DNA of 64,000 nucleotides from the NCBI GenBank assembly GCA_963737265.1, contig CAVTRY010000023.1:288001-352000 (forward strand). The letters are read 5' to 3'. The translations under genes and the position numbers were made by a program. This DNA comes from an uncultured delta proteobacterium. Lineage in GTDB: Bacteria; Myxococcota_A; Polyangia; Fen-1088. The notes under the pieces were generated by a model that was not told the DNA's origin, searched no databases, and saw only the letters and a program-made list of their open reading frames with translations. Of this stretch, positions 1 to 64,000 are shown one piece after another (the stretch's first letter is position 1; the number at the start of each line of letters is the position of its first letter).

Positions 1-1905
1 CTCATCGTCGATGGGAAACATGACCTCGACGCGACGGACGAAGTTGCGCGGCATCCAATCGGCAGACGCGAGATAGAGCTCGTTCTTGCCGCCGGCCTGG
101 AAGTAGAAGATGCGCGCGTGCTCGAGAAAGCGATCCACGGTGCTGGTCACGCGGATGTTTTCGCTCTGTCCCGAAACCCCTGGTTGCAGGCAGCAGATGC
201 CGCGCACGAGCAGGTCGATTTGCACCGATGCCTGCGAAGCCCGGTAGAGCGCCAAAATCACGTCCGGGTCGACGAGCGAATTCATCTTGGCGATGATGCG
301 GCCCTTGGCGCCGAAGGAGCTCTCGCGCGCGATCAAATCGAGAATGCGCTCTTTCAGCCCGAGCGGTGCAACCGCGAATCGCTTCCACGAAGGCGGCGCG
401 GAGTACCCGGTAATGAGATTGAACAGAGCGCCCGCGTCGTCGGCGAAATCCTCGCGCGCGGTGAGATAGGAAATGTCGCCGTAGGTGCGGGCGGTCGCCG
501 GATTGTAGTTGCCGGTGGAAAGGTGCACGTAGCGACGAATCACGCCCCGCTCGCGGCGAACCACGAGCGCGACTTTGCAGTGGGTCTTGAGACCGACCAA
601 GCCATAAACGACGTGCACGCCGGATTCTTCCAGCACCCGCGCCCAGGCGATGTTGCGGCCTTCATCGAAGCGCGCCTTGAGCTCGACCACCGCGGTAACC
701 TGCTTGCCGTTTTCGGCCGCGCGAATGAGCGCGCTTATCACCGGCGAATCCGCGCTGGTGCGGTAGAGCGTCTGTTTGATGGCCAGCACGTTGGGGTCGT
801 CGGCCGCCTCGGACACGAAATCCACCACGTGATCGAAGGATTCGTAGGGGTGGTGAAGGAGGACGTCGCGTTCGGCCAGCGCCCTGAAGATTTCCCCTTC
901 GTGCAGTTGCGGCACGAGCTGCGGCGTGAAGATCTCGTCGTGAAAATCGCGCAACTGCGGATGCGTGGTGAGCGGCGTGAGATCGTTCAGGCGCAGGGGG
1001 CCGTCTACGCGGTACACGTCCGCGGGATCCAAGCGCAAAGCCCCGCGCAGAAAGGTCTCCACTTCGGGCGGCGAATCGCTGGCCAGCTCCAAACGAACCG
1101 CCTGACCGCGCTCGCGCTTGCGCAGCTCGCGCTGGATGGTCTTGAGCAGGTCGTCGGCCTCGTCCTCGTCGATGGAGAGGTCGAAGTTGCGCGTGACGCG
1201 GAAAGGGCTGCATCCCACCACGCGAAAGCCCGGAAAAAGTCCGCCGACATGCATGGCGATGAGCGTTTCGAGCAGAACGTAGGCCGCCTTGCCGTCCACC
1301 GGGGGCGTCACCTCGACCAGCCGGCCTAACACCGCCGGGACCTGCACGACGGCGAAAATGGTCGGCCGGCGCGCGACGCGCTGGTGCTCTTTGTGAAGCA
1401 GAATCGCCAAATTCAGACTGCGATTGCGCAGCGCCGGGAACGGGTGACCTTGATCCACGGCCAGCGGCGTGAGCACGGGCCACACGTCGCGGGCGAATCG
1501 GCATTCGAGGGCCGTGCGCTGCTCCAGCGTGAGATCGGCGGGGCGAACGAAGGCGATCGCCGCCCTTTGGGCCAGGCTCGGCGCAAGCTCGTCACGCCAG
1601 TTCTGGTACAGCAGCTTCACCATGTCGTGAACGCGTACGCTGATCTTGGCGAGCTGTTCGGCCGGCAGCATTCCATCGGCATTCACGTCCTGCACACCGC
1701 CCGCCACCAGTTGCTTGAGCCCCGCCACCCGCACCATGAAGAATTCGTCGAGATTGTTCGAGACGATAGCTTGAAACTTCAGCCGCTCGGCCAGCGGCAC
1801 GGTTCCATCGCACGCCTCCTCGAGAACGCGGGCATTGAATTCCAACCACGACAGCTCGCGGTTGAAGAATATCCCAGGCGGCTTGTCGGACTGATCCGAG
1901 GCCAC
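1..1905 (-). CDS. ppk1: Polyphosphate kinase 1 (3' end runs off window)
   Basis: Not in ORF track; manual translation from GTG at 1905 (RBS AAGGAG) gives VASDQSDKPPGIFFNRELSWLEFNARVLEEA; later HHPYESF, ELKARFDE, GNYN, DRFLEHARI, SADWMPRN motifs. Confidence 0.95.
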   Translation of the reverse strand, partial: MASDQSDKPPGIFFNRELSWLEFNARVLEEACDGTVPLAERLKFQAIVSNNLDEFFMVRVAGLKQLVAGGVQDVNADGMLPAEQLAKISVRVHDMVKLLYQNWRDELAPSLAQRAAIAFVRPADLTLEQRTALECRFARDVWPVLTPLAVDQGHPFPALRNRSLNLAILLHKEHQRVARRPTIFAVVQVPAVLGRLVEVTPPVDGKAAYVLLETLIAMHVGGLFPGFRVVGCSPFRVTRNFDLSIDEDEADDLLKTIQRELRKRERGQAVRLELASDSPPEVETFLRGALRLDPADVYRVDGPLRLNDLTPLTTHPQLRDFHDEIFTPQLVPQLHEGEIFRALAERDVLLHHPYESFDHVVDFVSEAADDPNVLAIKQTLYRTSADSPVISALIRAAENGKQVTAVVELKARFDEGRNIAWARVLEESGVHVVYGLVGLKTHCKVALVVRRERGVIRRYVHLSTGNYNPATARTYGDISYLTAREDFADDAGALFNLITGYSAPPSWKRFAVAPLGLKERILDLIARESSFGAKGRIIAKMNSLVDPDVILALYRASQASVQIDLLVRGICCLQPGVSGQSENIRVTSTVDRFLEHARIFYFQAGGKNELYLASADWMPRNFVRRVEVMFPIDDE

Positions 1906-1975
1906 TGGCGCCTTCTCCTTTGGGGATGTTCGGGGAGTCAAGACGCGGTATTCTAGCCGAAGAACCGCAAGTAGC

Positions 1976-3550
1976 TCATGTGACAATTCTGTTACGATTT
2001 TGGCTGGGATTCTTACGTATAGGCGCCCGCTCGCGCCGCGAAGCAATGGTTGATATCGCGAGGCTGGCGCCGAAAACCTTGCGGAAGAGCTGGGCTTCGT
2101 GCGCGACATCCCACAATTCCAAGTCCGCCGGACCGCGGGTGGAGAGGTGAATTGACACCTTGCTGTTGACTTTTTCGGCGCGAATCTTGCGTATTGGCTG
2201 CGCGTGGCTGCGATCCAGCGCGTCTGCGACGCGCAAGATGGTTGCCAGCTTGCGCACGCTGCGTGCCTCGCTCAAGGTCAAGCCTTCCATGCCCGGATGA
2301 TGCAAGTCAGGGGCGCTGCGCCGGTGAAAACGAGCGATGCGCGCCACGATGTCGCGTTCGCGATCCGCCAGACCCGGAATATCGCCGTTGCGCACCAGAT
2401 ACTCGGTGTGCCGATGGTGCTTTTGGTAGCTGACCGAATGGCCGATGTCGTGCAGCACCGAAGCGACCTCAAGGTAGGGACGTACCGCCATGGGCAAGCG
2501 ATGCAATCCCGCCAATTGATCGAACATAGCGAGCGCGAGACGCGTGACTTGTACGGCGTGTGCCTCGTCGAAGAAGAAACGCCGGCCGAGGGCGCAAGCC
2601 GCGTCCATGAGAGATGAATCGTCGTCGTCGCGAAACCGCCGGCGCACCAAATCCACCAATACGCCGTGGCGCAAGCCGCGATCCACCGCCGTCACCGCGT
2701 GCAGCGACAAGTGATGGGCCAGCGCCTCCAGGATAACCGCGCCCGCGACGATGACGTCCGCGCGCTTGGAATCGAAACGCTTGTGCCGCTCCTCGGGATC
2801 CATGCGCGCGAGCTTTTCCACGAAGTGTGAAATCTGTTCCGCGGTGGCGTGCGCGGTGCCCTCGGCCGCGGCGCCGGCAACGATGGCCCTGATCGATCCC
2901 GAGCTGCCGAGGGCGACGCGGGGAAAGCCGCGAATGCCTGCTGGCAACGACTCCTGCACCGCTTCGCGCGCGAATTCACGCAACAGGCGCAGTTGCTTGG
3001 GCGAAATCTCGCCGTGGCTCTTGAAAATCTCGGTCAGGCGGACCGAACCGATGGCCACGCTCCACAGCTTCGACGGTTGGTCGCCGATGGCACCCGCCAC
3101 CTCGGTCGATCCGCCGCCGATGTCGAGGCACAGCGAGCGCGCCTTGGGTGGCCGCCCCGACAAGATGCCGAGGCACATGAGGCGAGCTTCCTCCTTGCCC
3201 GAAATCGCTTCGAGCACGAGCCCGGTCTCGACCTTGACCCGGCGGATGATCTCGTCCCGGTTCTTGGCCTCGCGCAAGGCGCTGGTGCCCACCGCGCGCA
3301 CGCGGGCCTGGTGGCGCTTGCAGATGATGGCGTAGCGGCGAAGAACAACAATCAAGCGATCCACCACCGGCGGCGGGATCACGCCGGTCTGAAACAGTCC
3401 TTCGGACGGCCGCACCGGATCTCGTTCCTGGTGGACGGATTCGATGCTGCCATCCGAAAACCCGCGCGCTATTTCCAAACGAACCGCGTTGGCCCCCACG
3501 TCGATTGCCGCGATGGGAGTTTCTACTGCCTTGGGTTTCATCCTGGCCAC
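1976..3550 (-). CDS. ppx: Exopolyphosphatase Ppx/GppA with C-terminal HD domain
   Basis: AAIDVGANAVR, GTSALREAKN, EEARL, DIGGGSTE, LHDIG motifs; adjacent to ppk1. Confidence 0.93.
   Translation of the reverse strand: MARMKPKAVETPIAAIDVGANAVRLEIARGFSDGSIESVHQERDPVRPSEGLFQTGVIPPPVVDRLIVVLRRYAIICKRHQARVRAVGTSALREAKNRDEIIRRVKVETGLVLEAISGKEEARLMCLGILSGRPPKARSLCLDIGGGSTEVAGAIGDQPSKLWSVAIGSVRLTEIFKSHGEISPKQLRLLREFAREAVQESLPAGIRGFPRVALGSSGSIRAIVAGAAAEGTAHATAEQISHFVEKLARMDPEERHKRFDSKRADVIVAGAVILEALAHHLSLHAVTAVDRGLRHGVLVDLVRRRFRDDDDSSLMDAACALGRRFFFDEAHAVQVTRLALAMFDQLAGLHRLPMAVRPYLEVASVLHDIGHSVSYQKHHRHTEYLVRNGDIPGLADRERDIVARIARFHRRSAPDLHHPGMEGLTLSEARSVRKLATILRVADALDRSHAQPIRKIRAEKVNSKVSIHLSTRGPADLELWDVAHEAQLFRKVFGASLAISTIASRRERAPIRKNPSQNRNRIVT
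1979..1995 (-). promoter_or_regulatory. Pho-box-like 11-bp tandem repeat upstream of ppk1
   Basis: Coding strand GTAACA-GAATT-GTCACA. Confidence 0.6.
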
Positions 3551-3605
3551 ATTCCGCCCTGCGCTGTCGTTCGTATTACCTTTATAGATGAACCATCCCG
3601 CGACT

Positions 3606-3622
3606 TGTAACGAATCTGTGAC
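3606..3622 (-). promoter_or_regulatory. Pho-box-like repeat upstream of ppx
   Basis: Coding strand GTCACA-GATTC-GTTACA. Confidence 0.6.
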
Positions 3623-3672
3623 AAATCAGCTGCGTTCCGGTCGCGCGGATCCCGCTGCTCGCCGTCGGAGAG

Positions 3673-5517
3673 TCAGCTCGCTTGCCGCGTGTAGCGCCCG
3701 AATCCGTCCTCGCCCATGAAGCGCTTGAGCAGCTTGGCCTCGGTCTTGCGCAGATCCACGACGATGAGGCCGTCCACGCACTCGCCGAAGGCGGGGTCGA
3801 TGTTGAAGCTGAGCACGCGCGCGCCCAACCGCAAGTAGTAGCGCAACAGCACGGGCATGCCCTTGTTGTCGTCCTCGATTTCGGAAATCAACGAGGAGAC
3901 ATCGTCGTCGTCCTCGACCAGGGCGTCGATGGCCCGGCTTTCCTCGTTGTTGAAGGTCGTGGTAGGCGGCGGATTCTTGGCCTTGACCAAGGCGGCGAAG
4001 GCGGCGTCGCCGCGCGAGCGCTGCAGATACTCGAGCATCAGACGCATCGAGGTCGCCTGGTAGGAACGACTGATGCTGACCGGGCCGAACAACACTTTGT
4101 ATTGGGGATTCCGCACCAAGTACTCGCCGATCCCGCGCCACAGCAAGGCCAGCGCGGTCGGCTTGCGCTGATACTCTTCGCGAATGAAGGAACGGCCCAT
4201 TTCCAATGCGGGTCCCATGCGATCGATGAAGCCGCCGCCAAACTTGAACAGGCTGCTGGTGTAGAGCCCTGCCACGCCTTGCCGGGCCAAGATTTCGTCG
4301 GCGCGACCGATGCGGTAGCTGCCGACGATTTCCTGTTTGGCCTGGTTCCACATGAAGAGGTGCTGGTAGGTCCGATCGAAACCGTCGAGGTCGCAGTCCC
4401 GCCCGGTGCCTTCCTGAGCCGCGCGGAAGGTCTTCTCGCGCAAGCGGCCGATCTCGCGCAGCAAGGTCGGGATCTGCGCCGAAGTCGCGACGTGGACCTG
4501 GTAATCGCCCGAGCGGTGCAGGCAAGACGCCGGCGGCAGGCCACGGATTTCCTCTTCTAGCACGCGCGAAGGTATCGCTTCGATAATCGGCTTTTGCTCG
4601 GCATCCAAAAATGGCCGCGGCGGCACGAAGCGCATGCGCACGCGGCTTTCGCGACGTTGCAGGGCGTAGGTCTTGAAGCGCAGGTATTGAATGAGGGTTT
4701 CGTCCTCGGGATAGCGGTCGGTTTTTTCCTGACCGATGGGCCGGCCGATGCGAACGCGAACGGTCGAGTGTTGGCGCTTGACGATCTCCGAGGGCAACAG
4801 AACTGTGCGGAAGGCCGGATGAAGCAGGCCAGCGAGCTGGAAGACCATGCTGTTCTGACCCTCGAAGAACACTGGCACCACGGTGGCACCGGTCAGCCGC
4901 ACCAGCGCGGCGATGTTGGGATGCCAGGCCGGATCCGAGACGCCATTGCCGAGGCGCAAATGGGACACCGTTCCCGAGGGAAAAGCGCCGAGTGCCGAGC
5001 CCTCGCGCAACCACCTGATGACGGTTCGCATGGAGCCGATATTGGCGCGCGCAGAATCGGGCCGCGCATTGGGATCCACGGGAATGATCCAACTACGCAA
5101 TTCCGGAATACGCGCCAGGATGCGATTGCCAAGAACGCGCACGTCCGGCCGCGCGCGGGTCATGATGTCGCCGAGGATCAAGCCGTCGACGGCGCCGAAC
5201 GGGTGATTGGCGACCACGATGAGCGGGCCATACTTGGGAATCTTCTCCCGATCCTCGTCGCTGACCTCGTAGTCGATGGCCAGCGTGCGCAGGATGGTAG
5301 GAAAGTAGGTTTCTTGTTCATGCGGCAGGATCAGCGATTGGGAGTACAAGCGATTGACCTCCGTTAGGGACAGGACTCGATTAAGGGTGCCTTCAATAAG
5401 GCGAAAGAGCGCGCGCCGGCTGGGACTGCGAATGGCACTGCGAAGATCGATGAGCTCGCGAGGAGATTCGGCGGATGCTTCGTCTGATGACGGGCTGGCT
5501 TCGTTGATGGATTGCAT
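3673..5517 (-). CDS. Fused PlsC-type acyltransferase + GNAT N-acyltransferase (OlsF-like / 'putative hemolysin' family aminolipid synthase)
   Basis: NHPFGAVDG (HX4D) and FPSG in N-half; EIGRLREKTFR, DLDGFD, LEMGRSF, LFGPVSIS in C-half; start taken at MQSINE. Confidence 0.8.
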   Translation of the reverse strand: MQSINEASPSSDEASAESPRELIDLRSAIRSPSRRALFRLIEGTLNRVLSLTEVNRLYSQSLILPHEQETYFPTILRTLAIDYEVSDEDREKIPKYGPLIVVANHPFGAVDGLILGDIMTRARPDVRVLGNRILARIPELRSWIIPVDPNARPDSARANIGSMRTVIRWLREGSALGAFPSGTVSHLRLGNGVSDPAWHPNIAALVRLTGATVVPVFFEGQNSMVFQLAGLLHPAFRTVLLPSEIVKRQHSTVRVRIGRPIGQEKTDRYPEDETLIQYLRFKTYALQRRESRVRMRFVPPRPFLDAEQKPIIEAIPSRVLEEEIRGLPPASCLHRSGDYQVHVATSAQIPTLLREIGRLREKTFRAAQEGTGRDCDLDGFDRTYQHLFMWNQAKQEIVGSYRIGRADEILARQGVAGLYTSSLFKFGGGFIDRMGPALEMGRSFIREEYQRKPTALALLWRGIGEYLVRNPQYKVLFGPVSISRSYQATSMRLMLEYLQRSRGDAAFAALVKAKNPPPTTTFNNEESRAIDALVEDDDDVSSLISEIEDDNKGMPVLLRYYLRLGARVLSFNIDPAFGECVDGLIVVDLRKTEAKLLKRFMGEDGFGRYTRQAS

Positions 5518-5563
5518 TGGCTTGCTCCACCGCCAGCTTCGTCGATCTTGCGTGTCAGTCGCG

Positions 5564-6142
5564 CTACAGCCCGGTGACGTCTGCGCGAACCTCGGCGTAG
5601 CACCACGGCCGAAGCAGCGTGCTGGACGGCGCGGAGAATCGGCGACAGGCGTCCTTGACCATGGCGCGCACCTCGACCTTAGCGCCGATGGCGAGAAGAA
5701 TGAGATCCACAAGGCGAGGCGTCGCCGTAACGACTTCGTCGCTGAACAGGCTGCCGGCGTCGAGGAATCGCTTTCCCTCGACGCCGGCGATGGTCACGTT
5801 GGGCAAAGTACCGTCGCACGACACCTGTCGCGCGAGATCGATGACGTCCGAGACCAACGCCCGGTGGAGACAATCCGCGCAGGCGACGGCCGCGGGCAGC
5901 TCCGATACGTCGGCGACCGTACACATCCCCGGTTCCGCACCCATCCCCATGGCGAGCGCATCCACCACGACCAGCCTTTCCGCCTCGGCCAAGCTGTCGA
6001 GCAAATCGCAGCGAAGCGTGGCCATGACGGCCACCTGCACGTCGGATGGCAAGGGCAACGACTGGAGAATGCGACCAACCCTTGCCCCGATACCGTCGTC
6101 GCATACCCGTTCATTTCCAAGACACACAATGAGAGTTTGCAC
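5564..6142 (-). CDS. Hydrogenase maturation protease family protein (HycI/HybD-like)
   Basis: LIVCLGNERVCDDGIG, LVVVDA, and His in CLHR; GTG start at 6142. Confidence 0.75.
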   Translation of the reverse strand: MQTLIVCLGNERVCDDGIGARVGRILQSLPLPSDVQVAVMATLRCDLLDSLAEAERLVVVDALAMGMGAEPGMCTVADVSELPAAVACADCLHRALVSDVIDLARQVSCDGTLPNVTIAGVEGKRFLDAGSLFSDEVVTATPRLVDLILLAIGAKVEVRAMVKDACRRFSAPSSTLLRPWCYAEVRADVTGL

Positions 6143-6264
6143 AACTTCCGTTACACACCATTTTCGCGACAACTGCTCGTGAGAAGCTTGCAACGTTCGC
6201 GTGGCGGAATTGTGAACAGTTGTATTCGCCGTACGAAATTCTGTAACCAGCGGCTAGCGCGGAA

Positions 6265-7029
6265 TCAGGGATCCGGCTGGGGACTGGTCTCCGCGGGATC
6301 CGCCAGACGGAAGCCGACGCCGCGAACGGTTTGTAGAAGATCGGCGGCGTTGCCCAACTTGTCGCGGATGCGTTTGATGTGCGTGTCCACGGTGCGACTA
6401 GAGACTTCCGGATGGTAGCCCCACACCGCCGTCAACAATTCCCGCCGCGTACGCATTCTGCCCGGAGAGCGAAACAGATAGACCAGCACGCGCATCTCCA
6501 AGGCGCTGACGTGAACTTCCTTGTCCTCCACGAACAGACGATGCGCCGACTCGTCGATCTTGAGAATTCCGAGGGCAAGTGGCTTTTCCGCCTCGGCGGC
6601 GGTCGGCACTGTTCCGGCCACCTGGGCCTCGACGCGCGTCTGGCGCGCCTTGAGCCGCGCCTCGACTCGCAACATCAATTCGCGCACGCTGAATGGCTTG
6701 ACCACATAGTCGTCGGCGCCAATTTCGAAACCAACCACGCGGTCGATCTCCTGCGCCCGCGCCGAGACGATGATGACCGCGGGTTGATCCGCGCTGGTGG
6801 TGCCACGCAGGCGCCGGCAGACCTCCAGGCCCGACATGTCGGGCAACATCAGGTCGAGCAGCACCAAATCGGGATGAAACTCGTCGAGAGCGAGCATGGC
6901 CGATTCGCCGCGGTCCGCGATCTCCGCCTCGTACCCATGCGCACGCACGGCGTACGCCATCGAGCTGCTGAGATCAGCCTCGTCCTCTACAATCAGGACA
7001 CGACTCTTGCGCGGCGACTCGACACCCAT
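6265..7029 (-). CDS. phoB: OmpR/PhoB-family response regulator, PhoB-like
   Basis: VLIVEDE, LLDLMLPD, GADDYVVKPF receiver; VWGY..SRTVDTHIKRIRDKL, TVRGVGF wHTH; polyP gene context and Pho-box upstream. Confidence 0.75.
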   Translation of the reverse strand: MGVESPRKSRVLIVEDEADLSSSMAYAVRAHGYEAEIADRGESAMLALDEFHPDLVLLDLMLPDMSGLEVCRRLRGTTSADQPAVIIVSARAQEIDRVVGFEIGADDYVVKPFSVRELMLRVEARLKARQTRVEAQVAGTVPTAAEAEKPLALGILKIDESAHRLFVEDKEVHVSALEMRVLVYLFRSPGRMRTRRELLTAVWGYHPEVSSRTVDTHIKRIRDKLGNAADLLQTVRGVGFRLADPAETSPQPDP

Positions 7030-7054
7030 AGATGACCGCAGTATCGCCTTCGCC

Positions 7055-7082
7055 GGTTGCAATCCTGTGACAACCGTGTGAC
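7055..7082 (-). promoter_or_regulatory. Pho-box-like triple repeat upstream of the regulator
   Basis: Coding strand GTCACA-CGGTT-GTCACA-GGATT-GCAACC, 11-bp period. Confidence 0.65.
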
Positions 7083-7286
7083 GCCTTCGTGCCCACGAGG
7101 TACAGGGAGAAAATAGGGACCACCTGGGCCCAGGAGAGAAATCCATCCCAGGTGATCCCTTGCTGGGCCTTGCAATCTGTCGCCTAGTGCCACAACATCG
7201 TCAATCCCAGCGTCGAAACATCATCTAGTCTAAGCAACGCCCGCTTCGTACGTCACCAATCGTAGCGTCTTTCAGCCGCCGGCGCG

Positions 7287-7303
7287 GTTACACAAATGCG
7301 ACA
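7287..7303 (+). promoter_or_regulatory. Pho-box-like repeat upstream of ppk2
   Basis: GTTACA-CAAAT-GCGACA, 11-bp period. Confidence 0.45.
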
Positions 7304-7345
7304 ACTGGGTTTCAACCGATATCTTGAACCTTGCTGGAAAAAGCC

Positions 7346-8266
7346 ATGAAAAATCTGCTCAAGAACACTCACAAACTTGCCTCCGCCTTCCGCGTGACGA
7401 ACGGCAGGAAGTTCAGCCTGAACGACGTCGATCCCGGCGACACGCTCGGCATCAAGCCGGAAGACAAACTGGTGGCGGGCGAAACCCTTCGCCAAGGTGT
7501 GGCGTCGATATGCCACCTTCAGGAAATGCTTTATGCGCAGGACAAATGGGCGCTTCTGCTCATTTTCCAGGCCATGGATGCGGCGGGCAAGGATGGCACC
7601 ATCAAGCACGTTCTGTCGGGTGTGAATCCGCAGGGCTGCGAGGTTCATTCCTTCAAGGCACCCACCAACGAAGACCTGGACCACGATTTTCTGTGGCGCT
7701 GCATCTGCCGCCTGCCCGAGCGCGGACGCCTCGGCATCTTCAACCGCTCGTACTACGAAGAGACCTTGGTGGTGCGCGTGCACCCGGACCTACTCGGAAA
7801 ACAAAAACTGCCGCCAAGCCTCGTCGGCAAGAATATTTGGAAGGAACGATTCGAGGACATCCGCCATTTCGAACGTTACCTCGACCGCAACGGCGTCGTG
7901 GTACGCAAGTTCTTCCTGCACTTGTCGAGGAAGGAGCAGAAGCGGCGCTTTCTGGCCCGCTTGCAGGATCCAGAGAAGCATTGGAAGTTCTCGTCGGCCG
8001 ACACCCGCGAACGCGAGTATTGGGACGACTACATGGCGGCCTACGAGGATGTCGTTCGCCACACCGCCACGGAAGAAGCGCCCTGGTACGTGATTCCCGC
8101 CGACAACAAATGGTTCACTCGACTGATTGTTTCGTCGGTGGTGATCGACACGCTGTCGTCGCTGCACCTCGAGTTTCCCGCGGTCGACCCGGCGAAGCTC
8201 AAGGAGTTGGCCGCCGCGCGCACCACGCTGAACAAGAAGAATGGCGGCGGCAAACCCGGCCAGTAG
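7346..8266 (+). CDS. ppk2: Polyphosphate kinase 2 family (polyP:nucleotide phosphotransferase)
   Basis: QAMDAAGKDG Walker A, FNRSYYE, APWYVIPADNKW. Confidence 0.93.
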   Translation: MKNLLKNTHKLASAFRVTNGRKFSLNDVDPGDTLGIKPEDKLVAGETLRQGVASICHLQEMLYAQDKWALLLIFQAMDAAGKDGTIKHVLSGVNPQGCEVHSFKAPTNEDLDHDFLWRCICRLPERGRLGIFNRSYYEETLVVRVHPDLLGKQKLPPSLVGKNIWKERFEDIRHFERYLDRNGVVVRKFFLHLSRKEQKRRFLARLQDPEKHWKFSSADTREREYWDDYMAAYEDVVRHTATEEAPWYVIPADNKWFTRLIVSSVVIDTLSSLHLEFPAVDPAKLKELAAARTTLNKKNGGGKPGQ

Positions 8267-8267
8267 C

Positions 8268-8297
8268 ACTCGGCCGCCACCCGCGCGGCGGCCGAGT
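8268..8297. terminator. Hairpin between convergent genes
   Basis: ACTCGGCCGCC-N8-GGCGGCCGAGT perfect 11-bp stem. Confidence 0.6.
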
Positions 8298-8310
8298 ATC
8301 GAGACGTGGA

Positions 8311-9696
8311 CTAGCGACGGCGAAAGCGCCGCAGGACCAAGCCGGCGCAGGCGAGCGTCAGCCACAGGTTGATGGAACCAGCCGCGCGGCCACCCACCGC
8401 GCATCCCCCGCCTTGGGTCGCCACCGGCGTGCCGGTTCCCGCATCGGCGGACTGGGTGCCGTCATTGCCGGTACCCGCGTTTACAACCGGCGGATTCTGG
8501 CTTCCGCCCTGACCGGCTCCCGTACCAGTGGACGAAGTGGTAGAGGTGCCAGGGCCGACCAAGACAACCGTCACGCCGGCATCGCTGGCGGACTTGGGAG
8601 CCGGAGCATCGAGGGTCGGGGTCGATCCCGAGGAAGAGTTGAACTGCGCTCCGCTGCTCGCGGCATGTCCCTCGGTCGCGAGGATGATCCCGTCGGGCAG
8701 GCAGGACTTGTCGAACGCGTTGGGGCTCCACACCGGCCGCGTGCCACCGTTGTAGTTGGTGAAGTCGAAGCAGCTCCAGCCTGTCGGGCAGGCTTGGCCG
8801 GCGCCGCAATCGATGGGCTTCGGCATGCAGTCCTTCTCGACCGTGGTCGTGCACACTGGCGGCGGGGCCGGCGCGCAGACAAGACCGCCATCGCCCATGG
8901 AGCAGGCCCCGCTGGATCCAGAGCATTCGGTGGACGCGCTGACTTGCAGACACTGGTAGAGCGAGCTTGAGCAGTCGCTGTCCACCGTGCAGGACGCGGG
9001 AACAAATGTACAAACGGACGGTCCGGGTGCACAGGTTGGATCTGTCGTGGTCGCGGTCCCGTCGGAGCCCGCAGCGCCACCGCCAGAACAAGTCGCGCCC
9101 GTGGCTTGGCAAACCAGCGGCGCGGGGCAGTCAGCGGCGGTGTTGCACGCGTGTGGCTTGGCCACGCAGGTCCCGCTGCTGCTGGGCTGGGGCGCCGGGG
9201 TCGTGCACTTGGTATTCGGCGCACACGCGGGCGTGGGCGAGGCGATCATGTCCATGACACAATCGAAGTCGGCGCTTGGACAATCCGCCACGCTGGTGCA
9301 AACGATCGGCTTCGGCTCGCAAACGCCCGTCATCGTCGTCGGCTGGGGGCTCGTCAGCACCGGGAATCCGGCGTCGGGAATCGCGTACGGCACCGGAGCT
9401 CCCGCGTCGACCGCGAGAACCGGGGGAGAGGACGCCGAGCCACAGTTGGTGCCGTCCACGCTCAAGCAAGTGCCCCCGGCTGCGGTTCCGCTCCCAGAGC
9501 TCCCGACGCTTCCGCCTGTCGCCGCGACGCTTCCGCCCGTCGCGTACGCAGTCGCCGCGAACCCGCACTGGTACCCGGTGTCGCAATCCGCGTCGCTGGT
9601 GCATTCCGTGGCCGAGGCCGTGCGCCCCATTCCGAGCATTCCGAGAAGGGTGACGATGGCGATGGAAAATACCTTGCGTGAAAATCTACTCGACAT
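8311..9696 (-). CDS. Cys-rich secreted surface protein with MYXO-CTERM sorting signal
   Basis: N-terminal signal peptide; repeated CxSxxDC modules; C-terminal GGGCAVGG...TM helix...RRFRRR. Confidence 0.8.
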   Translation of the reverse strand: MSSRFSRKVFSIAIVTLLGMLGMGRTASATECTSDADCDTGYQCGFAATAYATGGSVAATGGSVGSSGSGTAAGGTCLSVDGTNCGSASSPPVLAVDAGAPVPYAIPDAGFPVLTSPQPTTMTGVCEPKPIVCTSVADCPSADFDCVMDMIASPTPACAPNTKCTTPAPQPSSSGTCVAKPHACNTAADCPAPLVCQATGATCSGGGAAGSDGTATTTDPTCAPGPSVCTFVPASCTVDSDCSSSLYQCLQVSASTECSGSSGACSMGDGGLVCAPAPPPVCTTTVEKDCMPKPIDCGAGQACPTGWSCFDFTNYNGGTRPVWSPNAFDKSCLPDGIILATEGHAASSGAQFNSSSGSTPTLDAPAPKSASDAGVTVVLVGPGTSTTSSTGTGAGQGGSQNPPVVNAGTGNDGTQSADAGTGTPVATQGGGCAVGGRAAGSINLWLTLACAGLVLRRFRRR

Positions 9697-9766
9697 GGCT
9701 TGAGCTCCTTTTGCGCGAGAACCTGGCCCAGTGCTTCGTTGAAAACCTGGCCCGATGTCTGTGTTG

Positions 9767-9782
9767 TGCAAACCCAATGCCG
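9767..9782 (-). promoter_or_regulatory. Sigma54 (-24/-12) promoter for MYXO-CTERM gene
   Basis: Coding strand CGGCATTGGGTTTGCA = GG-N10-GC with TTGCA. Confidence 0.55.
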
Positions 9783-9996
9783 GTCACAGGAGGAAAAATT
9801 GGCCTGCAAAAACGTAGAGGTCGCTCGCACTGCCCTCAAATTTCTGAGACCGCCAGGATCGATCCAGCGTCATCGCGCGGGCGCCACTGCCGCCGCTGCC
9901 GTCCCGATCTCCGGCCGCCCCGAACCGTAGTATGCTGCCGCCGTCCCACGACGGGGCGCGTATCAACCCATCACCACCATCTACGAGGCTGCGACC

Positions 9997-11262
9997 ATGG
10001 CTACCAAGACGATTTCCGACATCAGCGCCAGCGGCAAAACCGTGCTCATGCGCGTCGACTTCAACGTGCCCTTGAAGGGCGGCAAGATCACCGACGACCG
10101 ACGCATCCGCGCCGCCCTCCCCAGCATCAAGCAAGTCATCGACCAGGGCGGCAAGCTCGTGCTCATGAGCCACCTGGGCCGCCCCGATGGGGCCTATGAT
10201 GCCGAGGGCAGCCTAAAGCCGTGCGCCGACAGATTGGGCGAGCTGCTGGGCAAGCCAGTGAAGCTGGGCCCGAACGAGGTCATCGGACCGGCCGCCGAGG
10301 CGCTGGTGGCGTCGCTCAAGCCGGGCGATGTCGCGCTGCTCGAAAACGTCCGCTTTAACGCCGGCGAAACCATGCCCGACAAGGCCAAGAAGAACCCCGA
10401 CAAAAAACTGACCGCCGAGCAGCAGGCAAAGCACGACGAGTTCGTGGCCGGCCTGGCAAAGCTCGGCGACCTTTACGTCAATGACGCCTTCGGCACCTGC
10501 CATCGCAAGCACGCCAGCATGTTTGGCGTGGCCAAGGCCATCCAGGCCAAGGGCGGCGCCGCGGTCGCCGGGTATCTCGTCGAAAAGGAAATCCGCTACC
10601 TGCACGAAGCCGTCTCGTCGCCCAAGCGGCCGTTCGTCGCCATCCTGGGCGGCGCCAAGGTCAGCGACAAGATCAAGCTCATCTCGAATCTGCTCGGCAA
10701 GGTGGACAACATCCTCATCGGCGGCGCCATGGCGTACACGCTGCTCAAGGCCAGCGGCGTTGCCGTGGGCAAAAGCCGAGTCGAAGAGGATCAGGTCGAG
10801 GAAATGAGGAAGCTGCTCGCCCAGGCCGGCGGCAAGATCGTGCTGCCCAGCGACCACGCGGCCGCGGGCGCCTTCGACTTCAAGGCCATGACCGGCGACA
10901 AACCGACCGTGGTGGCCGGCGGCAACATCCCCGACGGACTCATGGGCATGGACATCGGCCCCAGGACCATCGCCGCCTTCACCGGCATCATCGCCAAGGC
11001 CGGCACCATCGTGTGGAACGGCCCCATGGGCGTGTTCGAAGCGGCTGACTTCGCGGCCGGTACGCTCGCCGTGGCCCAGGCCATCGCCGCGGCCACCGGT
11101 CGTGGCGCCGTCACCGTCATCGGCGGGGGCGATTCGGCCGCGGCCGTCGAGAAAATGGGCCTTGCCGACAAGATGACCCACGTCTCCACCGGCGGCGGCG
11201 CCAGCCTGGAGTATCTCGAAGGCAAGGAGATGCCGCCCATCAAGGTGCTGGACCAGAAGTAG
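9997..11262 (+). CDS. pgk: Phosphoglycerate kinase
   Basis: [51 protein letters not shown]. Confidence 0.97.
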
Positions 11263-11360
11263 GCTCGCCGGCCTCGTCCCATAGCTCGGCGCTGGGAAAG
11301 CTAGTGGCAAGCGCGGGAGGGTTTGCGGAAACATCGCCATGACGCATTGGCGAAGTGTAG

Positions 11361-11445
11361 AGGAGAGAGTGGGAGTCGAACCCACGTTACCTTGCGGTAA
11401 ACATGATTTCCAATCATGCCCCTTCGGCCACTCGGGCATCTCTCC
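11361..11445 (-). tRNA. tRNA-Ser(GGA)
   Basis: GGAGAGA/TCTCTCC acceptor, CATGA-TTGGAAA-TCATG anticodon arm, long variable arm, GTGGG-TTCGACT-CCCAC; no encoded CCA. Confidence 0.92.
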
Positions 11446-11529
11446 AGAAGTCCTTTAGACTCCCCGCGATGAGCGGCGTCAAGCAAAGCCTGCCGTCCCT
11501 CACGCGTATCTTATTTAGTTTTCGTGGAG

Positions 11530-11614
11530 AGGAGAGAGTGGGAGTCGAACCCACGTTACCTTGCGGTAAACCTGATTTCGAATCAGGCGCCTTCGGCCAC
11601 TCGGCCATCTCTCC
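11530..11614 (-). tRNA. tRNA-Ser(CGA)
   Basis: Same body; anticodon arm CCTGA-TTCGAAA-TCAGG; CCA not at positions 74-76. Confidence 0.92.
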
Positions 11615-11675
11615 GGCGGGATGGAATCGTATGCCGCAGGCGCGGCAGAAGGTCAAGCTCCGAAGGTTTCCCGTA

Positions 11676-11843
11676 ATCCCGCGATAGGCGCAGAAGGTCG
11701 CACCGTGTCCGTGGCCGGAGTAATCTTCGTCGGCCACGGCCACGACGTTTACGACCACCCTTCATCGCTCCAACTGGGCGGCGCGTCCATCCTGGAAAAG
11801 CGCCGTTTCTGCCGCCTTCCGCGACGTCGCTGCGCTTGTGCGG
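11676..11843. mobile_element. MITE-like dispersed repeat, copy 1
   Basis: Matches 58218-58421 in inverted orientation; left end ATCCCGCGATAGGCGCAG, degenerate right end. Confidence 0.65.
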
Positions 11844-11943
11844 TTCGTCGGTACCCTTCCCGACATCTTGACAGCATGGTGAGAGAGCATCATATGCCAC
11901 GGGTGGGAGGATTGGGAAGACTAGACTAGCTGGGCTAGCCAAG

Positions 11944-12945
11944 CTACCTCGCCTGCGCTTGCTCCAGGGCCACGGCCACGGCCACGCTGGCGCCCACCAT
12001 GGGGTTGTTGCCCATGCCGAGGAAGCCCATCATCTCGACGTGCGCGGGCACCGAGGACGAGCCCGCGAACTGGGCGTCGCTGTGCATGCGGCCCATGGTG
12101 TCGGTCATGCCGTAGGAGGCGGGACCGGCGGCCATGTTATCCGGATGCAAGGTGCGACCCGTGCCGCCGCCGCTGGCCACCGAGAAGTACTTCTTGCCCT
12201 GCTCAAGGCATTCCTTCTTGTAGGTGCCGGCCACGGGGTGCTGGAAGCGCGTGGGGTTGGTGGAGTTGCCGGTGATGGACACGTCCACGCCCTCGTGGTG
12301 ATTGATGGCCACGCCCTCGCGCACGTCGTCGGCGCCATAGCAGCGCACCTTGGCTTTTTCGCCCTTGGAATACGGCAGCTCTTTCACGATGTTGAGCTTG
12401 CCCGAGGCGTAGTCGAACTTGGTCTGCACGTAGGTGAAGCCGTTGATGCGGCTGATGATCTGGGCGGCGTCCTTGCCGAGACCGTTCAGGATCACGCGCA
12501 GGGGCTCCTTGCGGGCCTTGTTGGCACTGCGGGCGAGGCCGATGGCGCCCTCGGCGGCGGCAAAGGATTCGTGGCCGGCCAGGAAGGCGAAGCACTTGGT
12601 CTCTTCCTTGAGCAGCATGGACGCCAGGTTGCCGTGGCCGATGCCGACCTTGCGATCGTCCGCCACCGAGCCGGGAATGCAGAAGGCCTGCATGCCTTCG
12701 CCGAGCGAGCAGGCGATGTCCACCGCCTTCTTCTGGCCTTTCTTGAGGGCGATGGCTGCGCCGACGATGTACGCCCAGCAGGCGTTCTCGAAAGCGATGG
12801 GCTGGATCTCCTTGACGATGGTGTACACATCGACGCCCTTGGCATCGGTGAGCTTCTTCGCCTCTTCAAGGGACGCGATGCCGTACTTGGCCAGCACCGG
12901 GGTGATTTGGCCGATTCTGCGTTCGTAGGATTCAAACAGAGCCAT
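11944..12945 (-). CDS. GGGtGRT family protein (function unknown)
   Basis: MALFESYERRI start with AAGGAG RBS; SGGGTGRTLHPDN signature; FLAGHESFAAAEGA. Confidence 0.92.
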   Translation of the reverse strand: MALFESYERRIGQITPVLAKYGIASLEEAKKLTDAKGVDVYTIVKEIQPIAFENACWAYIVGAAIALKKGQKKAVDIACSLGEGMQAFCIPGSVADDRKVGIGHGNLASMLLKEETKCFAFLAGHESFAAAEGAIGLARSANKARKEPLRVILNGLGKDAAQIISRINGFTYVQTKFDYASGKLNIVKELPYSKGEKAKVRCYGADDVREGVAINHHEGVDVSITGNSTNPTRFQHPVAGTYKKECLEQGKKYFSVASGGGTGRTLHPDNMAAGPASYGMTDTMGRMHSDAQFAGSSSVPAHVEMMGFLGMGNNPMVGASVAVAVALEQAQAR

Positions 12946-12965
12946 GGTCGATGTCTCCTTCTTGG

Positions 12966-13658
12966 CTACTGGTGGCGGGGGTTGATGAGTTTGGCCGCTT
13001 CGTCGAAGCGTCCGTACTTCGAGGTCGCCTTCTTCAAGGCTTCCCCGGCTTCCACGCCCTTGCCGATGGATTCCATCATCTTGCCGAGGTGGACGAATTC
13101 GTAGCCGATGACCTCGCCGCCTTCGTCGAGCGCCAGGCGGGTCACGTAGCCCTCGGCCATCTCCAGGTAGCGCACGCCCTTGGCCACGGTGCCGTACATG
13201 GTGCCGATCTGGCTGCGCAGGCCCTTGCCGAGATCCTCCAGGCCGGCGCCGATGGGCAGGCCGCCTTCCGAGAAAGCGGTCTGCGTGCGGCCGTAGACAA
13301 TCTGCAAGAACAGCTCGCGCATGGCCGTGTTGATGGCGTCGCACACCAGATCCGTGTTGAGCGCTTCGAGAATAGTCTTGCCCGAAAGGATCTCGGCGGC
13401 CATGGCGGCGCTGTGGGTCATGCCGGAGCAGCCGATGGTCTCGATCAGGGCTTCCTGGATCACGCCGTCCTTCACGTTCAGCGTGAGCTTGCACGCGCCC
13501 TGCTGAGGCGCGCACCAACCTACGCCGTGGGTGAGGCCCGAGATGTCCTTGATCTCCTTGGCCTGGACCCAGCGGCCTTCCTCGGGAATAGGCGCCGGAC
13601 CGTGGTTGGGTCCTTTCGCCACGCACGTCATGTGTTCGACTTCGGCCGAGTAAATCAT
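12966..13658 (-). CDS. NifU/IscU N-terminal-like protein, partner of GGGtGRT
   Basis: MIYSAEVEHMTCV, GVGWCAPQQGACKL, ETIGCSGMTHS, DLVCDA Cys pattern; GGAGG RBS. Confidence 0.85.
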   Translation of the reverse strand: MIYSAEVEHMTCVAKGPNHGPAPIPEEGRWVQAKEIKDISGLTHGVGWCAPQQGACKLTLNVKDGVIQEALIETIGCSGMTHSAAMAAEILSGKTILEALNTDLVCDAINTAMRELFLQIVYGRTQTAFSEGGLPIGAGLEDLGKGLRSQIGTMYGTVAKGVRYLEMAEGYVTRLALDEGGEVIGYEFVHLGKMMESIGKGVEAGEALKKATSKYGRFDEAAKLINPRHQ

Positions 13659-13764
13659 TGGGGAGCCTCCTTTAGGGCGGTAGAAAGAAGCACGAGTCTT
13701 TCGCGACGACGCTTCATACATCATCCAAGCTTCGGCGGGAAGCGCGCGATGGATTCGTGTCGCG

Positions 13765-13965
13765 ATGGATTCGGGTACGACTGATGGCTATTCGAACAAC
13801 GTTGGTGGTCCGATGGCGGGTAGTGGCCTTGGCATGAACATCTACACCCGTCGAAACTGGAATCTCAGCTTGGCCGCCGTCTACCATATCACTGCACGCC
13901 TCCCGTCAGAACCGTTCGCAACCCAAGATATCGGCCTAGCTGCATCCTGGTCCTGGCAGTGGTGA
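13765..13965 (+). pseudogene. Probable C-terminal remnant of an outer-membrane beta-barrel gene
   Basis: Alternating beta-strand pattern (GLGMNIY, WNLSLAAVYH, IGLAASWSWQW) ending in aromatic residue; no signal peptide. Confidence 0.35.
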
Positions 13966-14041
13966 CGATTCGGCGAAGAGAGGCTCGTCTCGCGAGGTGG
14001 GTCCAAAGCGCAAGGTGAGATAACTGTGATGCTGGACCAAA

Positions 14042-16714
14042 TCAGGCCGCGTTGCGGGTGGCGTTGATGACGGCAGCGATGCCTTTCAAAGCCATGGTGC
14101 GGGCTTCGATCGCTTCCCTGGAATCCAACGTGCCCGCGCGACGATGGGTGTTGTAGCGCGCGAATGCGTCGTGCACGATCACCAGCAGGGGAAGGATGAT
14201 TTCCTCGCGAAAGCGAATGCTGGCGCGAACCAGGGCGTCGTTCGACAGCAACCAGGGCTGGTTGGAGATGCGCAGAATACAGCGCTCGAACGCGCACAGC
14301 TTCATCGCGAATCTGCCGCCACAGCGGCCCGAAGCGTGGGTCCTGCTCCAAGTGAGCGGTGACGTCGAACCGAGATTTCAGCAGGCTCATGGCCGCATTG
14401 TCGAGGAGGGCGCGGAAGAAACGCGAATCTCGATACAGGCGATGCAGCTCGTCCTCACGACCCGATTCGATCACGTGATCGAGGGCCGCACCCAAGCCAT
14501 AAAAGCCGGAAATCTGGATCTTGAGCACGCTCCAGGTCGCGACCAGGGGAATGGCGCGCAGGTTGTCCATCTCGATGGTTTCGGAGGCGCGCCGGCTGGC
14601 CGGTCGGCTGGCGATGGTTAGATAATCGAACAAGGGCAACGGGCTGTCCTCGCCCAAGAACGCGAGCAAGCTGGGATCGTCGCGCAGCTGGCGGTAGGCC
14701 TGAAACGACACGGCCGAAAGCTCGTCCATGAGCGGCCGGAATTCCTGCGCGGGATCTTCGCCCGGGCTGGGCGACAGCAGATTTTCGATATTGGCCGTGA
14801 ACAACTGCTCAACGTGGTAGCGGGCCATGTCCGGATTACCGAAGTTGCTGCTGATGGTTTGTCCTTGGATTGTCAACTGGGTTTCCCATTGTTCGATAGT
14901 GGCGTCGCGCGACCGATAGAAGCGATGGGTATTGCCGCCACCGCGCGCGGGCGGTCCGCCACGCCCGTCGAAAAACTGGATGCGCACACCGTGGCGGCGA
15001 CCAAGCTCTGTCAGTCTCCGCTCGGCCTGCCGAATGCCCCAATTGGCGGCCAGGTAGCCGCCGTCCTTGGTGCCGTCGGAAAAGCCCATCATGATCACCT
15101 GTCGTTGTTGGCGTCGATCGAGCACGTCGCGGTAGGCGGGGGACGAAAGCAACCGCCCGAGAATTTTTTCGGAATGGTCCAGGTCTTCGATCGACTCGAA
15201 CAGCGGCACGATGTCGAGCCGCCCGTCGCGCGGCGCCAGCCCGGCGAAACACGCCAGAATGAGCACGACGAGGGAATCCTCGGGACCGCGCGTATGACTG
15301 ATGACGACGCGATGGAGACCACGCTCGCCGTTCTCGCGCTGGACCTCGGCAACCAGGCGAAGAACCTCGAGCGTGTCGCATGCAAGGGGGGACAAGGCGG
15401 CTGCCATCTCGGCGGGCGCGCCCGTCGCGCAGCCGAGCAGCCGTTCGAAAAGATCGAACGGCACATCCTGCGCGGTCTCTGCCCTTTTCAGCACCAGCCG
15501 ATCGGCCTCCGCCAGGGCCACGGTCGCGCCCATGCGTTCGACGATTTCGCGCAGGCTTGCGAAAAAGACGTCGCTGCTCTGCCTGATGTCGATGGAGGCA
15601 AAATGAAAACCGAACAAGTGGACCTTGACGATGAAGTCGTCCAGCTCGTCGAGGAACAGGCTCTGGTGGTCGCGCACGATGAGCTGGCGCAGGGCCAGCA
15701 GCTCATGCTGCAATTCCTCGGCCGTGGCAAAGGGCGGATCGCCGGAGACATCGTCGGCGAGCGCGCGCGTGCGATCCGTGGCGCGCAGCCAGGTCCGGCG
15801 CAGGCGCTCGAACGATTGCTTGGGTCTTCTGATGAACGCCCTCGAAGGTCAGGCGGCGGCCGAGTTCGACCGCGGTGGCGTGGTATCGACCGAGCACGCA
15901 TTCCTTGAGCATGCGCGCCACCTCGCGCGTGACCTGGGCGGTGACGTAGGGGTTGCCGTCGCGATCGCCGCCGGGCCAAAACCCGATTTGCAAATTTGGA
16001 CGCGGCGGCAGGTGGGCGGGAAGCTGTGCGCGACCATGCGCCACCAGCAGCACGCGCGAAGCGATCTTGGGCAGTACATCGTAGAAGACGTCTTCCAGCG
16101 GGCGAAGCAGACTGCGGGCCTCGTCTACCGGTGTCGGGCGCGTGCGATTGGAAAAGCGCGTCTTTCCTAGTTGCAGGAGAAGGCGTTCCACCTGCGCGGG
16201 GTCATTGCGGTTGAGGGCCGCGTGAAGGTCTTGAATGACACCCTGGACGGTGTCCGGGTAGAATTGCGTGGGGTGGGCGGTAAGCACGATGCGCGTCGCG
16301 GTCTTTCCCAGCAACTCGGCCAAATCGGCGCGCCGGTCGTCGCGAAAGACCGCTTCCACCAAGTGCGACACGCTGCCTGGCGCGGCGAGGTCGTGGGTTT
16401 CGGTGAAGGAATCGTCTTCGAGGGCGTCGAACAAGACGACTTCACGCTCGAACCAACTGCAGAAAGAGAAACAGCGCCTCATCCCGCGCAACGTCGGTCA
16501 GAAGCGGATTTTCCGAGAAAAATCGATCGACGATGGCGCTCGGCGACTCCTTCTGCTGGAGTCTCTTGCGACAATGCTCCGTGAAGACCGGAAGCAAGCG
16601 CCCCACGCGCTGGAGGAGGTGATACGGCAGGCCCAGAAACAGGCCGGAATAGAGGCGGTAACGAGTCGCAACATGTTCGTCAAAAGCACGTTCGGGTTCG
16701 CGAAGCACTGGCAT
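14042..16714 (-). pseudogene. ppc: Phosphoenolpyruvate carboxylase, interrupted by three +1 frameshifts (pseudogene or assembly error)
   Basis: VLTAHPT, GGDRDGNP, GFSDGTKDGG, FDGRGGPPARGG, ASRPASR, LRAIP, RNAA* spread over four ORFs; removing one base at each break gives 889 aa. Confidence 0.88.
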
Positions 16715-16772
16715 CAAGCCTAGACTAGCAGCCGTTTCGGGTATTGATCGGCTTTGTAAATTCGCGACGACG

Positions 16773-18422
16773 ATGCACGACCAACCCAGCCCAGACCCCG
16801 TCCCGCCCGGGGACACTCCGACGAAAGACACCGGCATCACCACCCGCGGCTTTGCAGTGCTGCTCGGACTCGGCGGGCTGGTCATGCTCCATGGCCCCAT
16901 GGCGCGCGACGGCTTCGGCAGGGCTCACGGCAACCTCATCGACGGCCGCTTGGTCGCGCTGCTGCTGGAGCACGCGCATCAGTGGATCGCCGGGCGGGTC
17001 GACGCCTTCTTCAGTCCGACGTGGCTCTATTACCCCTACCCGAAAGCCCTGACCCTGACCGAGACCATGCTGGGCGCAACGCCACTCTATTCGCCGCTGC
17101 GGTTCGCCGGCATGGCGCCCATGCACGCCTTTCAACTGTCGATGGTTCTCAGCTCAGCGCTCGCCTACGCGGCGACATATGGCCTGGCGCGCGCCCTCAA
17201 GACCAGCGTCTTGGGCGCTGCCCTGGCGGCATTTCTGTGCACATTCGGTATGGCGCGTGTAACGGCGGCCCATCACCCGCAGCTTCTGTTCTCCCTGCCA
17301 ACGCCACTTTGCCTGCTGGCCATCCTGCAATACCTCAAGGCCGGCAGCGCCAAGCGACGCTGCCTTTGGCTCATTGGGGTCGCGCTGATGGCCGCATGGC
17401 AGACCTGGGCGGCGGGGTATCTCGGCGTCTTCCTGGTTTTGACGGTCGCGGTCGCCGGCCTGGCTGCGCTGGCAATGCGCGATACGCGCCCGCGCCTGAT
17501 CGCCATCCTGCGGCGCGATTTTCACGTGCTCGCGCTCGCGGCCATCGTCTACGCGGCGGCGCTGCTTCCCCTCATCATCGCCACCCTTCCCCACCGCGCC
17601 GTGCTGGCCCGCACGTGGGCCGAGGTCGCGACCTACTTGCCGACCCCGGCAGCGTTGGTCTTTCCGCACGGCAGGAGCCTGGTCTACGGCTGGCTGCACG
17701 ACACCCTTGCCCCCTGGGTCAACAATCCGAGCGAGTCTCAGCTGTTTTCAGGGATCGCCGCGCTCCTGGCGCCCTTCGGCCTGTGGCTCTGCGCGCGCCA
17801 CGAACGGCGTCAAGCGCAGCCCGTTCTCGATCTGTGTCCGGCACCGATGCTGATCTTCACGTGGCTGGGCCTCTCCGTGCTCATGCTGGGCGACCGCGCC
17901 GGGCACTCCCTGTGGTGGCTACCGTGGCATCTTCCCGGGGTCAGCGGCATTCGCGCCATTGGCCGGCTTGGGATCTTCATCTTGTTGCTCGCAAGTCTTG
18001 CCCTGGGACTGGTCGCCACCTGGATCGAAGGGCGCCTCCGCCACGGCCGCCTCATCGTCGTCGCCCTCGCGATTTTCGTGGTGCTGGAAAGCGCCGTGGA
18101 CAACCGCTATCTCTTCTCGGTCGCGTCGCACGAGCGCCGAATCGCCAAGGTCGAAGCGGCGTTGCGGCGGAACCCCGAAAATCCGTGCCCCGCTTTCTTC
18201 TACGAGAGCGCTGGCGACAACCCGTGGGCCGACCACGTCGACGCCATGTGGGTGTCCATGCGAACCCGCGTTCCAACATTAAACGGCTGGGCCGGCGCCG
18301 AGCCGCCGGGCTGGAGCTTCCGCCAGACGGCGTCGGTGAATGCCGAAGACCTGCTGCGCTGGGCGCACACCTTTGCGCCCAGCCTCGCGCGGATCTGTGT
18401 GGTGACGGACGAGCCGCCATAG
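16773..18422 (+). CDS. Multi-pass membrane protein, GT-C/YfhO-like
   Basis: Many hydrophobic segments; periplasmic loop with YYPYPKALTLTE; C-terminal PTLNGWAG. Confidence 0.6.
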   Translation: MHDQPSPDPVPPGDTPTKDTGITTRGFAVLLGLGGLVMLHGPMARDGFGRAHGNLIDGRLVALLLEHAHQWIAGRVDAFFSPTWLYYPYPKALTLTETMLGATPLYSPLRFAGMAPMHAFQLSMVLSSALAYAATYGLARALKTSVLGAALAAFLCTFGMARVTAAHHPQLLFSLPTPLCLLAILQYLKAGSAKRRCLWLIGVALMAAWQTWAAGYLGVFLVLTVAVAGLAALAMRDTRPRLIAILRRDFHVLALAAIVYAAALLPLIIATLPHRAVLARTWAEVATYLPTPAALVFPHGRSLVYGWLHDTLAPWVNNPSESQLFSGIAALLAPFGLWLCARHERRQAQPVLDLCPAPMLIFTWLGLSVLMLGDRAGHSLWWLPWHLPGVSGIRAIGRLGIFILLLASLALGLVATWIEGRLRHGRLIVVALAIFVVLESAVDNRYLFSVASHERRIAKVEAALRRNPENPCPAFFYESAGDNPWADHVDAMWVSMRTRVPTLNGWAGAEPPGWSFRQTASVNAEDLLRWAHTFAPSLARICVVTDEPP

Positions 18423-18426
18423 GCGA
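18334..18426 (+). repeat. 93-bp direct repeat, copy 1 (3' end of membrane-protein gene)
   Basis: Aligns to 21433-21525 with about 6 mismatches. Confidence 0.9.
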
Positions 18427-18531
18427 AGAGCACGGCCTGGAGGCGCATCCGCCCTTGCTCAATACGGCTTGCGCCGCTAATGGCCGCTTTCGGCCGCCTT
18501 GTCGCCGGACGATCGACGTTCGCCCACGCGA

Positions 18532-20166
18532 CTATAGAGCAGCGATGTCGTCCGCGGGCTCGGCCGTCGGGTTGCGCGGCACCCGGATCTCGATCCGCGT
18601 GCCCTGGCCGGGATGCGAGCGCACGTGGATTGTCCCGCCGGCCCGGCCGACCGCGGCGCAGATCGCCGACATGCCGACGCCGCGCCCCGAGATGTCCGTC
18701 GTGGTAGCCGCCGTCGATAACCCGTCGATGAACACCAGCTCCAGCAGCTGGTCGTAGGTCCACCTCGCGAGGTCGAGATCGCTGCACAGCCTCAGCTCGC
18801 GCGCCTTCGCGACGAGCCGGTCGACCTCGACGCCGCGACCGTCGTCCTCGATCTCGATCTGGTAGTCGGTGATGTCCTCCGCGAACTTGATTGACAGGCG
18901 CGCGGTCGTGGCCTTGCCGGCGCGGTCATCGGCCGGCTCGATGCCGTGCTCGATCGCGTTGCGTACGACGTGACCGAGCTCGCGCACGACCGGGCCGAGC
19001 ACGGCGGCATCGATGCGCAGATCGCCGCCCTCGATCACGAGATCGACGTGCTTGGCGAAGCGTTCGGCGAGCCGCGGCACCAGCGCCTCGAGCGGCCCCA
19101 GGATCATCCGCGCCGGCCGGCGCCGGATCTGTTTGATCCAGCGCGCGATCGCGTCGGGCCGCGCGCGCGCGTGCTCCAGATGGACCAGGTCGTCAGTGGT
19201 GATCGAGATCGAGGTGGCGCTGTCGCTCGCGCTCGTCACGCCCAGCACGTCGACGTTGTGCGCGAGAAAGCTTTCGAGCGCGCGTTCGATGCGGTCGATG
19301 CCGTCCACCGTGATTGCCGGAGCGTCCTCGACCGCGTGCGCGAGCTCGGCAACCGCGGCGAGTCCGAAGCAAGCCGCGTTGCCCTTCATCGTGTGGAGCG
19401 CACGCCGGGACGCGCGCGGATCGCCGGCCACGATCGCGGCGCGGGCATCGCTCGCGAGCGCGTGGAAGTCGGCCACGAACCCGACGAACGCCTCGCGCTG
19501 GCGCAGCAGCTGGACGAGCAGGCGGTAGTGCGCGCTGTCGCGCTGTGCGGCCTCGAGCGCGGTGACGTCGCAGATCGTGATGAGCACGCTGTCGACTACG
19601 CCGTCGCGGCTGCGGATTACCCGGCCGTCGAGCTGCAGGCTGCAGCCGTCCCGGCCGGTAGCTCGGTGCGGTAGCTGGTCGAGCAGGAGCTCGCTCGGCA
19701 GGACATCATCGAACACCTGGGCGAGCCCGAGTGCAAGGTCGTCGCAGCGCGTAGCATCGAAGCCGAGCGCCGCCCCGAGCGACGCACCGGCCAGCCGGTC
19801 ATGGCCGAGCAGGTCGACGCACGAGCGCGTGAAGACGTCGCGGATCGCGCCGTCGCGGCCGACCACAAGGAACCCGAACACCACGTTGTCGAGGATGACC
19901 TGGAGATCGCGGGTCCGCGCGGCGACCTCGGCCTCGAGCCGCGCGCCGTGGCGCACGAGCTCGGCGTTGCGGAGTTCCGTCAGCTCCTGGCGACGCCGGG
20001 TCTCAGCCTCGCGTGCGCGCGCGCGTTCGACGGTGCGCTGGATGCCCGAGCCTTCACCGTTGTACAGCTCCACGACCTTGCGCTTGAGCACCGCGACGGT
20101 CCGTTCGGCGGCGAGAGCGCGTGCCCGCCAGCCGCACTCGGTCTCAGCCTCCGGCGACGCGGTCAT
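18532..20166 (-). CDS. CheA-like histidine kinase (coiled coil-PAS-Hpt-HATPase)
   Basis: LHTMKGNA Hpt motif; HVVRNAIEHGIE, IEDDGRG, F..GLST, SGRGVGM. Confidence 0.85.
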   Translation of the reverse strand: MTASPEAETECGWRARALAAERTVAVLKRKVVELYNGEGSGIQRTVERARAREAETRRRQELTELRNAELVRHGARLEAEVAARTRDLQVILDNVVFGFLVVGRDGAIRDVFTRSCVDLLGHDRLAGASLGAALGFDATRCDDLALGLAQVFDDVLPSELLLDQLPHRATGRDGCSLQLDGRVIRSRDGVVDSVLITICDVTALEAAQRDSAHYRLLVQLLRQREAFVGFVADFHALASDARAAIVAGDPRASRRALHTMKGNAACFGLAAVAELAHAVEDAPAITVDGIDRIERALESFLAHNVDVLGVTSASDSATSISITTDDLVHLEHARARPDAIARWIKQIRRRPARMILGPLEALVPRLAERFAKHVDLVIEGGDLRIDAAVLGPVVRELGHVVRNAIEHGIEPADDRAGKATTARLSIKFAEDITDYQIEIEDDGRGVEVDRLVAKARELRLCSDLDLARWTYDQLLELVFIDGLSTAATTTDISGRGVGMSAICAAVGRAGGTIHVRSHPGQGTRIEIRVPRNPTAEPADDIAAL

Positions 20167-21309
20167 TCGGTTCCCTGGGTGTCGCGCAGGGCGACCGCGA
20201 CCAGCGTCTGGTTGATGTGCAGCCCGTCGAGCTGCTCGCCGTAGGTGTCGAATCCGATCATGTGCTTACAAAACCTCCGAAACAGCGCGCCGACCTCGCC
20301 GTGGGCATTGCGGGCGCCGGTCTCGAGCGCGCGAAGGATGCAGTTCGATCCGATCAGCAGGTCGATAGGACCATCGCCAGCGGCAGCCGCGAGATCGGCG
20401 GCCAGCGCGGGCACCAGCTCCTTGTGCGCGCCGACGTCGACCACCATGCCCTCCTCGATGGCGCAGTCAGAAGCTGATCGAGTCGTCGGGGTGGATCTTC
20501 TGGATCGAGCGCACGTAGAGCTGATGCCGGTACTGGAACGTGAGCGGGTTCTCGAACGTCAACCCACCGGTCAGATGGTCGCGTGGCACGCCGAGAGCGC
20601 GCGCGTAGGCCACCGCCGCAGGCTCCCCGTCGATCTCGTACACGCGGCGACCGGCGACATCGGCTTTGGTGATCGCGAGCGTCCGCGACGTCGTCACGAA
20701 GTGCTGGTGCTTGATGATCGCGAATCCAAGGTCGGCCTGGCACAGAGCTAGCACCATCGCACCGCTGGAGGCCTGATCACCGCAGATCACCTCGGTGCGC
20801 CGGAACGCGAGGTCGTCGCCGGCCGAGCCGCCGAGTAGCGCGATCCCGTCGAGCGCCTCGGCCACCAGCGGCGTCACGCGCTCCTCGCAGCCGCTCAGGC
20901 CGTCCACGAACGACAGGCAGAAGTAGCGTCGCGGGTCGAAGCTTGTGCGATCGACGCCGAGCCGCGCGAACAGGCTGTCAACGGTGCCGCGTACGCGCAC
21001 CTCGTCCGCGGTCAAGAGATCCTCGACCAGCGCGGTCGCCCAGCGCATCTTGGGCGACGCGATGCCGGTCACCACCAGCCCGCCGTTCGAGTGAGACCCC
21101 GACAGATGCTCGCCAGCGGTGGTGCAGCCCGCGATCTGCGCCGAGGGAAACCACGCCGCGAGAGCGCGCGCGACGTCGGCCGACGGCCGCACGGGCGAGG
21201 TGAACACCAGGACCATGTCGGGTGGAGACGAGCGCGGCCACGCCCCGACCGCTTCGGCGACCGCGCTCTCTGCGTCGATTGCCAGCGAGCTGCCTTCGAA
21301 GACCTCCAT
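20163..21309 (-). pseudogene. FIST N/C-domain sensor, single +1 frameshift near 20468
   Basis: GCTTAGE, GGSAGDDL, VYEIDGEPA, then NCILR, GFDTYGEQ..LHINQT in next frame; TTC-TGAC-TGC should read TTC-TAC-TGC (FYCAIEEG). Confidence 0.82.
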
Positions 21310-21368
21310 GCGATCTGAATCGACCGGTCCGCAGCTTCCATGTAGCCCGCAGGCGGAGCCAGCGCCTT

Positions 21369-21386
21369 CCTGAGTATAGACTCAGG
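21369..21386. promoter_or_regulatory. Palindrome upstream of FIST gene
   Basis: CCTGAGT-ATAG-ACTCAGG. Confidence 0.35.
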
Positions 21387-21432
21387 TGTAGGTTTCTGTA
21401 GTTGACGCCAGAAGTACCCTTGACGGCTGAGA

Positions 21433-21525
21433 CGGTGAAGGCCGAAGACCTGCTACGCTGGGCGCTCACCTTTGCGCCCAGCCTCGCACGGATCTGTGTG
21501 GTGCGGGACGAGCCGCCATAGGCGA
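21433..21525 (+). repeat. 93-bp direct repeat, copy 2 (orphan gene 3' end)
   Basis: Aligns to 18334-18426. Confidence 0.9.
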
Positions 21526-21628
21526 CTCCCTCGCTCCTGTGATCGCCAGCAAGCCGAATGCGCCAAGCGAGCGACTTGCTGCCACCTATTTCGCACGCCA
21601 AGCCGCCGCCGGGCTAAACTCACCCGTC

Positions 21629-23962
21629 ATGTCACGCATCGTATTTCTGCCACCCTCGCTCCTGCTTCTGTTCGCGCTCGGCCAAACCCCGGCATGGGCG
21701 CAGGCGAGCGCTTCGTCCGCGGCATGTCCCACGGGAAACCTGCTGGCGGGGAAGGCACCCGTGCAGTGGCAAGAAGTCCGGCGCGAGCTCAGCTTGCTCA
21801 CCGATGAGACCGTGGCCCCCGAGGGCGCGATCTGGGACGCGCCCCTGGCGGTCATCCTGGAAACCGGCGCCTCCACGGTGACTTGGGATTTGGGCGAAGT
21901 CACCAAGGTCCGCACCCTCGCCATCCAGGCCGACGCCAACGACACTTACAACGTGTGGGCATCCCTCGACGGCAAGGACTTCAAGTTGATGGGGCAGATC
22001 GATCCCGCCGTCGGGCACGGCTTGCGCATGCGCACGCTCGACGTGGGCGCCGGCATGCCCGCGCGCTTCCTGCGCGTCGGCGAGGGCAAGGGCGACAGCT
22101 TCTATTCGGTATCGGAAGTGGCGGCCTACTGCCAGACGCCGACGCCGTTTCCACCGCAGATGAAGGTGGTCGATGCGCCCACCGCCACCGCGCCCAAGAC
22201 CTACCTCGACTATTGGAACAACGACACCGCCGCGCGCTGGGAGATGATCCTCGCCGCCTTGGGCGCGATTCTGTTGTGGTGGGAACGCCGCCTCATCGGC
22301 CTCGGCAAGGCCGCGCTCAAGCGCCGGCTGCGCCAGGTTCTGCTCGGCACCATGGGCGTCCTCGCCTTCTGTTCGTTCTTCAATTTCGGCTTCTGGCACT
22401 TCCCCAACTTCGTGCACGGCTGGGACACCTTTCATTATTACATCGGCTCCAAGTATTTTAAGGAGCTGCACTACGAGCGCCTGTACGAATGCGTAGCCAC
22501 CGCGGATTCCGAAGAGCCGCTGTTGCGCCGCCGGGTCGAGCTGCGCAAGCTGACCAACCTGCGCACCAATATCGTCGAAACCACCGCCGACATTCTCGCC
22601 CATCCCGAGCGTTGCAAAGAGCACTTCACCCCGGCGCGCTGGCAAGCCTTCAAGGACGATCTGCGCTACTTCCGCACGCTGGAAAATCCGCGGCGCTGGG
22701 ACGACGCCCAGACCGATCACGGATTCAACGGCACACCGGTGTGGAACATCCTCGGCTCGGTTCTGACCAACTTAGCCCCGCCGGCCAGCCACGCGACCAT
22801 CCTGGCGCTCGACAGCATCGACGTCATTCTCATCACCATCATGGCGGGCCTTTTGTGGTGGGCCTTTGGCTGGCGCGCGGTGTCCGTCGCGCTCATCGTG
22901 TTCGCCACCAACTTCCCTTCGCGCTGGTATTGGATCGGCGGTTCGTTCCTGCGCTGGGACTGGCTGTTCTGGATGGGGGTCGGGCTGTGTCTCATCAAGA
23001 AGGACTATCCGCTGTGGGCAGGCGCGGCCATCATGTACGCTGCGCTTTTGCGCATTTTTCCCGGCTTCATGTTCGTCGCGCCCTTGATTGCGCTGGTGGT
23101 CCATTACATTCAGAAGCGGGAATGGGATCGCCGTTGGGTACGCATGTTCGCCGGCGCGGCTCTGGCCGTGGCATTGCTGGTACCTATCAGCTTCGCGACC
23201 TCGGGTGGACCGACGATTTATGCGCAGTTCATTCGCAACACCGCCAAGCATTCGGAAACGCCGCTGACCAACCACATGGGACTGCGCACGGTCATCGACT
23301 TCCGGCCGTCCGAAACGGCCGACCGCATGAACACGCCGGGCATGACCGATCCGTGGCTGCGCTGGAAACAGGCGCGCCTCAAAGCCTTCCACGAATCCAT
23401 CCCGCTCTACGTGTCGTTGGTGATTTGCTACCTGGTGCTGATTGGGCTCGCCATTCGAGGCGTCGATCCGTGGGTGACCGTCGCACTGTCGGTGACCGTC
23501 ATCGCGGTCGGTTCGGAGCTGACCTGTTACTATTACGCCTTTCTTATATTCCCGGCGCTGCTCTATGCGGTGGTTCCGCGCGCGGGCGAATGGCTGCTGT
23601 GGTTGACCGCGCTTACCGAATTCGTAGGTTGGGCGCCCATCAACCATATACCGAATTGGATCAAAGCCGTCATGCCGGCCGCCATGAGGGAAAGCCCGTT
23701 CGTCGCCAACTTCGGCATGCCGAAGGGGCTCGACGAGCAATACACCTGGATGTCGTTTGCGACGTTGATTGTCTTCGCGCTCATCGCGCGCGACTTGTTG
23801 CTGCTGCGCAGTCCAGCCTTGGCGCCGGCCGGGGCCGACGCGGCGGATGGCGAAGAAGTGATCGCGGAAAAAGTCGTGGCCGCGAAGGTTCTCGTGCCCG
23901 TGGTTGCGCAATCGGCCCGCCCGCAGGGTGCGGGGCGCAGGAGCAAGCGAAGGCGCCGCTAG
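21629..23962 (+). CDS. Discoidin/F5-8-type domain fused to multi-pass GT-C-like membrane domain
   Basis: Signal peptide; VTWDLGEV, SLDGKDF, ARFLRV, SVSEVAAY; HYYIGSKYFKEL, DHGFNGTP then many TM helices. Confidence 0.65.
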   Translation: MSRIVFLPPSLLLLFALGQTPAWAQASASSAACPTGNLLAGKAPVQWQEVRRELSLLTDETVAPEGAIWDAPLAVILETGASTVTWDLGEVTKVRTLAIQADANDTYNVWASLDGKDFKLMGQIDPAVGHGLRMRTLDVGAGMPARFLRVGEGKGDSFYSVSEVAAYCQTPTPFPPQMKVVDAPTATAPKTYLDYWNNDTAARWEMILAALGAILLWWERRLIGLGKAALKRRLRQVLLGTMGVLAFCSFFNFGFWHFPNFVHGWDTFHYYIGSKYFKELHYERLYECVATADSEEPLLRRRVELRKLTNLRTNIVETTADILAHPERCKEHFTPARWQAFKDDLRYFRTLENPRRWDDAQTDHGFNGTPVWNILGSVLTNLAPPASHATILALDSIDVILITIMAGLLWWAFGWRAVSVALIVFATNFPSRWYWIGGSFLRWDWLFWMGVGLCLIKKDYPLWAGAAIMYAALLRIFPGFMFVAPLIALVVHYIQKREWDRRWVRMFAGAALAVALLVPISFATSGGPTIYAQFIRNTAKHSETPLTNHMGLRTVIDFRPSETADRMNTPGMTDPWLRWKQARLKAFHESIPLYVSLVICYLVLIGLAIRGVDPWVTVALSVTVIAVGSELTCYYYAFLIFPALLYAVVPRAGEWLLWLTALTEFVGWAPINHIPNWIKAVMPAAMRESPFVANFGMPKGLDEQYTWMSFATLIVFALIARDLLLLRSPALAPAGADAADGEEVIAEKVVAAKVLVPVVAQSARPQGAGRRSKRRRR

Positions 23963-24025
23963 CCAGTTTGCGCCGAAAACATCCGGGTGCTATCCCATCC
24001 CCTTTCGCGATTTCCACGGAGAACC

Positions 24026-24310
24026 ATCACGAAGAACCTGCTCGTCCTTGCATTCCTTGCTTCCAGTCTGCTTGCTTCCCCCGCCACCGTCCGCGCGGCA
24101 GGCACCAAGACCTATCAGGTCACCGGCCCCGTGCTCGAGGTGCGCGACGACGCGATCGTCGTGCAGAAGGGCAAGGAAAAATGGGAGATCGCGCGCAGCC
24201 CCGACACCAAGGTCAAGGGCGATCTCAAGGTCGGCGCCAAGGCGACCATCGAGTACCGCATGACCGCCACGACGGTCGAAGCGAAAGAAGACGCCAAGGC
24301 CAGGAAGTAG
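24026..24310 (+). CDS. Small secreted OB-fold-like protein (apparent ATC start)
   Basis: GGAG RBS then ATC-ACG-AAG; signal peptide; TYQVTGPVLEV..VVQKGKEKWEI..LKVGAKATIEYRMTA. Confidence 0.7.
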   Translation: MTKNLLVLAFLASSLLASPATVRAAGTKTYQVTGPVLEVRDDAIVVQKGKEKWEIARSPDTKVKGDLKVGAKATIEYRMTATTVEAKEDAKARK

Positions 24311-24503
24311 GTTCGAGCCGCGTGCTGCGGGCGATTGCGCGCACCGCTGTGGTAGAAGTCGAAGCCGAAGGCATTGCTGGCCTTCACCGCGCCGTCCACG
24401 GCAAAAGCAGCGGCAAGGGCGGCGGAAATGCGCGTGCTCATAACTTCCACCCTAGCGAGTCCACCTGGAAAAACAGGCCGCGCGCCGACGAGGGCAGCTG
24501 CGG

Positions 24504-25604
24504 TCAATGACCCGCGCGCAGCTTCGCGCGCACGAAGGCGCCGCTGGCTGTGAGCTCCTCGGGACCCCAAACGGGGTAGCCTTCGGATCCCATAGTCTCG
24601 GGCACGAGCAAGGACTCGCGCTCGGCAAGAGTCGTCTTGCCCTGCTTCATCAACCCGTCGAGGCTGACCAGCGCCGCCGAAGTCTCGCTTTTGTCACAAA
24701 GCGACCAATTGATCCAACTGATCATGTGACGATCCAAGAAAGCCAACCATTCTTCGGATTCGGGAAGGAAGGTCCCGCCTGTGCCCGAGGCCTCGCTGGT
24801 CCCCCATTCGGAACAGAACACGGCGGCCCCACGGTCGATGGCGGCCTGGACCTTGTTGCGTAGTGCCTGTCCGTGGGTGCCGGCGTAGAAATGAAAGGAG
24901 TACATCAAGTTCTTCCCTTGCAGCGGATCGGCCGCTGCGATGTCCACGTCCTGACTCCAGGTGCTCGATCCAATTAGAATGAGGTTGTTCGGATCGTTGG
25001 CGCGAATGGTGGCGACGATCTTTTCCGCGTAGGGCTTGAGGTCGTCGGCCCAGACCACCGGACCGTTGGGTTCGCTCATGATCTCGTAGAGGACATTGGG
25101 ATACTTGCCGTACCTCTTCGAGGCCTCGTCAAAGAAACCCTCGGCGCCGCGGTAGGTCCGGTCATTGGGATTTCCCGGGCTCAACATCTGCCAATCCACG
25201 ATGGCGTACATGCCGTACTTCATCGCCAGCTCGACGCCTTGCCAGACCAGTTGCTTGAGCTCGGGATGAAAAGCGTAGCCGCCTTCGCCGGGGTACATGG
25301 CAAGGCGAACCACGTCGGCCTTCCAGTCTTTCGCCAAAGCGGCGAAGGCCGCGTCGTTCACAATTGCCCCGAACCATTGCAGGCCCATCGTGCTCATGCC
25401 GCGCAATTGAACCGGCTTGCCGCTGCCGTCGCACAAGTGGTTTCCGATGACCTGCAATTTGCCGTGCCGGGTGGGCGGGTTCGCCTGCACTGTCGAGGAC
25501 GTGGCCGGCCTCGCCAGCTGGGGGCGGGAAGCCGAAGCACAGGCCGAGGTGCACAGAGCGAGTAGAACGAAGCCGCAAATCGCATGAGGAATTCTCATCA
25601 TCAC
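24504..25604 (-). CDS. GH5 endoglucanase/cellulase, secreted (possible lipoprotein)
   Basis: VQLRGMST, VRLAMY, YEIMSEP (acid/base), HFYAG, FCSEWG (nucleophile), SWINWSL. Confidence 0.9.
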   Translation of the reverse strand: MMMRIPHAICGFVLLALCTSACASASRPQLARPATSSTVQANPPTRHGKLQVIGNHLCDGSGKPVQLRGMSTMGLQWFGAIVNDAAFAALAKDWKADVVRLAMYPGEGGYAFHPELKQLVWQGVELAMKYGMYAIVDWQMLSPGNPNDRTYRGAEGFFDEASKRYGKYPNVLYEIMSEPNGPVVWADDLKPYAEKIVATIRANDPNNLILIGSSTWSQDVDIAAADPLQGKNLMYSFHFYAGTHGQALRNKVQAAIDRGAAVFCSEWGTSEASGTGGTFLPESEEWLAFLDRHMISWINWSLCDKSETSAALVSLDGLMKQGKTTLAERESLLVPETMGSEGYPVWGPEELTASGAFVRAKLRAGH

Positions 25605-25831
25605 GGTGACTTCCTACCACCACGCGCCTAGCGCGGCCAGGCGCGTGGGTTGCGTATTAGACAAGCCCTAAGCCCCAATCACGGGAATCGGAATGACGGC
25701 CGAGAAGACGGCGAAGCGGCCGGCGGCGTGGGCGATGCAGGGACGATGCGTGCCTGTTAACAGGTCTGAAATACCTGATAGACCGCTGCTCGGTCCCGTG
25801 AGAGCATTCCTTGTTTTCCGCGGAGACATTC

Positions 25832-26473
25832 ATGACGATCTGGAACCCCCGTTTGTTGGTCATCACGAGCATTCTGGTTGCCAGCGCGACCTTGGCCACG
25901 CCGGCTGTTACCCGTGCGCAGGGCCAGCCCGCGCCGTCCATTGCCCCACCGGCATCGGCGCTGACTCGGCTGCAAGTGGACGCGTTCGCCGAGCTACTCG
26001 GCGAACCCAAGGATGTGGTTTGGCGGCGCTTGCTGGCGGATCCGGGCTTGGTTCCGCTGGCCGCCGCGGCGGCCGAGACACGCATGGAGCGCAAGAGTTC
26101 GGGCAAGACCATGACGATCGTCGGCTTCACGATCTTGGGCGTCGGACTCGTCGCAGGCTACCTCATCGTCCTGTCCGGGATTTCGGACGGCATCAATTGC
26201 GGCTACGACAGCAGTTGCTCCCAAAGTAACGACGGCCGTATCACAACCGGTTTCGCCGTCGGGCTCGTATCAACTGGCGTGGGTCTCGCGATTGGAATCC
26301 CCGGCATTGTCCGTATGGCCAAGCAGACCGAGGTCGAGACCGAAGCGGTGGACCGCTACCAATACACCGGCACCGGCCAGCAGCCCATATTTCCGCCCGG
26401 GTACTCGAGCGCCCTGCCCGGCGGCGCGAGGGGAAAGGCCCTCAACCTTTCGCTGCTGTCGTTCAAGTTCTAG
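25832..26473 (+). CDS. Hypothetical secreted/membrane protein
   Basis: Signal peptide, Gly-rich hydrophobic hairpin, C-terminal LSFKF. Confidence 0.65.
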   Translation: MTIWNPRLLVITSILVASATLATPAVTRAQGQPAPSIAPPASALTRLQVDAFAELLGEPKDVVWRRLLADPGLVPLAAAAAETRMERKSSGKTMTIVGFTILGVGLVAGYLIVLSGISDGINCGYDSSCSQSNDGRITTGFAVGLVSTGVGLAIGIPGIVRMAKQTEVETEAVDRYQYTGTGQQPIFPPGYSSALPGGARGKALNLSLLSFKF

Positions 26474-27737
26474 GCGCTTCGCCGAGCTTCACCTTGCGAA
26501 AGGTTCGCCACACCAGCAGGTCGTAGGCGATCTTGAGGCCGCCGGCGAGGAAGAACGGTATGCTTGCCAAGGCGGCCGATGCAAACAGCGGCCCGGCCAG
26601 CAGCGGCGAAAGCGCGGCGCCCACGGTGCGCGCGATGCCGGTCACGCCAGCCGCGGCGGAGCGTTCGCCTGGCGACACGAGCGCCATGGTGTAGGCCTGG
26701 CGAGTCGGGACGTCCATCTGAGAAATGCTGAAGCGCAGAAGCAGGACCGCGATGGCGAGCGGCAAGCTCGGCATGAGCGGCACGAGGAGAAGAAGCACGT
26801 TCGACGGGATGTGCGTTCCGACCATGGTGGCCAATAGTCCAATCCGTTTGGCAAGGCGCGAGGCGGTGAGCGCTGAAATTCCGGCAAGAATGTTTGCGCC
26901 AAAGAAGATGCCGCCGAGCACGGTGGGCGAAACCCCGAAGCGCCGCTGGAACCAATAGGCGACGAAGGCCTGCACCACGAAGCCGCCGGCAAACGCATCC
27001 ATGGAAAACAAACCGGCCAGCTTCAACACGTTGGTCCGCGATGTGGACAGTCCAAGTCGACCGCCGAGCCCTGACGACGGCCGAACAGCTCGTTTCGCCT
27101 CCGGCGCTTCAGCCGCCCGCGAGAGCCGCGAGAAGATGAGGGCCAGAACCGCGCCGATGACGGCGTAGCCGGCGACCACCGCTCGATAGCTGCCAAGCGG
27201 AGTGAGCCCGCGGCCTTGCAGCTGCTCGGCCAAGGCCCCACCGCACAGACTGCCAAGCGCGGTGGCGAAGGAGCCGACGAGATTGTACCAAGCGAATATT
27301 CCGGTGCGGCGTTCGGCGGGAATTTCCTCGGAAAGCGCAGCCTGCTCGACGGCGAGAAAGGGGCCGACCTCGTTGCCGCTCGGACTTATGACACCGACGG
27401 TGGCGGCCACCAGCAGCAGCGCAAACGAGCGCGTAACCGCGAACAGAACGCCGGCGAAGATCATCAGCACCGCACCGGCCAGCAGCATGCGCTGGCGGCC
27501 GACCCTATCGGCGCGGGTCGTGATCCACAGCGAGATCGCCGTGTCGCCGAGCAGTGTCAGCGTCAGCAGAAGTCCAATCTGACTTTCCGAAAGGCCCGCG
27601 GCGGCGAGGTGGAGCACCAACACCACCGACACGAACCCGTAGGCGAAGAGGCGCAGAATGCGGGTCGCAAAAAGCAGACGCACATCACGCGACAGCTCAC
27701 GCGGTCGTAGGCCGTCTTGAACCTTGTCCTGCGCCAT
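26463..27737 (-). CDS. MFS transporter
   Basis: ADRVGRQR motif A-like; about 12 hydrophobic segments; SQMDVPTRQAY. Confidence 0.9.
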   Translation of the reverse strand: MAQDKVQDGLRPRELSRDVRLLFATRILRLFAYGFVSVVLVLHLAAAGLSESQIGLLLTLTLLGDTAISLWITTRADRVGRQRMLLAGAVLMIFAGVLFAVTRSFALLLVAATVGVISPSGNEVGPFLAVEQAALSEEIPAERRTGIFAWYNLVGSFATALGSLCGGALAEQLQGRGLTPLGSYRAVVAGYAVIGAVLALIFSRLSRAAEAPEAKRAVRPSSGLGGRLGLSTSRTNVLKLAGLFSMDAFAGGFVVQAFVAYWFQRRFGVSPTVLGGIFFGANILAGISALTASRLAKRIGLLATMVGTHIPSNVLLLLVPLMPSLPLAIAVLLLRFSISQMDVPTRQAYTMALVSPGERSAAAGVTGIARTVGAALSPLLAGPLFASAALASIPFFLAGGLKIAYDLLVWRTFRKVKLGEAPRT

Positions 27738-27758
27738 TCGCCGCGACAGCCGTGCGGA

Positions 27759-28517
27759 CTACTCGCGGCGCCAGTGGCCGGGACGATAGCGCGCGTGGTG
27801 CGGTCCACCCTCCCAGCGCGCCGGCTCCCAAACCCAACCAGCCCGCCGTGCCTCCCAATGCCCCGGCATCCACACGTTTTGCCGACCGTCCCAATGCCAG
27901 TTGCCGCCGATCCAGAAATACCCGGGACCCGGCGACGGCCCCATGACCTCTCTGCGGGGTGGCGGCGGCGCCATGTTCACCGTCACTTCGGCCGGTGGCG
28001 CATACACCGGTTCGGGAGGCGGCGGCGCGTACACCGGCGCGGGTGCGGCCGACCAGTAACCGGGCGTAAAGACCCATTCCCCGCCTTCGCTGACCCAACG
28101 GCCTTCGACCCAAACCTGTCCTTGCGCCGGCGGCAAATCCCAACGACCGCCGATCCAAACGTGCCGTCCACCTTCCCAGCCCCAGTAGCCGCCGATCCAA
28201 ACGTGCCGAGGCGACGGCGCCATCGGCCGAACCTCGCGGCGCATGGGCGGCGGCGCCATGCGAGCGCGGTACATCGGTCCGGGGTGGTTGTCGTGGAAGC
28301 GCTCGCGCTCGATTTCGTGCCGATCGCGTTCGACCTCGTGCCGCTGCCGCTCCGCCTCATGGCGCTGCCGTTCCGCATCACGATTCTGTTCGTGCTCATC
28401 GTGGCGGAAATCGCGATGCTCGTCGCGACGCTGTTCTTCCCGATCCGGCTGGGCACGTGCCGGAAAGCCCGATCCGACCGAGAATAGTACTGCTGTGATT
28501 CCTACGAGGGTCTTCAT
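27759..28517 (-). CDS. YXWGXW-repeat secreted protein
   Basis: Signal peptide, charged His/Arg/Glu tract, repeated VWIGGYW/WVEGRW/WMPGHW units. Confidence 0.85.
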   Translation of the reverse strand: MKTLVGITAVLFSVGSGFPARAQPDREEQRRDEHRDFRHDEHEQNRDAERQRHEAERQRHEVERDRHEIERERFHDNHPGPMYRARMAPPPMRREVRPMAPSPRHVWIGGYWGWEGGRHVWIGGRWDLPPAQGQVWVEGRWVSEGGEWVFTPGYWSAAPAPVYAPPPPEPVYAPPAEVTVNMAPPPPRREVMGPSPGPGYFWIGGNWHWDGRQNVWMPGHWEARRAGWVWEPARWEGGPHHARYRPGHWRRE

Positions 28518-28723
28518 GGCTGGCTCCTTCAAGGCTGGGGACCACTATAATGACGATCCAAACCCCAATTCAATTCTAAGCAGACGCATTTAGCCGACCT
28601 TGACATTGCAAGATCCGGCGGGTTCGGCTAAGAGAGTGCTGTAAGGGGCCAAACCAGGCGAAACTCGCGGCAGCAACGGCGGTGCCCAACGCGGCGATGC
28701 TGTCGCCAATGTGACTTAGGAAC

Positions 28724-29239
28724 ATGACGATGCCGAGAATCCTCGCGAACCTTTCGATCCTTGCCGCTCTTCTCTCCACCGCGGCCCACGCCAATTTCGC
28801 GCGCGCGGAGGGACGCGCCCTCAATGCCTGCGGGTGCTACACCGAAAACGAAACTTGTTTCTGCGAGAAGAAGGCGAAATGCGGCTGCCCCGGCGAGTGC
28901 GAGCCCAAGGGCTGCGAGGTTGAGCGCCAGAAGAAGCTGCAAAAGGAAATCGAGGCCGAGACCAAGCGCGCGACGGACGAGGCGGAGGCCGCCGCCAGAG
29001 CACGTGGCCCCAAGGTCGAGGAGACGAAGGCCGACGAGAAGGCCGAAGAGAAAACGGCCGACGCCACGAGATCTGCGGCGGAGACCAGCAAGGCGCCCGC
29101 CGCGGGCAAGACGCCGCCCGTGCGCAGGATGACTGCCGCGCAGGAAAAGCAGCTCTCGCGTTTGCTCGATGCCTACCTGGCCGAGCACCCGGGCGCCAGC
29201 GGCCGAACCCTCTCGGACGTCCGCAGCGAGCTTCAGTAG
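28724..29239 (+). CDS. Hypothetical secreted protein with 8-Cys module and coiled coil
   Basis: Signal peptide; CGCYTENETCFCEKKAKCGCPGECEPKGC. Confidence 0.7.
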   Translation: MTMPRILANLSILAALLSTAAHANFARAEGRALNACGCYTENETCFCEKKAKCGCPGECEPKGCEVERQKKLQKEIEAETKRATDEAEAAARARGPKVEETKADEKAEEKTADATRSAAETSKAPAAGKTPPVRRMTAAQEKQLSRLLDAYLAEHPGASGRTLSDVRSELQ

Positions 29240-30402
29240 TCCGTCGGATCGCGTTCGAAAAAGGACGTCGCGGAAGCGGCGTTCAGAGCGACCTGCGCCG
29301 AAAACGGCAGCAGGAATTCGGGAATTTTTTCGATTCCAGGCGCGACGATCTCGATTTGGTGGCGGGGCGAGGAAGCGAGCCACTCGCCGACGATTTCGCG
29401 TACGTCGTCATCGGCGAGGCTGTGCCCGATGACGATCAGGCGGTCGATCTGGTCGAGGTTCGCTCGGAAATACTCAAGGAACCTCCGCTGCGTAAGCTGA
29501 GGATAGGGATCAGTGAGGCGCGCCGCGCTGGCCAGCAGCGTGCGGCGCAGAAGCTGGGGCCGGTCGCTGGCGTCGAGGTAGGGGATCCGATTCATGAGTG
29601 CGACGGGATCGGGCACCAGGCTCGACACCAGGCCAGGATCGAGCAGCCCTTCATTGGCGATTTGAAGCGCATCAATGATGGCGTCGAAGGTCTCGTCGTC
29701 GGGCTTGAGCTTGAGCAGATCGCGCCCGTCGCCGAAAGCGAAAATATCGAGCGCGCCGTGAACCTTGAGCAGGTTGATCCCGCGCTCCCCGCGCGCAAAG
29801 AAAGGCAGGTGGCCATCGGCCAGCTCCCGGTCGGTCAGCACGTGCGCGGTGAGGGCCGCGATGGGCTGACCGGTGGCATTTCGACAAGGAAGCGCGATCG
29901 TGCGCCGGGAAAATCCACAATTCACGGGGATGCCGAAAAGGGCGGCGATGCACTCGACCAGCACGTCGTGGTTGAACGAAAAAATCCACAGCGGCCTGTT
30001 CTTCTCGGCCAGGGGCACGAGGCCGACGAAGTACTGCAAGCCCTCGCGAAAGGAATCGCGACGCTCGACCTGGCGGCGGTAGAGAATGAGGTACACGACC
30101 TGGGCCAGCCAAGCGTAGAGCCCATGATAGCTCTGCGCGAATCCTTCGCGAGCATCGTTGAGATATTGCGCCTCCAGGTGTCCGAGCAGCGCCTCGTAGT
30201 CGAAATCCGGCAATTCCAAAAATCGCGCCGTGTCCTCGATGACTTCGTCCGAGTGGCCATAGCCGCGCCCACGCCAAGTGGCGTTGAGCTTGCGTAGCGA
30301 AGCTGGCGTCAGCCAAGCGAGAATATCGGCGTTGATGTCCGAACGCAGGGGCATGCCCAGCTCGCGCGAGGCGCCTGCGCCAAGAAGGAGTGCGGTGAAC
30401 AC
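29233..30402 (-). CDS. SIR2-like (SIR2_2) domain protein
   Basis: LLLGAGAS, FSFNHDVLVE, LLKVHGALD, LIVIGHSLADDDV. Confidence 0.75.
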   Translation of the reverse strand: MFTALLLGAGASRELGMPLRSDINADILAWLTPASLRKLNATWRGRGYGHSDEVIEDTARFLELPDFDYEALLGHLEAQYLNDAREGFAQSYHGLYAWLAQVVYLILYRRQVERRDSFREGLQYFVGLVPLAEKNRPLWIFSFNHDVLVECIAALFGIPVNCGFSRRTIALPCRNATGQPIAALTAHVLTDRELADGHLPFFARGERGINLLKVHGALDIFAFGDGRDLLKLKPDDETFDAIIDALQIANEGLLDPGLVSSLVPDPVALMNRIPYLDASDRPQLLRRTLLASAARLTDPYPQLTQRRFLEYFRANLDQIDRLIVIGHSLADDDVREIVGEWLASSPRHQIEIVAPGIEKIPEFLLPFSAQVALNAASATSFFERDPTDY

Positions 30403-30461
30403 CGTTTGAAGGTCCTGGTTCTCGCCGTGGGGTGCCGCTGGGTCCTGTGGAGCGAGGCTGC

Positions 30462-31874
30462 CTAGGCTGCTGGCGCGGCTTTGCTGAGATAGCTATGAAT
30501 GCCGACCGCGGCCTTCTTGCCGTCGCCCATGGCCAGGATGACCGTGGCGCCGCCGCGCACGATGTCGCCGCCGGCGAACACGCCCGGCAGGTTGGTCATG
30601 CCGTTTTCGTCGGCGATGATGTTGCCCCACTTGTTCAATTGCAGCCCGGGCGTGGCTTGGGTCAGCAGCGGGTTCGACTTGGTGCCTACAGCCTCGATGA
30701 AGACCTGGCACGGAATCTCGAATTCGCTACCTGCGATGGCGACCGGCCGGCGACGGCCCGAGGCATCGGGTTCGCCGAGCCCCATGCGTTGGCAGCGCAC
30801 GGCGCGTACCCAACCCGCTTCGTCGCCCAAGACGGCGACCGGATTAGTCAGCATTTCGAAGCGAACGCCTTCTTCTTTGGCGTGGTGAACCTCTTCCACG
30901 CGCGCGGGCATTTCCTTTTCCGAACGGCGATAGACCAGGCACGAAGGATCGGCGCCCAGGCGGCGCGCGGTGCGCACGGCATCCATCGCGGTGTTGCCGC
31001 CGCCCACCACCACGACTCCTTGGCCACGCAACACGGGTGTGTCGGATTCCAGGCCTTTGTACGCGCTCATGAGATTCACGCGCGTCAGGTATTCGTTGGC
31101 GGAATACACGCCCTTGAGGTTTTCCCCGGGGATGTTCTGAAACACCGGCAGACCCGCGCCGTTGCCGACGAACACCGCGTGGAAACCCTGCTCTTTCAGC
31201 AAATCGTCGAGCGTCAAGGTCGTGCCGATGACGACGTTGCATTCGATCTTCACGCCCATCTCTTCCAGCGTCTTCACTTCCTGATCGACGATGGCCTTGG
31301 GCAGGCGGAACTCGGGAATGCCATACACCAGCACGCCGCCGGGCCGGTGCAGGGCCTCGAAAACCGTGACGTCGTAGCCCAGCTTGGCAAGCTCGCCCGC
31401 GCAGGTGAGGCCGGCGGGACCGCTGCCCACCACCGCGACCTTCTTCCCGGTCGACGGCGCGAGTAGTGTGGTGCGCTTGAGGTTGCCGCGCGCCCAATCC
31501 GCGACGTAGCGTTCGAGGTAGCCGATGGCGACCGGCTTACCCTTCTTGCCCACCAGGCACAATTCCTCGCACTGGGTTTCCTGCGGGCACACGCGCCCCG
31601 TGATGCCCGGCAAGACGTTGGCGGTGTAAAGAATATTGGCGGCGCGCTCCAGGTCGCCCTGTTCCACGGCGGCGATGAAGCCGGGGATGTCGATGCCGAC
31701 GGGACAGCCGGCCACGCATTCGTGGTTCTTGCAACACAAGCAGCGTTTCGCCTCGAGATTGGCCATCTCGGGCGGCAAGCCCAAATTCACTTCGCGAAAA
31801 TGCGCGGCGCGCTCGTGTGCTGGACTTTCCGGCATGGCCTGGCGCTGAATCTTCATTCGTTCGGAAGCTTTCAT
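30462..31874 (-). CDS. nfnB: NfnB/SudA-type NADPH-dependent flavo-FeS oxidoreductase (GltD-like)
   Basis: RCLCCKNHECVAGCPV, GRVCPQETQCE, GSGPAG, YGIPEFRLPK, GGGNTAMD, FAGGDIV. Confidence 0.88.
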   Translation of the reverse strand: MKASERMKIQRQAMPESPAHERAAHFREVNLGLPPEMANLEAKRCLCCKNHECVAGCPVGIDIPGFIAAVEQGDLERAANILYTANVLPGITGRVCPQETQCEELCLVGKKGKPVAIGYLERYVADWARGNLKRTTLLAPSTGKKVAVVGSGPAGLTCAGELAKLGYDVTVFEALHRPGGVLVYGIPEFRLPKAIVDQEVKTLEEMGVKIECNVVIGTTLTLDDLLKEQGFHAVFVGNGAGLPVFQNIPGENLKGVYSANEYLTRVNLMSAYKGLESDTPVLRGQGVVVVGGGNTAMDAVRTARRLGADPSCLVYRRSEKEMPARVEEVHHAKEEGVRFEMLTNPVAVLGDEAGWVRAVRCQRMGLGEPDASGRRRPVAIAGSEFEIPCQVFIEAVGTKSNPLLTQATPGLQLNKWGNIIADENGMTNLPGVFAGGDIVRGGATVILAMGDGKKAAVGIHSYLSKAAPAA

Positions 31875-31928
31875 GGATACCTCGGGCGACAAGGGCAACA
31901 AAGATGGCGGGAATCGGAACGTTCGTAA

Positions 31929-32816
31929 CTACTTGACTTCGGGTGCCTTGACCTCGGCCAAGGCGGCTTGCAGCTTGCATTGATGCTCTTCGTCAGTTTG
32001 CAGGCGAGCCCAAATGCTGCGTTCGTGATCGCGGTAGGCGGACAAGCGGTCGGTGAGCGACGCGAAATCGACTTCGTGCGCGTTGAACTCGGGACCGTCG
32101 ACGCACGCGAAGAGGTTCTTTCCACCCACGGTTACGCGGCATCCGCCGCACATGCCCGTGCCGTCCACCATGATCGGGTTGAGCGATGCAATGGTCAGAA
32201 TGCCCTTCGGCCGTGTGACCTCGGCGATGGCCCGCATCATGGGCACCGGTCCCGCGGTGATGACCGCGTTCACCGGCAGCGCTGGATCCGCGATCAGCTC
32301 GCCAAGCTTGCCGGTGACGAATCCGTTGTAGCCATAGCTGCCATCGTCGGTGCAGGGATAGACCGCGTCGCAAATGGCCTTTAGCTCCTGTTCGAGAATT
32401 ACATAGGGCTTCGACCTCCCGCCCATGATGGCGGTCACGCGGTTGCCCTTGCCTTTCAGCGCCGCTGCCTGCGGATAGATGACCGCTGTGCCCACTCCGC
32501 CACCGACAAGCACCACATGACCGAAATGCTCGATCTCGGTGGCCTTGCCGAGCGGTCCCACGACGTCGGACAGGGCATCGCAGTCCTGAAGCGAACACAA
32601 CCGTTCGGTGGTGGCGCCAATAACCTGGATGACTAGCGTAATGGTGCCGCGCTTGGCGTCGCTGTCGGCAATAGTCAACGGAACGCGTTCGCCGCCGCCA
32701 TAGGCCCGAACGATCACGAAGTGCCCAGGCCGGTGACGGGCGGCCACCCTCGGCGCTTCAACTTCAAGCCGGCGAACCTTGGGAGCGAGCCATTGGGAGT
32801 TGAGGATACGAAACAT
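31929..32816 (-). CDS. nfnA: NfnA/SudB-type ferredoxin-NADP reductase-like subunit
   Basis: GERVPLTIAD, GPLG, GGGVG, TDDGSYG, MVDGTGMCGGCRV..CVDGPEF. Confidence 0.88.
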   Translation of the reverse strand: MFRILNSQWLAPKVRRLEVEAPRVAARHRPGHFVIVRAYGGGERVPLTIADSDAKRGTITLVIQVIGATTERLCSLQDCDALSDVVGPLGKATEIEHFGHVVLVGGGVGTAVIYPQAAALKGKGNRVTAIMGGRSKPYVILEQELKAICDAVYPCTDDGSYGYNGFVTGKLGELIADPALPVNAVITAGPVPMMRAIAEVTRPKGILTIASLNPIMVDGTGMCGGCRVTVGGKNLFACVDGPEFNAHEVDFASLTDRLSAYRDHERSIWARLQTDEEHQCKLQAALAEVKAPEVK

Positions 32817-33011
32817 CGAAATACCTCGCTGAGAGTCGAAAAGCGTTGAAGCTTACTCCACTCTCGCGCTTGCGTTCATCCAAAATGAGCTACCTTCCGC
32901 ACCGGGCTAGCGCGCGGAAATCATTCACCTAGTTACTTACGATTCCTATCCGGGCTAAAATCGGGCCGATGCAACCATCTGCTGGCCGTCGCTGGTCAAG
33001 CTTGGGACGTC

Positions 33012-36000
33012 GTGCCTCCGCCTAACCAACCCAAACCAAACCTCGACGGTCGATTTCGCCTAGAAAGCGAACGCATCGCGGGAGGCATGGGAACGGTCTA
33101 CCGCGCCGTGGATCTGTCCACTGGCGAAACCGTCGCGGTGAAGATCTCGTCCAGCATGGGTTCGCAGCTTGGCGAGCGCTTCCAGCAAGAGGCGAACTGT
33201 CTGGCCGGAATCGCACATCCGGCGATCGTGCGCTACATCGCGCACGGCAAGACCGCCCATGGCGAACACTACCTGGTCATGGAATGGCTCGACGGCGAAA
33301 CCCTGGAGGATCGGCTGGGACGCGGGCCCATCAGCATGGGAGCAAGCGTGCAGATGATCCGCCGCGTCGGCGAAGCCCTCAGCGCCGCCCATAAGCGGGG
33401 CGTCATCCATCGCGACATCAAACCGGCGAACATCTTCTTGCCGGGTAAGGACATGTCCAAGATCAAGCTGCTCGATTTCGGCATCGCGCGGCGGCTGTTC
33501 GACCCGGCGTCGCTGCGTCTGACCCAAGCGGGCTCGGCGCTGGGCACGCCGATGTACATGTCGCCCGAGCAGGCGCAGGGCTCGCTTGACGTCGACGCCC
33601 GCGCCGACATCTTCGCGCTCGGCTGCGTGTTCTTCGAGTGCCTGACCGGGTCGCCGCCCTTCATGGCCGAGAGCACGACGGCCACCCTGGCCAAGGTGGC
33701 CTCCGACGACGACCTGGACGTGGACGCCAAATGCCCCGGCGTGCCCGCGCGCCTCACCGGTCTGCTTGCGCGCATGCTGGCCAAGCGGGCTGAAGAACGA
33801 CCGGCCTCGATGACCGAGGTCTTGGAAGTGTTGGCCACGGTCACCGCCGAGTTGCGCCTGACCGGCGTGTACCCGGTGGTGAAGAAACAGCGCTTCGTTG
33901 TCGCCGACGCGCCGTGGCTGGTGGCCACCGGCGAACGTCGACTGGTGTCGGTCATTGTGGTTTCGTCCGGGAGCCCGTCGCTTCCATCGGCGCACATCGA
34001 CCCGCGCGCCACGGTCGCCGATCTCGGGAACATCCTGGCTCGCGACCTGTCCGACGCGGAATTCGACGACTCCAGGCTCGACGCGGTTTCGCGCGACATC
34101 GCCCCATTCGGTGCGCACATTCAGCGCCTTGCCAACGGCGCTCTGGTCGTGACTCTTACCGGCGACGTCCAAACCACGCCCCTCGATCTCGCCGTCCGGG
34201 TTGCGCGCTGTGGGCTCAAACTGAAAGGCGCGCGGCGAGGATCCTCGCTCGGCATCAGCTTGGGTCACGCCATCAAGCAAGACGAGCTGCGCACCGGCGA
34301 CCTCATCGACAGCGCCGCGCACCTGGTCAGCAACGAGCACGTGGGCTCGATCCACGTCAACGACGAGATCAAGCGCCTGCTCGACGCGCGCTTCGAAATC
34401 GTGACCGAACCGGACGGCCGCGCGCGCTTGCTCTTCGAAAAAGGTCTGCGCGAAGCCCCGCGTACCGTGCTCGGCAAGGAAATCCCCTGCGTCGGCCGCG
34501 ATCGGGAGGTGCGCAATCTGGAGGGATTTTTCGAGGAATGCGTGGACGAGCCCGCGGCCCAGGTGGTGATCGTCAGCGGCTCCGCGGGTTGCGGTAAGTC
34601 GCGTGTCGCCCACGAATTTCTCGAACGCGTGCGCGACGCCGGCCACGCCTTCGAGCTGCTCATCGGCCGCGGCGATCCCATGCGCGCCAACGTATCGCTC
34701 GGCCTGGTGGGGCAAGCCGTGCGCGGCGCCGCCGGCATCAGCGGCACCGAGCCCGACGAGGTTCAGCGCAAACGCCTGTTCGCCCACACCTCGCGTTTCC
34801 TGCCCGCCAAGAGCGCGGCGACCACGGTGGCGTTTCTGGGCGAAATCGCCAACATTCGCTTTGCCGACGACGATCTTCCGCAACTTCGCGCCGCCCGCCG
34901 GGACGCGCGTCTCATGGCCGACCAGACCATGGGCGCGTGGGTGGATTGGCTGGAAGCGGAAGCCGGCCACCACTCGGTGTTGCTGTTTTTCGAGGATCTG
35001 CACTGGGGCGATTTCGCCAGCGCGAACTACGTCGACCAGGCATTGCGCGTCCTGCGCGGAAAGCCGCTCATGGTGCTGGCCCTGGCGCGGCCCGAGGTCG
35101 ACGAGCGTTTCTATGGGCTGTGGCGCGAGCGACACGTGCAGCGCATTTCCCTGCCACCCATGACCACCCGGGCCGCGCAGGAAATGATCCGACGAATCTT
35201 GGGCGATTTGGCGCCCGAAAAGGTGGCGTGGATGGTCGATCACGCCCAGGGCAATCCTTTCTATCTGGAGGAATTGGCGCGCGTCGTGGCCGCGGGCCAG
35301 GATCTCGCGGCGATTCCGGACACCGTGCTCGGCATGGTGCAGGTGCGCTTCGATGCCGTCGGCGAGGGGTCGCGGCTGGTGCTGCGCGCGGCGAGCATCT
35401 TCGGCCAAAGCTTCACCGCCGCCGGCGTGAAAGCGCTGGTCGGCGATATGGACGACGACGATATCGATCGCTGGCTGGAGATTTTGGTCGACAAGGAAAT
35501 CCTGTTTTCCCGGCCCACGGGCGACACGCACCAACTCGTGTTTCGGCACGCACTTCTCTACCAGGCCGCCCACGCCATGCTGTCGCCCAAGGACGAGGTG
35601 GCCGGACACTGCCTGGCCGGCTTCTTCTTGGAAGAGGCCGGCGAGCGCGACGCCATCGTGCTGGCCGACCACTTCGAGAAAGGCCAGAAGCCCGAGCGCG
35701 CCGTGCGCTGGCTGCGCGTCGCCGCCAACCAGGCCATGGAGGTCGACGACCTCAAGTCGGCCCTCGATCGCGTGGAGCGTGGCGTGCGCCTGGGCGCACA
35801 GGGCGACGACTTGGCGGAATTGCACGTGGTCGAGGCGGAGGCGCGTTTCTGGAAGGGTGAATACGCGGAAGCCGAGTGCGCAGCCCGCGAGGCACGGAAG
35901 TGCGAGGATCCCAAGCTGGCACTCAGGGCAATCAGCGCGCTCATTCAAGGACTGGGGCCACAAGCCAAGTACGAAGAAATCGGCCAACTCGACCGGGATC

Positions 36001-36980
36001 TCCAAGAAAGGCCGGCACAACCTGAGCTACTAAAAGCGTGGCTCGAATGCAGGGTGTATTGCACAGGCTATCTCGCCAACGCCGGCCAGTTCGGGGCCAG
36101 AGAACGCACCTTGAAATTGCTGGAGGCGGAGCGAGACAACCTGGATCCATTTCTCATCGGTCGCGCCGAGAGCATGAAGGCGCACCTGGCCCGGACCGAG
36201 GATCGACCGGCAGACTTCGCTTCTGGTTCTAGCAGCGCATCAGAGTTTTTCGAGAGCATTGGTCACAGGCGGGCGGCTACTGAAGCCCTTGGAAACTCCG
36301 GCGGTGCCCTCATGGAACTGGGTCAACTTGAAGAGGCAGAGGCGCAAATGAGAAGACTGTGGGCAATCGCGGAAAGGATGGGCTTGAACCACCTATTGGG
36401 TGGAACACTCTACACTTTGTCGAATATTCTCGCTTACCGAGGATGCCTGGACGAAGCCCGCAGCTTCGGCGAGCGCGCAGTTAAGTGGACCGCTGAAAAT
36501 AGCGATCAGTACTTTGGTAGCTACGCCCAGCTCTATTTGTCCGTAATCGAACACTTGGCGGAGAATTTCCCGGACGCCGAGCAGCATGCGCGGGTGGCAC
36601 TCGAGATGCTTGAGAACAATCCCGCTCTGCGGCCATTTGGCCTGGCTCTGCTAGCCCGATCTCTGCGTGGCCAAGGCTTAATCGTCGAAGCCCTCGCGCA
36701 GGCGCGGGGCGCCTACACTCAACTGGAGGAGCTTGGCCAGGTTCAGGACGGCGAGACCACGATCCGTCTGGCCTTTGCGGAGTGCCTGGTAGCTTCTTCT
36801 GATTTGGCGGCAGCCAGGGAGGTTGTCGAGAAGGCCGTGAAACGCCTTCTCAAGCAGGCCAGCAGCATCGACATTTCCGACTGGCGCCAGGCCTTTCTAA
36901 CCCGAATTCCCGAGCATCTCCGCATTCTCGAATTGGCACGCGAATTGGGAGTTGCCGAATGGAACGAATTGTACAATTAG
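33012..36980 (+). CDS. Ser/Thr kinase - degenerate cyclase - AAA/STAND-like ATPase - TPR protein
   Basis: GGMGTVY, VAVK, HRDIKPAN, DFG, GTPMYMSPE; GSAGCGKS Walker A; FFEDLHW Walker B; GNPFYLEE; helical TPR-like C-terminus. Confidence 0.9.
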   Translation: MPPPNQPKPNLDGRFRLESERIAGGMGTVYRAVDLSTGETVAVKISSSMGSQLGERFQQEANCLAGIAHPAIVRYIAHGKTAHGEHYLVMEWLDGETLEDRLGRGPISMGASVQMIRRVGEALSAAHKRGVIHRDIKPANIFLPGKDMSKIKLLDFGIARRLFDPASLRLTQAGSALGTPMYMSPEQAQGSLDVDARADIFALGCVFFECLTGSPPFMAESTTATLAKVASDDDLDVDAKCPGVPARLTGLLARMLAKRAEERPASMTEVLEVLATVTAELRLTGVYPVVKKQRFVVADAPWLVATGERRLVSVIVVSSGSPSLPSAHIDPRATVADLGNILARDLSDAEFDDSRLDAVSRDIAPFGAHIQRLANGALVVTLTGDVQTTPLDLAVRVARCGLKLKGARRGSSLGISLGHAIKQDELRTGDLIDSAAHLVSNEHVGSIHVNDEIKRLLDARFEIVTEPDGRARLLFEKGLREAPRTVLGKEIPCVGRDREVRNLEGFFEECVDEPAAQVVIVSGSAGCGKSRVAHEFLERVRDAGHAFELLIGRGDPMRANVSLGLVGQAVRGAAGISGTEPDEVQRKRLFAHTSRFLPAKSAATTVAFLGEIANIRFADDDLPQLRAARRDARLMADQTMGAWVDWLEAEAGHHSVLLFFEDLHWGDFASANYVDQALRVLRGKPLMVLALARPEVDERFYGLWRERHVQRISLPPMTTRAAQEMIRRILGDLAPEKVAWMVDHAQGNPFYLEELARVVAAGQDLAAIPDTVLGMVQVRFDAVGEGSRLVLRAASIFGQSFTAAGVKALVGDMDDDDIDRWLEILVDKEILFSRPTGDTHQLVFRHALLYQAAHAMLSPKDEVAGHCLAGFFLEEAGERDAIVLADHFEKGQKPERAVRWLRVAANQAMEVDDLKSALDRVERGVRLGAQGDDLAELHVVEAEARFWKGEYAEAECAAREARKCEDPKLALRAISALIQGLGPQAKYEEIGQLDRDLQERPAQPELLKAWLECRVYCTGYLANAGQFGARERTLKLLEAERDNLDPFLIGRAESMKAHLARTEDRPADFASGSSSASEFFESIGHRRAATEALGNSGGALMELGQLEEAEAQMRRLWAIAERMGLNHLLGGTLYTLSNILAYRGCLDEARSFGERAVKWTAENSDQYFGSYAQLYLSVIEHLAENFPDAEQHARVALEMLENNPALRPFGLALLARSLRGQGLIVEALAQARGAYTQLEELGQVQDGETTIRLAFAECLVASSDLAAAREVVEKAVKRLLKQASSIDISDWRQAFLTRIPEHLRILELARELGVAEWNELYN

Positions 36981-37021
36981 ACAATCACAATTGACCAATT
37001 CGCCTGTGCAATGCCAGAAAT

Positions 37022-37055
37022 GAGAAACGCCGTCCACTAGTGGACGGCGTTTCTC
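37022..37055. terminator. Perfect 34-bp palindrome, bidirectional terminator
   Basis: GAGAAACGCCGTCCACT-AGTGGACGGCGTTTCTC between convergent kinase and peptide genes. Confidence 0.8.
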
Positions 37056-37085
37056 GATCTGATTCACCACAGTCGGGTGAACTAC

Positions 37086-37154
37086 CTAGTGAGGCCAGTG
37101 GCCGCCGCCGCTGCGAACCTTGCTCTTTACCTTGAGACCCTTTTTGTTAGCCAT
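37086..37154 (-). CDS. 22-aa peptide MANKKGLKVKSKVRSGGGHWPH (candidate RiPP precursor / signal peptide)
   Basis: Below ORF-track cutoff; AAAGGAG 7 nt before ATG, CA-rich unstructured leader, terminator downstream. Confidence 0.8.
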   Translation of the reverse strand: MANKKGLKVKSKVRSGGGHWPH

Positions 37155-37238
37155 GATACTGCTCCTTTGTTGTTGGTTGGTTGCTGCACTGACAAGTCCA
37201 TTGGAACGCCGATTCGTGACGGGAACAAGTCAGAAGTG

Positions 37239-37271
37239 TGACGATTCGTCAGACATCTGACGTTTTTGCCA
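37239..37271. promoter_or_regulatory. Paired TGAC-N5-GTCA operator, proximal (second half degenerate)
   Basis: TGACGATTCGTCA-GACATC-TGACGTTTTTGCCA. Confidence 0.5.
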
Positions 37272-37350
37272 CCGAAAGCGCAAAAGACGCCGAAAAACAA
37301 GGCATCTCCGATGCTCGTCGAGCCAAGAAAACGCGTCATCGTCATGAACT

Positions 37351-37382
37351 TGACAGATCGTCAGATATTTGACGATCTGTCA
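37351..37382. promoter_or_regulatory. Paired TGAC-N5-GTCA operator, distal (perfect inverted repeat)
   Basis: TGACAGATCGTCA-GATATT-TGACGATCTGTCA. Confidence 0.6.
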
Positions 37383-37453
37383 TTTCAATGGCTTGGCGGA
37401 CGATGGCGCACGAGTCGTCATGCGGTTGGCACCCGCGGAGTGTCAGAGGCGCA

Positions 37454-37550
37454 AATTCGCCAGAAATCTGGCTCGCCCAACCCCATTTTGGATGCTTCTT
37501 GCGTCCATCCTGGGTGCAGGCATGAATCGACACTCTCCGGGCACGTAGCT
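37454..37550 (+). repeat. 97-bp direct repeat, copy 1: tRNA-Arg promoter plus first 12 nt of the tRNA
   Basis: Aligns to 41792-41889 with few mismatches; ends GGGCACGTAGCT. Confidence 0.9.
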
Positions 37551-37559
37551 GGTCCGGAG

Positions 37560-38783
37560 CTAGTCAGGCTTTCTCGCCCTGAAAAAGCATCGGATCATCT
37601 CGCCCCGTGCGAGTAGCTTCTTCTCCACACCGAACTCTTCCAGCCATTGGCCGACAGCATCCTTGCCAAGGTCTCCCTCGAGGGCGATTCGGTTGCCTTG
37701 CGTGAAGCGCAGGTATTTTTCCACGATTTCGGCAAACCCGGGTGTCCCATCCTCGACGAGGATGTCGCCAAACCCAGCGCAAGACAGCGTGTCGGCCAAG
37801 TGCTTCGCGGTCGCCATAAAGGGGCCGCACACGAGGGCATCGCTGATCCCATGGTCCGTACTTGGACAGGTCGCGTAGAATAGGAACCATCCACCCGGCC
37901 GCAGAACGCGAAAAGCTTCGCTGGCACAGCTCGCGAAATCCGAGATGAAGTAGGAAAAGTCCGCGCCCACCACGGCCACGAATTGCGCGTCGGGCAGGGT
38001 AGTTCCATCGTCCATATCCTCCAGCCGGCTGGCATGGCCGCGAAATCCGCGAACATGGTCCATCCGTTTGGCCCGCGCAGCCATGGTCAGAGAAAGAAGC
38101 GCGACCGCGGAGGGATCCAGCGCAACCACGCTCATGCACAGTTGCGTGGCGATTTCGAATGCCAGACCGCCGCAACCGGCACCGATTTCAAGCACGGCGT
38201 CGGAAAACGCCGGCCTCGACTCCCTGGGGCCAAGCACCTCCAACACCCGAGCAATCTCCTTCGCGCTGAGAAAGCTGTACTGGCCCACATCCGCGCCCAG
38301 AACCTGGTCGTTGACCTTGGACATCCACGGGCTGATCGCGTTGCGAAGGAAAGCACGGTCGAAGAAGCAGCGCGACCGTTTCTCCACATACGCCATGGCG
38401 CGCGCGGCACCATACGCTGCTTCTTGGCCTATCTTCTCCGGTAGCGCACAAAGAGGGAACCACCGCCATTGGACATTCTTCGAGGGATCCAAAGGAGCGG
38501 CTGTACCGGGTGTATCCAACAGCACCACCAAGGAGACGGCGCGTTCTCCGTGGCTCAGACGGTGATCCAGCACCTCGCGATTCCCTTCGAAGGGAAATCC
38601 AGTGTTCTCCAAGAGGCATCGCTTGGCCGCCGCGAGGACGTCCTCGCCATCCCGCAGATCGGTCAGCGGAATATTCCACGGAGGCCGCCGCGCACCCGCG
38701 GGCTGAAACGCCCGGCCGAGCAAGAGATGGCTCTGCCTCAGCACGACGACATCGACCCCTACGCGCCATCCTGATGTAGGCAC
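37560..38783 (-). CDS. Degenerate NUDIX domain fused to class I SAM methyltransferase
   Basis: VGVDVVV..LLLGR..W.IP..GEDVLAAAKRCLLENTG..WRWF; VLEIGAGCGG motif I, FRVLRPGG, AGF; GGAGG RBS. Confidence 0.75.
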   Translation of the reverse strand: MPTSGWRVGVDVVVLRQSHLLLGRAFQPAGARRPPWNIPLTDLRDGEDVLAAAKRCLLENTGFPFEGNREVLDHRLSHGERAVSLVVLLDTPGTAAPLDPSKNVQWRWFPLCALPEKIGQEAAYGAARAMAYVEKRSRCFFDRAFLRNAISPWMSKVNDQVLGADVGQYSFLSAKEIARVLEVLGPRESRPAFSDAVLEIGAGCGGLAFEIATQLCMSVVALDPSAVALLSLTMAARAKRMDHVRGFRGHASRLEDMDDGTTLPDAQFVAVVGADFSYFISDFASCASEAFRVLRPGGWFLFYATCPSTDHGISDALVCGPFMATAKHLADTLSCAGFGDILVEDGTPGFAEIVEKYLRFTQGNRIALEGDLGKDAVGQWLEEFGVEKKLLARGEMIRCFFRARKPD

Positions 38784-38801
38784 ATCGCCCTCCGGCCAGG
38801 T

Positions 38802-40028
38802 CTAGGACATGAACCTTTTGAGGATTGACTTGAGCCCGTCGGCGAAGGCGGAAACCTCATCCAGCGTGTTGTAAATGTAGGCCGAGGCGCGCACTGCCCC
38901 ATGGGGAAGGCTCAAGCGATCGAAGAATGGATGTGCGCAATGGAACCCCGAACGCACCATGATCTTGAAACTATCGCTGAGCATGAGCGCGAGCTCATCC
39001 GGGCCAGGAAGTGGAGACTCGAGCACCAGTTGCGCGAGGGCTAGCCTAGGCTTCGCTGGGGACATGAGGAGACGCACCTTGGGAAGCCGACGAAGTTCCA
39101 CCTCCATTCGGTCGGCCAAGGCTTCCTCGTGCGCGGCAATGGCGTCGAACCCCAGGGCTTCCAGATAGTCCATCGCTGCCGCAAGTCCCACAACGCCGGC
39201 GATGTTGGGAGTCCCGCTCTCGAAACGGAAGGGGATGTTCTTCAAAGTGTAGCCCGAGGTGGTCACCCGTTCTACCGTCCCGCCGCCAAGCGAAAGGGGC
39301 TCGATCGTTTCAAGAAGTTCCCTGCGCCCCCAAAGGACGCCGGTCCCCGTGGGGCCCAACATCTTGTGCCCACTGAAGACGAGGAAATCGCAGCCCAAGC
39401 TGCGAACGTCCAGGGGGATATGGGGCGCGCTCTGGGATGCATCCACGAGCACGAGCACGTCTCGATTCTTCACCACCTTGCAGATATCGGCAATGGGCTC
39501 GATGATTCCCGTGACGTTCGAGGCGTGGCTCAAGACCAATACACGGGGACGATGTTCCTCAACGGCTTTGAGAACCACCTCCGGCCGCAATGGAGCGAGG
39601 GGATCGCGCTCGATGAATCGTAGGCAGGCTTCGCGCATCCACGGCAATAGCAGCGAGTGATGGTCGGTAACGCAAGCCAGAATCCGATCCGACTTCCCGA
39701 GCCCCAACCCTCGCGCAACCAGATTGATCCCTTCCGTGGCGTTGCTCACAAACACGACGCACGCGGGATCGCCGCCCACAAAGCGCGCAGCACGCCGTCG
39801 CGCGCCGTCATAGGCGGAAGATGCCTCCTCGGAAAGGAGGTGCTTGCCCCGATGGATGTTGGCAGTGAATTCCTCGGAATACCGACGTTCGGCCTGAATG
39901 ACCGCGCGCGGCTTCAGGGCGGTTGCCGCGGAATCGAAATACAGAAGGGGACTGCCGTCCACCCGTCGCTCGAGCAGCGGGAAGTCAGCCCGCAGCCTGT
40001 TCGTCCAATCCTCGTCGAGCGATTTCAT
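38802..40028 (-). CDS. SufS/CsdA-like PLP cysteine desulfurase
   Basis: YFDSAATALKP, ANIHRG, HASNVTG, DASQS, SGHKMLGPTG, FESGTPN, RSGFHCAHP. Confidence 0.9.
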   Translation of the reverse strand: MKSLDEDWTNRLRADFPLLERRVDGSPLLYFDSAATALKPRAVIQAERRYSEEFTANIHRGKHLLSEEASSAYDGARRRAARFVGGDPACVVFVSNATEGINLVARGLGLGKSDRILACVTDHHSLLLPWMREACLRFIERDPLAPLRPEVVLKAVEEHRPRVLVLSHASNVTGIIEPIADICKVVKNRDVLVLVDASQSAPHIPLDVRSLGCDFLVFSGHKMLGPTGTGVLWGRRELLETIEPLSLGGGTVERVTTSGYTLKNIPFRFESGTPNIAGVVGLAAAMDYLEALGFDAIAAHEEALADRMEVELRRLPKVRLLMSPAKPRLALAQLVLESPLPGPDELALMLSDSFKIMVRSGFHCAHPFFDRLSLPHGAVRASAYIYNTLDEVSAFADGLKSILKRFMS

Positions 40029-41536
40029 GGAGAACTCGGTGGCTCCGCGAAGTCGCATCGGGTTAGGCTGAACTTCAACGAACCGGGTATCGGATCCAGT
40101 CGAGCGACGACTTTGACTTGCACCTTGGAAATGCCGAACCGCGCTTCCAGTTTGTCGGCCAGCTCCGCGGCGGGAAATGTCCCTTCCTGGCCGAGCGCCG
40201 GGATAGCATCTATCCGAAGGGTCTTGGCATCAGGCTGGTAACAGCTATAGAAGTCCAGATCCTTGGTATCGGCGATGGCTTCATCGAATTGGCGCGTCGT
40301 GACCCAGCGATCTTGCAGATACAGCATGTCCTTGGCCCGGCCGTGCAACACGACGCTTGGGCAGCCATTGAGAAGGCAATTGCAAGGGGAATGGTCGATG
40401 GAGCCAACATCGCCGAGCCGATAGCGCGCGAGCGGCATGGTTCGCGAAGCGGTCGTCGTGATAACGATTGCCCCCAGTTCACCCTCTTCCACGGGTCCTT
40501 CAGGGCCAACGATCTCGGCGACGCACTGTTCCACGCGCACATGCAGCCGGCCGGAAGGGCACTCTTGTCCGATAGCGGTGGCCGCCTCCGTCGCCCCGTA
40601 CCAATCGTAGCTGGCTCTGGAAAACGTATGCTCGATGGCCTTCCTTTGAAAGCGGGTTTGGTACTGATAGCTCGAAGCCAGAAGTCCAACGGAGGGGAGG
40701 GGAATACCGAATTCCTTGGCCCGGCGGACAAACCAATGAAGGTAGACCGGATTGAAGTGCAACATCTCCGGAGCAAAGCGATGAAGTTCTTCGGCGCCCT
40801 TCGCTACGAATTGGCGATCGATGCTAAACAGATCCTCCGTACTGTCGAGGAAAAGCACGTTACCGAGGATTCTCTCTTCGTAGGAAGCCTTGCCTAAGTG
40901 GCAAACCGCCTGGGAACAAATTGGGGTCGTGAAAATCGCAACCTTAGGCGGTTCTCCCCATCGTCTTCCGGTCCATACCTGGGCGTAGCACCCCGGATCC
41001 GTCGCCACTTCATTGCCGAGAATAGCCTGCAATCGTTCGCCGGTGGATCCACTGGTTATAAGAAGAGAGAGATCTTTTCGTTCGAGCCCCGCAGAGAGAT
41101 CCACCTGAGCAGATAGCAAATCGAGAAAGTGCGCTCGTATATCTGCCTTGGTTAGTATCGGGAGCAACCGGATATCTTCCTCACAGTTGATGGCGACGGA
41201 CGTGTAGGCGGCTTGGGCGCGGTAATAGGGTACCTCTTCCTGGATGAAGGCCATGAATTGGCGCAGTTGGAAGAGGGATTGGCGCCGCCGGACCTCGCCC
41301 GGCGTCAGGCCCTCTTTCAGAAGTCCGGCGCTTCGCAGGATGCCCAGTACATCTTCGGCGTTCCGAGCTTCGGGATCGATCGCCATCGTAGCCTCAGGCC
41401 CAAGCAGTAGCTGAGCCGCAGAGCCATCCTCAATGGCGATCTCCACAGTCAAGTCGATTGCGCGATCCGTGAAGACAAGACCTTCGGGCGTTACGCCGGC
41501 GCTGACGCCGCTACGAAGGGGCATCGTTTCAGACAT
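40025..41536 (-). CDS. PaaK-like (phenylacetate-CoA ligase family) adenylating enzyme with N-terminal extension
   Basis: VPYYR, LPILTKADIR, TSGSTG, YGATEA, MPLARYRLGD, GRAKD; stop overlaps desulfurase start (ATGA). Confidence 0.85.
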   Translation of the reverse strand: MSETMPLRSGVSAGVTPEGLVFTDRAIDLTVEIAIEDGSAAQLLLGPEATMAIDPEARNAEDVLGILRSAGLLKEGLTPGEVRRRQSLFQLRQFMAFIQEEVPYYRAQAAYTSVAINCEEDIRLLPILTKADIRAHFLDLLSAQVDLSAGLERKDLSLLITSGSTGERLQAILGNEVATDPGCYAQVWTGRRWGEPPKVAIFTTPICSQAVCHLGKASYEERILGNVLFLDSTEDLFSIDRQFVAKGAEELHRFAPEMLHFNPVYLHWFVRRAKEFGIPLPSVGLLASSYQYQTRFQRKAIEHTFSRASYDWYGATEAATAIGQECPSGRLHVRVEQCVAEIVGPEGPVEEGELGAIVITTTASRTMPLARYRLGDVGSIDHSPCNCLLNGCPSVVLHGRAKDMLYLQDRWVTTRQFDEAIADTKDLDFYSCYQPDAKTLRIDAIPALGQEGTFPAAELADKLEARFGISKVQVKVVARLDPIPGSLKFSLTRCDFAEPPSSP

Positions 41537-41791
41537 GCTTGCTCCACGCCGCAAGGGAGATAGTTATGGTTTGCCTGGTCTTCATGGTGGATTCATCCCA
41601 CGAGACGATTGCCTCGAAATGACGGAGTCGATAGAGATGCAGATGGTGGTCCACGAGGGCCGCATAGGACATGCGGCGGGCAGTGTAGACCGGGTCGATG
41701 GGCGACGCACCGACTTTCGCGGAGCATGCCCGCCCGGCCGCGTAAACCCGCGATCTTGGGCTGGTCCACGACAGCGAGGCGACCGTTGGGG

Positions 41792-41889
41792 AATTCGCCA
41801 GAAATCCGGCTCGCCCACCCACATTTTGGATGCTTCTTGCGTCCATCCTGGGCGCGGGCTATGAATCGGCACTCTCCGGGCACGTAGCT
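41792..41889 (+). repeat. 98-bp direct repeat, copy 2 (intact tRNA-Arg promoter/5' end)
   Basis: Aligns to 37454-37550; contains TTGCGT-N17-TATGAA. Confidence 0.9.
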
Positions 41890-41951
41890 CATCTGGATAG
41901 AGCACCGGCCTCCGAAGCCGGGGGTAGTGGGTTCGAATCCCGCCGCGCCCA
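41878..41951 (+). tRNA. tRNA-Arg(CCG)
   Basis: CCGGC-CTCCGAA-GCCGG anticodon arm, GGTTCGAATCC; acceptor GGGCACG/CGCGCCC with A5-C68 mismatch; no encoded CCA. Confidence 0.9.
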
Positions 41952-42008
41952 CACACGGATCGTCAACACCCATGAAATCCGTGCGCGGATCGATTAGCCT
42001 TCGACCCC

Positions 42009-43112
42009 ATGCGCACCGCCACGGCACACGTGTCACCGTCCGCCACCGGCCAGCTTGAGCTTCGAGGAACCTCCAGTCGGCTCATCGCCCTGTTGCGCGA
42101 AAGACAGAAGCTGCTGGCCAACGTGACGCGAAAGAAGGGCAAGCTGGAAAAGTTGCTCGCGACGCTCAACGCCCAGAGTGCGCAGATGGCGCAGATGGCG
42201 AGCGCCGCCCTGCCACTGATAGAAGAGGGGCAGGAAACTGACCGCGAGATCCACCGGCTTTTCGCCGCCATCTTGGCCAGGCCGGACCTGAAGCGAAAGG
42301 ACCGGAGCCGGATTCAGGATCTTTACCAGATGCTGCAGCGAGAGGGTATCCTGCACCGCACGCCAGCGCACGACGACGACATCCTCGAATTCGACCACGT
42401 GTCTAACCGGGAGTCGGCAGAGTATCCCGCTGGCGAGTTTCCGCCACCGCCCGACCCGACTGGCGAAAGCCCGTCCGCAAGGCGCTCGGCGGGCTCCACC
42501 GTGACGGCCATACGGGATCTCTTTCGCCGCCTCGCGACCGCTATCCACCCCGACAAGGCCCAGGACGCGGACTCTCGGGAGCAGCGAACCGAGGCCATGA
42601 AGGAGGTAACCCGCGCCTACCAGGACGGCGATCTGGCCCGCCTGATCGAGCTAGAGAGGGTGTGGCTCGCGGGTGCGCCCCGGGGCTCGGACAGCGATGA
42701 GGACGAGACCGAGCGGCGCTGTTCCAGCCTCGAGCAAATGAACCGCGAGCTGAAGCGCCAGCTTAAAGAGCTGGACGCCAAAACGCGTGAGCTCAAGCGT
42801 TCGTCCGCCGCCGAGTTCGCGACGGAGCTCGGTCTTGGAAGCAGGCACGGGGATGCTCAGCTCGGCGGCCTGCTGTCCACGCTCGAAAACGAGATCGAGG
42901 CTTTGCGAAAGACGCGCGATTTCGTGCAGTCGTTCGTTGACGGCAAGATCACCTGCGCCCAGTTCATCGCCGGCCCTGCGAACGGGCAAAACACGGATCC
43001 TGACGATGATTTCGATGTGGCCGAGCTCGCCGATTTTCTCGCCGACATCCTCATGCCCTCGGGCTTCGACGCCCCGGGCCCCCGCCCGCCTCGCCGCCGC
43101 CGACGGCGGTGA
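42009..43112 (+). CDS. Coiled-coil protein with internal J-domain
   Basis: IRDLFRRLATAIHPDK..EAMKEVTRAY (HPD motif). Confidence 0.75.
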   Translation: MRTATAHVSPSATGQLELRGTSSRLIALLRERQKLLANVTRKKGKLEKLLATLNAQSAQMAQMASAALPLIEEGQETDREIHRLFAAILARPDLKRKDRSRIQDLYQMLQREGILHRTPAHDDDILEFDHVSNRESAEYPAGEFPPPPDPTGESPSARRSAGSTVTAIRDLFRRLATAIHPDKAQDADSREQRTEAMKEVTRAYQDGDLARLIELERVWLAGAPRGSDSDEDETERRCSSLEQMNRELKRQLKELDAKTRELKRSSAAEFATELGLGSRHGDAQLGGLLSTLENEIEALRKTRDFVQSFVDGKITCAQFIAGPANGQNTDPDDDFDVAELADFLADILMPSGFDAPGPRPPRRRRRR

Positions 43113-43180
43113 AGCCAACCATGGTTCCGACAGTCAGCGTCGGTCGGTCTTGGATCCTGTCGGCGTCGTCATAGGATAAG

Positions 43181-44719
43181 ATGGGCCACATGTCGCGGCC
43201 ACCGTCGCTTTCAAGCTCGGATGTTGTCCGCAGGAATCAAACGAGAACTCTGATCGAGGATAGCGCCAGTTCGGACGATTCGCTTCATGGCATCCGGCTT
43301 TGGCTCACCGTCGTCGAAAAGACCGAAGCCAGGCTGGTGCCCATGCCGGAATCTGGATTCCTGCGCATCGGGCGCGCTGATGACAGCGATATCGTCCTGT
43401 CAAGCCCCTCGGTTTCACGCAACCACGCCGTGCTGGCCGTGACCAACGGAGCCATTTCCATCAGGGACAGTGGCAGCGCCAACGGCACGCGTGTCGGGGG
43501 CAAGCGCGTCCCACCCAACGGGGAAGAGTCGGTCGCTCCGGGCGTCGCCGTTCTCGTCGGCGGCGTCTCGCTCGTCGTGCACGAGCTTGGCAACGCCGTC
43601 AATCCTGGCCAGCTCGATGCGGGAGGCCAGCGCTGGCTTCACGAGAGCGTCCTGGCCGGAGAACACATCCAGGCACTTCGCTCGGACGCGCGAGCGTCCT
43701 CGGGTTCGCCCTCCAGCAGTCGGGAGACGCCCAGCGGCCTTGGCAGCCTCGTAATCCAGTCGGCGGCAATGAAAAAGCTGTTTCAGCTGGTGGACCGAAT
43801 CGCGCCAGGGACCATTCCAGTGCTGCTGTTGGGAGAAACCGGCGTGGGCAAGGAAGTCGTGGCGGCGGCCATCCACGAGCGCTCGCCGCGCAAGCGAAAA
43901 CCCTACCTGCGCCTCAACTGCTCGGCCTTCGCCGAGAACTTGCTCGAAAGCGAGCTCTTCGGCTTCGAGGCTGGGGCCTTCAGCGGCGCGCGGGTGGCCA
44001 AACCGGGTCTGTTTGAAACCGCGAACGGGGGAACGGTTCTCCTCGACGAAATCGGAGAAATGCCGCTTACGATCCAGGCAAAACTGCTGCGCGTAATCGA
44101 GACGCGCGAGGTGATTCCCCTGGGTGGCACGCGCGTGCGCCGGCTGGATGTGCGCTTTCTGTCGGCCACAAACCGCGACCTGGGCAAAAGAATCAATGAG
44201 GGTCTGTTTCGCGAGGATCTCTACTTCCGGCTGAGCGGCGTCACCGTCGTGGTGCCGCCGTTGCGCGAGCGCGCCTCGGAAATCGCGCCCATGGCGCAAC
44301 AGTTCGCGGCCGAGGCGGCGGCGGCGCTGGGCCGGACCGCGACGCCGACCTTGTCGCGCGGGGCGCTGGATTTTCTGGAAAGGCAACCCTGGCCTGGCAA
44401 TGTTCGCGAATTGCGCAATTGTGTCGAACGCGCCGTCTTGCTTTCCGCCACGCACACGCTTTCGGAAGACGATGTCGACCCGAATCTCGATCGCTTGACG
44501 GCGCGAAATACTAGGAAAACTATGGAAGTCGCGTCGAGGACGGTCGAGAAAATCGGCGGGTCAAGCCCCGAGTCCGCGGAGCGCGAGCAGATCGAGGATG
44601 CGTTGGCCGCCTGTGCGGGCAACCAGACGCGCGCCGCGGCCCTTTTAGGCGTGGCACGCAGAACGTTGGTAAGGAAGCTTGCCGAGATGGGCATTCCGCG
44701 CCCGCGTCGGCGCGCATAA
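43181..44719 (+). CDS. FHA-domain sigma54-type enhancer-binding protein
   Basis: IGR..SDI..VSRNHA..DSGSANGT FHA; GETGVGKE, ESELFG, GAFSGA, LDEIGE, WPGNVREL, Fis-type HTH. Confidence 0.92.
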   Translation: MGHMSRPPSLSSSDVVRRNQTRTLIEDSASSDDSLHGIRLWLTVVEKTEARLVPMPESGFLRIGRADDSDIVLSSPSVSRNHAVLAVTNGAISIRDSGSANGTRVGGKRVPPNGEESVAPGVAVLVGGVSLVVHELGNAVNPGQLDAGGQRWLHESVLAGEHIQALRSDARASSGSPSSSRETPSGLGSLVIQSAAMKKLFQLVDRIAPGTIPVLLLGETGVGKEVVAAAIHERSPRKRKPYLRLNCSAFAENLLESELFGFEAGAFSGARVAKPGLFETANGGTVLLDEIGEMPLTIQAKLLRVIETREVIPLGGTRVRRLDVRFLSATNRDLGKRINEGLFREDLYFRLSGVTVVVPPLRERASEIAPMAQQFAAEAAAALGRTATPTLSRGALDFLERQPWPGNVRELRNCVERAVLLSATHTLSEDDVDPNLDRLTARNTRKTMEVASRTVEKIGGSSPESAEREQIEDALAACAGNQTRAAALLGVARRTLVRKLAEMGIPRPRRRA

Positions 44720-44820
44720 ACCGGACGGGCATTCCTGGGGAGCGCCGTCACCAGTCCACGATCTCGTCGAGAGCGGGTTGAGATCGGACTAATTGGGATC
44801 GTTGCGATGCCAACCGAGCT

Positions 44821-44866
44821 TAAGCTCTTGAAATCGCTAAAACCCGGCCGTGGCACGTGGGCTGCA
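44821..44866 (+). promoter_or_regulatory. IHF-like site plus sigma54 promoter
   Basis: TAAGCTCTTGAAA at 44821; TGGCAC-GTGGG-CTGCA at 44851-44866. Confidence 0.5.
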
Positions 44867-44880
44867 TTAGTGAGGCCATC

Positions 44881-45078
44881 ATGATCCCATGCTGTTTCGC
44901 CATCATTCCCGATCGATCCCGTCAACCGATTGCCCTGTTCGCCGATCTCCAAGACGCGATGGAGTGGGGGATCAAGCGCCTAGGTGGCGACGCATTCCGC
45001 ATCAAGTACATCTCCATCGCTCGTATCGAAAGCGAAAATCCCCGGTCGCCAGCCCTCGCCAGCGCGACCCACAGCTAA
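44881..45078 (+). CDS. Small hypothetical protein (65 aa)
   Basis: GAGG before ATG; protein-like composition MIPCCFAIIPDRSRQPIALFADLQDAMEWG; fills intergenic gap. Confidence 0.55.
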   Translation: MIPCCFAIIPDRSRQPIALFADLQDAMEWGIKRLGGDAFRIKYISIARIESENPRSPALASATHS

Positions 45079-45122
45079 CCCGGCTGTTGCGCCGGGGCCC
45101 GGCTTGGGCATGATGGCCCTGC

Positions 45123-47090
45123 GTGATCTTTCTGCTGCTGCTTTTCGTTGCGGGGCGGTGCCTCGTCCCGATGGACGAAACCGATCTGTTTTTCAACCTG
45201 AGGCTGGGCGAGATCGTGCTCGGCACCGGCCAGGTTGCGACGGAGAACCTGCTTTCGTTCACCCATCCTGCCGCCACTGACATCAACCTGGCGTGGCTGT
45301 TTCAAATCGTCCTGGCGCTGGCTCATCGCGCGGCTTCGATCCCCGGCACGGTGCTGCTCAAGACGGCGTTCGTGGTCGCCACCTGGGCGGTTCTGTTTCG
45401 AGTCGCCGTCAGGCGCGGAGCCCATCCTGCGCTGGCGGCCTTGGCGCTGGCGCTTTCGGCGTGGGCCGCCGAGCCCCGCTTCGTCGAGCGGCCGCATCTC
45501 GTGACGTTCCTCGGTTTGGCCCTGGTCCTGCTGGCGGTGGAGCGCGCGGAAAGCAAGCAGCCGCACATGCTGTGGTGGCTCGTACTGTGCGGCCTGGTGT
45601 GGGCCAACGCCAATTCGTGTTTTTTTCTAGCGCCGACCGTGTTGCTGTTCTACGCGCTGGGCGCGCGTCTGGATGGGCGCAGCGCGGACGCACGGTGCGC
45701 GCTGCTGGCGGCACTGGCCTTCATCCCCTTCATGTTCGCCACACCGTCGGGCTTCCGCTGTCTCGACTACATCGCCAATCACTTCCGCATGCCGTATCTG
45801 CGTCCGCTGCAGGAATACCGGCACGCGCGCTGGCCGCTCGACGGACCCTTCTTTTTCCTGGCCGCCGGGCTGCTACTCGCGCGTCTTCTGCCGCTGGCCG
45901 TGCGCCGGCTGCCCGTCGCATCCCCGTTGCCTTGGCGTGTCCTTTTGCCGTGCGCGCTGCTTGGCTTGCTGGGCTGCCTGCGCATCCGCTTCGTCGCCGA
46001 GTTCGCCATGCTGGCCGGCCCGGCGCTGGCGGTGGCGACCTCGCGCACGGTGCCGGCCTTGCCGGAACGCTGGCCGCGCTGGCTGGCGGGCGCTTTGTTG
46101 CTTGGCCTGACCATGGCGCCACGTCTGGAGGCGGTGGCGCAAGGCGGACGTTTTCTCGACATCGGCATGGAGCCGGATCTCGTCCCGCTCGCGGCCATCG
46201 AGTTCGCCGAGAGGCACGGCCTGCGGGATCGCATGTACAACGATCTGGAGGTCGGCTCGTACCTGACCTGGCGCGGTTGGCCGAGGTACCGCGTGTTTCA
46301 GGATCCGCGCATCAACGGCTATCCCGAGGCCTTTCACGCCGTGCTTCGCCGCTCGGATCTCGCGCGCCCGGAGTGGCAGAGTTTTCTCGACGGCTTCGGC
46401 GTCGCGTCGGCGCTCATCACCTTTCCTTCGGTCAATCCACGCGGCGCGCTCTTCGATCCCGAAAAGTGGGCGCTGGTGTACCGTGCCAACGACGGCTTGG
46501 TCTTCGCGCGCCGGCCGATACGCGAAGACTTGTCGGAGATCCCGCTGTCGTTTTCCTATTTGGCGGCGACGGGCCTGACGCCAATTCCGCTGCCACGACC
46601 ACCGCGCGAAGCAAGCGTCTCCACGTGCGAATGGCAGCGGCGACTGGGGGACTACTATCGATCCACGGGCGACGACACGACGGCGCTTCATCGCTACGGG
46701 TTGGCACTGGCCGCGAAAGCGGAACCGTCATGCTCCGCGGACGCCCGCGCTGCGGCGGGCGCGCTCGCCTTGCAGCTTGGCGACCCCGCCACGGCGGTGG
46801 GCTTGCTTGAGGGCGCGACTGGCCTCGTCGCCCGAACCAATAATGGCTTTGCCCTGCTGGGTGTCGGCCGGAGCGAAGCCGCCCTGGCCGATTTCGACGG
46901 CGTGCTACGTGACGATGCCGGCAACGACGAAGCGACCTTCGGCCGCGGGCTGTCTCTGGTCGCTCTTGGTCGGGGTGCCGAGGCCGCGACCATGTTCGAA
47001 GCCCTGCTGGCGCGCTCGCCCAACCATGTGTCGGCAAAGGCGGCGCGGCAGCAGCTTGCGCGCCTGCGCGGAGGTGAGATCCATCCGTGA
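45123..47090 (+). CDS. Multi-pass GT-C-like membrane protein with C-terminal TPR
   Basis: ETDLFFNLRLGE loop, ERPHLVT, WANAN, VFQDPR; TPR-like tail; true start may be slightly different. Confidence 0.65.
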   Translation: MIFLLLLFVAGRCLVPMDETDLFFNLRLGEIVLGTGQVATENLLSFTHPAATDINLAWLFQIVLALAHRAASIPGTVLLKTAFVVATWAVLFRVAVRRGAHPALAALALALSAWAAEPRFVERPHLVTFLGLALVLLAVERAESKQPHMLWWLVLCGLVWANANSCFFLAPTVLLFYALGARLDGRSADARCALLAALAFIPFMFATPSGFRCLDYIANHFRMPYLRPLQEYRHARWPLDGPFFFLAAGLLLARLLPLAVRRLPVASPLPWRVLLPCALLGLLGCLRIRFVAEFAMLAGPALAVATSRTVPALPERWPRWLAGALLLGLTMAPRLEAVAQGGRFLDIGMEPDLVPLAAIEFAERHGLRDRMYNDLEVGSYLTWRGWPRYRVFQDPRINGYPEAFHAVLRRSDLARPEWQSFLDGFGVASALITFPSVNPRGALFDPEKWALVYRANDGLVFARRPIREDLSEIPLSFSYLAATGLTPIPLPRPPREASVSTCEWQRRLGDYYRSTGDDTTALHRYGLALAAKAEPSCSADARAAAGALALQLGDPATAVGLLEGATGLVARTNNGFALLGVGRSEAALADFDGVLRDDAGNDEATFGRGLSLVALGRGAEAATMFEALLARSPNHVSAKAARQQLARLRGGEIHP

Positions 47091-48742
47091 ACGGCGCGCG
47101 TGCCCGCAAGGAACTGCTATTCGCAATCGCGGCGCTGGCACTGGTCGCGGGTCTGGCGACCGAACGAGTGTGGAGGCTGTCGCGCGCGGCGCCGACTGAC
47201 TTCGACGACGCGTACATGTACCTGCGCTATGCCAACAACTGGCTCGCGGGACAAGGATTGGCGTGGAATCGAGGGGAGGGCTCTGTCTATGGCACAACCA
47301 GCCTGTTGCACGTCGCCGTCGTCGCGGCCGTGCGCTGGGCCTTCCCCCGAATGGCTCCGGCAGGCGTGCTGCGCGTCGCCTCCGGCGGGGCAGCTACCGG
47401 CCTGCTCGCGGCCTTGGTGGGAATGCTGGTGCTGTGCCGCCGGGCCGGACGGCGCGCGTGGATCCTTGCGTCCGCCCTGGTGTTGGTGCTCGTCGGGCAT
47501 CGCGATGCCTTCGTCTTTCACGCTGGCACGGGCATGGACACCATGCTGTCGGCGCTGGCCAACGCGGCGCTGGCTTTCAGCTCGCTGCAATTCGCCGCGC
47601 GTCCCACGGTGAAGCGCGGGGCGTGGACCGCTCTCATAGCTGCCATCGCCGTGCTTGCCCGACCGGACAACCTGCTGTGTGCCCTTCTTTGTCCCATGCT
47701 GGCCATCCTGCTGCTTGCGCCACGACCGTGGGGCAAGCCGCTCGCGATGTTTGGCGCGCTGGCGGGCGCTCTGCTCGCGGCGCTCGTGCTCGCCGCTTGG
47801 CGCCTGCTCGGGACTCCGCTGCCGCTTGCGTTTTTCGCCAAGCGACCCTGGTACTACGGTGGCTTCGCGGGCGAATTTACCTGGAACCCGTATCTTTTCT
47901 TCAGGGTCTTCCTGTCCACGGTGTGGCCCTTCGTCGCCGCACTGATCCTGCTCGCCGACCGCGCCGGCTGGCGGCGAGCCGCGGCGCTGCTGCTTCCTGC
48001 CTGCGCGAGCATGGCGATCCTATTTTCGTTCAACCAAATCATGGGTCACCTTGGCCGATTCTACTTTCCGTTCTTGCCCTTCTTCGTCGCCGCTGGCGCG
48101 CTCGAGCTCGCGTCGTGGTTTGATCGAGTCCGCGCCGGGCTGGCGATTCGCCTACGCGTCGTTCTCTTGCGCGCAGGCCTCGCAGTGGCTGCGCTGTTGC
48201 TCGGAGACTTCGCGCTGCTGGCCGCAGCGGAGCGCTACCAGGCTCGCGCCCAGTCCCAGACCCTGGCAGCGACGGGTGGCTACCACGTGCCGGCAGCTTC
48301 GCCCCTGCCCGAGCTCGACTCGTGGCAGTCGGCGCAAGCGATCGCGGCCATTGCCGCCGCCGCGCCCGACGGGACCAGCTTCGCCATGTCGGAACACGGC
48401 CTGCCCGGTGCCCTCGCGCCTCGGGTCGCGATCATCGACGTGCTTGGCCTTCACGACCGTTTCTTTGCCCGCAACGGATTCTCCGCGGCGGAGCTCTTCC
48501 GCCGTAAACCCGACGCCATCTGGATGCCCCACCCCGACCACACGCAAATGCTGCGCGACATTCTCGACAGCGACGACTTGTGGACGCATTACGTTTTCTA
48601 CCCAGACGCATTCACCTATGGTGTGGCGCTGCGTACCGATGGCCCTCGCTACGCGAACCTGGCCGCGCTGTTGGATGAGCAATGGCGAAGGGCCTATTTG
48701 GGCCTGCCCATGGCCGACTACGTGGCCGCGCGAGGCGAGTAG
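47087..48742 (+). CDS. GT-C-like membrane glycosyltransferase (AftB-like N-terminus)
   Basis: DDAYMYLRYANNWLAGQGLAWN.GE, GMDT, ARPD, IDVLGLHD. Confidence 0.65.
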   Translation: MNGARARKELLFAIAALALVAGLATERVWRLSRAAPTDFDDAYMYLRYANNWLAGQGLAWNRGEGSVYGTTSLLHVAVVAAVRWAFPRMAPAGVLRVASGGAATGLLAALVGMLVLCRRAGRRAWILASALVLVLVGHRDAFVFHAGTGMDTMLSALANAALAFSSLQFAARPTVKRGAWTALIAAIAVLARPDNLLCALLCPMLAILLLAPRPWGKPLAMFGALAGALLAALVLAAWRLLGTPLPLAFFAKRPWYYGGFAGEFTWNPYLFFRVFLSTVWPFVAALILLADRAGWRRAAALLLPACASMAILFSFNQIMGHLGRFYFPFLPFFVAAGALELASWFDRVRAGLAIRLRVVLLRAGLAVAALLLGDFALLAAAERYQARAQSQTLAATGGYHVPAASPLPELDSWQSAQAIAAIAAAAPDGTSFAMSEHGLPGALAPRVAIIDVLGLHDRFFARNGFSAAELFRRKPDAIWMPHPDHTQMLRDILDSDDLWTHYVFYPDAFTYGVALRTDGPRYANLAALLDEQWRRAYLGLPMADYVAARGE

Positions 48743-48803
48743 GTTCCGCGGAAGGCGCCGCGCGAGGATCGCCGACCCCGAGTGCGCGTGGTAATTCTTG
48801 ACC

Positions 48804-49766
48804 ATGATGTTCTCGCCGCCTGGCAACCTCGCGAGCCGCGCCGTCGCCTTTTTCCGCGAGCTGCAAGACCAAATCGTCGCCCGCCTGGAGTCGCTCGACG
48901 GGCAGCGCTTCGGCGAGGACGCCTGGCAGCGCCCGGGGGGCGGAGGAGGACGCGCGCGCGTGCTCGGCGGGGGCGACTTGTTCGAGAAGGCGGGCGTAAA
49001 CTTCTCGGATGTGTTCGGAGAGCTGCGACCGGAGCTCGCCGGCAGCCTGCCCGGCGAAGGAGCCGCCTTTCGCGCGACCGGCGTTTCCCTGGTACTGCAC
49101 CCGCGCAGCCCGCGCGTTCCCATCGTCCACGCCAACCTGCGCTTCATCCAGCGCGGCAGCACGGCCTGGTTCGGCGGGGGCACCGACCTTACGCCCTGCT
49201 ACGTGGTGGCCGAGGATGCTATCCACTTTCACCAGTCGCTGAAGGTCATGTGCGACCGGCACGATCCGGTCCTGTATCCGCGTTTCAAGCGCTGGTGCGA
49301 CCGCTATTTCTTTCTTCCCCACCGCGGCGAACCGCGCGGCGTGGGCGGCATCTTCTTCGACTATCTCGGCGCGGGAGCCGAGGCGACGGCGCGCGAGCCT
49401 TCGCCACCAGCGCCCGCGGAATGGGAATCCGCTGCGGAACGAACCTTCGCCTTCGTCCGCGACCTGGGCGAGCACATGATGGATGCCTACGTCGGCATCG
49501 TCGAGCGCCGGCGCGCTGAACCCTGGGGCGAGCGCGAGAGGGACTGGCAGCTCTTGCGCCGGGGCCGCTATGTCGAGTTCAACCTGGTCTACGACCGCGG
49601 AACGTTGTTCGGCCTACGCACCGACGGACGCGCCGAATCGATCCTGATGTCGCTGCCGCCCGAGGTACGCTGGCGCTACGACGCCCAGCCCGAGCCCGGC
49701 TCACAAGAGGCGCTGTCGCTCGAAGCGATCCGCGCCCAGCGCGATTGGGCGAGCGAAGCTATCTGA
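48804..49766 (+). CDS. hemF: Oxygen-dependent coproporphyrinogen III oxidase
   Basis: FEKAGVNFS, HANLRF, WFGGGTDLTP, RGVGGIFFD, RRGRYVEFNLVYDRGT. Confidence 0.96.
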   Translation: MMFSPPGNLASRAVAFFRELQDQIVARLESLDGQRFGEDAWQRPGGGGGRARVLGGGDLFEKAGVNFSDVFGELRPELAGSLPGEGAAFRATGVSLVLHPRSPRVPIVHANLRFIQRGSTAWFGGGTDLTPCYVVAEDAIHFHQSLKVMCDRHDPVLYPRFKRWCDRYFFLPHRGEPRGVGGIFFDYLGAGAEATAREPSPPAPAEWESAAERTFAFVRDLGEHMMDAYVGIVERRRAEPWGERERDWQLLRRGRYVEFNLVYDRGTLFGLRTDGRAESILMSLPPEVRWRYDAQPEPGSQEALSLEAIRAQRDWASEAI

Positions 49767-49937
49767 ACCGAGAAGCTCGATGTCGGACTGGTGCTCACCG
49801 AGAGCGAGCGCGAGAACATCGTCGTGGGTAAGCGGACAATCAAGGTGCGCCCGCTGACTGGTTGGCTCTGTGGTCTTGACGGTTAAATAACTCCCCATCG
49901 TCTTAGACGCAGAGTTCGACTGGTTTTTTCTGCTTAG

Positions 49938-50020
49938 TGCGAGGAGGGGGAATCGAACCCCCATGGCTCTTAACCGCTAGCACCTCAAGCTAGTGCGTCT
50001 ACCAGTTCCGCCATCCTCGC
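49938..50020 (-). tRNA. tRNA-Leu(GAG)
   Basis: GCGAGGA/TCCTCGC acceptor, CTAGC-TTGAGGT-GCTAG anticodon arm, variable arm, GGTTCGATTCC; no encoded CCA. Confidence 0.93.
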
Positions 50021-50111
50021 GGGTGAAGGGCGCTTATAGTCGTCCTAGAACATCAAGTCAACGCCACGTCGCGTTTTGAAGACGCGCCATCCCAGCGCAG
50101 CGGGGCTTGCG

Positions 50112-53100
50112 CTAGAACTTCGCGGCGGTGCCCAGGATTGCACGCAGATTGAGGTGCTCTTGACTGGCGAAGTAGCGCAACAACTCCCTGAGGGGACCGG
50201 GCTTGCGCGCCTGCTCGCGCAACAGCTCGTGACTGATGAGCTCCGGCGCGCCCGCCATGCTCTCTTGCACCACCACGTGGGCGGCGGCGCGCAGTTCGCC
50301 GCACAAAAGTACGCCGGCGCGATTGGCGGTTTCCAGCACCGCCATCCGCCAGCGAGCGCAGTCGATATCGTCGTCCGCGTGCTCGTGGAAGACTTCCGCG
50401 ATCCGTTTGGCCAACTTGTAGGGCAAGGCCTTCTTGAGCTTGGCGGCCTCCTCGGCGGCGCTATCCTCGGAGCCGGCGCGCCAGCGGTTGTGCTTGGGGT
50501 GGAAGGCCTTGAGCGTGGCGGTGAACAGATCATCGAGCGCCACCGGATCCATGGTGGCGGCCAGCACGTACTCGGGCCGCAGCAATTCCAGCGCGTGGCC
50601 GATGCGAAAACGCAACTCGGCCGTCGATCCGCCCTCCGCAAGGCTTTTGCCGATGACAACCGCGGCGGGCGCCGCCGCGACCAGTCTGACTCCCACGAAA
50701 TCGGCGTCGGGCTTGAGAAAGAGGCCGGCGCGCTGGTTTGACAGCGCCTTGCCGGCCTGACTGAAGATCTTGGCCACATCCAGATGCGAGATGGCGGACA
50801 CTTTGTCTTTCGCCGTCACACCGAGACTGTCCAAAGTCGAATGGCTCAGCCCCGGCACGCCCTCCCACAACGCCGCGAAGACCTCGGACACGACACGGGT
50901 GCCAGGATGGGCGAGATTTGCTTTCCGTTCGGCTTCGCCAATGACGCCGGCGTAGGGCTCATCGGTGGGGCGCTCGGGCAAGGCGTGACGATCGAGCACC
51001 GCCCGCTCGTCGCTGCTCGACAGTCCAAGGAGCTCGAGAATCTCCAGGCAGCACCACGCATCGTCGCTGCGCCCCTGTGCCAGATGATCGGTCGCCAGGG
51101 CGCGCAGCGAACCCTCACACCCGGGATCGATGCGCACCAACGCGCGGTGGTTTTCGATGGCAAGTGCGGCGTAAGCGAAGTTTTGCGCGTAAAGCTGCGC
51201 CAGTTGCACACGGGCCGACAATCGCTCGGGATCGAGCACCACGGCCTTTTCCAGCGCCGCGATACCCGCGGCGATATCACGCTCGGCGATTCCGTTGCCG
51301 AGCTTCTCCCAAAGCACGGCTCGGTTGCGTTCGGTCTCCCCGTCCGCGGCGGGTGGCAATCCGGGCAGCAAACGCTCCAGCGTCGCCGAGGCGTCGGCGC
51401 CGCGACCGGCCTGCTCGCAAGCCGTGCACAGCTGCCGCAGCGCCATCTCGTCGGTGGGATTGTCCTCGAGCACCTTTTCCAGCATCTCGGCTGCGTCGGC
51501 AAATTCGCCGATCTCGATCTGCAGATTTGCCACTTCGCACCGGCGGCTTGCCCGCTCGTTGGGGTCCGCGACCGCCTCGGCAATACGCCGCGCGGTGGCG
51601 ATGGCATCACCCACGGAGCCATCGCCGCGCTGCAAGTCGAGCATCTTTTCCAGCAACGGGATGGCGGAGGGCTCAACGGTTTCCAGCATCGTGGCGGCGT
51701 CGACATAGGCCCTTCGCGCCGCATCCTTGTTGCCGAGCGCGAGCTGCAAGTCGCCAATCTGTTCGAAAATCTGCACGCGCTCGTTCCGGTCGGCCGACGA
51801 CTCGGCCACCCGGCGCAACGATCGCGCGGCTTCCAGCTTGTCGCCGCGCTCGATGGCCAAGTCGGCCAGGGCACGCAGCGTCTGTGGGTGACTCGGCGAA
51901 AAACGCAGCGCAGCCTCGTGCAGCGCCGCCGCGCGCTCGGGCCGCCGCAGCTTGAGCTCGGCCTGTGCGGCGTGGGTCAGCGCCTGGGCAACCTCCTCGG
52001 GATACTGTGAAGCCATGGCATGCTCGGCGATGCCTTCGAGATGGGTGGTGGTCTCGCGCCAGCGGCGCGCTTGAAAACGGTTCTCGCCGAGAGCGATCCG
52101 CAGCATCAACTGTCCCGGCATGGCCCGGTCGGCCTCGATCAGCTGGCGATACCCTTCCTCCAGACGACCGAGCTTTTCGTAGACTTCGCCCAGCCGATGG
52201 TAGAGCTGCGCCGTGTGCTCGGGCTGCCCGCGCAGGCGGCGCAGGGCCTCGTTCAGTCGCCGTTCGGCTTTGCTCCACTGCTGTTCGCGGTAGTAGATGT
52301 CCGCCATGGTAATGACGGCCGGCAGATGGCCAGGATCGATCTCGAGCGCCTGATCGAGACGCGCTTCCGCCTCATTCAGCAATTCGGGATCTTCGCACAG
52401 AACGCGCGCAAGATTGGTTAGCGCCACGGCCTTGGCCGCCGGTGTTTCGCACGCCTCAAGCTGCCGCTCGTAAAGCTCCCTGCCCTCCTCGACCCGACCT
52501 TCAGCGGCCTCAAGCGACGCCAGCGCTCCTAGCGCATCAGGATTCTTGGGGTGATCTGCGACCGCGCGCTCAACGCAGACGCGCGCTTGCAGCGTATCGG
52601 AAAGCTGATCGCGGAAGACCGCCGCGGCCTCTAGCAAAAGGCCAGCCTGCTCGGGCTTTCCCGTCAGCGCATCCGCCTGTCGCAGCAAGGCCGCAGCGTA
52701 GGCGTGAAAGTCGTTGCGCTTGAGATGAAAGCGCGCCAGCGCCGACAACACCGAGGTCTCGCCCGGCGCCACATCGAGCGCCGACTCCAGCGCTTCGAGC
52801 GCGCCTTCGGCATCGTCCAAATCATCGGCTTTGAGCTGGGCCTTTTCGAGGTAGAGCGCAGCGACCAAGGCGGGATCGCTGTCGGCCTTGCCAAGCGTAT
52901 CGATGCGCTGATCGAGCATACGCAAGGCCTCGTGGGATAGCCCAGCGCTGCGCAAGTTGCGTAGCAGCGCCGTTGCCGTGTTCGGATCGGAGAGCGATTC
53001 CGGGCCGAGCTCGCGCAGGCACGCTGCAGCCGCATCGGGATTGCCGAGCTTCTCTTCGAGGATGCGAGCACGCCGCCAGATGAGATCCGAACGCTCGGCG

Positions 53101-56100
53101 CCCTCCGCGATTCGAATGCGGCGTTCGAGCACCTGCGCGAGAGCTTCGAAGTGTCCGACCGCCGTGTGCAAGCGATCGAGCGCGGCCAAGGCCGTCGCAT
53201 CGCCAGGCGACTTGGCCAAAATGGTTTCGTGGACCTCGATGGCCTTGGCGGGGAGGGCCAGCTCGCGTTCGTAAATCTCGGCGAGGTGACCACGCGCCTC
53301 GCGCGCATCGCCGTCGTCGCCCGCCAGCTCCAGCTCGCGCTGCAGAGCCGCGGCTGCCTTCTGCGCCATGCCAACCTTGCCAAGCAAGCGCGCCAGCGCC
53401 GCGTAGCCCGAGCGCGCCTCGCCGACGATCTCGGCGGATCGCTCCAGCCCCTCTTCGCCGAGTTTCTCTTCCTCGACGCTGGCGACGTACTTTTCCAGCG
53501 TGTCGACCGCCTCGTAGGGACGTTCCAGGCGCTGCTCGTAGAGCTCGGCCAGTTCAAAGGCCTTGCGGCGCATCTCCGGCCCTTCCAGCCGGCCTTCGCC
53601 CAGCATGGTTCGTCGTTCGAGCACGGTGGCGAGGTCGGACCAGCGCAAGGTGTCGCGATAGATGTGCTCCAGGCGATCGAGCGCCACCGGACTGCTGGGT
53701 TCGAGCACGAGTACGGCGCGGTAGCGCTCCTCCGCAAGCTCGCGCTCGGCCAGCTCTTCGCGGATCCCGGCCACGCGCAGGTTGAAAGCAACGATGTCGG
53801 CGCGCGATCCGTGCTCGGCCGCGCGCAGATAGATCGCACAGACCGCGTCCCATCGATTTTCGTTCTTCGCCAGGCGTTCCATCTCCGCGCACACGGCTTC
53901 GTCCTTGGTGTTGAGGGCAAAGGCGCGTTCCAAGGCTTCGAGCGCTCGATCCACGTCGTGCGCCCCGCGCATCCAGATATCGGCCACCTTCACTAAGTAG
54001 TCGTGGCGGGTGATCACATCGGCGGACAGCATCTCATAGGCCTGCACCCACTCCTGCCAGGGAGTTTCAAAAGTGGCCGTGATGTGCGGAACGAGCGGCC
54101 GGACGGCCTGCGGCGGCAGCGGCGTTTCGTCTAGAATGTCGACGTCGTCGATGTCGATCTCACCCGTGATTTCACCGGGGGACAACTCGACCGCCGGCTC
54201 GGAACCGGAACCTTCTCCCGCCGTTTCTTCCGACGCTGCTTCCGGCGTCGGCTCTGCTTCCCGCCCGGATTCGACCGCGCGTGCCTCTTGCGAAATAGTC
54301 TCGCCCGGCGGCAGAGTCTCTGACTGCGGCGGCAAAATGGCGGCCTGGGCGGTCGCGTAGCGCCCGATTTTTTCCGCCAGACGCCACAGGTTCTCGATGA
54401 CCTCTTCGTCGTCGGGAGCAAGGCGGAAAGCGCCGAGAAAGGCGCGAAAGGCACGCACGTCGTCCTTGACCTTGGTCTCGACCAACACGGCAGCACGCCG
54501 GGAAATCTCCACCTTCTCGGGCGCCGACTCCGCCCGTGCGAAGAGCTGACCCTCGACATTGAGGGTGTCCTCCCAACGGCCGGTGATTTCCGCTAAGCGC
54601 AGGATTTCCCGGTGCGACGATTCGCTGCCGGGATCGAGGGCGAATGCGCGGAGGTACTCGTCGAACGCGCCGGCCGGATCGTTCATGTCGTTTTCACGCA
54701 CCGACGCCCGCAAACGCAACAAGGCCGTGCGATCGGCGATGGCGGGCCGACCCCGCGCCACCTGCGCGTAGACGTCGAGCAGCCCCTGCCAGTCCGCGAT
54801 ATTTCGACCGAGCCGTTCCAACTCGGGAAGCAGAACTGTCCCTTCAGAATCGTGCGCAAGCGCCTCGCGCATGACCGCGAACGCGCGCGCGGGCGACCCG
54901 AGGCGCAGCTCGCACAGCCCGGCCACTTTGAGCGCCACATCGATCTTGCCCCGCGCATCCGTCGCCCGTTCGCCGTCGCCGAGGTAGACGCCGATCAAAT
55001 CTTCCCACAGAGCGTGGGCCAGGGCGGTGGCTTCGAGGCGACCGAGCGTCGTCTCATCGGGCTCTTCATGGTACGCGCGCCGGTACCACTCGAAGGCCCG
55101 GCGCGGCTCCTTGAGCATGGTTTCGGACGCGTCCGCCATCTCAAAGATCAAGCGGCGACGTTCCTCGGGATCTTTGGCCAGAGCGAGCAGTTTCTCGTCG
55201 GTGGAGATGAGCCGCTCGCCGTCACCGGCGGCGGCATAAAGCGCCGCCAGCGCCGCCAGCGCATCGGGCTGCTCCGCTTCGATCTCGAGCACGCGCTCGA
55301 ACGCGCGCATCGCCTTGCGCGAATCGGCGAGACGCTCGCGGCAGAGATAGCCCACCTCCAAGCCGCGCGTGATTCGCTCGGCCGGATCGGTGGTGAGCGC
55401 AAACTGGCGCTCGGCCACGCTGACGACGCGGGGCCAGTCCTGCATGGCCTCGGCCACCCGGCGCAGGGCCACGTGCGCGGCGACGCTCGACGCGTCCATC
55501 TCGTTGATGATCTGTTCGAGGGCGGTCACGGCCGCCGCAGGATCGGACAGCTCTTCTTCGAACAGGCGGGCGCGCTCGAGCGCCAAATCCGTGGCCTCGG
55601 CGGTGTTCGAGGCAACGGCGATCCGGCGCAGCAGCAAGTCGACCAGCGTGGAAAAATCGCCCATGTCCGCCGCGATCGAGGAAAGCGCCTCCAGCGCTTC
55701 TCGATCCGATGGCTGGATCTTGAGCAGGACCTGCCATGCCGCACAGGCGCGCTCGGTCTGTTTGAGATCGCTGCCAGCGAGACGAGCCAAGCGGCGCAAC
55801 GATTCGACTTGCGCGACCGGATCGCCTTCCTTGGCCTTGATTTTCACATCGAGAATGCGCGCCAAGTCCTCGGAGCGAGCTAGATGCTCGTAGGCCAAAA
55901 GGAGGGCGTCGATGGCGCGCTCGTCGTTGGGAACGTGCTTGACGACCTTTTCCCAGTAGGGAACTGCCTTGGCGACTTCGCCGAGGTCGTCCTGCAAGAG
56001 CCCGGCGATGTGCTTAATGATGTGCAGCTTCTCGTCGGACGATGCGGCGTAGCGCAGGTGGTATTCGAGCATCTTGACGAGCCGGGGCTTGTCGCCCGAC

Positions 56101-58115
56101 TTTTCCAAGATGGACTCGAGCTGCAACAGTGCGTCGTTGTCGCCTGGAACGAATTTCAGAATCTGCGCAGCGTCCAGCGAGGCGGCGGGGAGGTCGGCCA
56201 GCTTCTCCACGTAAATGGCGACCAAGCGACGCAGGATGCTGACCTTTTCCGCGTCCGTGGCGGCGATTTCGATCTGGCTGCGCAGGAGAGGCGCCAATTC
56301 CGCATAACGCTCGCCCTGCTCGTACGCCTCGACCACGTTACGCAAAGCGACGCCGTCGTGCGGGTCGATGGCCAGAATCTGCAGATAGACCACGATGGCC
56401 TGGTTGGCATCCGACAGCTTCTCGGCATGCAGCCGAGCCAAGCGATGCAAGACCTCGACCTTCTGCGTTGGTTCGGCGGCCCGCTCCGCCTCGTCGACGA
56501 ACAACGGCACCATTTGCGCCCACTGCTTGGTCTTCTGCAGGATGCGCTTCTGCGCCTCGCGCGCGCGCTCGTACCCGGGCGCAAGCTCCCACATGCGGCG
56601 CCACACGGCGAGCGTGCGATCCAGATCGCCGAGCTTGGTCTCGGCCAAGACTGCGATCTCTTCCAGACGCGGAAGCAACTCTTCCACAGGCTTGCCCAAC
56701 TTGCGATCGTGCTCGGCGGCGAATTCAAGCAGGTCAGCCAACTCGCCGAACGATCCGTGCGAACGGAAGTGCTCCGAGTAGCCCTTGAGTGCCTCGGCGT
56801 CGCTCGGGTTGTCCTGCAAAATGGCGTGCAGATAGACCGCCGCTTGCTCGCGGTCACCCAGACGGTCCTGATAGAGCGACGCCAATTCGCGCAGCAGCGC
56901 CAAGCGCGCCTCGGGCTCGGTGGTGCGTTCAAGCTGCTTTTCGCGCAGCTCGGCTAGCTTGCCGTAGTCCTGCCGGCCAAGGTAGAGCTTGGCCAGATGT
57001 TGCGAGGCCGGCCCGCCCGGCGGCTCGAGCGCCAAGATTTGCTCGTAGGTGCGGATCGCTTCGTCGAGATCCCCAAGCGAGGTTTGGGCGAGGTGTGCGC
57101 GCTTGGTCAGGATCTCGATCTTCTCGTGGCTGGTGCGCGCTTGGCCGGCGCGTTCGCGCAAGAAGCGGTCGAGATCGGCGACGCGGCCGGATTCGGTGAG
57201 GATGCGCTCGATGAGTGCGAGTGCTTCGACATGAAAAGGAACGGCCGCCAGCGCCTTGCGCACCGCCACGACGGCGTTGTCCACATCGCCCGCCTCATGC
57301 CGTCGGCGAGCGATCTGGTTGTACAGCCCTGCGGCACGATCGGCGCCATCCGCACCGGTCCAGTTGGGATTGGCGTACACGGACGCCAAGGCTTCGAGCG
57401 CTTTGTCGTCGCGCGGATAAAGTCGGACTACTTCGCTCAGCTTTTGCGCCGCCTGCGGCAGATCGCCGACCCGCTCGGCCAGAACCCGCCCCAAGCGAAA
57501 CATCAACCCGATGCGTCGCTTGGGATCGGTAGTTCCCGCGAGCTCGATTTCATACAGACGGCAAACCATCGGGTAGTCGCCAAGCGCGTTGTAGATCTTG
57601 CGCGTGGCTTCCACGGTCTTGAGATTTTCCGCCGTCACCTCGGCGCGCAATCCGGGCGTGGACAAGGCATGTTCGATGCGCGCGACCTGCTGGCCGTAGG
57701 TGCGCTCGACCTCAGCGCGCAGCTCGGCAATGCGAGGGGCATCGCGGGCATGGGCCACGGCAGCGGCTTCCACTTCGAGCATGTTGAGGTACTCGGTGGT
57801 ACGAGCCTGCTCGCGATAAATGTCCTTTAGCCGCTTGGCCGCCTTGCGATGGGTTGCATCGCGGCTGACGGCATGGGCCAGGTCGGCTTCGGCGCCCGAC
57901 ACATCCGAGAGGTGATCGACGCGCACCTCGGCAGCCAAGTAGAAAAGGTCGGCGGCCTTGGTCTGATCCGGGATCGCTTGGGCACGCGTTTCGTAAAGCG
58001 TGACTAGCTTGTCGAATCGTCCTGACTCTCGATAGGACCTCCGCAGGAAGAGAAAGGCCTCGTTGTGGCCCGGCTCGCGTTGTAAGGCCTGTTCATACTC
58101 GCGCTCGCTCGGCAT
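50112..58115 (-). CDS. Giant TPR-repeat protein (~2,670 aa), myxobacterial motility-associated type
   Basis: Continuous TPR-like helical repeats; C-terminal ELRFRIGHALE..ANRAGVLLCG..LLRYFAS domain. Confidence 0.85.
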   Translation of the reverse strand: MPSEREYEQALQREPGHNEAFLFLRRSYRESGRFDKLVTLYETRAQAIPDQTKAADLFYLAAEVRVDHLSDVSGAEADLAHAVSRDATHRKAAKRLKDIYREQARTTEYLNMLEVEAAAVAHARDAPRIAELRAEVERTYGQQVARIEHALSTPGLRAEVTAENLKTVEATRKIYNALGDYPMVCRLYEIELAGTTDPKRRIGLMFRLGRVLAERVGDLPQAAQKLSEVVRLYPRDDKALEALASVYANPNWTGADGADRAAGLYNQIARRRHEAGDVDNAVVAVRKALAAVPFHVEALALIERILTESGRVADLDRFLRERAGQARTSHEKIEILTKRAHLAQTSLGDLDEAIRTYEQILALEPPGGPASQHLAKLYLGRQDYGKLAELREKQLERTTEPEARLALLRELASLYQDRLGDREQAAVYLHAILQDNPSDAEALKGYSEHFRSHGSFGELADLLEFAAEHDRKLGKPVEELLPRLEEIAVLAETKLGDLDRTLAVWRRMWELAPGYERAREAQKRILQKTKQWAQMVPLFVDEAERAAEPTQKVEVLHRLARLHAEKLSDANQAIVVYLQILAIDPHDGVALRNVVEAYEQGERYAELAPLLRSQIEIAATDAEKVSILRRLVAIYVEKLADLPAASLDAAQILKFVPGDNDALLQLESILEKSGDKPRLVKMLEYHLRYAASSDEKLHIIKHIAGLLQDDLGEVAKAVPYWEKVVKHVPNDERAIDALLLAYEHLARSEDLARILDVKIKAKEGDPVAQVESLRRLARLAGSDLKQTERACAAWQVLLKIQPSDREALEALSSIAADMGDFSTLVDLLLRRIAVASNTAEATDLALERARLFEEELSDPAAAVTALEQIINEMDASSVAAHVALRRVAEAMQDWPRVVSVAERQFALTTDPAERITRGLEVGYLCRERLADSRKAMRAFERVLEIEAEQPDALAALAALYAAAGDGERLISTDEKLLALAKDPEERRRLIFEMADASETMLKEPRRAFEWYRRAYHEEPDETTLGRLEATALAHALWEDLIGVYLGDGERATDARGKIDVALKVAGLCELRLGSPARAFAVMREALAHDSEGTVLLPELERLGRNIADWQGLLDVYAQVARGRPAIADRTALLRLRASVRENDMNDPAGAFDEYLRAFALDPGSESSHREILRLAEITGRWEDTLNVEGQLFARAESAPEKVEISRRAAVLVETKVKDDVRAFRAFLGAFRLAPDDEEVIENLWRLAEKIGRYATAQAAILPPQSETLPPGETISQEARAVESGREAEPTPEAASEETAGEGSGSEPAVELSPGEITGEIDIDDVDILDETPLPPQAVRPLVPHITATFETPWQEWVQAYEMLSADVITRHDYLVKVADIWMRGAHDVDRALEALERAFALNTKDEAVCAEMERLAKNENRWDAVCAIYLRAAEHGSRADIVAFNLRVAGIREELAERELAEERYRAVLVLEPSSPVALDRLEHIYRDTLRWSDLATVLERRTMLGEGRLEGPEMRRKAFELAELYEQRLERPYEAVDTLEKYVASVEEEKLGEEGLERSAEIVGEARSGYAALARLLGKVGMAQKAAAALQRELELAGDDGDAREARGHLAEIYERELALPAKAIEVHETILAKSPGDATALAALDRLHTAVGHFEALAQVLERRIRIAEGAERSDLIWRRARILEEKLGNPDAAAACLRELGPESLSDPNTATALLRNLRSAGLSHEALRMLDQRIDTLGKADSDPALVAALYLEKAQLKADDLDDAEGALEALESALDVAPGETSVLSALARFHLKRNDFHAYAAALLRQADALTGKPEQAGLLLEAAAVFRDQLSDTLQARVCVERAVADHPKNPDALGALASLEAAEGRVEEGRELYERQLEACETPAAKAVALTNLARVLCEDPELLNEAEARLDQALEIDPGHLPAVITMADIYYREQQWSKAERRLNEALRRLRGQPEHTAQLYHRLGEVYEKLGRLEEGYRQLIEADRAMPGQLMLRIALGENRFQARRWRETTTHLEGIAEHAMASQYPEEVAQALTHAAQAELKLRRPERAAALHEAALRFSPSHPQTLRALADLAIERGDKLEAARSLRRVAESSADRNERVQIFEQIGDLQLALGNKDAARRAYVDAATMLETVEPSAIPLLEKMLDLQRGDGSVGDAIATARRIAEAVADPNERASRRCEVANLQIEIGEFADAAEMLEKVLEDNPTDEMALRQLCTACEQAGRGADASATLERLLPGLPPAADGETERNRAVLWEKLGNGIAERDIAAGIAALEKAVVLDPERLSARVQLAQLYAQNFAYAALAIENHRALVRIDPGCEGSLRALATDHLAQGRSDDAWCCLEILELLGLSSSDERAVLDRHALPERPTDEPYAGVIGEAERKANLAHPGTRVVSEVFAALWEGVPGLSHSTLDSLGVTAKDKVSAISHLDVAKIFSQAGKALSNQRAGLFLKPDADFVGVRLVAAAPAAVVIGKSLAEGGSTAELRFRIGHALELLRPEYVLAATMDPVALDDLFTATLKAFHPKHNRWRAGSEDSAAEEAAKLKKALPYKLAKRIAEVFHEHADDDIDCARWRMAVLETANRAGVLLCGELRAAAHVVVQESMAGAPELISHELLREQARKPGPLRELLRYFASQEHLNLRAILGTAAKF

Positions 58116-58217
58116 GCGGCCCTCCAAAAATTCGGTGGTCGTCCTCGGTTGGTGACCCCTGAGAGGGTCAAGGTAGCATCAGGGCGCAAGGAAACCAAGG
58201 GGTTAGGAGAGCCCATC

Positions 58218-58421
58218 ATCCCGCGACAAGCGCAGCGACGTTGCGGAAGGAGGCGGAAAATGGCGGCTTTCCAAGGTGGACGCGTCACCCAGTTGGAGCG
58301 ATGAATGGTGGTCGTAAGCGGCGTCGTGGTCGTGGCCCTGGCCGTGGCCGACGGTGATCACTCCGGCCACGGCCCCTTCATAGTCGGCCACGACCACGAC
58401 CTTCTGCGCCTATCGCGGGAT
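58218..58421. mobile_element. MITE-like dispersed repeat, copy 2, with 18-bp terminal inverted repeats
   Basis: Left ATCCCGCGACAAGCGCAG versus reverse complement of right end ATCCCGCGATAGGCGCAG (16/18). Confidence 0.7.
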
Positions 58422-58532
58422 TTCGGAGAGCTGCGCGATGCATGGTTGGTCCACGGACAACGCACAGAGACTATCGGGGCTTGCCGCCGCCCTTCCCGAC
58501 TTCCCCGCTATCCCGAAGTTACCCACGCGATG

Positions 58533-60896
58533 CTATCGCGAGGCAGCCTGGGATTTGACTTCGGCCAAGCGGCGCTTAACGTCGCGAAAATTCCCATCCC
58601 GCTTGGAGACGCGCTCGAAATAATAAAGCGCCTCGCTGTGGTCGCCGAGGTTGTAGAAGACCGTTCCCAATTGGTAGTAAAGCTGCGTCGCTTCCGCGAC
58701 TGTCGCGGTGGGACGTTTCAGCGCGTCTTGATAGCAGCGAATGGCTTCCGCGGATTCGCCCAGCGCCTCGGAGCACTCGCCGATCATCGTCAGGGCAAAC
58801 ACCTCGCGCCGAGGATCTTCCATCACCGCCTTGAAGTGCGCGATGGCTGCTCCGTAGCGCTCCATCGTCTTTTCCATGATACCCAGATCCGCGTGCGTGT
58901 CGATGTCGTGCGCGGCCTCCCCGGGCGCGCCCCCACTTCCGGGAATCGCCTGTCTGCCGGTGCTCCGGGTCGACTCCGCCAGCTCGCCGTGGGCTTGAGC
59001 TGGCACGGCCCCCTGCGAGGAGGCCGACGACGCCCCGAGGACAGCCAGCTTCTCGCGCCGGTCGGCCACCAGGATGTGACCCGGTAACCTCGCGTCCAGG
59101 TCGTCGAGCATGGCCGAGGCTTCGTCCGTCAGCCCTTGCTCGATGAAGAAATCGACCTGCTCCAGATCGGCGAGAAAAGCATCGTCCGAGCCCGAGACCG
59201 CGCTCGATGATTCCGCGATTACATCCGGCGCAGGCGTGTCATGCACTTCCCCATCCGGGGCGACCGGAAGATCGCCCTGCGTTCTCTCGGGACCGACGTC
59301 AGGGACCGCACCGCTCTCGCTCCCGAACGCTTCGGCCTCGGGTATCTCGCCGAGCAATTCCACCTCGCCGCTACCGAGCATCTCGGGCTCGGGGGTTCCC
59401 ATGCCGAGGTCCATCGAGTCCGAACGCTCGGCACCGGCCTCGGACGTCCCCGGCAGCGCGCCTTCGACGATGCCGAGAACTTCCAAAGCCCGCCGCGCCG
59501 ACGGATTCAAGTCGATGGCTTTTCGCGCATACACCGCGGCAGTCCTGGGCTTGCTGGTGAGCACCTGCTGCGCCAGCACCTCGTACTCGGCGGCAGCCTC
59601 GGCTTTGCGGTCAAGCTGCACCAGAACCGCGGCCAGTCGTTCGTGTGCGCCCTGGTGGGTCGGCACGCGCTCGAACACGCGACGCAGGTGATCGGCCGCG
59701 CGCTCGACCAAACCATATTTCACGAACACATCGGCCTCGGCCAGGATGCGTTTGACCTCGGCGTCGTCGTCCTCCTTCTCCACCATGCCGGTGGCTATGC
59801 TGATCCGCTCGGACATGCTGGCCGGCAGAGGCTCGGCCGGCAACGTCACGTACTTGTTGCGTAACGCCGCTGGCACCTCCATCTCGCTGAACGTGATCGC
59901 AACCGAACGCTTGCCCAGGCTGGTCGTGGGCAGGGGCACGGGCGCCGGCGTGATCAGCCTAACCCCGGACCGCGGGTGCGGAGTCCTACCCGAACTGCCG
60001 TGAGGCCTGCCAAGCAGCTCCTGCATCTCGGCGTCGTTGGGATCCATGGCTAGAACGCGCTGGGCGGCCTGATTGCGCTCGCTAATGCGGCCGCTCTCGG
60101 TATACACGCGAGCCAGTTCTTTGAGAACCGGCAAGCTCTTGTGCGGCTGCCCGAGCTGGTCGAAGGTTCGCGCGAGAAGATCCAAAACCTCGGGATCGCG
60201 TTGGTTTGCCTCGAACACCGCTTTTAGCCGCCCAAGAGCGCCGCGCGCATTGTTGTGGTCGAGGTATTTCGCGGCCACTTCCTTGGCCATGGCGTGGTTG
60301 TCGGGTTCGTAGTGCAAAAGCCGTTCGGCGACACGCAGGAACTCCTCGCTGCGCCCCTGGGCCTTGAGCAACCGCGCAGCTTCACCGAACTCGGCGACAG
60401 CTTCCTGCACCGCCCCGGTCTGGGCCGCGAGCTCCGCGTAGCGAATATGGGGGCTCGGCTGATCGGGATTGAGCTCGATGATTTGCTTGATCGCGGCCAG
60501 CGCCGCATGCAGGCGGTTGGACTTCTGGTGCAGCACCGCCGCCTGCTCAAGCTGCTGCACGGCATCTGAAAGCAACCCAAGCTGGCGGAAAACATCGGCA
60601 AGCTTGATGCGGGCATCGACGAAGTCGGGCGACAGCTTGATGATGTTCTTGTAGACGGCGACGGCACGTTGAAAGAAACCCTGCTCCACGTAGAGGTCGA
60701 CCGTCTTCTGGTAGACCTCCGTGGCCTTCTCGGTCTGTCCGAGCCTTACATGCACCTCGGCCATACGAAGCCAGGTGCGCGTGTCCTTCGCGTCTTCCTT
60801 GACGGCTTGTTGGAATTCCGTCAGGGCTTTCTCGAAGCTTCCGCGCTCCAAAAACTTCTGTGCCGCTGCAAGGTACTTGTCTTTCTTGGTTACCAC
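58533..60896 (-). CDS. TPR protein, SgmX-like architecture (N-terminal TPRs, acidic linker, C-terminal TPRs)
   Basis: TPR repeats; LAEADVFVKYGL and VDFFIEQGL modules; position downstream of accC recalls the Myxococcus mglC-accB-accC-sgmX order (from memory). Confidence 0.7.
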   Translation of the reverse strand: MVTKKDKYLAAAQKFLERGSFEKALTEFQQAVKEDAKDTRTWLRMAEVHVRLGQTEKATEVYQKTVDLYVEQGFFQRAVAVYKNIIKLSPDFVDARIKLADVFRQLGLLSDAVQQLEQAAVLHQKSNRLHAALAAIKQIIELNPDQPSPHIRYAELAAQTGAVQEAVAEFGEAARLLKAQGRSEEFLRVAERLLHYEPDNHAMAKEVAAKYLDHNNARGALGRLKAVFEANQRDPEVLDLLARTFDQLGQPHKSLPVLKELARVYTESGRISERNQAAQRVLAMDPNDAEMQELLGRPHGSSGRTPHPRSGVRLITPAPVPLPTTSLGKRSVAITFSEMEVPAALRNKYVTLPAEPLPASMSERISIATGMVEKEDDDAEVKRILAEADVFVKYGLVERAADHLRRVFERVPTHQGAHERLAAVLVQLDRKAEAAAEYEVLAQQVLTSKPRTAAVYARKAIDLNPSARRALEVLGIVEGALPGTSEAGAERSDSMDLGMGTPEPEMLGSGEVELLGEIPEAEAFGSESGAVPDVGPERTQGDLPVAPDGEVHDTPAPDVIAESSSAVSGSDDAFLADLEQVDFFIEQGLTDEASAMLDDLDARLPGHILVADRREKLAVLGASSASSQGAVPAQAHGELAESTRSTGRQAIPGSGGAPGEAAHDIDTHADLGIMEKTMERYGAAIAHFKAVMEDPRREVFALTMIGECSEALGESAEAIRCYQDALKRPTATVAEATQLYYQLGTVFYNLGDHSEALYYFERVSKRDGNFRDVKRRLAEVKSQAASR

Positions 60897-61128
60897 CTGC
60901 TGAAGTCCGTATGCACAGTGTTACCAGGAACGTAACCCGTGTAAAGAAGCGTCCCGATATTCGCTTGCCATCGGGACTTCAGCAAGGAGCCTCTTGTCAA
61001 TCTCTTTGCCTCGACCGGCGACGCCACAACGCCGGCTATTGGCTAGGGACGAATGTCTAACGCACTCGAACGCCCAGCATCCAATCCTGACCGGTCGAAG
61101 GCGAGCCCCTTCCGTGCCGGCAGCTACG

Positions 61129-62451
61129 CTAGAGACGTTCGAGAAAATGGGTGTCGAATCGACCTCCAATAAAATCAGGGTGATTCAGAACCCTTCGGTG
61201 CAGATCGCAGTTGGTCTTGATGCCTTCGACCACGACCTCGTCCAAGGCTCGCCTCATGCGCGCCAACGCCACATGCCGGTTTTCTCCGTGCGCAATTAGC
61301 TTGGCGAGGAGCGAGTCGTAAAACGGAGGAACGCGGTAGTGCGCGTAAATATGCGTGTCGACGCGGATGCCGATGCCGCCGGGCAGGTTGAGCGCGGTGA
61401 TCGTCCCGGGCGAAGGCGCGAAGGTCACTGGATCCTCGGCGTTGATGCGCAGCTCGATGGCGTGGCCGCGTGGCCGCATTCCAGGGGGCAGGTGAAGCGG
61501 ATCGCCGGCCGCCAAACGCATCTGTTCGCGCACGAGATCGATGCCGAATACAGCCTCGGTCACCGTGTGCTCGACCTGGATACGGGTGTTCATTTCGATG
61601 AAGTAGAATTGCTTCTGCTCGTCGAGCAGGAACTCGAGCGTGCCGACGGTCTTGTAGCCGATGGCCTCGGTGGCTTTGCGCGCGGCCCGCAGAAGCTCGA
61701 CCCGACGAGCGTCATCGATCGCGACCGAGGGTGCCTCTTCGATGAGCTTCTGGTGCCGTCGCTGAATCGAGCATTCACGTTCCCCGATGGCGATGGCCGA
61801 CTGGCCGTCGCCCAGCACCTGGACCTCGATGTGGCGAGGTCGCCCGATGTAGCGCTCAACATACACAGCCGGGTTGTTAAAGCCCGCCTGGGCCTCGCTG
61901 CGCGCAGCCGCCAACTGCGCAAACAGCCTGCTCTTGTCCTCGACGATCTTCATGCCGCGCCCGCCGCCACCGCCGGTCGCCTTGATGATCACGGGAAAGC
62001 CGATGCGCTCGACCGCCTCTTCGGCCTGGGCGTCGGTTTCGATGATGGGACTGCCGGGAACCACCGGAACGCCGGCCGCTTCCATGGCACGCCGGGCGGA
62101 CACCTTGTCCCCCATCGTGCGCATGACCTCGGGCTGGGGGCCGATCCAGTGCAAGCCGCACTTCTGCACAACCTCGGCGAATTCGGCGTTCTCGGCTAGA
62201 AAACCATAACCGGGGTGGATGGCGTCGGCGCCCGTGACCTCGGCCGCACTGATGAGGGCGGGAATGTTGTTGTAACTCTGCCGCGCCGGCGGCGGTCCGA
62301 TGCAGACCTTTTCGTCGGCGAATCGAACGTGCAAGGAATCCGCATCCGCGGTGGAATGAACCGCCACGGAGCGCAGACCGAGATCCCGACAGGCGCGGAT
62401 CACTCGCAGGGCGATCTCGCCCCGATTCGCTATGAGAACCTTTTTGAACAC
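61129..62451 (-). CDS. accC: Acetyl-CoA carboxylase biotin carboxylase
   Basis: [48 protein letters not shown]. Confidence 0.97.
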
Positions 62452-62568
62452 GCGTACACCGTCCGTGAGCTTCTATTGCGGCAGTCGCGGAGCCGGCGGC
62501 GGGCAGAGGAAGACTCCTCGACTGCCGCCTTGTTGCATCCGGTACTCCACAACGTCAGCGATGAATCC

Positions 62569-63093
62569 CTACGCCTTTTCGATGCGAAACAGGGGCTGGC
62601 CGTACTCGACGTGCTCCGCATTCTTGACCAGGATTTCAAGAATCTTCCCGTCGAATTCCGACTCGATCTCATTCATGAGCTTCATCGCCTCGACGATGCA
62701 GACCACCTGTCCCTTGCGTACCGCCTGTCCGACCTCCGCAAACGGCGGCGCCTCGGGCGACGGCGCGCGATAAAACGTACCGACGAAGGGCGAGGTCAAC
62801 ACCGCCCCAATCTCGACCGCCTTCGTGGCCTTGTCGGGCGCGGCAACCGAGTGAACCACGGATGGAGGCGGCAGCGGCGCCGAGACGGTCACGGGCGCAC
62901 CGGCCGCACGACGAACGATGCGGGCGCCGCCGCAGGCATCCACCTCGATCTCGGCCAGATCGAACTCGGTGGCGATCTCAGCCAGCTCGCGCAGTTTGTC
63001 GAGATCGACAGGTTGGCAGTTACACGCGATGTCCTCGCGGGGCACCGAAGACGTTTTCTTGGCACCGGCGACGGGGGCCTTGCGTTTGCTCAT
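62569..63093 (-). CDS. accB: Biotin carboxyl carrier protein
   Basis: [21 protein letters not shown]. Confidence 0.95.
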
Positions 63094-63656
63094 TTTTTCG
63101 CGGCTCCTTTCTTAGACGAAGTCGCGACACGCGACTTGAAATGGAACGAATCGGATAAACCCGACGAGACGCCGTCGCCTGGTCGCTGCCCAAGCACCAG
63201 CCTGGCCAGTGCATCGAGCGCCAGACGGTAACCTATCGCACCCAGACCTGCAATCTGCCCGAGACAGATCGGCGCAAGCAACGAGCGGTGGCGGAAGTCT
63301 TCGCGCGTGTAGAGATTCGACAGGTGCACTTCTACCGTGGGAATCTTGACGGCGGCGATCGCGTCGCGCAATGAGACGCTGGTGTGGGTCAGGCCGCCCG
63401 CATTGACGATGAGCCCTGCCGCGTTACCGCTTGCCTGTTGAACGCGATCGATGAGAGCGCCCTCGTGATTGGACTGAAAGGTTTCGACCGCGACGCCGAG
63501 ATCCTGCCCGTGGGTTGTGAGATCGGCGTCGATTTCGCCGAGGCTGGTGCGGCCATAGATGTGCGGCTCGCGCGACCCGAGCAGATTCAGGTTGGGTCCG
63601 TGGATGACCACGATCACCGGCCGCGACGCCGTCCTTGCGCGCTTTTCCTCGGTCAC
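63090..63656 (-). CDS. aroQ: Type II 3-dehydroquinate dehydratase
   Basis: [41 protein letters not shown]. Confidence 0.95.
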
Positions 63657-64000
63657 AATTCGGCCCGGATCTGCGGCGCCAGCAGTCGCATCAAGTAGCG
63701 GGCCTTGCCGAAATTTGACTCGGGTTTGAGCGCGCAGGCAATGAAATACTCGTCGTTGAGGAGGAACACCAAGACAACCAGCTTGTCGGCCTTGAGGGTT
63801 AGCTCGTGAAGTTGCCCGACATCGAGCTGCGCGGCCGCCTTCCGCACTTGCCCGACAGCGTGGGCTAGCTCCATTCCCGCGGTCTGGATGTCGAAGCCGT
63901 CTTGGCCTTCGTCGTCGCCTGCCTTGGTATAGGAATCGACCGAGATTCCGTCGAAGCCCATCAGAATGCCCGCCACCCCTCCGGCCAGGCGATCCACCAT
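63653..64000 (-). CDS. Roadblock/LC7 protein, MglC-like (5' end off window)
   Basis: GILMGFDGISVD..LNDEYF..NFGKARY; gene order. Confidence 0.7.
   Translation of the reverse strand: MVDRLAGGVAGILMGFDGISVDSYTKAGDDEGQDGFDIQTAGMELAHAVGQVRKAAAQLDVGQLHELTLKADKLVVLVFLLNDEYFIACALKPESNFGKARYLMRLLAPQIRAEL

Follow-up and report, generated by a model that had tools for sequence, protein, structure and literature searches.

Sequence comparison across genomes suggests that a Ser/Thr kinase and a small basic peptide encoded beside it form a new ligand–receptor pair, which is kept together and diversifies together in uncultured soil myxobacteria. Both genes lie in the 64,000-nucleotide stretch of DNA analyzed here (the window; Table 1). 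The reading we favor, with a probability of roughly 55%, is that the two are a cognate receptor and ligand, the peptide tail being read by the TPR superhelix sensor of a STAND-type ATPase.

Table 1 Features of the kinase–peptide locus and its flanks (positions in the window)
Feature	Position	Strand	Basis or remark
Ser/Thr kinase with STAND ATPase and TPR domain	33012-36980	+	1322 aa, predicted cytoplasmic
TPR sensor of the kinase, hypervariable (residues ~960-1290)	35889-36881	+	Column entropy, nucleotide identity, dS
Hairpin between the two stop codons, a bidirectional terminator shared by kinase and peptide genes	37022-37055		Predicted; 15-bp stem, 4-nt loop
22-aa peptide gene MANKKGLKVKSKVRSGGGHWPH	37086-37154 (including stop codon)	-	AAGGAG ribosome-binding site 7 nt upstream; homologs; codon evidence
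Tandem palindromes GTCA-N6-TGAC, 19 bp apart	37229-37261		Roughly -75 to -107 relative to the start codon of the peptide gene
Further tandem pair, likewise GTCA-N6-TGAC	37341-37373		L181 counterparts at -217 and -198
Left copy of 105-nt direct repeat flanking the cassette	37454-37558		Two repeat families
Inserted enzyme cassette, outside the kinase–peptide module	37560-41554	-	~4.3-kb insertion; absent in L181 and L184
Nudix-methyltransferase gene (cassette)	37560-38783	-	Domain search
SufS-like gene (cassette)	38802-40058	-	Domain search
PaaK-like ligase gene (cassette)	40025-41554	-	Domain search
Right copy of direct repeat	41792-41897		Takes in first 20 nt of tRNA-Arg
tRNA-Arg(CCG), conserved upstream neighbor of the peptide gene in the genus	41878-41952	+	ARAGORN
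DnaJ-like gene, second insertion relative to L181 and L184	42009-43112	+	Weak DnaJ match
FHA/sigma-54 activator EBP-1	43181-44719	+	FHA, Sigma54_activat, AAA_lid_14 and HTH_8 domains
Sigma-54-like site TGGCACGTGGGCTGC between EBP-1 and the next gene (45123)	44851-44865	+	One mismatch to TGGCAC-N5-TTGC

The peptide ORF is absent from the gene calls of the protein collection, and we identified 64 complete homologs of it. Leader codons in this family vary synonymously (AGC/AGY vs. TCN serine codons, AAG vs. CGA); the synonymous and AGY/TCN serine-codon changes argue for coding selection on the leader. All told, the peptide consists of a conserved basic leader followed by six hypervariable residues around an aromatic-Pro core—three variable residues, an aromatic residue, Pro, and one further variable residue—with 42 distinct tails among 46 distinct peptides. 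With a mean hydropathy of −1.08 and 6 K/R residues, it is a hydrophilic, basic peptide, and no acidic, hydrophobic, or signal-like stretch was found in its 22 residues. The kinase and peptide genes are arranged tail-to-tail, their stop codons 105 nt apart, and not head-to-head as the earlier note had described them; the palindrome that it saw at their common end is real. The window hairpin has a predicted energy of −32.4 kcal/mol (z −5.95), none of 200 shuffled sequences was as stable, and a GC-rich inverted repeat separates kinase and peptide at 16 of 16 loci inspected by eye (the folding values refer to the window hairpin only).

For the kinase, the initial assignment of a kinase–STAND ATPase–TPR architecture was borne out by Pfam, with Pkinase at residues 24–271 (E 7.6e-44), AAA_16 at residues 493–688 (E 4.4e-13), and matches to TPR_12, TPR_MalT, and TPR_19 spanning residues 1079–1278. 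The catalytic motifs VAVK, HRDIKP, DFG, and SPE are all intact, as is the Walker A motif GSAGCGKS, and no hydrophobic or transmembrane segment was found in the 1322-residue protein. The NCBIfam MalT model scored 18.2 against a cut-off of 537. Within the genus, kinase orthologs share 64–75% identity.

The adjacency of kinase and peptide is strongly supported as a conserved unit, well above chance. When one genome per species was scanned (185,579 species), the peptide motif appeared in 17 stretches, all from MAGs labeled uncultured Myxococcales, delta-proteobacterial, or ‘Proteobacteria bacterium’; a metagenome scan returned 52 stretches with the motif, five of which were false matches inside long ORFs. 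The co-occurrence proposed for kinase and peptide was found at nearly all loci: where 300 nt or more of downstream sequence was available, a convergent kinase C-terminus lay within 600 nt at 55 of 57 peptide loci (L155 and L178 being the exceptions). The pairing spans two genera whose kinases are only about 50–55% identical. Kinase orthologs without an adjacent peptide, which the earlier note had regarded as speaking against a functional link, were mostly not encountered, apart from G011:C41 and the G000:C11 copy (in-frame TGA) within the clade.

Column entropy along the kinase climbs from residue ~963. Between G000 and L181, nucleotide identity is 90–98% in the kinase core, 64–80% over its last ~1.1 kb, and 87% in the peptide leader. 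Close relatives show the same step, with cores 93–100% identical and the last ~360 residues 62–78% identical (100% core vs. 78% sensor for L133 and L165; 97% vs. 62% for G002 and G008; 97% vs. 69% for the two G010 copies). Synonymous divergence is likewise raised 4- to 30-fold, with a dS of 0.6–2.5 in the sensor and 0.02–0.37 in the core; sensor dN/dS is 0.10–0.27, and these averaged values gave no sign of positive selection. The TPR sensor and the adjoining peptide tail are one mosaic, pherotype-like hypervariable block. Phage pressure and gene conversion among tandem paralogs are other possible causes of sensor hypervariability.

Covariation between the peptide core and the TPR sequence, as earlier proposed, held in part. 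Tail and TPR end are hypervariable side by side and, in pairs with at least 90% core identity, mean sensor identity was 85% where the tails differed at 0–1 positions and 68–70% where they differed at 2–4 positions; the partial Mantel correlation between tail and sensor was modest (r 0.20; permutation p about 0.03), and it draws on related sequences, which do not count as independent. Similar tails are, however, only loosely linked to similarity over the whole domain, because the tail GGNWPK is identical in both genera while the respective sensors are 45–47% identical, matching the between-genus mean of 46.8%, and because L131 and L142 share a tail with sensors only 71% identical.

Could the two genes simply be inherited side by side without interacting? 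The peptide might have a role of its own, such as nucleic-acid or ribosome binding, in keeping with its highly basic composition, and have no more than a terminator in common with the kinase; there are kinases without the peptide and two peptides without a convergent kinase, and the counts are inflated by kinship since the evidence comes mostly from two related genera. We nevertheless consider this very improbable, because the pair stays together across differing genomic flanks and through tandem duplications, because the hypervariability of the kinase falls at its 3′ end, toward the peptide gene, and that of the peptide at its tail, and because such a diversity of tails is not expected of a housekeeping small protein.

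As in the genus at large, tRNA-Arg(CCG) adjoins the peptide in L033–L036, L123, L140, L163, L181, and L184, and beyond it relatives carry integrase, IS, and PIN genes, with AAA_14 genes nearby as well; judging from these flanks, this tRNA is an integration hotspot. The repeats bounding the enzyme cassette belong to two families (93% and 89% identical; spacing 4338–4339), the nearest relatives, L181 and L184, have no cassette between peptide and tRNA-Arg, and the sole orthologous cassette copy, G011:C31, occurs without the peptide, with an IS remnant after it. By this comparison, the three enzyme genes are evidently a later tRNA-Arg insertion with no part in the kinase–peptide module, and a role for them in the circuit is not supported. 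The stretch holding the DnaJ-like gene (window 41955–43118) also has no counterpart in L181 and L184, because the match of the activator 5′ flank stops at window position 43119, ~30 nt from the tRNA match.

The origin of the cassette bears on whether the peptide is a natural-product precursor, whose leader would direct a maturase from another locus and whose variable core would carry the aromatic-Pro motif, with the kinase as regulator or immunity factor and the ligase, SufS-like protein, and methyltransferase as tailoring enzymes. Besides the leader-plus-variable-core layout, this reading draws on the top NCBIfam match of the kinase, the ‘TOMM system kinase/cyclase fusion protein’ (TIGR03903; residues 414–909, E 6.7e-87), by name tied to a peptide natural-product system, and on a 699-aa gene that has the radical-SAM motif CxxxCxxC and adjoins the peptide in seven loci of the second genus. 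Yet the TIGR03903 score of 292.5 compares with a cut-off of 705.75, and the 699-aa gene has no homolog in the window's genome (top match 25% identity, E 3e-7). In our neighborhood survey, wide recurrence was limited to the kinase family (48 loci) and to FHA activators (12 loci), and no recurrent enzyme, transporter, protease, or known defense partner was found around the peptide loci. With the cassette being an insertion and the hypervariability of the TPR end beside the variable tail left unexplained, we regard a natural-product precursor as improbable.

A STAND ATPase with a hypervariable C-terminal repeat sensor next to a tRNA hotspot may alternatively bring to mind an NLR-like defense or surveillance protein, whose TPR end would diversify under pressure from phages or competitors and which the peptide, co-evolving with it, would serve as autoinhibitor, decoy, or guardee instead of as a signal. 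The kinase domain does match defense-kinase models of NCBIfam, albeit far under their cut-offs (MAD6, 148.6 vs. 460; PglW, 109.6 vs. 990). Since known defense partner genes do not recur nearby, and since in G006 and G012 the chromosomal synteny around the kinase is conserved and takes in housekeeping-type genes, we regard this possibility as improbable.

Structure prediction is in line with the receptor–ligand reading. The TPR end was modeled as an all-helical superhelix (pLDDT 92.2), and its top VIA-align match was APPBP2 with a C-terminal RxxGP degron (Z 27.8, rmsd 3.6, 405 aligned); further matches were phage Rap with peptide (Z 24.0), MalT domain III (Z 23.8, rmsd 3.6 over 332 residues), NprR–NprX (Z 20.2), AimR, RapI, PlcR–PapR, and the PH0952 structure (Z 14.4), bearing in mind that helical repeats often score high on this measure. 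The proposed resemblance to peptide receptors thus extends to the predicted fold, with peptide-bound RRNPP receptors among the matches.

If kinase and peptide are indeed receptor and ligand, the variable C-terminal tail of the peptide would be read by the C-terminal TPR superhelix, and binding would shift the STAND ATPase from one state to the other, closed or oligomeric, and in this way control how active the N-terminal Ser/Thr kinase is. Whatever the allele, the basic leader, being conserved, might have a common task, such as keeping the peptide stable, allowing its processing, or making a second contact. Because tail and sensor diversify jointly, specificities would differ between strains and between duplicated copies in one genome. 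The peptide could act inside the cell or after export, and the output is likely phospho-threonine signaling to FHA-domain proteins, with EBP-2 beside the module as a candidate partner in many relatives and EBP-1 as the only candidate nearby here.

The FHA activator reported on the far side of the cassette, past the three enzyme genes, was confirmed; it carries the motif GAFSGA. EBP-1 adjoins the kinase–peptide module only in G000 and its near relatives L181 and L184, whose EBP-1 proteins are 86–87% identical and encoded 548–571 nt from the peptide, just past the tRNA-Arg hotspot. In four of the seven other genomes of the genus that have an EBP-1 ortholog, it is placed elsewhere (67–70% identical): far from the module in G002, G008, and G010, and in G001 in a genome lacking the kinase ortholog. 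Among the 56 peptide loci whose upstream sequence reaches 1 kb or more, 15 have an FHA activator; the 6.55-Mb genome contains only six (counted by inspection). Those at the loci are mostly EBP-2, a separate orthogroup that is 35% identical to EBP-1, has GAHSQA where sigma-54 activators have GAFTGA, and was not found in the window's genome. All eight EBP-2 orthologs lie beside a kinase of the family studied here, as does one of 22 more distant homologs. The idea of an FHA activator as module partner therefore survives as a recurrent neighborhood, but the recurring protein is mostly EBP-2, and for EBP-1, often located elsewhere, a link to the module appears doubtful and the adjacency may be accidental. 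The sigma-54-like site beyond EBP-1 is not significant alone, because the window has seven sites of this kind where 5.5 would be expected.

The tandem GTCA-N6-TGAC architecture is constant in location upstream of the peptide gene, lying at −72 to −82 in 47 of the 50 distinct regions compared; the 6.55-Mb genome has three such tandem pairs in total, two of them at the peptide locus. No conserved GG-N10-GC (−24 GG/−12 GC) sigma-54 promoter was found upstream of the peptide gene family, and G012 keeps the conserved sites although it has neither EBP-1 nor EBP-2 orthologs, arguing against the claim that the activator drives the peptide gene. These data weigh on the full circuit drawn in the earlier note, in which the peptide is exported, cleaved to a short C-terminal pheromone, and re-imported to activate the kinase, the FHA activator, and in turn the peptide gene, as an autoinducing, strain-specific (pherotype) quorum or kin signal. 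The mosaic of old, diverged alleles over receptor domain and peptide tail does resemble agr, comQXP, and PlcR–PapR loci, a shared export or processing machine could use the conserved leader, the predicted TPR fold is like that of RRNPP receptors, and FHA activators are recurring neighbors. Cleavage to ‘HWPH’ or export, however, finds no signal-like segment in the peptide and no linked transporter or protease in the neighborhoods, the kinase is without a membrane segment, and the hydrophilic, basic peptide departs from the basic-then-hydrophobic export signal given for RRNPP propeptides in PMC10075063. Together with the promoter findings and the scattered EBP-1 orthologs, this makes the full circuit unlikely.

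The module shares features with several known systems. Members of the TIGR03903 family accompany small peptide genes, and the kinase has the same overall size and a small peptide gene nearby; it scores far from the family cut-off, though, and no cyclodehydratase or NHLP-type precursor was found near the kinase–peptide locus by domain search and neighborhood survey. Signaling from Ser/Thr kinases to FHA-domain partners includes FHA-type enhancer-binding proteins of Myxococcus. A Hanks kinase with intact motifs beside an FHA-domain sigma-54-type activator, as with the EBP-2 orthologs, fits this scheme, whereas the activator nearby in the window is from the other orthogroup; we know of no cognate kinase/FHA-activator pair with a peptide ligand. 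In agr (AgrB/D/C) and comQXP, a sharply bounded hypervariable block with conserved flanks takes in both the signal peptide and the portion of the receptor that senses it, and a bounded block of old alleles with high dS is likewise seen here. Those systems sense through membrane histidine kinases and have linked genes that modify and export the peptide, in contrast to the cytoplasmic Ser/Thr kinase here and its lack of any such linked gene.

RRNPP systems (Rap/Phr, NprR/NprX, PlcR/PapR, AimR/AimP) also have a small peptide gene directly adjoining that of a cytoplasmic TPR receptor, active information in the C-terminal residues of the peptide, and, in PlcR/PapR, peptide and receptor variants specific to strains; the predicted TPR fold matches Rap, NprR, AimR, and PlcR structures (Z 17–24). 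No RRNPP membership of the window receptor was found at the sequence level, and it is a 1322-aa protein with kinase and STAND ATPase from a Myxococcales host, unlike receptors of about 250–500 aa with DNA-binding or phosphatase output from Firmicutes or their phages. Its peptide also differs in having no basic-then-hydrophobic export signal (PMC10075063). A like layout is seen in the STAND/TPR proteins MalT and PH0952 of Pyrococcus, where an ATPase core is followed by an inducer-binding helical-repeat sensor, consistent with the TPR_MalT and AAA_16 matches of the kinase. MalT has a DNA-binding domain where the protein studied here has a Hanks-type kinase as effector, and the inducer proposed here would be a gene-encoded peptide from the adjoining gene.

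The kinase gene and the 22-codon peptide gene of the window, which we refer to together as the module (coordinates in the table), are convergent—not head-to-head, as the earlier note had it—with 105 nt between their stop codons. A simple terminator scan misses the main hairpin in this interval because a long T run is absent. Across homologs, the first 16 peptide residues (the leader) are almost invariant, and in a codon alignment the leader codons vary synonymously, including AGC versus TCN serine codons. The last six residues (the tail) take 42 different forms among 46 distinct peptides, with proline at position -2 and, just before it at -3, an aromatic residue that is W or F in most cases. 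The peptide contains no hydrophobic stretch (mean hydropathy -1.08), and a tblastn search for paralogs in its own genome (G000; G-numbers denote genomes) returned the window copy only. Gene callers miss these ORFs, leaving the family invisible in current annotation; an exact look-up of four of the peptides in a 15-billion-protein collection found none of them. On one metagenome contig (L187; L-numbers denote individual peptide loci), tandem peptide genes with the tails AGRWPR and GIRWPH share a single convergent kinase.

Features of the module, its surroundings and related loci (unprefixed positions refer to the window; G000:C18 is contig C18 of G000)
Feature	Location	Strand	Details
Kinase gene	33012-36980	+	1322-aa product
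Stretch of G+C 0.53-0.62	36000-41500		kinase 3' end, peptide region, cassette; flanks 0.63-0.69
Hairpin between both stop codons	37022-37055		15-bp stem, -32.4 kcal/mol, z -5.95
Peptide gene	37086-37154	-	MANKKGLKVKSKVRSGGGHWPH; downstream of kinase; AAGGAG site in front
Tandem GTCA-N6-TGAC pairs upstream of peptide	37229-37261 and 37341-37373		
Direct repeats	37454-37558 and 41792-41897		105 nt, 89-93% identical; 4338-bp segment
Enzyme cassette, upstream of peptide	37560-41554	-	Nudix-methyltransferase fusion, SufS-like PLP enzyme, PaaK-like adenylating enzyme
tRNA-Arg(CCG)	41878-41952		
EBP-1 (FHA activator)	43181-44719	+	
Sigma-54-like site	44851-44865		TGGCACGTGGGCTGC; between EBP-1 and TPR protein gene 45123-47090
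Third tandem GTCA-N6-TGAC pair	G000:C18:88752-88784		~110 nt upstream of operon C18:85076-88641
Kinase paralog	G000:C11:553442-556747		
EBP-2 (FHA activator of relatives)	L091:6420-7784 (G067); L033:7652-9127 (G002); L034:4665-6068 (G008)		
Phage-type integrase genes/fragments adjoining tRNA-Arg upstream of peptide	L034:13291-14223; L190:4013-5275		homologs in L123, L137, L157
Radical-SAM-like gene	L165:2977-5073	-	CxxxCxxC, ~700 aa; also at six other second-genus loci
Tandem peptide genes	L187:4080-4149 and 4535-4604		

A homologous peptide gene converges on the kinase in G002, G008, G010 (two copies), G012 and on contig C379 of G011. A profile of seven peptides, run against the class (401 genomes), gave clear matches only in two genera of one family, the present one and a second in which all eight sampled genomes matched; the kinase C-terminus adjoins the peptide in all nine loci newly found this way. 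Two weak matches (E 0.0025 and 0.0085) were set aside as lying inside long ORFs. For a wider view, a degenerate DNA pattern was scanned against one genome per species for 185,579 species and against metagenome contigs. The species set gave 17 stretches, all titled uncultured Myxococcales, delta-proteobacterial or 'Proteobacteria bacterium' MAGs, and the metagenome contigs 52, of which five were discarded as chance matches inside long ORFs. Combined, these scans yielded 66 peptide-type matches (64 complete ORFs), and a convergent kinase was found at 55 of the 57 loci with at least 300 nt of downstream sequence—counts that overstate the number of independent events, since the scan sets overlap the G-numbered genomes and many loci come from close relatives. 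At the two exceptions, L155 and L178, the kinase is only divergent, upstream of the peptide. Of the co-occurrence that the earlier note proposed to test, the part between peptide and kinase is borne out: the peptide ORF is a genuine gene and stays with the kinase. Kinase orthologs without a peptide, which that note regarded as telling against its proposal, do occur within the clade (G011:C41 and the G000:C11 copy), as they do among 59%-identical paralogs (G010:C7 and G002:C39). The G000:C11 paralog, 68% identical to the window kinase and with no peptide gene downstream, contains an in-frame TGA and is probably a decaying copy.

The kinase itself combines a Hanks domain (residues 24-271; Pkinase E 7.6e-44) with an AAA_16/STAND ATPase (residues 493-688) and C-terminal TPRs. 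All Hanks-type motifs are intact (VAVK at 41, HRDIKP at 133, DFG at 155, SPE at 184), as is the Walker A motif (GSAGCGKS at 523), and the protein follows the STAND layout, in which C-terminal repeats come after a P-loop NTPase core bearing Walker A and B motifs; a ligand would be predicted to switch such an ATPase to an oligomer. Its sequence contains no membrane segment. Orthologs within the genus share 64-75% identity. The closest NCBIfam family is 'TOMM system kinase/cyclase fusion' (TIGR03903); membership was rejected, the score of 292.5 bits falling far below the curated cut-off of 705.75. A PDB sequence search with residues 289-1322 gave no match.

Judged from sequence comparison, the tail and the C-terminal TPR region of the kinase (the sensor) are hypervariable side by side, and the kinase shows a matching mosaic. 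Between G000 and L181, nucleotide identity is 90-98% in the conserved part of the kinase gene (the core), drops to 64-80% in the sensor (the last ~1.1 kb) and returns to 87% at the terminator and leader. Core and sensor identities diverge likewise in L133 versus L165 (100% and 78%), L127 versus L163 (99% and 69%), G002 versus G008 (97% and 62%) and the two G010 copies (97% and 69%); for L135 and L161, whose tails differ by F/Y only, they are 97% and 94%. Column entropy in the kinase alignment rises near residue 963. In the compared kinase pairs, dS reaches 0.6-2.5 in the sensor versus 0.02-0.37 in the core at a sensor dN/dS of 0.10-0.27, arguing for old alleles shuffled by recombination rather than a recent burst of substitution.

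The covariation of tail with TPR sequence that the earlier note proposed to look for is seen as a modest trend. In the 74 pairs whose cores are 90% identical or more, sensors are 85% identical where tails differ at 0-1 positions and 68-70% where they differ at 2-4, and the partial Mantel correlation between tail and sensor is 0.20 (permutation p ~0.03). However, L131 and L142 share a tail, yet their sensors are only 71% identical, and GGNWPK is a tail found in each of the two genera beside sensors 45-47% identical, no closer than the between-genus mean of 46.8%; these values count against a tight correspondence. It is from the hypervariable sensor beside the variable tail only that we infer peptide recognition by the TPRs.

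We modeled the sensor (kinase residues 828-1322) from a 31-sequence alignment, obtaining a continuous helical-repeat superhelix (pLDDT 92.2, pTM 0.88). Foldseek returned generic TPR proteins only, with low TM scores. An independent structure search placed an APC subunit on top (Z 28.0). Below it came APPBP2 in complex with an RxxGP C-degron (Z 27.8; 405 residues aligned at rmsd 3.6), a peptide-bound phage Rap (Z 24.0) and domain III of MalT (Z 23.8), while NprR-NprX, AimR, RapI and PlcR-PapR scored Z 17-20. Repeat proteins give high structure scores by nature. The model shows a predicted fold of peptide-binding type, its Z scores being no proof of function.

The earlier note further cast the FHA activator of the window, EBP-1, as the target of the kinase and as the driver of the peptide gene, closing a loop. 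EBP-1 has the AAA+ domain (Sigma54_activat E 8.2e-63) with a GAFTGA-type loop (GAFSGA) and the DNA-binding HTH (HTH_8 E 1.6e-13) of a sigma-54 enhancer-binding protein, in addition to its FHA domain. In four other genomes, its orthologs (67-70% identity) and those of the two window genes that follow it stay together as a conserved block, which lies 256 kb from the kinase in G002 and on other contigs in G008 and G010; G001 has the block and no kinase ortholog, and G012 has kinase and peptide and no EBP-1 ortholog. Only in G000 and the two relatives closest to it does EBP-1 stand next to the module, directly past a tRNA hotspot, and this adjacency may be accidental. The only well-placed sigma-54-like site lies downstream of EBP-1, which would fit an activator serving its own downstream genes, though the match is not significant.

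A different FHA activator orthogroup, EBP-2, does accompany the module. It shares 35% identity with EBP-1, and its members in the two genera share 72% with each other; eight of eight orthologs adjoin a kinase of this family, versus one of 22 more distant homologs. At many loci of the second genus EBP-2 immediately precedes the peptide gene in the same orientation, and at others it is convergent with a second kinase copy in tandem. Of the 56 peptide loci that have 1 kb or more of upstream sequence, 15 carry an FHA activator (12 EBP-2, three EBP-1), in genomes of a kind that encodes only about six such genes. EBP-2 has no ortholog in G000. EBP-2 carries GAHSQA in place of GAFTGA, the loop that contacts sigma-54; it may not act through sigma-54.

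Activation of the peptide gene by an FHA protein found no counterpart in the promoter region. No conserved GG-N10-GC (-24/-12) element was present in 16 upstream regions or, subsequently, in 50 distinct aligned ones; in nearly all loci the conserved TTGACTTGC...TGC block carries A at the expected -24 GG position, and a sigma-54 consensus scan of the window was at chance level (7 sites versus 5.5 expected). A simple sigma-70 scan likewise found no promoter-like site upstream of the gene on its strand. Conserved instead is an anchor motif 72-82 nt before the ATG (47 of 50 regions), with a pair of GTCA-N6-TGAC palindromes at 19-bp spacing in front of it. Only three such tandem pairs exist in the G000 genome, two upstream of the peptide and the third upstream of a separate operon of Ser/Thr-kinase and sigma-54-activator genes, suggesting a common regulator. 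The sites are kept in G012, which has neither EBP-1 nor EBP-2 orthologs. GTCA-N6-TGAC sites also lie within 4 kb of 12 of 39 activator genes, a proximity test that is confounded because several of these sites fall within coding sequence at a constant offset.

Between the peptide gene and EBP-1 lie the enzyme cassette, tRNA-Arg(CCG) and a DnaJ-like gene. The cassette is a tRNA-targeted insertion unrelated to the module, and the DnaJ-like gene is a second insertion. In the nearest relatives, L181 and L184 (EBP-1 86-87% and kinase core ~94-95% identical), the peptide upstream region runs through tRNA-Arg into EBP-1 with no cassette between. In G000, the direct repeats take in the first 20 nt (5' end) of the tRNA gene; the 4.3-kb islet contains no integrase. 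Among 41 relatives, the PaaK-like ligase has one ortholog (G011, 51% identity), where the three genes sit on a separate contig with no peptide and an IS remnant after them. Every checked locus of this genus has tRNA-Arg(CCG) on the upstream side of its peptide gene, and variable islands past this tRNA carry integrase, IS, PIN and AAA_14 genes; the integrase genes and fragments beside it in relatives mark the site as an integration hotspot. We therefore rejected the cassette as a RiPP maturation set, no enzyme family recurring across loci, and its recognition as an insertion guards against a false RiPP assignment for the peptide. A radical-SAM-like gene beside the peptide gene or past the second kinase was also rejected as a general maturase, being limited to seven second-genus loci and having no homolog in G000.

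Taken together, the best-supported reading is that the peptide tail would be a ligand of the TPR sensor, the cognate pair gating the STAND Ser/Thr kinase, with FHA proteins as likely readers of its output and the cassette an unrelated insertion. The peptide could act inside the cell or as an exported pheromone. The mosaic polymorphism favors a social signal. In its boldest form this would be a gene-encoded peptide with many strain-specific 'pherotypes', sensed by the cytoplasmic kinase through its TPRs and relayed by phospho-threonine to FHA activators, as a self/non-self or quorum system. A hydrophilic, basic peptide, a cytoplasmic receptor and the lack of any transporter or protease recurring near the peptide loci would rather favor an internal ligand or the insulation of duplicated pairs. 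We consider the pherotype system unlikely as it stands, giving it roughly one chance in five.

The pairing puts a candidate ligand in the gene beside the kinase, and specificity could be tested on dozens of naturally occurring allele pairs. To our knowledge, no natural ligand of a STAND Ser/Thr kinase has been established, and our search of the open-access literature found no description of such a peptide/kinase pair. Should the tail bind the sensor, this would be the first peptide-gated STAND kinase and possibly a code by which uncultured myxobacteria of peat and soil recognize kin.

Comparison systems include agr, comQXP, PknK and AfsR/AfsS. Neighboring small-peptide/TPR-receptor pairs are known from Firmicutes and the phages of these bacteria, which use them to communicate. 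As set out in PMC10075063, the RRNPP signature comprises a small propeptide gene directly beside the receptor gene, a receptor of ~250-500 aa whose TPRs recognize the peptide, and a propeptide export signal, for Sec or PptAB, in which a hydrophobic region comes after a basic N-terminus. The module resembles this in the direct adjacency of peptide and candidate receptor genes; the candidate receptor carries TPRs, which may recognize the peptide. It differs in that the peptide lacks the hydrophobic part of such a signal and in that the candidate receptor is far larger, adding a kinase and an ATPase. If the pherotype reading were true, Gram-negative, social Myxococcales would possess a peptide self/non-self or quorum system mechanistically unlike both RRNPP and two-component peptide sensing.
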